From positions 1 to 40,391 of IMG/VR virus record IMGVR_UViG_3300038974_000627: a stretch of 40,391 bases of DNA; one strand, written 5' to 3'. Position 1 is the first letter of the stretch. Each line of letters opens with the position of its first letter. Below the pieces are notes generated by a model. That model did no database searches. It saw only the letters and a list, made by a program, of their open reading frames with translations, and was not told where the DNA came from. Below, in pieces: positions 1-40,391 of this stretch. The position numbers and the translations under genes were made by a program. This stretch comes from a virus (taxonomy: Duplodnaviria; Caudoviricetes).

Positions 1-40
1 CGCAAGTTGATTGTGCCTGCATATTCCAGTGATTCCTTTC

Positions 41-709
41 CTATTCGTGATCCCTTATATGTCCACTGTTTACATCGAGCATTTCCGTCACGGCATCGAT
101 CAGGGCATAATGTAAGAAGCAATCCTTAGTCCTCGCCTCGGGATGGGCAAATGATATGATGATCCTCCTGCTGTCGGCGACATACCATACACCACGCGAG
201 GTCATCCGCCATTCAGGATTTTTACTTTCATATAGATACTCGAAATAGGCCTGCTCGGTGCCGCAACAGATGATGATATCAGGGTCATAGATCACAAGCT
301 GCTTTTTAAGTACATCCTGATATTGTGCTGCGGCAGTTGCAATATCACGACCGTTTGAGGTATGCCCGCCGGATGTCTTTTTCAAGTTTATAGCGCAGAG
401 TTTCTTAAGATACGTGTTCCTGCGGTCTTCGCTATTGCTTTCCCAATATGTCCAGTCCCGCGGCTTATCCAGATTGAGAATCGCCTCCGTCCATCGAGCA
501 ATATTGTCCCATGTCTGTGGCCGGCCGCCATCACGCAAAAACTCACGCAAGTCCCAGCCTTTGCCGCCGTTGACTTCCTTGAGTATGTAGACGATCTTGT
601 ACCTTGCGTCAAGATATTCCGCCTCGTCAACGACGCCGTCAGTAATAATATCCGGATTAACGACGCTCAGTTCAGAAAAGAGCAGGTCTTCTTTTTCCCG
701 AATCGTCAT
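41..709 (-). CDS. Uracil-DNA glycosylase-like superfamily protein
   Basis: Motif order typical of UDG-like folds: IVYILKEVNGG, AINLKK, PDIIICCGT, C-terminal FAHP. Overlaps the upstream gene by 4 nt. Confidence 0.6.
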   Translation of the reverse strand: MTIREKEDLLFSELSVVNPDIITDGVVDEAEYLDARYKIVYILKEVNGGKGWDLREFLRDGGRPQTWDNIARWTEAILNLDKPRDWTYWESNSEDRRNTYLKKLCAINLKKTSGGHTSNGRDIATAAAQYQDVLKKQLVIYDPDIIICCGTEQAYFEYLYESKNPEWRMTSRGVWYVADSRRIIISFAHPEARTKDCFLHYALIDAVTEMLDVNSGHIRDHE

Positions 710-1182
710 ACTGTGTCCTCCATGATTGTTTCAATCATTTTATCAAGCCTATACTGCTGTAAGTCAGGAAGTGTTTTCGCAGAAAGGTTGACTCCATACT
801 CTGGGTCTGATTTTTTCCCCTCATAGGCGTGATAGACCAGCAGCTTGCTGTCAGAATCACGCCAAGCGGTGGCGGGAATCAGATACATATCAGGGTGCTC
901 TCCATCTCTGAGCAAAATGAGGATGAGATATAGGGAGGCGTCCTCCACATCGAAGTGTTCTTTGCGCATAAACACATATTTTGTGCTTTCCCGAACCGAC
1001 TTTACCTGATACTTCAAGAAGCTGTTTTTACTCTCGGCCACAAAATCAATACCATGGTCGTCCACCTCGGCGGTGTAAACGCTCATGCCGTAGGAGGTAA
1101 GCGCCATTTTTGCGTAATACTCACAAAATGTACCGAGCTTTTGTGGCGTGAGCCCCTTGCGGCTCCAAATCAGATTATACAT
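706..1182 (-). CDS. PD-(D/E)XK nuclease-fold protein (DUF4365-like)
   Basis: G..E helix (GTFCEYY) followed by VDDHGIDFV and YQVKS (D...QxK motif). Confidence 0.75.
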   Translation of the reverse strand: MYNLIWSRKGLTPQKLGTFCEYYAKMALTSYGMSVYTAEVDDHGIDFVAESKNSFLKYQVKSVRESTKYVFMRKEHFDVEDASLYLILILLRDGEHPDMYLIPATAWRDSDSKLLVYHAYEGKKSDPEYGVNLSAKTLPDLQQYRLDKMIETIMEDTV

Positions 1183-1678
1183 TCCGTTTCATCTCCTTTT
1201 TGAACCCTTCCATCCAGAGCTGGTACTTCTTTCTCGATTTGACAAACGCATAGGACTCTTCGCCGGATATCCCATCGAGAGAAATATCCTCATCCATGTA
1301 AGCCAGCGCATCGGATTCATCCTCGCTGAGCAGTTGGACAAAGTCGCGCATTATCTGCCATATGCTTCTTCCCGGCGTATGACGCAATTCGGCTGCGGCA
1401 TTGGTTGCCTTGCTCCACGCGGCAAGCCGCTCCTCCTTTGGCACTTTACGAAAGCCGTTCACACGGTCATATTCGGCCGCCTGATCCAGCACACTTACAT
1501 CACGGTCGAAATCAAAATCGTCCCAGCTGCACTCACAGCCAGCGCCTTGAATCGTTCCTCGAAAATTTATACATTGCAGGCAAGGAGTCTTCATGGGGAC
1601 TATCTTGATTAAGCCATTGATTTTCTTGCAATAGATGCAATTTTCAGAATCGGGATACAAAAAGTGTGTGATCTTCAT
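1175..1678 (-). CDS. Hypothetical protein with Cys-rich N-terminus, possibly metal binding
   Basis: CIYC, CLQC and CEC motifs. GGAG RBS. Tightly packed in the operon. Confidence 0.7.
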   Translation of the reverse strand: MKITHFLYPDSENCIYCKKINGLIKIVPMKTPCLQCINFRGTIQGAGCECSWDDFDFDRDVSVLDQAAEYDRVNGFRKVPKEERLAAWSKATNAAAELRHTPGRSIWQIMRDFVQLLSEDESDALAYMDEDISLDGISGEESYAFVKSRKKYQLWMEGFKKEMKRNV

Positions 1679-1681
1679 CGG

Positions 1682-2551
1682 CTACTCCTCCATGTTTATT
1701 TCCGCAACCGGGCATACCGTGCAATCGTCTATCTCATCACAGGGGAAAGAAGTAAAGCGGTGCAATGGAGCGCAGTAGGTCTCCCCAGCCATATTTGAGA
1801 GCTGATATGATGCGCCCCGGTCATCGCCCCAAATGCGATATGTATAATGAGAATCATCATAAACAACATCGCCATGCTCTTCCCATGAGTCAGCCCTGTC
1901 TATACCGATATCGCAAAGGCGGCCTTCCAATTCACGGCAGACGTCATCCAATGAGTTGATCAAGGCACAGAACACTTCATTGCCGGTATGAAACTCGCAT
2001 AGTCCGACAATTTCAAAGAAATAACGGTAGCTTGGATCACGCTTCCACTCGTCGTTCAACGCTTCGTTTGGATAATAGAAGCCCCACACATCGGTATATG
2101 TCTTACCCTCGTCCGGGCGCTGAAAGGCATACCGGCAGAGCGCTTTCTCGTACTGGTATTGGTGTTTTACATAGACAGAAAAGCCACACATAAAATCGGC
2201 TTGATTCAGATATTTGCTTAACTGTTCAAATAGGTCAAAGCCATGAATCTCCCACACTACCGCTTCCGGCTTCGAGACTCCGTCAATAAAATCGCTCATG
2301 ACCAGTTCATTACTCACCAATAGATAATTGCATGCAGGAAGCTCGGCGGGTGCAGAGCCATGCCCGTCAAAGCGAACCGTGCCGCCGTCAACAGAAGCAG
2401 TTTGAAGCAGCTTTTCTACGATACCGGCGCATTCCGCAAATGACGGCATTCGCAGCGGCGGCCTGACATTTCGCTCTTTTAGTTTTTGCTCCTCGATCCA
2501 CACATCTTTCGACACCATTTCAAGCAGCGTTTCCAATCGTATGGAATCCAT
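1682..2551 (-). CDS. Hypothetical acidic protein
   Basis: Long ORF in the operon. Start moved to ATG 2551 behind GGAGG. Confidence 0.75.
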   Translation of the reverse strand: MDSIRLETLLEMVSKDVWIEEQKLKERNVRPPLRMPSFAECAGIVEKLLQTASVDGGTVRFDGHGSAPAELPACNYLLVSNELVMSDFIDGVSKPEAVVWEIHGFDLFEQLSKYLNQADFMCGFSVYVKHQYQYEKALCRYAFQRPDEGKTYTDVWGFYYPNEALNDEWKRDPSYRYFFEIVGLCEFHTGNEVFCALINSLDDVCRELEGRLCDIGIDRADSWEEHGDVVYDDSHYTYRIWGDDRGASYQLSNMAGETYCAPLHRFTSFPCDEIDDCTVCPVAEINMEE

Positions 2552-2552
2552 G

Positions 2553-3602
2553 TCACCCACCTCCATTCAACAAAGACATCGACATGCGTACTACGAAATC
2601 TGACAGCTCGACCTTCTTGCACCATTCCACTGGAATTGCGTATTTTCCAAGAAGGCATCCCATAATGTTTCCGCAGATAGCGCCGGTGGAGTCGCTGTCT
2701 CCATCGTGGTTGACCGACATGATCAGTGCGCTTTCAAAGTCGGTGCAGACCAGCGCGCTGTAAACAGCAATCGCTAACGCCTCTTCCGCAACCCAGCCCT
2801 CGCCGAGCGCGGCAATGGCTTTCTCAGCGGGAAGGCCGGACACCGCCATAAGCTGTGCTTCAGTGAGCGCCTGCGCAGTCTCGTCGCCTCCGCTTCGCGT
2901 TTCAAGCTCGTCCAAAACTTCATCCAGCGAATCAGAGAGCGAACGTCCCCCGGCAATCAGGGCTATGAGCATCGCAAAAGCGCCTGCGGCAAGATAGCCG
3001 GATGGATGACCGTGTGTAATAGCCGCAGCCTTGCAGCCTATGCGGAACGCCTCAACCGGGTCATCCTTGTAGTACAGCCCTATGGGCGCCACGCGCATGA
3101 TGCCGCCGCAGCCCTTGCTGTTGTTCAACGGCTTTTCCATTGTCCCCATGCCTATCCGAAGCGCGCTCAGGCAAGTGTTTCCCGGCGCCCGTTGTGCGAA
3201 CAGTTCTTTCTGCTCCATAATGAAATCATCACGGCCCTCGGCAATCGTGATATCCAGCCAACTCCTGTGGCGGATATCTCCCGATTGAGTGTAATACCAT
3301 CGTTGGTACGCCTTATACAGCGACTGAGTTATATTTGGCATCGTCCCGCTCAAGGAACCGAAGTCGATGCTGTCCACCGTACTTTTCCAAAGCTGAAAAG
3401 CATTCGCGGTGAAAAGCGTCATCTGCGTATCGTCCGAGATGAGTGCCTTACCGGATTCGCCATCAACAATAAGATCGGTCAGTCCGGCGGTTCCATAGAG
3501 GCTCATGATCTGCCGGCGTGACAGAAACTCAACGGGATAGCCAAGGGCATCGCCGATAGCTCCACCCAAGAGACAGCCTCGGAAACGGTCAGACAGCTCC
3601 AT
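2553..3602 (-). CDS. ADP-ribosylglycohydrolase (DraG/ARH family)
   Basis: GCLLGGAIGDALG, SDDTQMT, SKGCGGIMR, THGHP and DGDSDSTGAICG motifs. Start at ATG 3602 with GGAGG upstream. Confidence 0.95.
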   Translation of the reverse strand: MELSDRFRGCLLGGAIGDALGYPVEFLSRRQIMSLYGTAGLTDLIVDGESGKALISDDTQMTLFTANAFQLWKSTVDSIDFGSLSGTMPNITQSLYKAYQRWYYTQSGDIRHRSWLDITIAEGRDDFIMEQKELFAQRAPGNTCLSALRIGMGTMEKPLNNSKGCGGIMRVAPIGLYYKDDPVEAFRIGCKAAAITHGHPSGYLAAGAFAMLIALIAGGRSLSDSLDEVLDELETRSGGDETAQALTEAQLMAVSGLPAEKAIAALGEGWVAEEALAIAVYSALVCTDFESALIMSVNHDGDSDSTGAICGNIMGCLLGKYAIPVEWCKKVELSDFVVRMSMSLLNGGG

Positions 3603-4371
3603 CCGTCGCCTCCAAATCCTCAAACGCCGCGACAGCACCGCCAATAATATCGGCAGGCGTTCGAAACTCCGGCCGCATCGTGACCACGACTTTGCTGCCG
3701 CCATATATACCACGGCTGACTGGATACTTCCCATAACGCTCAAGGTCTGTCTGCTCTGTCATTTGACATAGGGTGCGGTCGTTCCAAAACGTGTTGAACC
3801 AGTCCTGTCCCGTGATAAAAAGAATATGCGTGGGCGCATACTCCCTGATTTGTTCGACCAGAAGCTCGCGGCAAGTATTGCGCTGGACTTTCTGCATAGC
3901 GTCATCCGGGTTTCCACCGTCCTTTGGCGCAATCGCGTATAGGTTGCTCCACACGATATACTCATACCAACGTGTGGGTATTCCACTTTCGTCCCAACCG
4001 TTCAGCCGCCGGGTGATTTCCTTAGCAGTACGCCAATAGGGGCTGGTACGAAGGTCATAATACACTTCCTCTCCGCGCCCATTGAGATAAGGCTCAGAGG
4101 CAAGCTCATCATCATAAACGCCACCCTTATTTTTATGACCGAGCCACGAAAAACCTTTGCCGTCAAGACTGCGCGAAGCCGCCGCCATAAAAGCCGCCTC
4201 TTCCCCGGCATGGAACTCGTCCCAGCCGTTGACCGCTCTGCCAATCACCATGAGCCTTATCGTCCCAGCGCGACCGTACTCCGCTCCGCAAACGGGGAAG
4301 AAGTTTGACAGTTTAATTTTCATTGCGTCGACATAGAGCTGATGATACAGCTCTTTCATTTTGTCATTCAT
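3589..4371 (-). CDS. Uracil-DNA glycosylase-like superfamily protein (second, divergent copy)
   Basis: LMVIGRAVNGW, IVWSNLY, GGNP, PTHILFITG and terminal RPE occupy the UDG-like motif positions. Confidence 0.6.
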   Translation of the reverse strand: MNDKMKELYHQLYVDAMKIKLSNFFPVCGAEYGRAGTIRLMVIGRAVNGWDEFHAGEEAAFMAAASRSLDGKGFSWLGHKNKGGVYDDELASEPYLNGRGEEVYYDLRTSPYWRTAKEITRRLNGWDESGIPTRWYEYIVWSNLYAIAPKDGGNPDDAMQKVQRNTCRELLVEQIREYAPTHILFITGQDWFNTFWNDRTLCQMTEQTDLERYGKYPVSRGIYGGSKVVVTMRPEFRTPADIIGGAVAAFEDLEATDGAV

Positions 4372-5371
4372 TTACATCACCTTCACATTCATATCGATTG
4401 CGAATAGTATCAAGTCTTCTCACCAGTTCTGCTCTGACGCTCTCCGGCTCTACGACGGTCATATGCTCTCCATACTGGAGAAGCCAGAAATAAAGGCCGT
4501 CGCTCTCCATGACGTTCACAATAACATGGAAGCCTCCGTCAACGGGAATAAACCTGATCTCATTTCCGAAGAAGTCGATGAGATCATCGACCATATAGCT
4601 CTCGACAAACAGTTTGAGGCAGAGCCGGTCTCCACCGTAGCGATACAGGGAGGCACGGACGTATTCCTCTATTTGAGTATCCGCATTTTCGCCTAAAACT
4701 TCTTTAGCCTGCTTGCGCAGCTCATCACAGACCGAGAGAGACTTCATGCGATCCAATCTGTAATAACTGAGGTCGCTGTATTTATCGTAGTTGCCAATCA
4801 AATAATAATGCTCATCCTGCCATATCAGGGCGTAAGGGTTGACGATGTACTGGAGCCCGTCCTTGCGAAGCCTTTGCTGCATATTGGTGTCGGTATAGGT
4901 GTACTGAAAGGCGATCTTTCGGTTTGCCTTAATCGCTTTTAGAACAGTATCGATGTTTATCTTCGTGGTGGCGTTTTGACTTTTGAGCCGCAGTTTGACC
5001 GGGGTAACGGCTTTGAGCATTTTCTGACTGTTTGCACTTGTCATGCGGATGAGCTTCTGTGCCAATTGATCCGCACTCTCATAGGTGAGAAACTTTGCGC
5101 CCCAAATCGCATCAATCAGAATCTTTAGTTCCCAGTCTTCGAAATCACGGCTGACCATGTAATAACCCTGCTTGTTGTCCTCGCTGAGAGCAATATCGTA
5201 GCCGGCATCATCCTTCAGGATATTGATGTCCCGGCAGATGGATTTGCGCTCTGCAGCGATGCCATAGAGTAACAGTTTTTTACCAATCTGAGAAGCCGTC
5301 AGTGGGTGTTCCTCATCTGTCTCGGCAAGGATATCCAGTATTCTTAGCAGCTTGAGCTTCATGTTTGCCAT
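4364..5371 (-). CDS. WYL-domain transcriptional regulator (wHTH-WYL-WCX)
   Basis: N-terminal wHTH (TDEEHPLT...ERKSICRDI). WYL core VNPYALIW..HYYLIG..YRLDRM. WCX tail WLLQYG..VVEPESVR. Start at ATG 5371. Confidence 0.93.
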   Translation of the reverse strand: MANMKLKLLRILDILAETDEEHPLTASQIGKKLLLYGIAAERKSICRDINILKDDAGYDIALSEDNKQGYYMVSRDFEDWELKILIDAIWGAKFLTYESADQLAQKLIRMTSANSQKMLKAVTPVKLRLKSQNATTKINIDTVLKAIKANRKIAFQYTYTDTNMQQRLRKDGLQYIVNPYALIWQDEHYYLIGNYDKYSDLSYYRLDRMKSLSVCDELRKQAKEVLGENADTQIEEYVRASLYRYGGDRLCLKLFVESYMVDDLIDFFGNEIRFIPVDGGFHVIVNVMESDGLYFWLLQYGEHMTVVEPESVRAELVRRLDTIRNRYECEGDVNE

Positions 5372-5574
5372 GGCTTTCCCACCCTTCGATATAATTATAT
5401 CACAAGACGCACACCAAATGTGGTACAAGTTAATAAAGCGGTGTCCTCAATATTTACACTTGCTTTTTTGCCTTCCGGAGCAATGCAATGCACCTGTAGT
5501 TCATGTCAGGGTGAACTGCAATGTTTTGAGCTGACGAGAAATTATGGTATGATGCCAGAAAAGGAGGGATTACA

Positions 5575-6372
5575 GTGTACTCAGTAAATGAATTTTGTGG
5601 GCTGCTTGTCAAACAGGCGCGGGAGGAAAAGAGCTGGACACAACAGGATCTGGCGGACGAGGTCGATATGGATGTGCGAACAATAAAGAAAATTGAAGAA
5701 GGGACTGCAAGTCCTTACTATTTGACTATCGAAAAGCTCGTATATGCCCTTAACATTTCACCCAATATCATGTGCCACGCCGAGCAATCAGAGAAGGGCC
5801 TTTTCATGGACAAGCTGTATCGCCAACTCTTCTCGCTGGACGTTGAGAGCTTAAAAATCGTCTGTGACTCAGCAATATACATACGGAATTGGCACGATAA
5901 ACACGATGGCAAAGATAATGACATTTCAGAGCAAGACGCCCACGCACCAGAAATGTGGCGCTACTCACCCGGAGAAAAGCACAGACCACAGAGGAGAGAG
6001 GGCGCGCAATATACTCCAACAGAAAAAGAAGAAATCGAAAAGGTAATCGCGATTTTTGCTCAGTATATCAAGGATAGCCCTTATGCGGATATCGTGTGGT
6101 CAGATAAGCTGGGCTATGTTTTCTTGAATATTGACCTTGGTAATTCCAGCATAGAAATGGAGCCAATAATTATTAAGAACGCAGAAGGCTTGATCCAACA
6201 ACTTCTTTCTGAAATCTCAAACGATGTTATGGATAACACAAGCCACGAGTTTTCTTTGGCTGAAGCACCACTGGAAGTACAGCAGGAGATACAGCGTAGG
6301 TTCAGTGAGTACCTTGACAAGCTCCCAGAGTATCTTCATGTCGCCGACGAAATGTTCAAACCGCAGAGTTGA
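5575..6372 (+). CDS. XRE-family HTH protein with uncharacterised C-terminal domain
   Basis: AREEKSWTQQDLADEV..RTIKKIEEG. GGAGG RBS before GTG. Divergent from the WYL gene. Confidence 0.8.
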   Translation: MYSVNEFCGLLVKQAREEKSWTQQDLADEVDMDVRTIKKIEEGTASPYYLTIEKLVYALNISPNIMCHAEQSEKGLFMDKLYRQLFSLDVESLKIVCDSAIYIRNWHDKHDGKDNDISEQDAHAPEMWRYSPGEKHRPQRREGAQYTPTEKEEIEKVIAIFAQYIKDSPYADIVWSDKLGYVFLNIDLGNSSIEMEPIIIKNAEGLIQQLLSEISNDVMDNTSHEFSLAEAPLEVQQEIQRRFSEYLDKLPEYLHVADEMFKPQS

Positions 6373-6503
6373 TCTGTGCGCCCCCTCACAAGCTATATGC
6401 TTTTACTCATGAATAACAGCCTGTAAAAGGTCTTGTACATTGGACGTTTTCTCGACGTCCAGGAACGATGTTTTGGCTCGAATGGCCTGCGCAACAATAA
6501 TGA

Positions 6504-6549
6504 AACCCAGAATCTGTGAGTCCAATCGACTTCTCACAGATTCTGGGTT
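6504..6549. terminator. 17-bp perfect inverted repeat between convergent genes, probable terminator
   Basis: AACCCAGAATCTGTGAG (6504-6520) pairs with CTCACAGATTCTGGGTT (6533-6549). Confidence 0.7.
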
Positions 6550-6559
6550 CTATTTAGTA

Positions 6560-7060
6560 TCATAGTTTTATGAAGCTGCTATTTCTTTCAAGAAAGGCAA
6601 AATCCACTGGAGGTTCTTCGGCCCAAAGACTCTCAACATTTAGGTTCACATGCTCTACGGCAGCTCGTATATTGGTCATGGCGCAGAAGTCCCTTTTGAA
6701 ATCCTTATTGCTTTTGCTGTGCGTCAAATCAGATGCACTTCTCAGGTCTGAGCAGCGAACAATTTCACCCTCAAAGTTCAAGACCTGTGGCAGATACACT
6801 ATTTTTACCTTGGAGCAATACTTGCCAAGCCTTCGAATGTTATCCTTCAGGCAGTCTGTCAACGGTATGTCCGTGTCAAAGACAAGCGCAACCGTTGTAC
6901 CCGGCTGAATGGTGATGAGCTGCGAGTTTGAAAGTATGTTCTGAATAACATTGAAGACCTTTACTCGTCCAGACTGGATTTTCTGAGGCTGCTCCTTCAG
7001 GGCGTTCAACAGCTTCTCCTCGCATCTGCCTTCGACAAAATAGATACAGTTATTCTTCAT
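6560..7060 (-). CDS. TOPRIM/RloB-like protein
   Basis: YFVEGRCE, VFDTD and NFE motifs. Overlaps the ATPase gene. Start at ATG 7060. Confidence 0.7.
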   Translation of the reverse strand: MKNNCIYFVEGRCEEKLLNALKEQPQKIQSGRVKVFNVIQNILSNSQLITIQPGTTVALVFDTDIPLTDCLKDNIRRLGKYCSKVKIVYLPQVLNFEGEIVRCSDLRSASDLTHSKSNKDFKRDFCAMTNIRAAVEHVNLNVESLWAEEPPVDFAFLERNSSFIKL

Positions 7061-8174
7061 CGTCTGCCCCCTTTTCGAGCGCATCAAGCGCTGACTCATC
7101 GGGGAGCGATGAAAAGACGTCGTTTTCAACGGCGCAGCGGATGGAATCGCTATTCCTCTTCAGAATATCCGAAGCATAGGTCACAGATACTCGATAATCA
7201 TCCTCTTGCTTCTTCCGCAGGAAGGCAAAGCAGTGCTTCGGGATGTTTAAGTCGAGCATATCCGTGTTATGCGTTGTGAAGATAAGCTGTTCGTTACTAT
7301 CCAAGTGCTCGAGCATGATCCCAAAGATACGCTTCTCAATATCGCTTTGGATATAGGAGAAGTGTTCGTCGCAGTAATAGAACCCATTATGCTCCGCAAT
7401 CAGGACGGCAAGGAAGAAAGAAATATCAACGCCCTCTGCAGTACCACTTGATAGAGATTCACGGTTCAGCAGCTTTCCGTCTTGAATAATGATCTCTTCA
7501 CCATTTCTGCGGATGATAAACGAGTTGCGCAAATCCTTAGAGATACGCACATCAGATAGTGTTGGGTCAAGAGTGCCGATAACCGCTTTCAAGGTCTTCA
7601 ACACGATGTTCCGATTGACTTTCGTCACCTTCGCCGTTGGCTTTATATCTGGACAAGAAAAAGTGAAATCAAGCCTGCCGACTATTTTACCGAGTTTAGC
7701 ATAGTCGCCTGCGATCATCTTAGTTTGATTGACCAGCTTCTCAGCGCACATCTCATAGGAGTCTTTTGGCCCAATAGGAGCTGACGAATACTCAATTGTA
7801 ATCTCGCTTCCGATATCACCATCGTATGGATAGTGGCCTCCAATTTTGCCACATACGCGGTGAAGGGTGAAGCCGTTGTTCACAAAGTCAATCAGAAAGG
7901 AACCATTACAACCGACCGGCGCCATTGATGCAAGTGTCGAGGTGTCCCCGGTGTTGATAAAGCTGATTATATTGAGCAGCGCCTTGCCAAGACTTGTCTT
8001 GCCGGTGGCATTTGCGCCCATAAGGATAACAGCTTTCTTGTACCGGAAGTTTGGCCTTTCAGCGACATGCTCGTTTTCAATAATTGAATTGACAATCTTC
8101 TTAGGATAAGAGAAAGCTATGTCAAAATCCTTGAATCCATAGAGGTTATTCAGTTTTACATCTAATATAATCAT
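7050..8174 (-). CDS. ABC-type AAA ATPase (AAA_21/RloA-like)
   Basis: Walker A GANATGKT, signature LSSGT, Walker B YYCDE, H-loop QLIFTTH. Confidence 0.88.
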   Translation of the reverse strand: MIILDVKLNNLYGFKDFDIAFSYPKKIVNSIIENEHVAERPNFRYKKAVILMGANATGKTSLGKALLNIISFINTGDTSTLASMAPVGCNGSFLIDFVNNGFTLHRVCGKIGGHYPYDGDIGSEITIEYSSAPIGPKDSYEMCAEKLVNQTKMIAGDYAKLGKIVGRLDFTFSCPDIKPTAKVTKVNRNIVLKTLKAVIGTLDPTLSDVRISKDLRNSFIIRRNGEEIIIQDGKLLNRESLSSGTAEGVDISFFLAVLIAEHNGFYYCDEHFSYIQSDIEKRIFGIMLEHLDSNEQLIFTTHNTDMLDLNIPKHCFAFLRKKQEDDYRVSVTYASDILKRNSDSIRCAVENDVFSSLPDESALDALEKGADDEE

Positions 8175-8391
8175 AGCAGCCTCCAATGATTAGTTCGTTA
8201 ATTACGAAGTAATTATACCACATCTTGCGAGAAATACAACAGTCAGAAAAATAAATCTGAGGTTTTGCCTCGCATTGCGCCAACGGTGCTTCTTTGCCCC
8301 GCACTTTCAAGAACCTCAAAAATGAAAGCCAATGCTCGAAAGCATTGGCTTTTGTGTTCATGATGAAGAAGTGTTCAGCCAGAGCGATATG

Positions 8392-9048
8392 CTACTTGAT
8401 TTCCCATACGAAAGTGACCGTATCGCTCACATCAATATCATCAGGCTCAATATCAATGCTGCTGCCACAAGGGGCTTCTGCGAGGCAGCGATCCGACATT
8501 TCATACTGCGTCGGAGAATACAAATGCAGCTCGCCCCAGTTGTAGTCAATGGTGATAAGCTGGCCCAGAACCACTTCCGCAGCACTGGCAAGGACTTCAG
8601 CTTTTGCCTTCGCGTTCTCCGATGCATTTTTAAGAAGCTCTACACTGACGGTGTCTTTGTCCTTTACAGTGAACTGTACTGAGAACTCCGGCTCAGCAAG
8701 GCATTTTGCAAGGGCAGAGAAGGTTCGTGCCAACCTCTCCATATCAAAATCAAACTCGAGCTTTAGGGCGTGATTGCACACATACCCGTCGAACCACCTC
8801 TTGTAGTTTCCGTTGTTATCCCGCTCACTTTGAAACTCTGGCTGTACATCGAAGTTTGAGGTCTTCAAATCATCGCGCTGAAAGCCCACCTTGATAATGG
8901 CTTCACGCAGACCGTCCAATTGCTCTGCGGCCAGATTCATCATTTTTTCATAGTCCATGTCCTTCGCTTTCAGCGACATAGACAGCACTATGTAGTCAGG
9001 CTTTGCGCTGACCTTGCCGATCCCCTTTACAGTTATGGTTCTGTCCAT
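8392..9048 (-). CDS. SIMPL (DUF541) domain protein
   Basis: TITVKGIGKVSAKPD, A..NAKAKAEVLA..LG, and terminal VTFVW. No signal peptide seen. Confidence 0.9.
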   Translation of the reverse strand: MDRTITVKGIGKVSAKPDYIVLSMSLKAKDMDYEKMMNLAAEQLDGLREAIIKVGFQRDDLKTSNFDVQPEFQSERDNNGNYKRWFDGYVCNHALKLEFDFDMERLARTFSALAKCLAEPEFSVQFTVKDKDTVSVELLKNASENAKAKAEVLASAAEVVLGQLITIDYNWGELHLYSPTQYEMSDRCLAEAPCGSSIDIEPDDIDVSDTVTFVWEIK

Positions 9049-9159
9049 TTTGCCTCCTCCTTAAAGCATTCTGCGTTTATCTACAAGCTTAGTTAATCCT
9101 CAAATCGTTGTTCGGATTGGAAACTATGTTTCACCCGTAGCGAATCAATCAACACTGAG

Positions 9160-11205
9160 TTATTGGCGTTCAATTTTCTCATAGAATGCCCTTACTTCCT
9201 CAATGCTTGTTGAGCGATTGTGTATTGGCAGCGAGGCCCATGTGATATCGTGATAACGTTCCGCCGGCTTGTCCCTTAGTCTGCTGTCTATGATTGATAC
9301 TATCCCGGTATCAGAGTCATTACGAATAAGTCTCCCAATGCCTTGCTTTAACTTGATAATCATTTCTGGGACGCGCACTTCCATCAAATCATCTTTTGCG
9401 ATAGAGGCTTTGTACTCAATAATGGGGTCTGGCACCGGAAAGGGCAATCGGAAGATTATGAGGTTGGACAGGCTTTTACCTTGGATGTCAATGCCCTCCC
9501 AGTATGAACCCGTGCCAAGAAGCACAGAATTGACATCGTTTTTGAACTCGTCCAGCACGCGCTCCTGTGATGACCCCGACTGTTGAATCAAGATATTATA
9601 CGGAAGCTGCCTTTTCTGAAGATTTGCATACACCTCTTCCATATCGGTCTTCGCCGTGAAAAGCACTAAAGCCTTACCATGTGATATGTTTAACACCTGA
9701 ATAAGCCTCTCAACACCCAATTCAATAAAAGCCTCATGCTCCCTCGTGGGATGCGGTAGGTCATCGCAGTAGTAAATCATAGCATGCTCATCATAAGGAA
9801 ATGGTGAGGGCTTTGGCTCAGAGAGAAAGCCTGAACCATCCAGAGGGAAACCCGTATTTTGAATAAAGAAAGCATATTGTTCGTTAAGACTACCCTCTGC
9901 GGTGTTAGCTAACGTTGCGGAAGTAAGAATTGTTTTAACGGTGCCGCTGAAATACAGTTTATGGATGATTTGATTTGTGTTTTTTGGACAGAAAACAAGA
10001 TCAGCGTTATTCCCGTGTCGCTCCAACCAAATAAGGTTATCATCAAGTGCGCCGCAAAGTGCTGAAAAAGACTGTGCAATAGACGATAAGTCATCTGACG
10101 CCGAATTGCTACTCTCTCGCCATGCATTTCTGCTGCCAAAGATTTGTACGGAGCTGGCGAGGGATTCCAAGGCGGTAGTCGCCTTGTGAATGAGGTCAAC
10201 TGCGTTACCGGTATCATGAAAGAAAAAACGCTCGGCGTATTTCATGTCCTGCTTTGCGTCATTGATCTGCTGCTTCATCTGCTGGTTTAGATTCTGGAAC
10301 AACGCGCGGATAGCCCTGCTTGCACCAGTCACTTGATACTGGACATACTCCCGTTCCTCACTGCGTACTTCGCGCTCCGCAGCAGAGATCGTGTTTAGAA
10401 TCCCTGCTTGCCCAAACCGCTCTGTTGTAGCGTTCCGAACCTTTTCCTCAAGATTGTGCGCCTCATCAACAACAATAATCCCGTCCTCTGTATTCAAGAA
10501 GCCCTCTTGACCACGACTAAGCCGAAAAAGGTGGGCGGTCAATAGATCCTGATTGCAGAGAGTAATGCCATCAGAATACCTCAGATCATCCCGCAATTGG
10601 TAATATTGGCAATAGTCCCGGTGCGCACACGCCATGCAGCTCCGCTTGTTAAACCTTGATATATTGATCTTATCCCAAATAGCCGAAGGCACGGCGCAGG
10701 TAAAGCTGCGCCGGTCATGATGCCCAGACTTCATGCATTCCTCAATTACATCGACCATCTCTGCCCCTGGAGTAAGCAAATAAGCCTCTGCTCGTTTCGA
10801 GCAGAGATAATGTGCTTGACCTTTTGCCAGGATCACATTCGTTTGAATTCCGAGGAGATCCTTCAGACGACCAATATCCTTAAGAAGCTGCTCTTGTAAT
10901 GCAATCGTAGATGTAGCAATCACGATGGGCACACTGGTTTTTTGGCAGTACAGCAGCAACGGAACGGAGTATGCGAACGATTTCCCAATACCAACACCTG
11001 CTTCTACCGCAATGTGCTGATTATTCTTGATGGCATCGAGTATTTCAAATGCCATCTCCTGCTGCCCTTCCCGTTCCTCAAAGTGGAACTTTGACGGGGC
11101 ATCATCCCAAAAGAACTTCGTGACAATCTCGCTGATACCATAGAGTTGTGCCTGACGTCGTTTTTTCCGTTCCTCCGGAGTATTAAACCCAAAATACAAA
11201 CTCAC
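9160..11205 (-). CDS. DinG/XPD-family ATP-dependent helicase
   Basis: Q motif REGQ, EAGVGIGKS, DEAH, TSATL, WEGID, LPFPVP and QGIGRLIR. Cys cluster (YLC..C..C..C) compatible with an Fe-S site. Confidence 0.93.
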   Translation of the reverse strand: MSLYFGFNTPEERKKRRQAQLYGISEIVTKFFWDDAPSKFHFEEREGQQEMAFEILDAIKNNQHIAVEAGVGIGKSFAYSVPLLLYCQKTSVPIVIATSTIALQEQLLKDIGRLKDLLGIQTNVILAKGQAHYLCSKRAEAYLLTPGAEMVDVIEECMKSGHHDRRSFTCAVPSAIWDKINISRFNKRSCMACAHRDYCQYYQLRDDLRYSDGITLCNQDLLTAHLFRLSRGQEGFLNTEDGIIVVDEAHNLEEKVRNATTERFGQAGILNTISAAEREVRSEEREYVQYQVTGASRAIRALFQNLNQQMKQQINDAKQDMKYAERFFFHDTGNAVDLIHKATTALESLASSVQIFGSRNAWRESSNSASDDLSSIAQSFSALCGALDDNLIWLERHGNNADLVFCPKNTNQIIHKLYFSGTVKTILTSATLANTAEGSLNEQYAFFIQNTGFPLDGSGFLSEPKPSPFPYDEHAMIYYCDDLPHPTREHEAFIELGVERLIQVLNISHGKALVLFTAKTDMEEVYANLQKRQLPYNILIQQSGSSQERVLDEFKNDVNSVLLGTGSYWEGIDIQGKSLSNLIIFRLPFPVPDPIIEYKASIAKDDLMEVRVPEMIIKLKQGIGRLIRNDSDTGIVSIIDSRLRDKPAERYHDITWASLPIHNRSTSIEEVRAFYEKIERQ

Positions 11206-11238
11206 TGTCAGTCCCCTTATCTATCACTTCATTCAAAT

Positions 11239-11270
11239 GCGGCTCTATTAGTAATAAGCAAAAGAGCCGC
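11239..11270 (-). terminator. Hairpin between the alpha-CTD-like gene and the DinG gene
   Basis: GCGGCTCT pairs with AGAGCCGC. U-tract is weak. Confidence 0.4.
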
Positions 11271-11275
11271 CTTGG

Positions 11276-11698
11276 TCAAGCTGATATCTGCGGTGCTCTT
11301 GCGGCCTTCACGAGCGTCCTTCGTTCCCTTGCTCGGATTCTGGCGCGTTCACGCTTTTTTACTCTCTCTTCTTCCTCGAGTTGTGCAAGTTCCTCTTCCC
11401 AGCGCTTGCGCTCTGTGTCATTATAGCATCTGATACAAGGCTCGACAGAGTCGTATCTATCCCGGCCATAACCCTTCAGCCTTAACCCGAGACCGTCCAG
11501 AGCTTCTACCATTTCCCTGAACATTAATCGAGAAAACGGATTAAGGTCATTGAAATAGATGACCTCCTTCTCAAGTAGTTGCCCTATATATTCAATGCCA
11601 GCTTTTTTAAGCTGCTTGTATGTAAAGATTCGAAGATCAAGCTCTTCAATCTCCCACTCGGCAATATTATCCGGGCGGTTTAGATAATGCTGATACAT
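11276..11698 (-). CDS. RNA polymerase alpha-CTD-like domain protein
   Basis: IEELDLRIFTYKQLKKAGIEYIGQLL...L..LGLRL resembles the alpha-CTD consensus IEELDLSVRSYNCLKRAGI..V.DL. Charged helical tail. Confidence 0.75.
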   Translation of the reverse strand: MYQHYLNRPDNIAEWEIEELDLRIFTYKQLKKAGIEYIGQLLEKEVIYFNDLNPFSRLMFREMVEALDGLGLRLKGYGRDRYDSVEPCIRCYNDTERKRWEEELAQLEEEERVKKRERARIRARERRTLVKAARAPQISA

Positions 11699-11701
11699 CC
11701 C

Positions 11702-12337
11702 TTACTCCTTATCTGCCTTCAAGCATTCACGATACTTCTTTGGTGTGTACTTTGCCCTGGCCGCAAAAACGGAGTCCATAAAGGTTCGTGCCGACTCTTC
11801 TATAATAAGCTCAGCATCGTTTCTCAGCTCGGCAAAAGTTATCGGTGCAGTGTCCAGTCCGAACAGGACATCGTCAATGAAAGCTTCTGCCTGTTTCTTG
11901 TACCGCCTTGGTAATTCAGCGCTGACTCGTCCAAGGAACTGCTCAACGGTCTCGCGCAGATCTCCGTTGCGAAGGCTTTGAATCTGCTCGGCGGTGAAAT
12001 AGATAGGCTCAGTTTCATCGAAAGGAAACTCCTCTCGCTCCTGTGCAGCATATCTGCTCCAAAACTCACGGTCACGATCTTCATCAGAGCATCTGCATGA
12101 AGCTGTGACCATAGTTGTTTTTCCTGTCCCTTTAGCCCTATAGCCAACAGGCAGGATCGGATAGGCCCGATGCGCATCTGCCCGAGACGCATTCTCTATA
12201 TATTGGACAGAACCATCGGTCAGTGTCTGCGCATAATACACCGTTTGTTTGCACTGGTCGGCGGCATAGCTGCGCCGCAACTCGGTAATACGCGATGAAA
12301 AGTCTGTTGCTTGTGCGTTTGAAATGGTGTTTGTCAT
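11702..12337 (-). CDS. Hypothetical protein
   Basis: ORF with AGGAGG RBS before ATG 12337. Confidence 0.7.
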   Translation of the reverse strand: MTNTISNAQATDFSSRITELRRSYAADQCKQTVYYAQTLTDGSVQYIENASRADAHRAYPILPVGYRAKGTGKTTMVTASCRCSDEDRDREFWSRYAAQEREEFPFDETEPIYFTAEQIQSLRNGDLRETVEQFLGRVSAELPRRYKKQAEAFIDDVLFGLDTAPITFAELRNDAELIIEESARTFMDSVFAARAKYTPKKYRECLKADKE

Positions 12338-12362
12338 AAGCCCACCCTCCTTTTCGCTGTGC

Positions 12363-12425
12363 TTGTCTTTCAATGAACCAGCGGCCCCTGACTATATCGG
12401 CATGATTGGTGCGGATCTCATAAAG
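12363..12425 (-). pseudogene. 3' remnant of a paralog of the 12836-13126 gene
   Basis: Translates LYEIRTNHADIVRGRWFIERQ, which aligns without gaps to FYETSTDQTGPVKGRWFVERR (10/21 identical). Confidence 0.65.
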
Positions 12426-12443
12426 GGATTTCGCGAAGCCGTT

Positions 12444-12809
12444 TCAGCTCTGTCCAATGAAATCCTGAAGCATTATATATGGCTTTCCGGGTATCTTCGT
12501 GTTCATTTCGTCTTTTAACCGCGAATCTCTTTCGCAGGATGTATATCTTGAGCAAGTATTACAAAAGTAGGCGACGATATAAATATCAGCAGGAGCACAC
12601 GCTTCCTGTGTGTGGGTAACCTTGACATGTGGATACTGCACCTGTAGCATTTTTAGAATCGGTGCGGCATGAGCCTCAATTTCATGATATGAAAGAATAA
12701 ACTCGTCAACACCTTGCTGAGTAATCAGAGACAAAAGCGCCTTGTTCAAAGCGTCTATTTCCTGCTCATGGATGCCCTGATCGATCTTGGCAATAAATGC
12801 AGCCTTCAC
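12444..12809 (-). CDS. Hypothetical protein
   Basis: 121-aa ORF co-oriented with its neighbours, with GGGAG upstream. Confidence 0.55.
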   Translation of the reverse strand: MKAAFIAKIDQGIHEQEIDALNKALLSLITQQGVDEFILSYHEIEAHAAPILKMLQVQYPHVKVTHTQEACAPADIYIVAYFCNTCSRYTSCERDSRLKDEMNTKIPGKPYIMLQDFIGQS

Positions 12810-12835
12810 CCCATTGAACAGCTCCCTTCGATGGT

Positions 12836-13126
12836 TTATTTGTAGCCGTTATCTCGGCGTTCGACAAACCAGCGTCCTTTCACCGGGCCGGTTTGGTCTG
12901 TGGAGGTCTCATAAAAGAGATAGCTTTGCTTTCCCGCGATTTGCACCGTATATCGATCACCCTGTCCACCGGCTTTCAGTGCCGGTGCGGGACGCACGTC
13001 CATAACCCGGTCGATGGTGTACGTCTCTCCGTCTTCCCATTTGATTCGAAACGGCTGCATCTTGCCGTCAGCTCCGTAGGCGACAATTACAGGAACATAT
13101 ACCTTTGCGCTGTGCTCACCAGCCAC
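12836..13126 (-). CDS. Small beta-rich protein of the type often encoded near dinB in Clostridia
   Basis: KVYV.V...DG..P..I.WEDG..Y.IDRV...LKAGG.G.RY...W(F)VE pattern, recognised from memory of this family. Confidence 0.75.
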   Translation of the reverse strand: MAGEHSAKVYVPVIVAYGADGKMQPFRIKWEDGETYTIDRVMDVRPAPALKAGGQGDRYTVQIAGKQSYLFYETSTDQTGPVKGRWFVERRDNGYK

Positions 13127-13366
13127 TTATATCACCTCTATGCTCTCTCCCTTAACAGCGGGGCTTGCCCTATCAGCAGAGAAGAACTCCTGAATCGTGA
13201 TACCCAGGCCAACGCAAACAAGCTCTATGGTATCTACGGAGAGCTGCCCCTTCTTTCTGCTGGATGCCTTGATCGTCGAGTAGTTGATCCCGCTAATTTG
13301 TGCCAAGCGATAAAGCGAGATGCTCCGCTTATCGGCCAACTCCTTAACCCTTGCTAATGTGTCCAT
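13127..13366 (-). CDS. Small XRE/Cro HTH protein
   Basis: SLYRLAQISGINYSTI...TIELVC..LGITIQEFF. Confidence 0.88.
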   Translation of the reverse strand: MDTLARVKELADKRSISLYRLAQISGINYSTIKASSRKKGQLSVDTIELVCVGLGITIQEFFSADRASPAVKGESIEVI

Positions 13367-13462
13367 CTACTAAGGTTACCCTCCTCCCTTAAACCAACCG
13401 AAAGTTAATGTCCCGTTGTATGTCTATATCCTACGCGCTATGATGTCCGATAAACAGTACAA

Positions 13463-14302
13463 TTAGTGCAGCACACGGCCAACAATTGTAAACTCTGAAC
13501 TGGCTGAGATTACCCGCGGTCTGTATTTTTTGTTATACGAGATCAGAACCGGCTGCCTGCGAACCTCACCATAGCTGTCGGCAAAGTCATCAATTTCATC
13601 GTCATCCGCATCCTGCTCACCGAGAACTTTCAGCAAGCCCTCTCCATCGACTATGAAGATACCCACTTCGCCAACTTGCAGGTCAGTGGTTTTCTCAACC
13701 CAGACGATCTGATTGTCGCTGTAAATCGGTTCCATGCTATCACCGTTGATCCGCAGAGCAAAGTCCGCTCCAGCAGGCACAGATGAAGCTGGGAAACTCT
13801 CCATTTCAAATTGTTCCTCGCCCAGATACTCGCCGAGGCCAGCAGAAACGGAAAGATAGCTGAAAGGCATCTCAATGTATTCGACGGTATTCTCTTCGAC
13901 GGAGGACAACGGCATATACCGACCGGTAGCCAGTAGGTCTGCCTTGTACGCATCGAGCTTCTTCAGCCCTGTATCGTTTAATTCGGGGCGATAGTCTGCG
14001 CAGAGGGACAGGCAGTTCTCAATGTCAAGAACCCGGCAAACGGCAAGAAGCTGATATGGGTTCATCATGGTCTCTCCGCGCTCCCATTTCGCAATCGCAC
14101 TGCTTCCGACTTTGAGGCCATGTCTCTCAAGTTGCTTGCTGACACTTACCAAGCTGAAGCCCTTCCTATGACGGGCTTCAGCTATTTTTTTGCCTATAAC
14201 ATTGTCCTTTCGCTCAGCATCGGCATTATAGAATCTCGACCTCGCCGAATTAAGCGCGATAACCTTAGAACGCTGCGGCTTCTCTTTATCGCTGTTAGCC
14301 AT
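13463..14302 (-). CDS. LexA/CI-like repressor (XRE HTH plus S24 peptidase)
   Basis: HTH (AIAKWERGE), Ala-Gly cleavage site VSAGLG, catalytic GDSMEP and LLK. Start at ATG 14302. Confidence 0.92.
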   Translation of the reverse strand: MANSDKEKPQRSKVIALNSARSRFYNADAERKDNVIGKKIAEARHRKGFSLVSVSKQLERHGLKVGSSAIAKWERGETMMNPYQLLAVCRVLDIENCLSLCADYRPELNDTGLKKLDAYKADLLATGRYMPLSSVEENTVEYIEMPFSYLSVSAGLGEYLGEEQFEMESFPASSVPAGADFALRINGDSMEPIYSDNQIVWVEKTTDLQVGEVGIFIVDGEGLLKVLGEQDADDDEIDDFADSYGEVRRQPVLISYNKKYRPRVISASSEFTIVGRVLH

Positions 14303-14332
14303 ATTTTTTCCCTCCTGAAGCAGTATGGCTAA

Positions 14333-14425
14333 ATTATATACCGGGGGAAACACTCTTGTCAATTATTTTATGTCCCGATAGGACAATTATTTAGAATTGA
14401 CGGAGCGTATTACGCTCACTATAAT
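14333..14425. promoter_or_regulatory. Divergent sigma-A promoters with two palindromic operators
   Basis: Plus strand: TTGACG (14397) -17 nt- TATAAT (14420). Minus strand: TTGACA (14362-14357) -18 nt- TATAAT (14338-14333). Palindromes TGTCC-N5-GGACA (14371-14385) and GAGCGTA-T-TACGCTC (14403-14417). Confidence 0.85.
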
Positions 14426-14465
14426 GAAAGCACAAACCGCCAATAGAATGGTGATGAAGACTCCT

Positions 14466-15707
14466 ATGACACAGAGGGTGATACTTCACAGCGACCTGAA
14501 CTGTTTTTATGCGAGCGTTGAGATGATGCTCAATCCGGCTCTGCGAAATAAAGCCGTTGCCGTATGTGGCTCCACGGAGTCCCGGCACGGAATTGTTCTT
14601 GCCAAATCGGAGCTTGCCAAGAAAAAAGGTGTTAAAACCGGCATGGTAAATTGGGAGGCGCGGCAGTGCTGCCCAGGGATTATCATGGTGCCTCCCCAGT
14701 ATGACGAGTATCTCAAATACTCTAAGCTTACCAGATCCATCTATGAGCGATATACCGATCAGGTTGAAGGATATGGCATGGATGAATGCTGGGTCGATGT
14801 CAGCGGCAGCCGGACGATGTTTGGCGACGGTATGAAAATAGCCGAAGAAATTCGTGAGACAGTAAAAGCAGAGCTTGGCCTCACAGTAAGCATCGGTGTG
14901 TCATACAACAAGATATTTGCTAAGTTAGGCAGCGACATGCGAAAGCCGGATGCCATTACCGCTATATCTGCCGATGACTATAAAGAAAAGATATGGCCGC
15001 TTCCAGCTTCAGACCTTCTCTATGTTGGCATGGCGACGACGAAGAAGTTCGCAAGCTATGGCATTCAAACCATCGGAGACATCGCCAACCAGTCGCAGGA
15101 TTTTCTAAAGAGGCTCCTTGGCGTCAACGGCCTTGCCCTCTGGAGTTACGCAAACGGTCTGGACTCCTCACGCGTGATGCCCGGAGATTATGAATCCCCG
15201 GTAAAGAGCGTCGGCCATGGCATTACCTGTAATGCTGACCTCGACAATAACTATGAGGTTTGGCGCGTAATGCTGGAGCTGTCGCAGGATATCGGCCACA
15301 GGCTGCGGCTCCACTCCCTGACGGCCAGAGGCGTTCAAATCACCATCCGCGACAATGACCTGTTCTTCAAGCAATACCAAGCCCCCTTGGAGTCGCAAAC
15401 ACAAAGCCCCATGGAAATCGCCTGTAAAGCAAGGCAACTCTTTGAGGCAAATTACCACTGGCAAAACAAAGTCCGCGCCATCACTGTTCGGGCAATCAAT
15501 CTCATCCCGGCAGACACGCCCTACCAGATTAGCATTTTTGAAGACGCAGCCAAGCGGGAGCGGAGAGAAAAGCTCGACTCTGCGGTCGAGGAAATACGCG
15601 GCAGGTTTGGCAAACGGGCAATCTATTCTGCCTGCCTTATGGGTAATTTGAAGATGCCATCAGATGGCCGTGAGAAAGTAGTCATGCCCGGCATGATGTA
15701 CCAATAG
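14466..15707 (+). CDS. dinB: Y-family DNA polymerase IV
   Basis: ILHSDLNCFYASVE, MDECWVD, SIGVSYNKIFAKLGSD..KP and LYVG motifs. Start probably ATG 14466, because the longer ORF start lies inside the promoter. Confidence 0.95.
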   Translation: MTQRVILHSDLNCFYASVEMMLNPALRNKAVAVCGSTESRHGIVLAKSELAKKKGVKTGMVNWEARQCCPGIIMVPPQYDEYLKYSKLTRSIYERYTDQVEGYGMDECWVDVSGSRTMFGDGMKIAEEIRETVKAELGLTVSIGVSYNKIFAKLGSDMRKPDAITAISADDYKEKIWPLPASDLLYVGMATTKKFASYGIQTIGDIANQSQDFLKRLLGVNGLALWSYANGLDSSRVMPGDYESPVKSVGHGITCNADLDNNYEVWRVMLELSQDIGHRLRLHSLTARGVQITIRDNDLFFKQYQAPLESQTQSPMEIACKARQLFEANYHWQNKVRAITVRAINLIPADTPYQISIFEDAAKRERREKLDSAVEEIRGRFGKRAIYSACLMGNLKMPSDGREKVVMPGMMYQ

Positions 15708-15719
15708 GAGGAAGCAAAA

Positions 15720-16082
15720 ATGGATACCGTAACACTTGGCAGCTTCATACGGGACAAGCGGGAAAACCTTGGAAAAACGCTGCGCGGCCTCGCGGCTGAG
15801 TTGGATATCGCAGCTCCGTATCTGCACGATATTGAGAAGGGCAACCGAACTCCGTCCGAGAAACTGCTTCCTTCATTTATCAAAACATTGCTGCTCTCGG
15901 CAGAGGATGAAATAACGCTTTATGATCTGGTCGGAACACGCAGACAGGGGCTGTATCCGGACCTGAGCGCCTATATGCAGCAGTCCAACCTTGCGAGGGT
16001 GGCGCTCCGCAAGGCCCGCGACTGCAACATCCCAGACACAATGTGGATCAAGATAATTGATTCTATCGACAACGGAGGATAG
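15720..16082 (+). CDS. XRE-family repressor (ImmR-like)
   Basis: TLRGLAAELDIAAPYLHDIEKGNR. Adjacent to an HEXXH peptidase gene. Confidence 0.88.
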   Translation: MDTVTLGSFIRDKRENLGKTLRGLAAELDIAAPYLHDIEKGNRTPSEKLLPSFIKTLLLSAEDEITLYDLVGTRRQGLYPDLSAYMQQSNLARVALRKARDCNIPDTMWIKIIDSIDNGG

Positions 16083-16088
16083 GTTATC

Positions 16089-16838
16089 ATGCAGATTCCA
16101 TTAGCGCAGAAAAGCAACGGCATGTACATATTCGGCAGCAAGGATTTTGACGGCGTCGCTGAACTGGTGTTGAAGCAGTATGCGCCATATATGTTTGAAA
16201 AGCCCCAGCCGCTAAGAATAGAGGCGCTGGCCGACGAGGGCTACAGCCTGTCTATCACGGATCGATACTTGTCTCAGCACGGCACTATCCTCGGAATGAT
16301 ATTCTTCGATGATAAAATCGTCCGGGTCGTAAATCTGGACAAGCTGGTAGCAGATGAGCGCTTTATGAGCGGGACCATTGCAATAGACGCCAGACTGCTT
16401 GGCGAGGAACATCAGCACCGCCGCCGTTTTACGGTATCGCACGAGGTAGCCCACTGGATCATCCATCGGCAGATGTACTATGCGGATGGCCCCAAGTATA
16501 ATTTACGGAGAGCCAATCGTTTCATTGCCTGCCGTGTTTCCGATGCCGGCAGAGATAAGCGTCGGGCATATTGGACAGAGGAAGACTGGCAGGAATGGCA
16601 AGCGGACAGGTTTGCCTCGGCCATGCTGATGCCAGCAAGCGTTTTCTATCCAGAAGCGTATGCGGTCATGCATCGCCGCCATGCAGGGCACTACTTGCTG
16701 GGCGACTGTGGCTCCAAGGAAACCGCCGATGTGATTACAGAACTGACGGAAATTTTCGATGTATCCCGCACAGCGGTTCGCATTCGGCTGAAACAAGCTG
16801 GTATTTTACGCTCTGTAGGAGTAATAGTCTGCGATTAG
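16089..16838 (+). CDS. ImmA/IrrE-family metallopeptidase
   Basis: RRRFTVSHEVAH, EWQADRFASAMLMP and FDVS..A..IRL. Confidence 0.93.
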   Translation: MQIPLAQKSNGMYIFGSKDFDGVAELVLKQYAPYMFEKPQPLRIEALADEGYSLSITDRYLSQHGTILGMIFFDDKIVRVVNLDKLVADERFMSGTIAIDARLLGEEHQHRRRFTVSHEVAHWIIHRQMYYADGPKYNLRRANRFIACRVSDAGRDKRRAYWTEEDWQEWQADRFASAMLMPASVFYPEAYAVMHRRHAGHYLLGDCGSKETADVITELTEIFDVSRTAVRIRLKQAGILRSVGVIVCD

Positions 16839-16938
16839 TTTTCTGGCGGGGTGGGGCCCCGCCACCCTTTCACTGTTGTGTTAGCAAGTGCGCTAACGAG
16901 GCTTGGTTTGCCGCTTATGGCTCAAGGGAGGTTTAGAG

Positions 16939-17463
16939 ATGGCAAAAGAAACGGCTGCTTTACGCAAGCATAAAGCGAAAATTGCATCCCTCGGGATGGA
17001 CAGCGATGCGGTGTTCCATAAATCGAAGCTGCTCCTCGCAGTTTACCGCGACGTCACATGGGCAATCAGCGAGCAACTGGAGGAAATCCGTGACCATGCA
17101 TATGAGACGGGCGGACACAATTTGGACGCAGGATTCCGCTATCTTGCAGACTTTGCCCCAGATGTGGAGGCAGACAGATTTGCCGAACGTGTCTGCTGCG
17201 TCTGTGAAACTCGCATGTATATAGACCTCATTGACAGAGCGCTGGTTCGAATGAAGGCCTATCCCGTCTACGGCAACGTCTACTACGAGATTTTGGACAA
17301 GCAGTACATCAGTCGGTTTCCACTGACGGAGCCGGAGCTGTCCGAGGCGCTGAGAATTGAGCGCAGTGTGTTCTATGACAGAAAGAAGGAGGCCCTTCAC
17401 CTGTTTGGCGTTTGCTTGTTTGGATATACACTGCCAGAACTGCGCCGATTGTTTACCGACTAA
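16939..17463 (+). CDS. ArpU/RinA-like transcriptional regulator with C-terminal HTH
   Basis: YYEIL..QY...ELSEALRIERSVFYDRKKEAL. GGAGG before ATG 16939. Confidence 0.65.
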   Translation: MAKETAALRKHKAKIASLGMDSDAVFHKSKLLLAVYRDVTWAISEQLEEIRDHAYETGGHNLDAGFRYLADFAPDVEADRFAERVCCVCETRMYIDLIDRALVRMKAYPVYGNVYYEILDKQYISRFPLTEPELSEALRIERSVFYDRKKEALHLFGVCLFGYTLPELRRLFTD

Positions 17464-17521
17464 ATACCGACTGCATCCCGACTAAGTTCCGACCCTTTAC
17501 CTACTCCCAAGCGACTGTCAA
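17445..17521 (+). repeat. Seven CCGAC-like pentamers at exact 11-bp spacing
   Basis: CCGAT 17445, CCGAC 17456, 17467, 17478 and 17489, CCTAC 17500, GCGAC 17511. Confidence 0.9.
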
Positions 17522-17624
17522 TATGCTACACTGTCCATGCTGGGGAATACTGACTATCCGCCGCAAGACCTGATAACACAGGCCTTGCGGCTGTTTTCTT
17601 CTCTCCAGCCAATACGGGAGCCGG

Positions 17625-17663
17625 AAGGCCGGGCGTGATTAATTATCGCGCCCGGCCTTTTTT
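17625..17663 (+). terminator. Intrinsic terminator in the leader of the sigma-like gene
   Basis: AAGGCCGGGCGTGAT pairs with ATCGCGCCCGGCCTT, followed by a T-run. Confidence 0.75.
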
Positions 17664-17794
17664 GCTGCCCATTTTTGGAGAGTTAGCATGGACAGGCGCT
17701 ATAGGCACACCCGCCCCGGTTGTCGTTCTCCTCCGTCGTTTTGGTTTTCTTCCCCCGCTCCCCGAAAACCAAAAAACGATAAGGAGAATGAACA

Positions 17795-18355
17795 GTGTAC
17801 AAAAGGTATTTCAGATGGAAAGACGCGAATTGTCATGGAATCGCCCCAGAATGGGTGGAAATGACCGGCAGAGAGTTTTTCCTCTTTACAAAATCTCCAG
17901 AATCCAAGGGACGATATTTTATTGAGATGGATGAGGAGGACATGGAACCAATCGTAATTGAGGCTACAACCGAAAAGTATATTGAGTGGCGTAAAGAGCT
18001 GCGGCGCCGCGCACGGCTGTCCAAATCTAAAATTGGTTTTACAACCATTTCTCTGTTTGGCTGTGAGTTCGATACCGATGGAAACGGCGAGGAACATATC
18101 CCAGATGACACACAGGATACAGAGGGCGCTGCAATGTGCAGCCTCCAAGAGGAAGCGCTTCACAGCGCCCTTTCTCTTTTGCTTCCCGAGGAACGCAGCC
18201 TAATAAATGAGTTATTCCTTTCGGATGCAAGGAAAACCATGCGTGAATTGGCGGCAATTGAGGAGCTGTCACATGTTGCTATCAGCAAGCGCAGCAAAAA
18301 AATTCTTAAAAAACTAAATTTTCTGGTTTCCAACTCGAGAAAAAAGCGGCAATAG
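17795..18355 (+). CDS. Sigma-70 region-4 (ECF-like) protein of mobile elements
   Basis: LHSALSLLLPEERSLINELF...TMRELA...SHVAISKR.KKILKKL. AAGGAG RBS before GTG. Confidence 0.85.
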   Translation: MYKRYFRWKDANCHGIAPEWVEMTGREFFLFTKSPESKGRYFIEMDEEDMEPIVIEATTEKYIEWRKELRRRARLSKSKIGFTTISLFGCEFDTDGNGEEHIPDDTQDTEGAAMCSLQEEALHSALSLLLPEERSLINELFLSDARKTMRELAAIEELSHVAISKRSKKILKKLNFLVSNSRKKRQ

Positions 18356-18422
18356 AGGGTGAGAGGGAAAAATGGGAGCAACCATCATGCCCCTCCATTG
18401 CTCTTTGAAAAACACTGCTTTA

Positions 18423-18727
18423 GGCGGTCATATCCGGCAAGTGCATAACGTCAGCGGACGAGCCTTAAACGGGAAAAGCGATGCGGAGGGTGCGCCATGA
18501 CCACCTGTGTGGATGGTAAATCCACATAAAAGACGGCCAAATAAGGTGCCCAGCGGTTCCCACCCATCCTAAAACAGCTTTGGCAAGCTGTTTCGCAATG
18601 TCCTCGTCCGCCTATAATGGTACCCCTGCCCAGCCACAGTCTCAAACAATGGGGGCAGCTCGGAGAGATCCTCGGAGGGGTGAGATTCCCGGAGTGCGGA
18701 GCCAACCGCAGTGCTTACTTGACCGCC
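18423..18727 (+). ncRNA. Candidate ~305-nt structured RNA downstream of the sigma-like gene
   Basis: Nested helices: 18423-30 with 18720-27, 18454-62 with 18603-11, 18508-14 with 18520-26, 18572-80 with 18585-93, 18626-31 with 18653-58. T-loop-like GGGTGAGATTCCC at 18678-18690. No credible ORF. Confidence 0.7.
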
Positions 18728-18880
18728 CACGGCTCGGGAAGTAGTGTCGAATGGAGCCATCAACGCGCAAAATAATTACAAATATGGAGGCCGCTCAGCA
18801 TGCGTTGAAACAAGCCTGTGCTTGTCCAACCAAAGAGCGGCCTCCATACCTACATATTACCAGATTTGGAGGTATAGCTC

Positions 18881-19276
18881 ATGGAACAAAACTATCATGA
18901 TTTTTACAGAGGCGAGATCTACTACGCCTATCTTGAACCGGCTTTCGGCCACGAACAGGGTGGGACTCGTCCAGTCCTCATACTTCAGAACGACGTTGGG
19001 AACTACTTCTCTCCGACACTCATAGTTACAGCAGCTACCACCCAGCGGCACAGGAAAAAGGATCTTCCCACTCATGTTGAGCTGTCAGATGTAGAAGGAC
19101 TTCCGGATATTTCGGTTTTTATGCTGGAAGTACTGCGAACCATTGATAAGCGCCGCATCCGCCGATATGCGGGGAAGCTCACTAAAGAACAGATGGCCAA
19201 GATTGACGAGGCACTACGTATCAGCCTGCGTTTGGACGAGGATGCCTACCTTCCCACAGAAGTGGAGGCCCCGTGA
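18881..19276 (+). CDS. PemK/MazF-family endoribonuclease
   Basis: RGEIYYAYL...GHEQGGTRPVLILQND.GN, LPTHV and E.LRTIDK.R. Confidence 0.93.
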   Translation: MEQNYHDFYRGEIYYAYLEPAFGHEQGGTRPVLILQNDVGNYFSPTLIVTAATTQRHRKKDLPTHVELSDVEGLPDISVFMLEVLRTIDKRRIRRYAGKLTKEQMAKIDEALRISLRLDEDAYLPTEVEAP

Positions 19277-20199
19277 TGAACACAGTTTTGAAGATAGACC
19301 CTGAGTTTGAGTCCATCTGCCCTTCTTTAACGGATGAGGAATATGCGCAACTCGAAGAAAACATTCTGACTGAGGGGCTAATCCTCATGCCGCTCATCGT
19401 ATGGGATGGAACCATCATCGACGGACACAACCGATACAAGATAGCCCAAGCGCATCCCGGCATTGAGTATCGAATACACGAAAAGCATTTCGTGAACCGC
19501 TATGAGGCAATCTCTTGGATATGCAAAAATCAATTAGGACGACGAAACCTTACTGATTTACAAAAGAAGATACTTATCGGCAGACAGTTTGAATCGGAGA
19601 AAGCGGCACATGGTGGAAACCGCAGTACAAGCCGCGATAGTAATGGACAGTTCACCGCAAAACCTCAAACGGAGGTTTTGCGGAACGAGACGACAAGTCA
19701 ACGCATAGCCCGTGAAAACAAAGTAGGTCACGCCTATGTAGAACGTGCAGGCGCATTTGTTCGGGGAATGGATGCAGCAGAGACTCTAATTCCTGGAATC
19801 AGTCAGGAAATCTTTACTGGCGTTATTAATCCATCTGCAAAGGATGTTGCAGCCATCGCTAAAGCCCCTCCCGAAGAAAGGCGTCAGAAGGCTGAGAAAC
19901 TGCGAGTCCCCAGGGAAAAGCCAACACCTCAGCCGATAGGCTCAAGAAAAGAAGCACGGCAGGAGTTGAAGGAAATCCGTGATATCTACGCAGATATGGT
20001 GCAAGGAGAGACTCCGACCCCGGCCAGTGAGGACTCCATCTTGGAAACGCTTCGAGGCGCTGTGACAGATATGATCCGTGTATGCGACACTCTTTTTTCT
20101 GATTTTCCACGTTTGCTGGAAGATAGCACATACAAGGCCAAAGTCATCGAAATCATGCAGGAGCCAAAACAGTATATTTTAGAAATTGAAGGAGAATGA
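19276..20199 (+). CDS. ParB N-terminal-like domain protein
   Basis: LTDEEYAQLEENIL.EG...PLIVW..IIDGHNRY and NQLGRRNL, followed by an HTH-like segment. Confidence 0.85.
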   Translation: MNTVLKIDPEFESICPSLTDEEYAQLEENILTEGLILMPLIVWDGTIIDGHNRYKIAQAHPGIEYRIHEKHFVNRYEAISWICKNQLGRRNLTDLQKKILIGRQFESEKAAHGGNRSTSRDSNGQFTAKPQTEVLRNETTSQRIARENKVGHAYVERAGAFVRGMDAAETLIPGISQEIFTGVINPSAKDVAAIAKAPPEERRQKAEKLRVPREKPTPQPIGSRKEARQELKEIRDIYADMVQGETPTPASEDSILETLRGAVTDMIRVCDTLFSDFPRLLEDSTYKAKVIEIMQEPKQYILEIEGE

Positions 20200-20978
20200 A
20201 CATGAAGCACACAGAAATGCCATATGAAATTATGCTCATCAGCAGCAAAGATCTCATTGTCCCCAAAGCTTATCAGCGGAGGCTTCGTCCATCGCGTGTC
20301 TCTCGTATCGTTTCTGAGTTTGACGAGCATATCGCCAATGAACCGAAGGTGAGTTTTCGTAATGGCTGTTATTACGTGTTCGACGGCCAGCATACCATCG
20401 CCGCCAGAGTAAAGATGAATGGCGGGCGAGATATTCTCATCAGGTGTAAAGTTTACCGTGGGTTGACCGAGAGCGATGAAGCTCTGCTCTTTGCCCAGCA
20501 GACTGGCGAGTCTGCTCCTCTGACTGCCAGTGCCGAGATGAGAGCGCTGATCTTTGCAGGAGATCCGGATGCAACTGCATTCCTTCGCGCCACAGAAGCT
20601 GCGGGCTTCCACCTTGGCTTTGAGCAAGGATGCGGTGCCAAGCGAATTATCTGCATCAACACCGCTTTCTCTGAATTCAAACGGGTCGGTGCAGAACTGT
20701 ACAAAGAGGCTCTTGCCATTCTTATGGCAGCGTGGGGCGGTGCCCCCGAGTCTTTACGGGCAGAGACACTGCTGGGTGTGCTTGCTTTTGTGGAGCTTTA
20801 TCATGGCGATTACAACCGAACCCGCCTTGTAAATAAGCTCCGCAATGTCGATCCAATCTCTATCTACCGTAGTGGCAGGTCGGACGTCAATCTCCCCGGC
20901 ACAAAGAAGTATCTCAATCAGGTCTATCGCATCTACAACGGTGCGAGCAGGAAAGGGACTCTTCCCATTAAGTTTTGA
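20196..20978 (+). CDS. ParB/Srx-superfamily protein (DUF6551-like)
   Basis: YQR, VFDGQHT and EALLF motifs. Confidence 0.75.
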   Translation: MNMKHTEMPYEIMLISSKDLIVPKAYQRRLRPSRVSRIVSEFDEHIANEPKVSFRNGCYYVFDGQHTIAARVKMNGGRDILIRCKVYRGLTESDEALLFAQQTGESAPLTASAEMRALIFAGDPDATAFLRATEAAGFHLGFEQGCGAKRIICINTAFSEFKRVGAELYKEALAILMAAWGGAPESLRAETLLGVLAFVELYHGDYNRTRLVNKLRNVDPISIYRSGRSDVNLPGTKKYLNQVYRIYNGASRKGTLPIKF

Positions 20979-21103
20979 CGCGGTCACTTGATATTAGAAG
21001 CCATGGGGGGCGCTCAGAAGGTTAGCCAAGCTATTTCCTTGGCAGCCAAAACGAGCGGCCCCTATTTTTGTGAGATCAAGAATCAAAAACGAGGAGGCAC
21101 AAA

Positions 21104-21265
21104 ATGGACAGTGAACGAATTGGAAAACTGAATATTGTGGAGTTTGCCGATCTTCTCCTGCTGATGAACCGCCTCATTGGGCTGGGACTCATTTCGGAGG
21201 AAGAAAAGGAACGCACAGCACGTCGAATCGCGTATGAGAATGAACTCTCACTTTTGTTAATTTAG
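21104..21265 (+). CDS. 53-aa small protein preceding the recombinase cassette (not in the ORF track)
   Basis: GAGGAGG RBS. Translation MDSERIGKLNIVEFADLLLLMNRLIGLGLISEEEKERTARRIAYENELSLLLI. GLISEEE is SHOCT-like. Confidence 0.7.
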   Translation: MDSERIGKLNIVEFADLLLLMNRLIGLGLISEEEKERTARRIAYENELSLLLI

Positions 21266-21330
21266 TGCGGTTTGGGTATAGCTTTTCCTGATCTTTGATG
21301 GTATTGTGTGTTGCTGAAGGGAGGGGTATT

Positions 21331-22929
21331 ATGACGGCAATCAGCACGGTAATCGGAGCGAATGCACTGGACAAAAACAGAGAGGTCATCTATATCGCTC
21401 CTAAAGCACAAGTCACGCCTATCAGACTGAGAGTCGCCGGTTATGCCCGAGTGAGCAGTGACAGCGATGACCAGCTCAACTCCTACGAAGCGCAACGGCG
21501 GTATTATGCTGACCTTATCATGTCGAATGCGAAATGGGAATATGTTGATGTGTACGCAGACGAGGCGGTCACTGGTACTTCTATCGAAAAGCGCGATGAT
21601 TTCAATCGCATGATGGCTGACTGCAGGCGGGGGAAAATCGACCGGATTATCACGAAGTCGACGAGCCGGTTCGCCCGAAATGTTATGGACTCCCTTGCAT
21701 CTGTCCGTGAATTGAAAGACATCGGCGTGTCCGTCTTGTTTGAAAAGGAGGGAATCGATACTGGTCTTATAACCAGTGAGGTTCTGCTTACGCTTTATTC
21801 CGCATTCGCACAGGAGGAATCGCAGAACATTTCGCAGAACAAAAAGCGCGGCAACAGAATGAGCATGAGGAATGGCGACTATGTGTCTTCCAGTGTTCCT
21901 TACGGTTACCGCCTTGTAGATAAGTTACCGCAAGTTTTTGAACCCGAGGCAGTCATCGTAAAGCGAATCTTTGAAGAGTACCTCTCCGGATGCAACGCCT
22001 ATGAGATTGCCAGAGGGCTGACTGAGGAAGGCATTCCACGCAAGGACGGTGGCGGCAGATGGCGACACAAAACCATCTACTCCATGCTGCGAAATGAGCG
22101 CTACATTGGGGATATGCTCCTCCAAAAGAATTTCAAGACCGATGAGTTGCCTTACAGAAAAGTCAAGAACCGTGGTGAGCTTGAAAAGATATACATATCC
22201 GGCACACACGAGGGAATAATCGATCCCATCTCGTTCAAGCTCGCCAATCTTCTCTTAGAGCAAAAACACAGCGGAGCATCCGGCATCGCAGAGCGCACAT
22301 TCCCTTGGAGTCTGAAAATAAGATGCGGCGAGTGCGGTAAATCATACCGTCGTCGTGTGACTAAGGGCAAGATATACTGGACTTGCCGTCTGCATGATGA
22401 AAGTAGCGATTACTGCGCTGCTGAACGAATTGCCGAGCCGGATATAGATATGGCGTTTGTACGGCTGTATAACAAGCTAAAAGCCAACAGCGAGAAAATC
22501 CTCGTGCCCATGCAGGAACAACTTGAGAAGCTGCGAGATTCTCGTTATATTAACAACCCGGAAATACAAACCATCAACAAACAAATAGCAGAACTCTCAG
22601 AGCAGAATCATGTGATGAACGGGCTTATGGCTCGAGGAATCCTTGATTCTGCTCTCTTTGTATCTCAGCAAGATGATATAAAGAGAAAATTAAGAGCACT
22701 GAAAATTGCTAAATCCAAGCTGCAAAGCGCCCGGGACGATGATGACATCATCGAAAAAACGGAAGACCTAATCGGCATCCTCGACGAAGGCCCTCCACAT
22801 ATCAGTGGCATGGACGAAACGCTGTGCTCAGATATAGTGGAACGGGTAACGGTCAACGGAGATACGCTGACTTTTCAGATAGCGAATGGATTGGAACTCA
22901 AAGAAAGATTAGTGAGGACGGTACGGTAA
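21331..22929 (+). CDS. Large serine recombinase
   Basis: YARVSS, SRFARN, recombinase domain PYGY, Zn ribbon CGECG...WTC, coiled coil. Confidence 0.95.
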   Translation: MTAISTVIGANALDKNREVIYIAPKAQVTPIRLRVAGYARVSSDSDDQLNSYEAQRRYYADLIMSNAKWEYVDVYADEAVTGTSIEKRDDFNRMMADCRRGKIDRIITKSTSRFARNVMDSLASVRELKDIGVSVLFEKEGIDTGLITSEVLLTLYSAFAQEESQNISQNKKRGNRMSMRNGDYVSSSVPYGYRLVDKLPQVFEPEAVIVKRIFEEYLSGCNAYEIARGLTEEGIPRKDGGGRWRHKTIYSMLRNERYIGDMLLQKNFKTDELPYRKVKNRGELEKIYISGTHEGIIDPISFKLANLLLEQKHSGASGIAERTFPWSLKIRCGECGKSYRRRVTKGKIYWTCRLHDESSDYCAAERIAEPDIDMAFVRLYNKLKANSEKILVPMQEQLEKLRDSRYINNPEIQTINKQIAELSEQNHVMNGLMARGILDSALFVSQQDDIKRKLRALKIAKSKLQSARDDDDIIEKTEDLIGILDEGPPHISGMDETLCSDIVERVTVNGDTLTFQIANGLELKERLVRTVR

Positions 22930-23771
22930 TGGCTAAGAACAGAATGCTCCCCTTTGGGTATCGGGTTGAAAGCGGTACCGTAAAGCTTAACGCTCTGGAA
23001 GCGGACACGGTGCGTCGTGTCTTCCGCGAATATGCAATGGGGTCTTCCTATAAGGCAATCGCCGACTCGCTCACAGCAGATGGCATATCCTACCCCCCCG
23101 CAAAGCCTGTGTGGAACAAGAACATGATTGCCCGTCTGGTTCAAAATGAGGATTATCTCGGTACCGATACCTACCCCTCCATAATTGAACATAATGAGTA
23201 TGCGGCTGCAAAAGCGGCACAAAAGCAACTGAATTATACTGAACCGCCTGCGCTTCGCAAAATTGGAAAGCTCCTTGTGTGCGGAGAGTGCGGCCAGCCC
23301 TTGGCGCGCCGCGTACACGCCAACGGACGAACACGTTGGTATTGTAAAAATGATAACCAGCACATCCCGAACGCTGTAACAGATGAGTTTCTGCTGGAAA
23401 CGGTCACCGCACTGCTCTACCGACTTAAGCAAAATCCTAATCTGGTAAAACCGAGCACAGACCGAATCCCAGAGTCAGCATTGAAGCTGGCGCGACTCCA
23501 GAATGAGATTAACGACATCCTCGCTCGCGAAGTCGCTGACGAGGCTGAGGTGAGGAAGTTAATCCTTAGATTAGCAACGGCAAAATATGAAGCCTGCGAT
23601 AATAACTCAGCCACAGCGCTTGCCCTTCAAGAACTACTGAAGGAACATCAGCACGAATCAGATCTGAACCCAGATGTTCTGATGGCAATAACTGATCAAA
23701 TCGTTGTCACCGCGACAGTGACCGTGTCACTGTCACTGAAAAGCGGAGAAACCATATCGGAAGGAGCATGA
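22929..23771 (+). CDS. Recombinase/Zn-ribbon protein lacking the catalytic resolvase domain
   Basis: Begins at PFGY. Contains Y.G...YPSII and CGECG...WYC. TAATG coupling to the upstream gene. Confidence 0.88.
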   Translation: MAKNRMLPFGYRVESGTVKLNALEADTVRRVFREYAMGSSYKAIADSLTADGISYPPAKPVWNKNMIARLVQNEDYLGTDTYPSIIEHNEYAAAKAAQKQLNYTEPPALRKIGKLLVCGECGQPLARRVHANGRTRWYCKNDNQHIPNAVTDEFLLETVTALLYRLKQNPNLVKPSTDRIPESALKLARLQNEINDILAREVADEAEVRKLILRLATAKYEACDNNSATALALQELLKEHQHESDLNPDVLMAITDQIVVTATVTVSLSLKSGETISEGA

Positions 23772-23774
23772 CAT

Positions 23775-25427
23775 ATGTCCGGCCCGGAAAGAGAAGTCAT
23801 TGTAATTCCCGCTACAATCCATCGTGGGAGCAGCAAGAAGCTCGACAGGCAGCTTAATGTTGCCGGATATTGCCGAGTATCGACAGAGCAGGATGAGCAG
23901 CTCATGAGTTATGAGACGCAAAAAAAGTATTATTCAGAGCTGATTGCAAGAACGCCTGAATGGTCTCTTGCGGGAATATATGCTGATTCCGGGATCAGTG
24001 GTGCAACTGCCGAAAAGCGACCGGATTTCATGAAGATGATTCGGCACTGCAAGGCCGGCAAAATCGACCTAATCATAACAAAGTCAATCAGCCGATTTGC
24101 CAGAAATACGCTGGACAGCATCGGTTATGTCCGTAAGCTCAAGGCGATGGGAATTGGCGTCCTGTTCGAGAAAGAGAATATCAACTCTCTCGACTGCACC
24201 AGCGAGGTCATACTCACAATCCTCTCCAGCCTTGCGCAGGAGGAATTGAACTCCCTGTCTTCTAACGTTAAGATGGGAAAACGCATGGCAATGAAGGAGG
24301 GCAAGGACTCGTTCCCGTACTCAACCATCTATGCCTTCAAAAAAGGTGATGATGGCAAACCGGAAATCATCCCGGAGGAAGCCGAGGTCGTCAGACGCAT
24401 ATACAGACGGTATCTTGCTGGTGACAGCATAATTGCCATACGGGATGCATTGGTGAGCGATGGCGTTCCGTCCCCACGAAAAAAAGAGGTATGGACAACA
24501 GCAACGGTCAGAAACATCCTTGAAAATGAGCGTTTCTGTGGGGATGTAATTCTCCAGAAAACCTATGTTACTGATCCAATCAGCAAAAAGGTCAAGAAGA
24601 ACAATGGCGAATTGCCGAAAGTTTTTATCAAGAACAACCACCCGGCGATTATCGAGCGTAGCGAGTTCGAACGCGTTCAACTGGAACACGCAAGGCGCAG
24701 TTCAAAAAGGAAAGTATCGGATAAGGCACAGACTGAGCTTGGAAAGTACAGCAGCATGTATGCGCTCACTGAAATACTTGTCTGCGGCGAATGCGGCACA
24801 CCCTACAAGAGAATCGTGTGGACTACAAGGGGTGTAAAGAAAACGGTGTGGCGCTGTACCAATCGCTATGACCACGGCACGAAATACTGTAAGAACTCAC
24901 CCACACTGGATGAAGAAAGTCTACACGAAGCCATAGTAAGAGCACTTTCAGCGACACGCAGGGAGCGTGCTTCATCAATAGCTTATCTCTCGAACCAACT
25001 TAGCCGCTCATTCGTACAGGTTAACCCAGAGAGTCTCTGCGCAGATCAGCTTGAAGACCAGATTAGAGTCCTGAAAGCACAGGTCATGGAATTAATGACT
25101 GAGAGCATCAGCAAAAACACACTTGCTGAAAACGAAGGCAGGCTCAAAGAGATGTCTGATAGCATAACAGCTCTAAACGAAAGACTGGAAAAGAAAAAAG
25201 AAGCAGATTTGAGTGATGGCGCCGTTGAGAGTCGCCTGTCAGCGATCACGGAAGCGCTGGCGCTGGAGCCAAACCAGATGGGCACATATGATGATAATCT
25301 GGTGCGGCAACTCATAGAAACGATCAAGGTAATAGACAGCGAGAAGCTGCTGATTACGTTTAAAGGCGGGATGCAGTTTGAGCAGGCCATAGCTCCAAAC
25401 ATCCGCAAGATACGGCACTGCCGATAA
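23775..25427 (+). CDS. Large serine recombinase
   Basis: YCRVST, SISRFARN, HPAII, CGECG...WRC. Confidence 0.95.
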   Translation: MSGPEREVIVIPATIHRGSSKKLDRQLNVAGYCRVSTEQDEQLMSYETQKKYYSELIARTPEWSLAGIYADSGISGATAEKRPDFMKMIRHCKAGKIDLIITKSISRFARNTLDSIGYVRKLKAMGIGVLFEKENINSLDCTSEVILTILSSLAQEELNSLSSNVKMGKRMAMKEGKDSFPYSTIYAFKKGDDGKPEIIPEEAEVVRRIYRRYLAGDSIIAIRDALVSDGVPSPRKKEVWTTATVRNILENERFCGDVILQKTYVTDPISKKVKKNNGELPKVFIKNNHPAIIERSEFERVQLEHARRSSKRKVSDKAQTELGKYSSMYALTEILVCGECGTPYKRIVWTTRGVKKTVWRCTNRYDHGTKYCKNSPTLDEESLHEAIVRALSATRRERASSIAYLSNQLSRSFVQVNPESLCADQLEDQIRVLKAQVMELMTESISKNTLAENEGRLKEMSDSITALNERLEKKKEADLSDGAVESRLSAITEALALEPNQMGTYDDNLVRQLIETIKVIDSEKLLITFKGGMQFEQAIAPNIRKIRHCR

Positions 25428-25444
25428 CGATACACAAGCAATTT

Positions 25445-25498
25445 CAAGAGCGCAAGAGCGCAAGGGCGCAATGTGTTTGCCTACATTGCGCCCTTGCG
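25445..25498. repeat. Three 8-bp direct repeats overlapping a 16-bp inverted repeat
   Basis: CAAGAGCG CAAGAGCG CAAGGGCG. CGCAAGGGCGCAATGT (25459-74) pairs with ACATTGCGCCCTTGCG (25483-98). Confidence 0.8.
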
Positions 25499-25609
25499 TT
25501 ATTTCTGTGGAATGGGAGACTTGCTATCCGAAAAGAGCGCGCAAAAACGGGAGGCTAATCCAGAGATTCGATTAGTCCCAGTGAAGATATATGATGTTGC
25601 CCTGCTTTG

Positions 25610-25933
25610 TTACGCGAGGCTCTCTTTTTTCTTTTCTATGCGATGAGATCGCAGCATGGTGAGCGCATCTTCGCGCGCACGCTCATCTGCCTCACGGGAA
25701 GCTGTGACCAAATCTGTTTCGTAGGCAGAAAGTGTAGATACAGTGATTTCCTCATTGCCAAGAAGATAATCAACCGTCACGCCGAAGAATGCGGCGAGTT
25801 TTAGAAGCATATCAATCGAGGGCTCTCGGTCGCCCGTCTCATATCTCGAATAAACAGTCGGAGCGCAATCAAGTTTCTCAGAAACAGCCTTCTGTGAAAG
25901 CCCCTTCTGTAAGCGAATTTCCTTAAGTCTCAT
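25610..25933 (-). CDS. XRE-family repressor (cI-like)
   Basis: LSQKAVSEKL...YSRYETGDREP...LAAFFGVTVDYLLG. Confidence 0.92.
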   Translation of the reverse strand: MRLKEIRLQKGLSQKAVSEKLDCAPTVYSRYETGDREPSIDMLLKLAAFFGVTVDYLLGNEEITVSTLSAYETDLVTASREADERAREDALTMLRSHRIEKKKESLA

Positions 25934-25963
25934 AGGCTCACCTCATCTCTACAATAATTATAT

Positions 25964-26051
25964 TGCCGCTCTGGTGCGTTGTAATCACCGATTTGGCATT
26001 TTTAGTATTGACAGCTTACCAATTTGGCATTATCATAATGCCGAGACGGTA
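25964..26051. promoter_or_regulatory. Four TGCC-N5-GGTR operators and a promoter between divergent HTH genes
   Basis: Sites at 25964-76 (+), 25986-98 (-), 26017-29 (-) and 26039-51 (+). TTGACA (26008) -17 nt- TATCAT (26031). Confidence 0.8.
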
Positions 26052-26071
26052 TGTGAGAGGGGCGATAACCT

Positions 26072-26290
26072 ATGAGCTGCATGCGAGATCAGCGAGAAGC
26101 TCGACATATGACGCAGCGAGAACTGGCAGAGGCTACAGGATTGTCTGCCGTCAGTATAAGCCGGTATGAAACTGGTGCGCGCACTCTCTCCGTAGCGAAT
26201 GCTAAGGTAATTGCCTCTGCCTTAAACACTGAGTGGATGAGCTTCTTCGAGGATAGCGACCACGAATCCGAAGGAGTTGAATGCATATGA
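26072..26290 (+). CDS. Cro-like HTH protein
   Basis: MTQRELAEATGLSAVSISRYETGAR. Confidence 0.9.
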   Translation: MSCMRDQREARHMTQRELAEATGLSAVSISRYETGARTLSVANAKVIASALNTEWMSFFEDSDHESEGVECI

Positions 26291-27255
26291 GCAAACCGCG
26301 TACCTATGCATTCTATTCGTCTGTAAAACCTAAAGCGGTTGACTGGCTGTGGTACCCATATATCCCATATGGAAAGCTTACGCTTCTGCAAGGCGATCCC
26401 GGCGAGGGTAAGTCGACAATAATGCTGAATATCGCGGCAGCGATTACCCAGGGCCGACCAATGCCTGACGGGTTTGCCTTTGGTGAGGCTCACAGCGTTG
26501 TGTACCAGTGCGCCGAGGATGACGCGGCAGATACTGTAAAGCCGCGGCTCATGGCTGCAGGCGCTGACTGCGGCAAGGTGGCGTATATCATTGATGAGGA
26601 CAGATCATTGACATTGGATGATAGCCGCCTCGAAAAAACGATAGCTCAGACACATGCCAGACTTCTTATCCTTGACCCGATACAATCCTTTCTTGCTCAA
26701 GACGGAGATATGCAAAGTGCTGGCAAGATGAGAAGCGTACTTAGCAAACTGTCCATGATAGCGGCTAAGCACAAATGCGCCGTTGTTCTCGTCGGACACA
26801 TGAACAAAACACAGGGCGGAAAAAACCTATATCGCGGTCTCGGCAGCATAGATATTGCGGCAATCGCCAGAAGCGTTCTCATGGTTACCAGAGACGAATC
26901 AGATCCGCAAATACGTTATCTGCATCCAATCAAATCAAGCCTCGCGCCAGAAGGCCCGCCCATCGGCTTCTCATTCGACAAGGAAACCGGCTTTCAATGG
27001 ATAGGGCCGTGCGAAGTCAATGTTCCCGGTGAGGAAATAGATGGGCAGATGGATGAGAGCAAAAGCGAGACAGCAATGCAGATGCTTCTGGAGTTGCTGT
27101 CCGAAGGCGATGCCCCCAGTGCCTCGATATTCTATAAAACGAACCAGATGGGCATATCCCGCAGAACGGTCCAGACCGTCAAAAAGGAACTTGGGATAAA
27201 GGCGTACAAAAAAGAAAACGCATGGTATTGGACGTTGCCAGAGGTGGTCAAATGA
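26287..27255 (+). CDS. AAA_25/RepA-like ATPase or helicase
   Basis: WLWYPYIP.GKLTLLQGDPGEGKS, AED, LLILDP, HMNK, GSIDI..ARS. C-terminal wHTH-like segment. Confidence 0.9.
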   Translation: MSKPRTYAFYSSVKPKAVDWLWYPYIPYGKLTLLQGDPGEGKSTIMLNIAAAITQGRPMPDGFAFGEAHSVVYQCAEDDAADTVKPRLMAAGADCGKVAYIIDEDRSLTLDDSRLEKTIAQTHARLLILDPIQSFLAQDGDMQSAGKMRSVLSKLSMIAAKHKCAVVLVGHMNKTQGGKNLYRGLGSIDIAAIARSVLMVTRDESDPQIRYLHPIKSSLAPEGPPIGFSFDKETGFQWIGPCEVNVPGEEIDGQMDESKSETAMQMLLELLSEGDAPSASIFYKTNQMGISRRTVQTVKKELGIKAYKKENAWYWTLPEVVK

Positions 27256-27761
27256 GCGCAATGCCCAACGAGAACGGAAAAGTCAAGGTGGCGGGATATG
27301 TGAAGCTTGCCAAGCTATGGGAGCGTAGCCGTGACGAGGCGATAGCTTTTCACTCTTCATATTATGCGAACAAATACTCAGATTCATCGCAGTTCCAGCT
27401 TGTTGGGACATACATTGATATCACTGGCAAAAAGGAAATTCGGCAGCGTCCTGAAATGCTCCGGCTCATTCGTGATTGCTCTCTTGGCAAAGTCGAATGC
27501 ATTGATGAGCTGACAAGCGGATATCTGGCGGCGAATGCCAAGGAGTTTAGTTACCTTATAAAGATGCTGTTTGAGATGGGTAACGGCATCCAGATTCTAA
27601 CGGAAGATAAAGCGTACAACATTAACACCATCGAAGATGAGGATGCCCAACGCGAAGCTCTTTACAAAATGGCATCTGAATTGGTGGCTCTGGCCCCTGA
27701 TGACTATAATCAATGGAGCGCTAAGGTCATTACGGGTATGGATCACTTAGCAGGAGAGTAA
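27252..27761 (+). CDS. Degenerate resolvase-like domain protein
   Basis: VAGYVKLA replaces Y.RVS. Retains YID..G...RPEM.RLIRDC..GK. Confidence 0.75.
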   Translation: MSAMPNENGKVKVAGYVKLAKLWERSRDEAIAFHSSYYANKYSDSSQFQLVGTYIDITGKKEIRQRPEMLRLIRDCSLGKVECIDELTSGYLAANAKEFSYLIKMLFEMGNGIQILTEDKAYNINTIEDEDAQREALYKMASELVALAPDDYNQWSAKVITGMDHLAGE

Positions 27762-27781
27762 AAACAGGAGATGACGCCATC

Positions 27782-29803
27782 ATGGACGATATCAAGGAAA
27801 CACAATATACGGAGGCTGCCGGGGATGCCGAGACTTCAGTTGACGCGAGTGTGACACCTTCAGAAAGCTCAGATAAGTCTCGCGATTTAATTGAGCGCCC
27901 GTGGCGGCCACAGGATGCAGACAGAGACAGTCTCAAGTACGCGATTCGCCAGCGAGTTAGGAATACGACAGCGTCTCCTAATGCTGTCATCATATATCCA
28001 GACCCTACGCCTACAATACAAGATGAGGACGAAAAGCGAGTTGCTGTATATGCTCGTGTCAGCACAAAAAGCACGGAGCAAGTCTCTTCGATAGAAAACC
28101 AGACGAAGTATTACACGGAGAAAGTCGAGCAGACTCCGAATTGGGAGCTGCAGCAGATATATAGTGATGAGGGCAAGTCTGGAACTTCAATAAAAAAGCG
28201 CACGGAGTTCATGCGGATGATGCAGGATGCTGCAGACAACAAGATGGATCTTATCCTGTGCGCAAGCGTATCCAGATTTGCCAGAAACATTGCCATCTGC
28301 ACAGAACAGCTGCGCCTGCTTCGGACACAAAACCCATCCCACCCGGTCGGAGTTTACTTCGAAACTGAAAACATATATACGCTCGACCCTAAGAGCAGCC
28401 AGTCTTTATCAATCCACGCCATGCTTGCTGACTGGGAGTCGGCACAAAAGAGCAGCCGCATGATTTTATCTTACGACCAACGCATCTGCATGGGGCAATA
28501 TCCTATATCAGATTTACTGGGATATCGACATACGCCCGACGGCCAACTCATCATACAAGAAGACGAGGCTATTACAGTTCGGTTTGTCTTTCTGGCTTAC
28601 ATCTGCGGATATTCGCTACCTGAGATTGCTCAGATCCTGACGGAAAAGGGTAGAAAGACGCTAAAGGGCAATACGACATGGGATTCTCGAATGGTAAAGG
28701 AGATCATGCTGAACGAGCGGCGCTGGGGCGACCTCGACGTTAGAAAAAGGATCGTCATTGACTACGTCGAGGGCAAAACAATAAAGAATATCAAGACAAG
28801 AGTCAAGGCTTTCGTCCCGGCTCATCATGAGGGCATTGTAACGCCGGAACTCGCAAAAGCGGCGCATTGCGTATTCGCAAATACCCGCGCGACAGGTGGC
28901 GTGTCGGAACTGAATGTCATAGAGAGTGGGGCGTTGAAGGGCTTCGTGAGCATTTGCCCAACGTGGGGCGGCATCAGCGCAGACATTATAAAGCAGATCA
29001 GTCGAGGTGTATATACTGAAGCTGAGTTTGACGAGCTCCAGCAGAAAGCTCGAATCTTCTCAGGAGGACAACACAGTAATGTCCTCTCGATGCAATTAAC
29101 AGGCTATGAAGTACCACATGGCGTTTTCTTCATAAACAGGAGCACATCAACAATAACGCTCTCGCCGTCTCGCATACAGTTCAGCAAATCAAGCCATATA
29201 AACCTTGGCCAGAGTGAATCGGTCGAGATACTGTATCATCCATTTCTCCAAGCCTTGGTGATACGTGCTTGTGACTCCAATTCACCAAACGCTTTCAAGT
29301 GGGAAAATGACAACGGGGAAATCGTGACGAGCATTGCGGCAAGGGCATTCTGTGGCGCGATATATGATGAGATGATGTGGATGCATCAGTACAAGTTCAA
29401 GTTCCGGGGGATTACCAGAACGCGAGGCAACGCTAAGATGCTTATGTTCTATCTGGATGAACCTCAGATCCTGCCGGGCAAAAGAAAGCAACCGCAGGAA
29501 GACAGCCTCTCAATCGATGAAGCCCAAAGTGCAGTGAAGTATATTCCATACAAACGAGATAGCGTTGATCATGGTACCGAGGATGTGGAGGCTGATATAA
29601 CGTATGCTTACCCAGATGTCTGGGGTGGCACAACAGTTGGTTCGAGCTACGCTGCACGTAAGCTCCGCGACACAATCATTGATACTCTTACGGAAGAAGA
29701 CATCTCAATTCAAGGCACAGCGGTGTTGAATCCGATGATCGGAGAGATCCCCACCAGAGAGGAATTACTCAGGGAAGTAGACCAATTGCTCATGTCGATG
29801 TGA
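27782..29803 (+). CDS. Large serine recombinase with atypical C-terminal domain
   Basis: YARVST, SRFARN, LLGY, HEGIV. No CxxC Zn ribbon after the recombinase domain. Confidence 0.92.
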   Translation: MDDIKETQYTEAAGDAETSVDASVTPSESSDKSRDLIERPWRPQDADRDSLKYAIRQRVRNTTASPNAVIIYPDPTPTIQDEDEKRVAVYARVSTKSTEQVSSIENQTKYYTEKVEQTPNWELQQIYSDEGKSGTSIKKRTEFMRMMQDAADNKMDLILCASVSRFARNIAICTEQLRLLRTQNPSHPVGVYFETENIYTLDPKSSQSLSIHAMLADWESAQKSSRMILSYDQRICMGQYPISDLLGYRHTPDGQLIIQEDEAITVRFVFLAYICGYSLPEIAQILTEKGRKTLKGNTTWDSRMVKEIMLNERRWGDLDVRKRIVIDYVEGKTIKNIKTRVKAFVPAHHEGIVTPELAKAAHCVFANTRATGGVSELNVIESGALKGFVSICPTWGGISADIIKQISRGVYTEAEFDELQQKARIFSGGQHSNVLSMQLTGYEVPHGVFFINRSTSTITLSPSRIQFSKSSHINLGQSESVEILYHPFLQALVIRACDSNSPNAFKWENDNGEIVTSIAARAFCGAIYDEMMWMHQYKFKFRGITRTRGNAKMLMFYLDEPQILPGKRKQPQEDSLSIDEAQSAVKYIPYKRDSVDHGTEDVEADITYAYPDVWGGTTVGSSYAARKLRDTIIDTLTEEDISIQGTAVLNPMIGEIPTREELLREVDQLLMSM

Positions 29804-29828
29804 CAGGCACGAATGAATGGAGGCAGCC

Positions 29829-30614
29829 ATGGACAGCGAAATGCAAACGAAATTAGACACGGAACAAAACGAGAAAAAAGGAACCGCCTACTCTGCCAAG
29901 GAGCAGGAGCTTATTCATCAGCTTGTTCAAGCGCGCTTGGAGCAGAAGGAAGACTTGCCGTTTGAGAACCTCGACGGCTACGAGCTCCCACCAAGGACTC
30001 AGTTCTCTATGCTTAAGAAGCCGGCAGTAAGCATCAAGTACGGGCGTTTCACCTGCAACATGGCATGCATCCGGCTGTTCGAAGGAGTCAGATACATACT
30101 GCCCATTGTAAACCGCGAGAAAAAGCGACTCGCTATTGTCACATGCGCGGAAGAAGAAAGTGCTTCTGTGGAGTGGGCGCGACCGAAAGAAGAATCATGG
30201 GTCAACAAGGATATTACCTCGCTCGAGTTCATCAAAAAGATATTCGACCTGATGGGTTGGGACGACAAATGCAGATATAAGGCGCTTGGTCGCATTGCCG
30301 CCTCACCGCGGGGTTTGATACTCGTCTTTGACCTCGAGGAATCCATCATGTTTACACCTACTCCGATAGAGTATGTCGACAAAAATACTGGTGAAATCAA
30401 AAAACGCCAAGTGAAATACTATCCAGACGAGTACAAAGACTGCATTGGAAAGTCTTATAATGACTATGCCGCAAGCCAGCAGTTGAACCTCTTCGAAGCC
30501 TTTGACGGTTATGCGGCTCAAACTGGAGAAGCTGCAATGCCAATTGCAGCTTCTCCAGAAAGACCACCAGCAAATGCTCTCGTGAACGGAAATGGTGGCG
30601 GATATGATTATTGA
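29829..30614 (+). CDS. Recombinase-associated protein, paralogous to the recombinase C-terminal domain
   Basis: LDGYELP...PAVSI aligns with LTGYEVP...STITL of the upstream gene. GGAGG before ATG 29829. Confidence 0.8.
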   Translation: MDSEMQTKLDTEQNEKKGTAYSAKEQELIHQLVQARLEQKEDLPFENLDGYELPPRTQFSMLKKPAVSIKYGRFTCNMACIRLFEGVRYILPIVNREKKRLAIVTCAEEESASVEWARPKEESWVNKDITSLEFIKKIFDLMGWDDKCRYKALGRIAASPRGLILVFDLEESIMFTPTPIEYVDKNTGEIKKRQVKYYPDEYKDCIGKSYNDYAASQQLNLFEAFDGYAAQTGEAAMPIAASPERPPANALVNGNGGGYDY

Positions 30615-30993
30615 TAACGAGACCCCGAACGGAAAGATTAAGAGTACTCGAATCGCTATATCAATACAGGGTTATCGTAATGCCATAAGCATAGGCAAAG
30701 AAGTCGTTCACGTGCTTGGTAATCCTCCTTATATCTGCCTGCGGGTAAATGACACATATAAATCAGTCGCAATATCGCCGTGTGAGCCAACAGAGGTTCT
30801 CTCATTCAAAACACCGGAGAACCTATTCACAAACCGGCATGTTGTCTTCCGCATCTATAGTCAGGAGTTTATAAAAGGGCTGCTTCGTGCCAACGGATTA
30901 GACACAGAACAATCATACTCGTTGAAGGGCACCTATTCAGAAAAAAACAATGCTGTAGTTTTCAGCTTTGATGAAGTCCAGAGAGAGGGGTAG
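30604..30993 (+). CDS. Small recombinase-associated protein (third copy of the same domain)
   Basis: Shares the I..C, F(I)..I/L, Y...G and VF pattern with the two upstream proteins. Confidence 0.75.
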   Translation: MIIDNETPNGKIKSTRIAISIQGYRNAISIGKEVVHVLGNPPYICLRVNDTYKSVAISPCEPTEVLSFKTPENLFTNRHVVFRIYSQEFIKGLLRANGLDTEQSYSLKGTYSEKNNAVVFSFDEVQREG

Positions 30994-30997
30994 CGAT

Positions 30998-31360
30998 ATG
31001 AGCGGTGGTCGATTTAATTACGCAAATGACAGCTTGTGCGAAGAAATCTTTGGCTGGAATCTTCACCCTGACTATGGCGAAAAAGGCTTCAGCAAATCGG
31101 CTGAAGCACGGAAAATCAACCCACTGAAAGATGCTGAGTTATCCGAAATGGTGTATGATATGTTCTGCGTTCTGCACAGCTTCGACTGGTGTGCATCGGG
31201 AGATACTGGGGAAGAAACATACATAAGCGATGTCAGCCGATTCAAAAAGAAGTGGCTAAAGGTCACCGCCGAGCAGCGGTACAAACGGCAAATTGACCTT
31301 CAGCTTGAGGAATGCCGAAACGATCTATATCGGATTTTTGGCGTTGAAGAAAACGAATAG
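30998..31360 (+). CDS. Hypothetical protein (starts MSGGRFNY)
   Basis: GAGGGG RBS. Lies within the plus-strand gene run. Confidence 0.75.
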   Translation: MSGGRFNYANDSLCEEIFGWNLHPDYGEKGFSKSAEARKINPLKDAELSEMVYDMFCVLHSFDWCASGDTGEETYISDVSRFKKKWLKVTAEQRYKRQIDLQLEECRNDLYRIFGVEENE

Positions 31361-31371
31361 CGAGGTGTTTC

Positions 31372-32259
31372 ATGTACTATCTCACCGGAGATATCCACGG
31401 CGATGTACGTCGGCTTCTTAATGATTTCAAGCGTTATGATATACAGTCAACCGACACCGTCATCCTCCTCGGCGATGTGGGCCTAAACTACTACGGGAGC
31501 GACCGAGGCGATAATAAGTCAAAGAAGTTCCTCAATAAGCAAGGGGTCACGGTGTTCTGCATCCACGGAAACCATGAAATGCGTCCCGAGACAATTGCAT
31601 CATACGAGGAAACGAAATGGAATGGCGGTGTCGTGTACTATGAGCCTGCATATCCAAACCTTCTGTTTGCCAAGGACGGCGAGGTGTTCGACCTTGACGG
31701 ATACAGGGTGGTTGTTATTGGCGGCGCTTATTCAGTGGACAAGTTCTATCGGCTACAGCGTGGAATGTCGTGGTTCGATGATGAACAGCCGTCTGCTGAA
31801 ACAAAGGCCCGTGTAGAGCATAACTTGGATGCTGTGGGGTGGATGGTCGACTGTGTTTTGTCTCACACCTGCCCAGCGCGATACACGCCCACAGAGGCAT
31901 TCCTGTCTGGCTTAGACCAAAGCTCCGTAGATAGAAGCACGGAAGAATGGCTGGACTCAATTGAAGAACGCCTTTGCTATGGCTCTTGGTTCTGCGGGCA
32001 CTGGCACATAGAAAAGCACATTGACAAAATGTACTTCTTGATGAAAAGTTACGAGGCGCTGGCGCCGCTCGAGGACTATACCATACCAGTCGATGAGCAG
32101 ACATTTCGTGACTTCACGGCGTTATGCGAAAGAAAACATACCTCCGTAGATATTGTCACACGTGCAATGTTCCGTTATTTCATTGATCCAAAGAATCGGG
32201 AAACGATAAAGCGATGGGCTGATGAATTTCGTGAAAGGGAGTGCTCCGAAAATGAGTGA
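31372..32259 (+). CDS. Calcineurin-like metallophosphoesterase with RHH-like C-terminal extension
   Basis: GDIHG, GD, GNHE, SHTCP and GHWH. Confidence 0.92.
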   Translation: MYYLTGDIHGDVRRLLNDFKRYDIQSTDTVILLGDVGLNYYGSDRGDNKSKKFLNKQGVTVFCIHGNHEMRPETIASYEETKWNGGVVYYEPAYPNLLFAKDGEVFDLDGYRVVVIGGAYSVDKFYRLQRGMSWFDDEQPSAETKARVEHNLDAVGWMVDCVLSHTCPARYTPTEAFLSGLDQSSVDRSTEEWLDSIEERLCYGSWFCGHWHIEKHIDKMYFLMKSYEALAPLEDYTIPVDEQTFRDFTALCERKHTSVDIVTRAMFRYFIDPKNRETIKRWADEFRERECSENE

Positions 32260-32500
32260 ATCGCTTGATCTCAGCAAGTGCTACAGGGTAACTCGTGAAG
32301 AGTTTCAAGCTAATGTGGACTGCATGCTGGAAAAGGTAGAATCCGGCTGTAGTCCCATTTTGATATATACGGAGGGAAAGCCGGATCTTCTTCTCTTCGG
32401 CTGGTCTGACTACTTAGAACGCTTCGGATGCCTCTATACTGCTGAACAAATCGCAGAGATTGAGGAAGCTTGCCGGAACTACAAAGAGCAAGACGAGTAA
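32252..32500 (+). CDS. Phd/YefM antitoxin-like protein
   Basis: VTREEFQANVDCMLEKV...PILI..EGKPDLLL pattern. Confidence 0.6.
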   Translation: MSESLDLSKCYRVTREEFQANVDCMLEKVESGCSPILIYTEGKPDLLLFGWSDYLERFGCLYTAEQIAEIEEACRNYKEQDE

Positions 32501-32536
32501 CCCATAGCAGCTAAATACTATAGAGGAGGGCTTTGA

Positions 32537-33085
32537 ATGGTCTACTTCACCGCTGATCTCCATATCGGGCATGCGAATATCCTTAAACATACCAACAGGC
32601 CCTTCGCGTCTGTGGATGAGATGAACAAGGCTCTTTGCGATAACTGGAACCGACGAGTCAATCGCAACGACACTGTATTTATTCTCGGCGACTTTTTCTT
32701 CCGCAATACAGTTCCTGCAAACGAATATCTTCAACGGCTGAAAGGCAAGAAACACCTGATTATCGGGAACCATGACAAGGGCTGGATGAAAAAGGCGGAT
32801 CTCGACCGCTTCTTCTTGAGCGTTCAGCATTTTGCGGAACTAAGTGATGGCAATCACAAGCTGGTGCTTTGCCATTATCCGCTCATGACATGGAACGGTG
32901 CCAGCCGAGGACGATATTTGATCCACGGCCACATTCATGACAATACCGACAGCGAATACTGGCCTCTGCTTTGCGGTATGCCAAACGCTTTGAATGCAGG
33001 AGTGGAGATTAACGGCTACGCGCCGGTAACATTCGATGAATTGGTCGCCAATAATGTGGCTTTCAAGGAGGCAAACATCACATGA
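32537..33085 (+). CDS. Calcineurin-like metallophosphoesterase (short type)
   Basis: ADLHIGH, LGD, GNHD, HYP and HGHIH. Confidence 0.93.
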   Translation: MVYFTADLHIGHANILKHTNRPFASVDEMNKALCDNWNRRVNRNDTVFILGDFFFRNTVPANEYLQRLKGKKHLIIGNHDKGWMKKADLDRFFLSVQHFAELSDGNHKLVLCHYPLMTWNGASRGRYLIHGHIHDNTDSEYWPLLCGMPNALNAGVEINGYAPVTFDELVANNVAFKEANIT

Positions 33086-33825
33086 TCTTTATTACCGGCG
33101 ATACCCACGGTGAGTATGAGCGTTTTTCAAGCCAGAACTTCCCTGAACAGAAGCGACTGACAAAAGAAGATTACGTTATCATTTGTGGTGACTTTGGAAT
33201 ATGGGACGACAGTCCAAGCGAGCGGTATTGGTTCAAGTGGCTGGACGAGAAACCGTTCACCACGCTGTTCGTCGATGGGAATCACTCGAATTATGACCTT
33301 CTGGCGCGGTACCCGGTTAATGAGTGGCACGGCGGCAAGGTTCAGTTTATCCGACCATCACTCATTCACCTCATGCGCGGACAGGTATACGATATCGGCG
33401 GTCACTCCTTCTTTACAATGGGTGGTGCCAGCTGTCACGATATCGGTGATGGCATACTCGATCCGGATGCACCTGATTTTGCCGAGCAGTATAAGCGACT
33501 TGCAGCACGCAGAGCCATGTTCCGCATCAATCACCGTTCGTGGTGGAAAGAGGAACTCCCATCCGACGAGGAATACGCAATAGCGAGGGAAAGCCTGACG
33601 CAGCACGACATGGAGGTTGACTACATCATCACGCATTGTGCGCCGAACAGCATCGCCCAGCTCATTACCGGGTCGTTGTATCAGCCGGACGCCCTCACAG
33701 CGTTCCTCGAGGAAGTGAAAGAACAGTGCAAATACCGATACTGGTTTTTTGGGCACTACCATGAAAATGCGGTTATCGCGCAGAAGCATGTGGTTCTGTA
33801 TGAACAGATAATCGAATTGAATTGA
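33082..33825 (+). CDS. Calcineurin-like metallophosphoesterase
   Basis: GDTHG, CGDFG, DGNH, THCAP and GHYH. Confidence 0.93.
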   Translation: MIFITGDTHGEYERFSSQNFPEQKRLTKEDYVIICGDFGIWDDSPSERYWFKWLDEKPFTTLFVDGNHSNYDLLARYPVNEWHGGKVQFIRPSLIHLMRGQVYDIGGHSFFTMGGASCHDIGDGILDPDAPDFAEQYKRLAARRAMFRINHRSWWKEELPSDEEYAIARESLTQHDMEVDYIITHCAPNSIAQLITGSLYQPDALTAFLEEVKEQCKYRYWFFGHYHENAVIAQKHVVLYEQIIELN

Positions 33826-33860
33826 TGAAATCGCCACGCGGCAGATGGAGGTGAGGTGGC

Positions 33861-34412
33861 ATGCTTTCAAGAGCAGCATTCATTTCAGCAATAAAAAAGA
33901 TTCGGGCACAGGAAGCAGCAGTTGAAGAATTCAACATGGCGATTAGAAAGCTCAGCGACGGTATCACCACCTTCGATATTGATAACCAGTACCTCGAAGC
34001 GTTGCGTGATGTGCTTTCGGAGGCCATGCACGACACAGGCGACTGGATCGGATGGTGGCTGTTTGAGGCCAGCGATTATATGGTCTCATGGGACGAGGAT
34101 GGGAAAGAGGTCAGCGTCAATCTTGAAGATGTAAATGACCTGTACGATTTCATGGTGAATAATGCCGTCACACTTACGGATGAGCAGCTCCCAATGACGG
34201 ATATGCAGTTCGGCATGGGAGTGTCCCCAGCATGCGCTCAAAAGTCTGTTGAATACTGCGAATACACGAATTGCTTTGACCGTATCACGCATTATGTGAG
34301 GGACAACAATGTCGCACTTCATATAACTGAAAACGGCGAATCGCAATACGTTCTCATGAACACAAAAATGTGGAACCAGCACATTTCCAGAAGTTCAGCA
34401 AAAGAGGGTTAA
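33861..34412 (+). CDS. Hypothetical protein with Phd/YefM-like C-terminal segment
   Basis: C-terminus F..I...V......ITENGESQYVLMN. GAGGTG RBS. Confidence 0.65.
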   Translation: MLSRAAFISAIKKIRAQEAAVEEFNMAIRKLSDGITTFDIDNQYLEALRDVLSEAMHDTGDWIGWWLFEASDYMVSWDEDGKEVSVNLEDVNDLYDFMVNNAVTLTDEQLPMTDMQFGMGVSPACAQKSVEYCEYTNCFDRITHYVRDNNVALHITENGESQYVLMNTKMWNQHISRSSAKEG

Positions 34413-34415
34413 CAC

Positions 34416-34721
34416 ATGGATGGATATGACAAGCTCCTCGGCGACATATGCGACATCGTGGATCAAATGAATGGCCTGCGAGATATCGCGTATAAGCATT
34501 ACGCGACCTTGGTAGCAGACGTCATCGCAGATCAAATCACTGATATCAAAGCTATAGAGAAAATCATGGATGGCCTCTGTGATTTCGGTGATGAGAAGCG
34601 GTTTTTAGATTTATACAGATCGCTCTGTAGGCACGTCTATTACAGGTATCCGGAGATCGTAGGCGAACATATCGTCCTGTTCAGGATGCAGTGGATGACA
34701 AAAGACGATGAGCTTGAGTGA
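34416..34721 (+). CDS. Hypothetical protein
   Basis: 101-aa ORF with GAGG RBS, in operon context. Confidence 0.7.
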   Translation: MDGYDKLLGDICDIVDQMNGLRDIAYKHYATLVADVIADQITDIKAIEKIMDGLCDFGDEKRFLDLYRSLCRHVYYRYPEIVGEHIVLFRMQWMTKDDELE

Positions 34722-34750
34722 AACTTATTCATACTTTAGGAGTGTATGGC

Positions 34751-34921
34751 ATGGATGAACTGACAAATACAGAACTGGCTACCCGCCTTCGTGATAATGC
34801 AGAATGGTGTGAGGCCAATGAGTGGGAGATACCGATTTGTATGGGAGATGACCAGCGCGAAGCAGCTGATCGTCTGGAAGCAATGGCGAAAAGGCTCGAT
34901 GAGTTAGGGGCGAGAAAGTGA
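34751..34921 (+). CDS. Small hypothetical protein
   Basis: AGGAG before ATG 34751 (GTG 34718 is an alternative start). GTGA overlap with the next gene. Confidence 0.6.
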   Translation: MDELTNTELATRLRDNAEWCEANEWEIPICMGDDQREAADRLEAMAKRLDELGARK

Positions 34922-36159
34922 AAGCACCAGGAGTTAAGCACTATATTCATGTTCTGAAAAGCCACAATTACAGGAGCGTTGACAACAGCAGCTCATATGA
35001 TGAACACACCTACGAACTGCTGGATGAGATATTTGAACTGTTAAAAAGGGTATCGCCGGTATCGCATAACGGAGCGTGGGAGCTGTGGTTTACAGTTGAA
35101 CGCGGTACCATCGAAGACTTCGGGGATTTCAAAGAGATGCTCGAAGACGGTGAGGTCGAAAGCCGCGAAGAATTTGAGCAGTTTTGGAAAGACGAGTTCC
35201 CGAATGAAACCGAATGGTATCGGTTCACAGCAGTCGAGGACATCGATATTGGATACCGTGCAATCTCCGTTGGGAATAAGTTTGTCATCGAGGATGACTC
35301 CCGTAAGCAACGCACAACTTTCCCGTATGACATCTCCGAATTCACTGAATGGATTCGAGACAGTATCAAAAACTGTATTGCTGATCTTGAGAATGGCACT
35401 TACAACGAGCGCATCCAGCGCGAACTGCCGCCGCAGCATCGGACAGGTACAATCATTCGCAAATATCTATGGGACGTTTTCCCTGAAGCAAGGGAGTCGT
35501 TTTTCAAAGATATCTCGCATCTGGATATCGACGAGTTCGTCAAGTGCGCCAACGAGCAAACTGACAATCCTACCGACTTGAAAGGTCGAATTTCGAGAAT
35601 GACCGCAAACGACTTCTACGCCTATTGCGCTCTCGGATATAAGGCCAACAACTATGAGGGAACGGATCTACCGCTTCGCATACAGTACGAAAAGCATGCT
35701 GATGGTCGGGATGACGGATTAGGTGAAATCGATCCGGGTTCTGCCGAGGATTTTCACGCTTGGCTTTGTGATAGGAATCTGCGCGGTGGTCATCCGTGGG
35801 AAGTGTGTCGCGGTGGTAACTCGACGCACATCAGCCTCCATGTTGGCATCGATGGCGATGGCTACTATCTCAGTGTCGCAGGCGATGCATGGAGCAGAAC
35901 CATTGAATCCGTTAAGTTCTATCTCGCCCTGCGGCGAGAGGGGCTCCCGGTTTTCATGCACGAAGCTAAAATACTGGCGGACCGATTGACAGGAAAAGAG
36001 AAAATCGGAATCGTTCCCGATGGAGTAATGCCGGCGTATTGCGAGAGCCTTTTCCCCGGAGAGAAGGTAATCGACTTTATGAATCTTCCATATGAAAATC
36101 GGGACGAGATGGTCAAGCATTGTGTGTGGTATCAAGAGAAAGAAGTCTTACTTGTTTAA
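34918..36159 (+). CDS. Hypothetical protein, 413 aa
   Basis: Long ORF containing ADGRDDGL and GGHPWEV.RGGNSTHI, which look like conserved motifs. Confidence 0.85.
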   Translation: MKAPGVKHYIHVLKSHNYRSVDNSSSYDEHTYELLDEIFELLKRVSPVSHNGAWELWFTVERGTIEDFGDFKEMLEDGEVESREEFEQFWKDEFPNETEWYRFTAVEDIDIGYRAISVGNKFVIEDDSRKQRTTFPYDISEFTEWIRDSIKNCIADLENGTYNERIQRELPPQHRTGTIIRKYLWDVFPEARESFFKDISHLDIDEFVKCANEQTDNPTDLKGRISRMTANDFYAYCALGYKANNYEGTDLPLRIQYEKHADGRDDGLGEIDPGSAEDFHAWLCDRNLRGGHPWEVCRGGNSTHISLHVGIDGDGYYLSVAGDAWSRTIESVKFYLALRREGLPVFMHEAKILADRLTGKEKIGIVPDGVMPAYCESLFPGEKVIDFMNLPYENRDEMVKHCVWYQEKEVLLV

Positions 36160-36354
36160 TACGATATCTGAAATCGCTCCTAATAGAGCTTTTTTCCATC
36201 AAGCATAACATGAGTTGCCGCTCGAGGGAGAACAACCGTTTTTCAGAGGTTTGGACTGAAATGTTGCCCAAAGCAAAACGCCACATCACTCAGCAAAAGG
36301 GTTTATAAACAGGTGCCATAATTATAACCCATATTTTATGGAGAGGAGACAACA

Positions 36355-36579
36355 ATGCAAGAAGCAAGTTCTACATATCCTGAAGATTTAAAGAGAATCT
36401 GGATTGAACGGCTATGGCTGGACTACTATAATCGGGTTCTGCTTGATAAGAGCCTGATTTCCCAGAGTAGCTATCGGAAGATGACTTCTCTTATTCGTCA
36501 GCGCTGTTTTTCTCAGCTACAAAGAAGTGGTCATGCAATGCTTCCACCGTTCCAGTTTAAGGGCAGATACACTCAATAA
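36355..36579 (+). CDS. Small hypothetical protein (SHOCT-like)
   Basis: GGAGAGGAG RBS. LWLDYYN.VLLDKSLIS...Y.KM. Confidence 0.6.
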   Translation: MQEASSTYPEDLKRIWIERLWLDYYNRVLLDKSLISQSSYRKMTSLIRQRCFSQLQRSGHAMLPPFQFKGRYTQ

Positions 36580-36695
36580 CATTTGATACTGGTATTCAGA
36601 TTGAACCAGCAGTTCAATGACATTCCCGGCGGCATCCGATAAAATACAACCATGATGAAGTTATCGATACAAACGGACGAATAGGAGTGAATTAT

Positions 36696-37331
36696 ATGAA
36701 TCTGAAAGAAGCCTTCCGTTTTCAGAACAAGCTGCAGTCCCTCATGGACGAGGCGCAGGGCATCCTTGGTCGGGACTCCAACGTGACCAAAGTGGAGAAC
36801 ACCTATCTCCGTAAGAAGGTCATGGCTGAAGCGGAGGATGAAACCACTGTCGATACCCCGGACACGGAGTATTCCGAGCAGATTACCGAGGTCGCCGGCT
36901 TTCTGCTTTACCTTCTGGGCGAGCGTGAGGCGCTGGCGAAAGGCATTCGCTCTGCAAAGGACAAGCTGCCCATCGACATGGACAGCGAGGTGAGCATCAA
37001 CAGCAAACGGCAGAGCATTGCCTCCACCTTCAAGCGCATGGCGGATCTCCGTTCCTCCGAAGTGGTTATTCCCCATGGCGGCACAGGGTATCGTTTCAAC
37101 ACCGATGGCAATCAGGTGTCCTATCGCTGCGATGTCAAACGGGTCACGACCATCAACTTTGACCGCAACGTGATTCGCAAGTATCTTGCGGACATGAACA
37201 AGCGGGCCGACGAAGCCTCTGCGGAGCTGGATCGCTGTCTCGTAAACGGTACCGTCGAGTACGAGGCGCCCTTCGACGTCAATGACAGCTTTGCCGATGT
37301 GTTGACTGCCTACATAGAGAGTCGGAAGTAA
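36696..37331 (+). CDS. Uncharacterised helical/coiled-coil protein, 211 aa (starts MNLKEAFRFQNKL)
   Basis: AGGAG before ATG 36696. Long amphipathic helices flank a beta-hairpin-like GYRFNTDGNQVSY. Confidence 0.88.
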   Translation: MNLKEAFRFQNKLQSLMDEAQGILGRDSNVTKVENTYLRKKVMAEAEDETTVDTPDTEYSEQITEVAGFLLYLLGEREALAKGIRSAKDKLPIDMDSEVSINSKRQSIASTFKRMADLRSSEVVIPHGGTGYRFNTDGNQVSYRCDVKRVTTINFDRNVIRKYLADMNKRADEASAELDRCLVNGTVEYEAPFDVNDSFADVLTAYIESRK

Positions 37332-37347
37332 CCGACTCTCTATCACA

Positions 37348-37755
37348 AGACCGACTGTTTTGGGTGCGGCAGGATAAGATGGCGTGGAGATCGGTTCAGG
37401 TGCAGATGAACTATAACGCTGCACATTCAAAATCGCTTCTCTCGGGAAGCTCCAAATAACAAGAAAAGCTACTGTTTGATCAACAGTTGAGGACAACCAG
37501 GCAATATGCGCCTCATCATTCAAACTGCGCTCCTACGTTATTTCGCTTTCCGCCATTACGTCAATTCATCCTGTCACGCTCACATCTCCATATTGGCTTG
37601 ACAGCCTTCTATGAAATGATATTGAGGCCTTCGGGCTACAAAAACCGAGTGGCTGTCGCATGGTGTTCTGCCTTCGGGCAGCGTCTCATGCACAGGCGCT
37701 TGGGAAAATGGTCGAAGCAATATCGGACTTCTGCCGTATCCAAAACAGCCGGTCT
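37348..37755 (+). ncRNA. Candidate ~408-nt structured RNA
   Basis: 27-bp closing stem (37348-74 with 37729-55) with 3 G-U pairs and 1 mismatch. Two cUUCGg hairpins (37627-36 and 37668-81). Further helices: 37400-05 with 37419-24, 37471-76 with 37482-87, 37600-06 with 37651-57, 37658-62 with 37687-91. Confidence 0.82.
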
Positions 37756-38051
37756 ATATAAATAGCTGAGCCGCAGGCATCAGCCTGCGGCTCAAGAACG
37801 ATCATGTTCAATTGTGGCCTTGCTGATACCAGGATCTCATCCATGGGAACATCAAGCAAGGAACCAAGAGCGTACAGGTTATCAACGGACGGAAGGCTCT
37901 TGCCGCGCTGCCACTTGTATATCGCTTGCGGCTCTTCGAAGCCAAAGAACGCTTGGAGATCCCGAACGCTCAGACCGCGTTCCTGCCGAAGCCGGATGAT
38001 GTTTGCACCGGTTGCCACGGGATCAATCACGGGGTATTGATTTTGCTGCAT
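37686..38051 (-). CDS. XRE-family HTH protein
   Basis: LSVRDLQAFFGFEEPQAIYKWQRGKSLPSVDNL. GGAGG before ATG 38051. Confidence 0.88.
   Translation of the reverse strand: MQQNQYPVIDPVATGANIIRLRQERGLSVRDLQAFFGFEEPQAIYKWQRGKSLPSVDNLYALGSLLDVPMDEILVSARPQLNMIVLEPQADACGSAIYIDRLFWIRQKSDIASTIFPSACA
37767..37794. terminator. 12-bp perfect GC-rich hairpin
   Basis: TGAGCCGCAGGC-ATCA-GCCTGCGGCTCA where convergent transcription units meet. No clear U-tract. Confidence 0.55.
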
Positions 38052-38166
38052 AGCTTTCGCCTCCAAAAATGTAGTTTCCCGAAGGAAGTATTTTAGAATA
38101 ACCGAAAGCGTAAGAAAAAGCAATACCCAAAATGAACTTGTAACATAATTGTCGTAGGAGGATGAG

Positions 38167-38505
38167 ATGCCGGAGAACGTAAAGAACTACCTGACCTTGG
38201 AACGCTTCTCGCTTCGCAATTTCTACTATGCGTTTCTCGACACCAGCGACTATCTGGCGGACGGGCTCTTTATCAAACATCAGGTAACAGTGAAGTTCCT
38301 TCAGGAATACGGCCATGATGACTCACCGTATCTCGTCATCTTCTGCCGCATCCGAAAACGCGATGAGTCGGCTTTTCTCGACGCATTGAAAGAGCTGCCA
38401 AACAAGATGCTGATATGTGGGCACCCAGATTATCCAACCATGTGTCAAGAGTTTATGAGTAAAATCGACTCAGCCAGAAGGCAACGAAAGGATGATTGTG
38501 CGTGA
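38167..38505 (+). CDS. Hypothetical protein
   Basis: AGGAGG RBS, 112 aa. Confidence 0.75.
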   Translation: MPENVKNYLTLERFSLRNFYYAFLDTSDYLADGLFIKHQVTVKFLQEYGHDDSPYLVIFCRIRKRDESAFLDALKELPNKMLICGHPDYPTMCQEFMSKIDSARRQRKDDCA

Positions 38506-38681
38506 CGCAGATGGTTCCGCTTAACAAGCAGAGCAAAAAAGTGCAACGGGAGCATCACGCCAAGCAGCGTGGAAGCTGGTACGGGCTGTGTCCTGTGACT
38601 CGGAGGGTGCCAAATGGAAAGGCCTATGACAGAGCAAGAGATAAACGCCTTTTTGGACGAGATTGTTCAAGAACGGATTGA
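38502..38681 (+). CDS. Small basic hypothetical protein
   Basis: GTGA overlap with the upstream stop. K.SKK.QRE....RG.W....PVTR.....KAY.R pattern. Confidence 0.55.
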   Translation: MTQMVPLNKQSKKVQREHHAKQRGSWYGLCPVTRRVPNGKAYDRARDKRLFGRDCSRTD

Positions 38682-38988
38682 ACGAGAGCGTTTGTGCCGG
38701 GATGAAAAAGCCGTTATGAGGCGACGTCGTGAGATGCGGGGGCGTAAGAATGATCGCCTCCTGCGAATCATCAGCCACGGTTACAAGCCGCATGCCGGTT
38801 ATGTCGATTGGGACTTTGTTGATGGCAAATATACATGCATCGGAAAGTACATCAAATATCCCAAAAACAGCAACTGCCAGCGGTGGATGAAGCGTGAGAC
38901 AAGCCGCAAAATCCGCAACAGCAAATATGCTCCCCAAAAGGGCAACTACTACCGCCGCCTCTTCGATTATTGGTGGACACTTTATTGA
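38614..38988 (+). CDS. Basic hypothetical protein
   Basis: GGAGG RBS. Arg/Lys-rich, ending KGNYYRRLFDYWWTLY. Confidence 0.7.
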   Translation: MERPMTEQEINAFLDEIVQERIERERLCRDEKAVMRRRREMRGRKNDRLLRIISHGYKPHAGYVDWDFVDGKYTCIGKYIKYPKNSNCQRWMKRETSRKIRNSKYAPQKGNYYRRLFDYWWTLY

Positions 38989-39206
38989 GAAGGTCCGCAG
39001 AAGGAAAAAACAGCCTGCTGACAGAATACACTTATCACCGCTATGGCATTTTTGTGTTGAAGAATTCCGTCAATTAGCTTATAATTTAAGTGATAAGCGA
39101 ATCTGGAATGAGGTGCAATTACGAGGAACAACGTGGATCGTAATACGCAGATAAATTAAGTGCTTGAAGACCTTCGCGTTAGTTGGACATATGGAGAATT
39201 TAGAAA

Positions 39207-39739
39207 ATGAACTGTGCATTATCAGGGCATAATCCACATCGGTTCAAATTTAAATACGACGAACGTCAGAGGCTGTGTACTAAACTCAAAAAGGCGTTAA
39301 CAGCACAAATCATTGCCGCTTATGAACGAGGGGTACGGCGTTTCTTTGCCGGCGGTGCTCCTGGCGTCGATACATGGGCATCAGAAGCTGTGCTTGAACT
39401 AAAAACACAACCTGTATATGCAGACATGGAGCTCGTCTGCGTCGTGCCTTTCCCGGAGCAGGACGCAAGATGGATTTTGCCGCAGCGGGCCAGATATCGC
39501 AAAATCCTTGCGCAATCCAGCGAGATTATTACTATTTCCCCTCAGTATAACGATGATGTGTATCGCAAGAGAAACTGCTATATGGTTGATCACGCAGAGG
39601 TTTTGATTGCGGTATATGACAATGATAAGCAAATGCGTTCCGGAGTCGGTCAGGCGGTGCGCTATGCGAAAAAAGAAACCGCGAGATTATTCTCATTCAC
39701 CCAGATACGGCAAAGGTGACAGTGAATGCGGAGGCATAA
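39207..39739 (+). CDS. YpsA/DUF1273 SLOG-family protein with an apparent frameshift near the C-terminus
   Basis: CALSGH.P, GGAPGVDTWA, VPF..Q..RW, RNCYMVDH, SG....VRYA. The frame-0 ORF stops at 39719, while a more plausible tail REIILIHP runs in another frame to 39739. Confidence 0.85.
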
Positions 39740-39821
39740 TTGTGCGCGCCTCTTGATATGAGCGTATATTTGCGGTATCAATGGAGAATACGCATTCCGC
39801 GATGGAGATTAAGGAGAAAAA

Positions 39822-40070
39822 GTGGATAGAGATGACCTTATTAAACGCTTTGAATTACTAACTCAGCAATTGCCTTTGGGAAAACAGCTTCCCCTTTACG
39901 ATATAGTGACCTACCCCGAGGAAATTGACGCGTTAATTGGAGTTCGAGATGCGTCAGCGGAGGAGTTGCTGGAGAGCGCCTACCGCCTGCACGAACGCGG
40001 AGCGGATTATCTGACGATGCTTCTCCTTTACAAAGTCAGCGTAATTCAACACAAAGCAGGAGAGAAATGA
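39822..40070 (+). CDS. Hypothetical protein
   Basis: AAGGAG RBS before GTG, 82 aa. Confidence 0.55.
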   Translation: MDRDDLIKRFELLTQQLPLGKQLPLYDIVTYPEEIDALIGVRDASAEELLESAYRLHERGADYLTMLLLYKVSVIQHKAGEK

Positions 40071-40391
40071 CCTTTCGAAATACAGCGTGAAAGCTTACTT
40101 TACCTTGTAAAGATAACATTGGGATGGATTGTTGGAGAAGGGGCACAGAGGCAATTCAGATTATATGAAGGCAAAGTGGTCGAAATCGACTACTTTGGGA
40201 CATCGAAAGTTCGAATCCCCCTTGTCTGACTTTTTTCAAATGTCATCATTTTTGAGCAATTGGCACAATTTTTTATGAAAAGTCCGGGGTTCCCCGGATT
40301 TTTCAGCATTTTATATGGTTTTTGCCTGCCATACAAGACGAAACCGTCCCTCTACGTTCTTTAAACTCTAGAAATCATATAGTATTTTTAC

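Follow-up and report, generated by a model that had tools for sequence, protein, structure and literature searches.

The closest described counterpart of the RNA element reported here is canT of Tn916 (Wirachman and Grossman 2024, PMC11658703), which is located between orf8 and xis. In the accessible parts of that paper, canT is defined genetically, without a structure or a family assignment, and its antitermination activity is described as processive, cis-acting, orientation-specific and independent of other Tn916 genes. Three tandem terminators are read through by canT alone, plain IPTG induction is sufficient for its activity, and canT supplied in trans neither complements nor inhibits. The activity is lost upon deletion of nt 229–390 (delta-162) and in the canT(S3) mutant, in which ATA at nt 283 is changed to TGC; in a 400-nt canT fragment the S3 change has little effect. 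Rfam, pemK and boxA are not mentioned in these parts of the paper.

The Rfam collection contains a short structured RNA, the pemK RNA motif (RF02913), for which no function is given in the searchable papers. The motif is reportedly attributable to Weinberg et al. 2017. In the main text of Weinberg 2017 (PMC5737381) the pemK motif is absent. No paper linking pemK to canT was found in the literature searched, the supplement of Weinberg 2017 lying outside it. A further relevant system is the boxA site, with the consensus AUGAUCUUUGAAA in B. subtilis and UGCUCUUUAACA in E. coli. Such a site is bound by B. subtilis NusB, according to the available part of PMC13753749.

The analysed stretch of DNA, called the window in the following, comprises all 40,391 nt of the IMG/VR record IMGVR_UViG_3300038974_000627. 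The record is filed as viral; its gene neighbourhood appears to resemble that of a Clostridia integrative element. The related loci are mostly annotated as Oscillospiraceae. No conjugation operon was recognised in the window with Pfam, and a search of the window returned neither tRNA nor tmRNA genes and no clear element-end repeats. The RNA element is preceded by genes for a Y-family polymerase, an HTH protein, an IrrE/ImmA-like protease, a 186-aa protein of no recognised kind and the sigma-like protein. It is followed by mazF, two ParB-like genes, a 53-aa ORF, three large serine recombinase genes and a hairpin of 19 pairs. As with canT, the element is non-coding, its flanking genes lie on the same strand, and it is located 5′ of mobility genes. 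The features of the locus are listed in Table 1.

Table 1. Features of the RNA element and its surroundings in the window
Feature	Position	Strand	Basis
Four CCGAC repeats at 11-nt intervals and, downstream of them near 17525, the -10-like site TGCTACACT; candidate regulated promoter	17456–17493	+	Sequence
Folded leader 5′ of the sigma-like gene; at about 17627–17666 a hairpin resembling a terminator, with U tail	17533–17695	+	Folding
Gene for a 186-aa protein; sigma-70 region-4-like HTH (about residues 97–186) after a beta-rich N-terminal domain that shows no apparent likeness to sigma region 2	17795–18355	+	TIGR02937, structure models
boxA-like site TGCTCTTTGAAA, 5′ end of the RNA	18399–18410	+	Conserved in alignment A3
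Optional local hairpin containing the 5′ arm of the outer helix described earlier	18414–18428	+	Present in 13/30 relatives
Conserved closing helix (about 18435–18446 with 18711–18725) and the multi-helix domain that it encloses	18435–18725	+	Compensatory pairs: helix 1, 3/4; helix 2, 4/4; register in the window read from sequence
5′ subdomain with GCGGACGAG/CTCGTCCGC as closing helix; homologue of the canT 5′ half	18454–18611	+	Covariation; model R1, 34.8 bits on canT
Rfam pemK motif RF02913: three hairpins, the last being the T-loop-type GGG-UGAGAUU-CCC (18678–18690)	18614–18693	+	53.2 bits
Conserved tail at the 3′ end, comprising a CCC/GGG hairpin and AAGTAGTGTCGAAT	18726–18753	+	Alignment, covariation
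Conserved strong GC hairpin directly 3′ of the RNA; copy in the window without U tail	18786–18845	+	Folding
mazF/pemK-family gene; cargo carried only occasionally at this site, downstream in 11/77 relatives	18881–19276	+	Pfam PF02452, 105.7 bits
GC hairpin, second copy, here with a TATTTTTG tail; candidate for a terminator ahead of the small ORF 21104–21265 and the recombinases	21005–21070	+	Fold and sequence; called by neither the terminator script nor the consensus scan
Three large serine recombinase genes, usual 3′ partners of the RNA	21295–25427	+	Pfam; 65/75 relatives
Long-stem (19 pairs) terminator-like hairpin at the operon end	25457–25500	+	Prediction

A preliminary description of this DNA, made from the letters alone, had proposed a non-coding element of about 305 nt with several helices between the sigma-like gene and mazF. 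The complementary words and hairpins that it listed were all found where it had placed them, and the gap between the stop of the sigma-like gene (18355) and mazF (18881) measures 525 nt, as it had said. The multi-helix non-coding domain was confirmed, and its length had to be revised. The element is a conserved folded RNA of a known family, extending over about 18399–18753 and thus about 355 nt. It starts at a boxA-like 5′ site and runs past the former 3′ limit through the conserved GGGAAGTAGTGTCGAAT at 18737–18753. It was also correct that the gap holds no convincing ORF: relative to the window, 208 of the 246 indels have lengths not divisible by three, and a conserved ORF is thus not the explanation for the region.

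Folded alone, the segment 18415–18735 is modestly more stable than expected by chance (z = -1.90; 2/100 shuffles equally good). For a comparative analysis, relatives were gathered by a DNA pattern derived from the RNA, which yielded 9 loci from viral records, 74 from genomes and 119 from metagenomes, in a set biased to one subfamily. From these 202 loci, 151 with both ends were retained and reduced to 34 with less than 93% identity, the window included. Thirty were aligned; L073, L108, L199 and L118, in which the 5′ end was mis-anchored or over-long, were dropped. The consensus of the 30 relatives consists of 64 pairs in 14 helices, in which 97% of the cells are paired, against 37–45% when the partners are slid. 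Covariation analysis had been proposed as a check on the element. Compensatory change was found at 42 of the 64 consensus pairs as compared with 25.5 in shuffles, and none of 500 shuffles was as good, with the caveat that one alignment served both to derive and to test the structure and that the search pattern includes helices 5 and 6.

Most of the helices named in the preliminary description are among those supported. Compensatory changes occur in all five modelled pairs of the inner helix 18454/18603, in 6/7 pairs of the hairpin 18508–26, in 3/5 pairs of the hairpin 18572–93, and in both modelled pairs of the hairpin 18695–710. In the hairpin 18626–58 they affect 2/4 pairs of the stem and 4/5 pairs of the inner stem. 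The 5′ subdomain contains, besides the hairpin at 18572–93, the helices 18485–95/18553–69 and 18502–13/18521–48. The GGG-loop-CCC hairpin at 18678–90 is also part of the covariation-backed consensus, and its loop had been compared to a T-loop. A T-loop has U as its first loop base, a purine as the fourth and A as the fifth, together with two variable extruded bases. The loop fits this definition in the alignment, with U at position 1 in 29/30 rows, a purine at position 4 and A at position 5 in all 30, and a variable position 6.

The outermost closing helix of the preliminary description, GGCGGTCA/TGACCGCC, did not hold up as a conserved feature. Only 67.6% of its cells are paired, 453 of 500 shuffles are as good, and its 5′ arm is absent in 17/30 relatives. 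In the remaining 13 rows the arm sits in an insert, and each insert folds as a local hairpin, for which 170 of 500 shuffles are as good, there being too little variation to judge its covariation. These observations bear on the idea that the RNA is a conditional antiterminator or switch, in which read-through is set by a factor or by the choice between the conserved closing helix and the outer helix, the downstream hairpin being the off state. In the sequence of the window the outer and the conserved closing helix are mutually exclusive, and folding in silico favours the outer one by 9 kcal/mol (-128.0 versus -118.6 kcal/mol), which leaves room for an alternative fold. Four or five pairs of the outer helix are possible in 12–13 rows with the insert, and most loci have a terminator-like hairpin next to the RNA. 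Against this stand the lack of the insert in more than half of the relatives, the rows L078 and L114, which alter the insert yet keep the local hairpin, the absence of a covariation signal for the distal pairing, and the activity of canT under plain induction (PMC11658703, accessible parts). A switch of this kind is considered rather improbable.

The Rfam scan that had been suggested as a second check gave one match in the whole window at gathering scores, the pemK motif RF02913 at 18614–18693. The match covers the full model, positions 1–61, and its 53.2 bits exceed the curated cut-off of 34.8. Because of this match the element is not new. To our scan of the corresponding region of Tn916, the Tn916-type element of plasmid pCF10 served as a stand-in; its landmarks agree with those in the accessible parts of the canT paper (ATA at 283–285; orf5 of 83 codons with GCA as codon 30). 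In the canT interval of pCF10 the pemK model scores 55.0 bits at nt 283–383 after the orf8 stop. The ATA changed in canT(S3) (nt 283–285) corresponds to the first three positions of the pemK model, and the 229–390 deletion takes out the whole motif. The pemK motif of the window also opens with ATA (18614–16), the equivalent of the S3 triplet. The triplet is not invariant: it is another word in 7/30 rows and is missing in one.

The 5′ half was compared separately. The model R1 was built only from the 5′ half of the subfamily to which the window belongs, without the pemK part, and 7 further rows with long inserts were excluded from it. R1 matches canT at nt 118–281 with 34.8 bits (rough E 1.3e-7), and the next match in the 27.7-kb locus reaches 10.1 bits. 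The genome G001 by itself carries four full-length family members (L258–L261). In this genome an R1-type 5′ half precedes all four pemK matches. Because pemK and R1 both match canT, and because the 5′ half precedes every pemK match in G001, the 61-position Rfam pemK motif covers only the 3′ portion of an RNA about 355 nt in length, and the window element and canT are homologous over both halves.

The preliminary description had named a match to a decayed group II intron as something that would count against its view, and the T-loop-type hairpin and the multi-helix layout would agree with domain I of such an intron. No group II intron family matched at the Rfam gathering score in the window, or at E values up to 2 in 17300–19000. 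Among the 51 ORFs scanned there was no reverse transcriptase, although a very diverged remnant would escape these scans. The compensatory conservation speaks against decay. We regard an intron remnant as the least credible of the explanations considered, with hardly any chance of being correct; a remote ancestry is conceivable.

The gene directly upstream of the RNA had been described as sigma-70-like. The assignment is correct for region 4: the structure model aligns with region 4 of sigma32 over 84 positions at residues 97–180 (VIA Z 10.7, rmsd 4.7). It does not seem to extend to the N-terminal domain (17795–18037), which shows no apparent likeness to region 2 and consists of a beta-rich fold with one long helix in both models; the score of the protein with TIGR02937 (NCBIfam sigma70-ECF), 27.7 bits, lies under the cut-off of 42.9. 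The model of the sigma-like protein has a pLDDT of 92. The family comprises 561 relatives (representatives, whole protein), and a close-relative search with the sigma-like protein returned only 2 proteins and no loci. No clear structural match was found for the N-terminal domain. The best one, to the IF3 N-domain (Z 5.3, rmsd 5.1, 70 aligned), is within the chance range, and this result is not proof of novelty.

The RNA had been thought to be tied to this protein, which would use it as a cofactor or guide. A related possibility is a two-part antiterminator comparable to conAn of pLS20, where an upstream protein gives processivity to a downstream RNA (PMC8191782, available text). Such a partnership would fit the sigma-region-4-like gene that directly precedes the RNA in 48 of the 77 loci that extend far enough upstream, the position of Orf7 upstream of canT, and the weak likeness of the N-terminal domain to IF3, the latter with a Z score that chance arrangements also reach. 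However, the gene directly 5′ of the RNA encodes an XRE protein in 22 loci, an HTH_11 protein in 2, and another or no product in 5. The 77 loci are not independent, and XRE is found in 4 of 26 RNA clusters. The RNAs of L052, with a sigma-like gene upstream, and of L059, with an XRE gene, are 91% identical. An obligate pairing with one upstream protein family is not found, because of the XRE genes and because of these two nearly alike RNAs behind different genes. Moreover, canT needs no other Tn916 gene and alone passes three tandem terminators (PMC11658703, accessible parts), and a variable guide-like segment at a fixed place is not seen in alignment A3. A joint function of the RNA and the sigma-like protein is accordingly given a very small chance. 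The RNA is probably not a partner of the adjoining protein; the latter most likely regulates the same operon by binding DNA and stands outside the RNA machine. Since the upstream protein of conAn aids its antiterminator RNA, a modulating role of the upstream protein is possible by analogy; it is not required by the data.

Transcription of the sigma-like gene and the RNA may start at the candidate promoter upstream. The segment 17456–17695 is possibly an activator-controlled promoter with an attenuator. All Rfam matches to the leader 17533–17695 are below threshold. In the metatranscriptome run X7, a 188-nt piece of the leader of a relative was found (17432–17618, 15 differences).

On the 3′ side, recombinase genes follow the RNA in 65 of 75 loci, and the recombinase block is the constant partner of the RNA. 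The Rfam name of the motif suggests a cis-regulator or RNA antitoxin of mazF. In the window mazF is directly next to the RNA, and no antitoxin family was matched among its scanned neighbours. However, mazF is found downstream in only 11 of 77 loci and is absent behind canT. The similar GC hairpins at 18786–18845 and 21005–21070 flank mazF and the ParB-like genes, as if this block had been inserted into, or had duplicated, the conserved hairpin. Regulation of mazF is a highly unlikely function of the RNA. The 53-aa ORF at 21104–21265 precedes the first recombinase gene, and the relatives L001, L062 and L105 carry small ORFs at this place that are alike in size and make-up. No PHROGs match was found for the 53-aa ORF, and its product could be a recombination accessory protein.

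The cargo at 41–13366 and 31372–33825 includes genes for a WYL protein, an ADP-ribosylglycohydrolase, a DinG-like helicase and three metallophosphoesterases, and looks like a defence or stress island. At 25610–29803, beyond the long hairpin, a second module contains a divergent XRE pair, an AAA ATPase and a fourth serine recombinase, and is perhaps a separate element.

A strong GC hairpin at most 130 nt 3′ of the RNA occurs in 38 of 45 non-redundant loci, compared with 2/225 shuffles. It carries a U-rich tail in 24 of the 45 loci (10 on the opposite strand), compared with 0/225 shuffles. In six of seven metatranscriptomic runs that were compared, pieces of at least 150 nt identical to the window were present, all of them inside 18371–18765. 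The run X15, the kind of which is not on record, covers the whole stretch, and the run X14 contains no more than 42 nt of the core, which belong to another element. These data are contigs, which carry no strand, ends or level, and missing contigs of flanking genes prove nothing alone; the identical pieces give a weak hint that the RNA accumulates. The conserved hairpin right behind the core, with its frequent U tail, and the confinement of the identical pieces to the RNA would be expected if the element were a discrete stable RNA that ends at this hairpin and has a separate function, exerted in trans or in processed form. Yet a compact folded domain would outlast the decay of a longer mRNA as well, the contigs leave strand, ends and level unspecified, the first hairpin in the window has no U tail, and canT had no effect in trans (PMC11658703, accessible parts). 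We consider an independent stable RNA unlikely.

The boxA-like site was assessed by its position and conservation, since the 12-mer alone does not occur in the window beyond chance (1 found, 0.48 expected). In G001 the boxA family pattern has four matches, three of which lie about 100 nt before the 23S rRNA genes, one for each of the three in this genome, while the fourth precedes a pemK match by 220 nt; there were no control matches. In canT the boxA-like site corresponds to nt 119–131. The published active canT fragment of 452 nt begins at nt 126, halfway through the site (PMC11658703, accessible parts), and an intact boxA may for this reason be dispensable in the reporter. It is likely that boxA is a helper for long-range processivity and not part of the core.

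Our preferred reading, which we hold to be probable by analogy with canT, is that the element is a cis-acting processive antiterminator of the canT/pemK family serving the recombinase operon. Antitermination of the operon ending in the recombinases was one of three options in the preliminary description, and it is favoured because the element is homologous to Tn916 canT over both halves. Transcription would start at the upstream promoter, and the RNA would fold 3′ of the sigma-like gene while it is transcribed. The folded RNA would remain on RNA polymerase, presumably by binding to it, so that the polymerase could pass the terminator-like hairpins that follow and continue into the serine recombinase genes. 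Host NusB/S10, loaded at boxA, may assist. This reading draws on the conserved fold, on the homology to both halves of canT, on the boxA-like site at the 5′ end, on the hairpins that follow and on the neighbouring genes. Against it count the distance to canT, with only 34.8 bits for the 5′ half, and the first hairpin 3′ of the RNA, which in the window has no U tail. The second hairpin, called by neither script nor scan, the small effect of S3 in the 400-nt fragment and the variable ATA triplet likewise count against it. A terminator right behind a constitutive antiterminator needs explanation. In the conAn system long stems can resist antitermination (PMC10325885, available part), and by analogy this may extend to the hairpin at 25457–25500.

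A broader proposal can be made only tentatively, and we think it more doubtful than not. The canT/pemK RNAs might constitute a widespread antiterminator composed of boxA and a folded RNA, an RNA-only counterpart of lambda nut/N that recruits host Nus factors. This antiterminator would be paired with its own terminator to gate the expression of the recombinase genes and hence excision, and would accumulate as a stable RNA some 390 nt long. The unusual N-terminal domain of the upstream protein may tune it in the sigma-linked elements.

Joining pemK to canT provides a testable function for an orphan motif. In return, canT gains a covariation-backed secondary structure, with a boxA and a T-loop that can be mutated. 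The join also suggests RNA antitermination as the control of excision genes in many serine-recombinase elements from Clostridia of the gut and of digesters.

Compared with the known systems, the locus shares with conAn of pLS20 the arrangement of a small gene followed by a cis-acting antiterminator region, 260–600 nt long in conAn, in a Gram-positive mobile element. In contrast to the gene 5′ of the window RNA, which is exchangeable, the conAn protein is required for long range (PMC8191782, available text). The boxA-like site TGCTCTTTGAAA is close to the rRNA boxA consensus of both B. subtilis and E. coli (PMC13753749, available part). Unlike in the rRNA operons, a large folded RNA comes after the boxA of the window, and binding of NusB there is putative. 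The match to Rfam pemK is full-length and lies 5′ of a pemK-family gene, whereas pemK genes are a minority neighbour in the subfamily of the window. With canT the element shares the order of landmarks, namely the boxA-like site, the GCCAUGACC helix region, AUAAUGRUAC, and the three-hairpin core with the T-loop-type hairpin. Both RNAs are located 3′ of a gene with sigma region 4 and 5′ of recombination genes. In contrast to Tn916, the window has three serine recombinases in the place of xis-int and no orf8-like gene in between, and its RNA has additional helices and the optional hairpin at the 5′ end, differs in the 3′ tail and is directly followed by a GC hairpin. The copy in the window is one more member of the canT/pemK family.

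Follow-up and report, generated by a model that had tools for sequence, protein, structure and literature searches.

Large serine recombinases are single-protein tools in which a zinc ribbon and a coiled coil set site choice and direction. The viral DNA considered here (the window, a stretch of 40,391 nucleotides from IMG/VR record IMGVR_UViG_3300038974_000627) encodes a member of a widespread family that has kept its active site, dropped the zinc ribbon, and travels with two paralogues of its own tail and often with a catalytically dead twin. The locus raises the question of what such a set of proteins does, and whether this set or the ordinary recombinases encoded nearby determine where the surrounding element inserts.

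The module and its repeated domain

The module genes and their surroundings are collected in Table 1; the open reading frames (ORFs) of the four module genes match the positions given in a preliminary description of this DNA. The recombinase matches the Resolvase family (PF00239, E 3.8e-22) and the Recombinase family (PF07508, E 1.2e-11, above the cut-off). Its residues Y90, R92, and S94 (the catalytic Ser, at 28061-28063) are invariant in 22 sequences, and the YxRxS motif is kept in 107 of 108 full-length relatives. The zinc ribbon, which the preliminary description held to be replaced, is indeed missing: Pfam searches found Zn_ribbon_recom (PF13408) in all three upstream recombinases and not in the 673-aa protein, and none of the 108 full-length relatives carries a CxxC past residue 300. 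Across eight loci, the catalytic and recombinase parts are 42-89% identical to those of the window, and the new domain 26-66%. Past the recombinase domain, the structural model of the enzyme contains short helices only (400-426 and 623-672), with a mean pLDDT of 65 and residues 569-622 unresolved; the order of elements in this tail is similar to that in the model of the 133-aa protein.

Table 1. Positions of the module, its control region, its neighbors, and the right end of the element within the window.
Feature	Position	Strand	Basis
308-aa protein gene and DUF6551 gene	19273..20978	+	Pfam
Companion trio, serine recombinases with zinc ribbons, 544, 315, and 550 aa	21295..25427	+	Pfam
HTH_3 repressor-like gene, divergent	25610..25933	-	
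Promoter-like region with two direct repeats	25987..26039	+	
Small HTH_3 gene heading the operon	26072..26290	+	Pfam
AAA_25 ATPase, optional in the family; the operon's first large gene	26281..27255	+	Pfam
Resolvase-like gene, Ser-less catalytic domain	27252..27761	+	ORF opening at 27222; Pfam, profile alignment
Large serine recombinase, 673 aa, catalytic and recombinase domains, no zinc ribbon	27782..29803	+	
Domain copy 1, recombinase residues 436-566	29087..29479	+	
265-aa protein	ORF 29817..30614 (start at 29829 in the preliminary description)	+	
Domain copy 2, residues 49-180 of the 265-aa protein	29961..30356		
133-aa protein, domain alone	ORF 30592..30993 (start at 30604 in the preliminary description)	+	
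Domain copy 3, residues 18-130 of the 133-aa protein			
Subterminal palindrome and GTTCGAATCC motif, conserved in the ends of related elements	40171..40222	+	
Right end of the element, 24-bp arm and crossover dinucleotide CA (40266-40267)	40242..40267	+	

The segment found in the recombinase tail, in the 265-aa protein (which also has a conserved C-terminal extension), and in the 133-aa protein is one homologous domain of about 120 residues. Domain-only HHalign comparisons of deeper alignments gave probabilities of 99.6, 97.0, and 97.7 for the three pairs (E 1.9e-23, 9.5e-11, and 1.7e-12), with scores of 134, 61, and 69 against a column-shuffle maximum of 19 (30 shuffles per pair), bearing out a homology that had been proposed from the letters alone. 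Shallow full-length alignments gave probabilities of 97.5 and 88.1 for two pairs and a non-significant 3.2 for the recombinase and the 133-aa protein. Single-sequence BLASTP was weak: the recombinase and the 265-aa protein aligned with an E of 0.002, in the register first proposed, and the 133-aa protein gave no significant match with either. When the ORFs of the window and of the first 52 loci were searched with profiles of the three copies, module genes alone matched; in a larger set, 348 of 2,824 plus-strand ORFs did. No family in Pfam, NCBIfam, or PHROGs covers the shared domain or the two small proteins, and the literature searched (main texts of mostly open-access papers) yielded no report of the domain or the operon. 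The domain is uncatalogued, and the recombinase variant is real and apparently undescribed.

The 133-aa protein was modeled with a pLDDT of 91.7 as a beta-beta-alpha-beta-beta unit occurring twice in one chain. Its best structural match among 48,161 chains was MraZ (Z 4.1, rmsd 3.6, 89 residues), and MraZ chains also headed a second comparison (Z 4.8, rmsd 3.2, 87 residues); MraZ matches overall had Z 4.1-4.8 and rmsd 3.1-3.8 over 87-89 residues, within the range below Z 8 that the tool calls common. B3 DNA-binding domains followed at Z 2-3. Foldseek placed MraZ at E 0.14 (probability 0.75) and found no match in the PDB at E 0.001, and the Atlas structure search returned unnamed clusters or no usable match, one cluster having the fold of the module domain fused to HTH_3 (TM 0.77). 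None of 103 domain members matched an AbrB or MraZ family of Pfam at E 0.1, and profile comparison failed to align the first half of the domain with the second. The AbrB-like domain of the preliminary description thus finds weak support, with MraZ-type folds as the best match, and "MraZ/AbrB-like" is best taken as a lead, not as membership. From this predicted fold, DNA binding is predicted. A complex prediction for the 265-aa and 133-aa proteins (score 0.01, mark 0.32) was uninformative either way.

The resolvase-like gene, whose ATG at 27252 overlaps the stop of the AAA_25 gene, aligns to the resolvase catalytic domain with a probability of 93. It reads Y-V-K-L-A where the recombinase reads Y-A-R-V-S, with an Ala (27309-27311) in place of the Ser, and YLAAN where RFARN is expected, such that the catalytic arginines are replaced too. 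The Ser-less motif is present in 43 of 44 relatives, and the last one has a near-identical copy that reads Y-V-K-R-A; hence, none of the 44 has the Ser, and the loss noted at the outset is conserved. Pfam searches detected no DNA-binding domain in this protein, including no HTH family at E 0.05. A second lineage of Ser-less resolvases (198-200 aa), homologous to that of the window with a probability of 97, reads Y-I-R-Y-F, with Phe for Ser, and lies directly upstream of the module in five phage-type loci (layout C below).

Spread, layouts, and control of the operon

Clustering yielded 1,419 clusters of the 265-type gene at 90% identity and 719 representatives of the 133-type gene at 50%. Among 301 genomes sampled from the phylum, three, including the centre, contain the module family, as do 12 of 201 genomes of one taxonomic family; the carriers are mobile elements of Clostridia and gut prophages of Ca. 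Heliusvirales. The order recombinase, 265-type, 133-type is exact in 91 of 117 loci. In seven others, partial extra copies are added after the module, and the remaining 19 hold one or two members or a cut recombinase, for some of which contig edges may account. Because the 117 loci were fetched via the 265-type gene and many are near-identical, these counts overstate independence.

Three layouts were found. Layout A, that of the window, has AAA_25 and the dead resolvase followed by the recombinase, 265-type, and 133-type genes, and layout B is the same minus the dead resolvase. In layout C, seen in prophages including two Ca. Heliusvirales records, an HTH gene precedes the three genes, the 308-aa and DUF6551 pair lies directly 3' of the 133-aa gene, and the module faces the phage's own recombinases. 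Among 100 loci with 2.5 kb of upstream sequence, AAA_25 occurs in 94, the dead resolvase in 41, and neither in three. The proposed coupling to the AAA_25 ATPase is therefore not obligatory, the phage versions and two genome loci having no ATPase. Since the ATPase and the dead resolvase vary across layouts, what stays constant is the live enzyme together with two paralogues of its tail.

This constancy bears on how the small proteins are to be understood. MraZ and AbrB are transcription factors, and the Atlas cluster with an HTH_3 fusion fits the same picture; the recombinase might then act alone with its own domain copy, the 265-aa and 133-aa proteins being separate DNA-binding regulators derived by duplication. 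Yet loci from 90% down to about 30% identity retain all three copies in the same order, whereas the ATPase and the dead resolvase are variable, and a catalytically dead resolvase domain has been retained in two forms. Independent regulators are therefore an unlikely explanation.

At the head of the operon, promoter-like elements TTGACA (26008) and CATAAT (26034) are overlaid by two 14-bp direct repeats (25987-26000 and 26018-26031), which are likely operators. By eye, the same layout recurs in three other loci (L016, L007, and L194), and other clades have paired inverted repeats of varying sequence at the same promoter position. Because a divergent repressor-like gene accompanies these operator-like repeats, we infer that the operon is inducible; the small HTH_3 gene at its head is presumably Cro-like. 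In one group, a 45-bp palindrome right behind the 133-type gene was considered as an attachment site and rejected, as it represents the promoter and operator of the next HTH gene.

Element ends and the enzymes that serve them

The right end of the element can be placed exactly. Relatives share a non-coding stretch near 40170-40260, and two metagenome contigs match the window without a difference over 1,489 and 470 bases and diverge from it after 40267-40268. Of four runs from different studies, three have contigs that diverge at this position, in one case with a new flank, and those of the fourth run on like the window. Four different hairpin flanks follow the same end (CA), and of the related ends, one has three flanks and another has one. 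All seven flanks that were folded open with a strong hairpin (-18 to -28 kcal/mol; background -10.1, sd 4.3, n=1,091), and six pass a terminator filter, set after the flanks had been seen, that 1.5% of the background passes. One flank occurs in nine copies in five viral loci: three follow tRNA-like 3' ends in CCA (by eye), two follow another CCA, and four are tandem repeats; ARAGORN detected no whole tRNA before the copies in these loci. Data from related loci suggest insertion at the CCA ends of tRNAs. The GTTCGAATCC motif was also considered as a plain tRNA remnant, a possibility rejected because no CCA follows it at tRNA spacing.

The left end lies outside the window, as contigs of all four runs run past base 1. 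No left arm or tRNA was found in eight related loci, no excised or dimeric form in the contigs of the four runs, and no site for the module's own enzyme. Searches for empty sites and further ends gave nothing usable in 151 genomes, 39 genomes, phage records, or viral contigs; further sequence searches gave short chance-level matches only, and the pattern was absent in four of five records. The five metagenome contigs with the element end yielded no extension, and in 12 of another 13 loci with the module, no tRNA adjoins it.

Inverted arms flanking a 2-bp core are the signature of serine recombinases, and such ends are found in a second clade, whose enzyme is 52% identical to that of the window. 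Here, 25-bp inverted arms have a TG/CA core, and roughly 200 bp past the module one such arm directly adjoins the CCA of tRNA-Asn or tRNA-Thr. Of 27 arm contexts, 16 have a TG core, nine CA, and two another dinucleotide; a tRNA 3' end is met by nine TG arms, a hairpin by six CA arms, and another arm by three. Arm pairs enclose segments of 0.8-3.1 kb carrying cargo genes only, which form recombinase-less cassettes in tandem. At four loci (L008, L013, L005, and L014), a serine-type end follows the 133-type gene at a distance of about 200 bp, and no companion recombinase lies close by, an arrangement that fits the module as integrase.

In the accessible portion of PMC5704250, tRNA-end sites are tabulated for tyrosine integrases, and serine integrase sites lie inside genes. 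The word "tRNA" is absent from the main text of PMC10083194, which describes a DUF4368 clade of multi-targeting recombinases; the main text of PMC11283538 mentions a common invertase and contains none of the words "recombinase," "integrase," and "resolvase"; and the accessible portion of PMC6814731 is unrelated to the module.

In an alternative reading, the module is itself the integrase of the element in the window's clade: the recombinase would cut at CA and the MraZ-like subunits would recognize a feature shared by tRNA genes, bringing the element to the CCA of any tRNA gene. One end with four hairpin flanks, tRNA-like 3' ends before one of these flanks elsewhere, and the tRNA-abutting arms of the second clade all agree with this. 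The arms of both clades also share TTTTTG eleven bases before the core, and those of the window's clade rank in the top 1.6%, 1.2%, and 12% of 11,101 background sites, a weak likeness. On the other hand, only 3 of the 15 genomes with second-clade arms (among 201) match the 265-type profile. The module contigs of this tRNA-targeting clade have no companion in view, but its genomes hold 2-20 recombinase-domain matches each, trios included, two of them beside AAA_25 at contig ends. Element ends follow the companions and not the module in both contrasts that could be made (below), and we regard the module as integrase as somewhat unlikely.

Companions are the rule: of 78 loci with upstream sequence exceeding 7 kb, 73 encode another serine recombinase and five have none in view; one locus (L194) has none over 40 kb. 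In the window's clade, the trio, in whose middle 315-aa member Pfam detected no resolvase domain, and the module always occur together (4/4). Both contrasts lie outside the window's clade, in clades whose enzymes are 46-48% and 32-36% identical to that of the window. Modules whose recombinases are 35-36% identical share ends where the companions are related; L021 (layout A) and L065 (layout B), with module recombinases 35% and companions 71% identical, have the same AA core and the same left arm. Conversely, modules with 81-85% identical recombinases occur in elements with different ends: L021 and L032 have module enzymes 81% and companions 26% identical, and L065 and L053 85% and 23%. The end of the module's relative was not found in up to 9.5 kb downstream in the L032 and L053 groups, which share another end, CTTGACATC, and whose companions are 33-34% alike. 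L021/L065-type elements show several insertions at one codon of one gene, which we take to be UDP-glucose dehydrogenase. A shared site, TGTCTACTC, was also considered as an rRNA-methyltransferase remnant, a reading rejected because L057 shows it to be a left arm joined to the 5' part of a gene.

As the ends track the companions in these two contrasts, the preliminary claim that the module sets target choice is unsupported. The neighboring ordinary recombinases likely choose the insertion site, and the companion trio is likely the integrase of the element in the window.

The same comparisons delimit a block that is exchanged between elements, with the divergent repressor-like HTH_3 gene as its left edge. 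L021 and L032 have DNA in common from the HTH gene through the 133-type gene and no further; starting likewise at the HTH gene, sharing stops just before the 133-type gene for L065 and L056 and inside it for L065 and L053. Because this block is shared by elements whose ends differ, the module can pass between elements that use different attachment sites. Such exchange, the occurrence of the module in either orientation relative to the companions, the variable cargo on both sides, and the partial extra copies behind seven of the 117 modules would suit a hitch-hiking sub-element or a serine transposase of low specificity that brings its own replication ATPase, lodges close to the ends of larger elements, and reshuffles cargo. 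No common end sequence marks the edges of the exchanged block, however, and the starts of the partial copies differ, which fits ordinary homologous recombination between tandem elements; a self-mobile module is accordingly quite unlikely.

Proposed function and relation to known systems

The reading we favor, at a probability of roughly 40%, is that the module is an inducible, multi-subunit accessory for excision or resolution, with the companions integrating the element. The companions would insert the element, and the module would be switched on later, upon induction. Its proteins would assemble into one repressor-controlled machine aiding excision or the resolution of circles, in which the three copies of the domain bind DNA, wrap it, and keep the synapse together, a task that falls to the zinc ribbon and coiled coil of phage integrases. 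The inactive catalytic domain may pair with its live counterpart in a structural or damping role, and the ATPase may have a dispensable role in replication or loading. The components and their conservation are established; we infer machine assembly, DNA binding, the cut site, and direction alike. Of the multi-subunit recombinase first envisaged, the paralogy, the loss of the zinc ribbon, the conserved Ser-less partner, and, weakly, the fold have stood; target choice is unsupported, and the AAA_25 coupling is not obligatory. A bolder and unlikely reading has a four-subunit recombinase in which MraZ-like targeting subunits take the place of the zinc ribbon and direct insertion to the CCA ends of tRNA genes of any kind without damaging them. 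Such an enzyme would also move small recombinase-less cassettes in tandem arrays and would be the serine equivalent of target selection as in Tn7.

If the accessory reading is true, the module represents a new way of imposing direction on a serine recombinase; if the targeting reading is true, it has separable targeting subunits that could be re-aimed. The exact element end and the several target flanks make function directly testable.

Several known systems resemble parts of this locus. Phage-type large serine integrases (phiC31, Bxb1, TP901-1, and 3g13, the latter being the recombinase of a clostridial conjugative transposon) likewise combine a YxRxS catalytic domain with a recombinase domain, and the element ends have a comparable 2-bp core with arms of about 25 bp. 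Unlike these integrases, the module has no zinc ribbon; it has a new domain, repeated in two partner genes, and a dead partner. The elements studied here occur at many unrelated sites, a trait in common with the multi-targeting TndX/TnpX clade (described in PMC10083194), but DUF4368 and the zinc ribbon have no match at E 0.05 in the module recombinase. As DUF4368 is present in 63% of the multi-targeting clade according to the main text of that paper, its absence does not exclude a TndX-like affiliation. MraZ and AbrB-SpoVT swapped-hairpin proteins and B3 domains, the best structural matches, share the two beta-beta-alpha-beta-beta units; identity is 3-12% with Z below 5 and no Pfam match, and unlike them the module domain is fused to or encoded beside a recombinase.

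The Ccr complex of staphylococcal SCC elements (CcrA/CcrB, the Cch helicase, and three short proteins) similarly gathers an ATPase, two recombinase-type genes, and conserved small genes in one block, and recombinase-less cassettes in tandem are found here as in SCC. The module recombinase nonetheless scores only 81, 61, and 38 bits against NCBIfam CcrA, CcrB, and CcrC (cut-offs 900, 900, and 700). CcrA and CcrB are described as a heterotetramer in the accessible portion of PMC10581047, a further point of resemblance. The first partner here, however, is a Ser-less single domain, and the small genes derive from the same family as the tail of the enzyme. Ccr is also the integrase of its element, a role seemingly filled here by another gene set.

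In Tn3/gamma-delta and in Sin with HU, direction is imposed by non-catalytic subunits and DNA-wrapping partners. The enzyme here differs in being of the large type, and no res site was found; the mechanism proposed for the module is the same, with direction imposed by its non-catalytic and DNA-wrapping partners.

Nature of the element and its cargo

The record is classified as a virus, but a Pfam scan of 52 ORFs of the window recovered no virion genes. Window positions 1-40267 instead resemble the right-hand 40 kb of a more extensive island, which continues beyond base 1. At 18650-18690 and 37390-38110, there are short stretches in which contigs from several runs branch or the depth jumps; these are repeated or mobile pieces within the element. 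The window also carries (see table) a LexA-like peptidase and polymerase gene set that possibly constitutes a damage-induced switch of the element.

Cargo and neighboring genes of the window
Feature	Window positions	Remark
Defence-like cargo: ADP-ribosylglycohydrolase, WYL regulator, DinG-like helicase, YspA SLOG protein	2553-5428, 9160-11205, 39207-39719	
LexA-like S24 peptidase, Y-family polymerase, HTH, M78 peptidase	13463-16838	
MazF-type toxin gene	18881-19276	
308-aa and DUF6551 gene pair	19273-20978	before the recombinase trio
Calcineurin-like phosphoesterases (three)	31372-33825	immediately downstream of the module
Phd-type antitoxin (weak match)	32222-32500	distant from the MazF-type toxin gene

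Gene neighborhoods and rearrangements in relatives

Genes for calcineurin-like phosphoesterases also adjoin the module in L016, L022, L052, and L203-L205, and in phage versions the 308-aa and DUF6551 pair is placed after the module (L050, 5802-7692; L052, 16986-18883). The fold of the domain common to the three module proteins recurs, joined to an HTH_3 domain (TM 0.77), in a 255-aa cluster of the ESM Atlas that comprises 542 members. In a close relative, L001, 6 kb of cargo is absent at position 2907 when compared with the window (31149 to 37122); the loss interrupts a 130-aa gene, and no obvious repeat was found at the junction. Elsewhere, tandem elements have left extra 3′ parts of the module (L025, L028, L034, L038, L049, and L075), in either the same layout or the other one.

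Element ends and arm-bounded segments

At seven loci (L057, L061, L074, L090, L056, L069, and L106), element ends are situated inside genes that we take to be capsule-sugar genes, presumably encoding UDP-glucose dehydrogenase (two sites), an epimerase, and an acetyltransferase. In the family of genome G005, 15 of 201 genomes contain inverted arms of 25 bp that have a CA/TG core. Two such arms enclose segments of 0.8-3.1 kb carrying one to three cargo genes, without a recombinase (L169-L173, L175, and L014), some of the segments standing in tandem and adjoining tRNA 3′ ends. In their layout, these small arm-bounded cargo segments resemble an integron.
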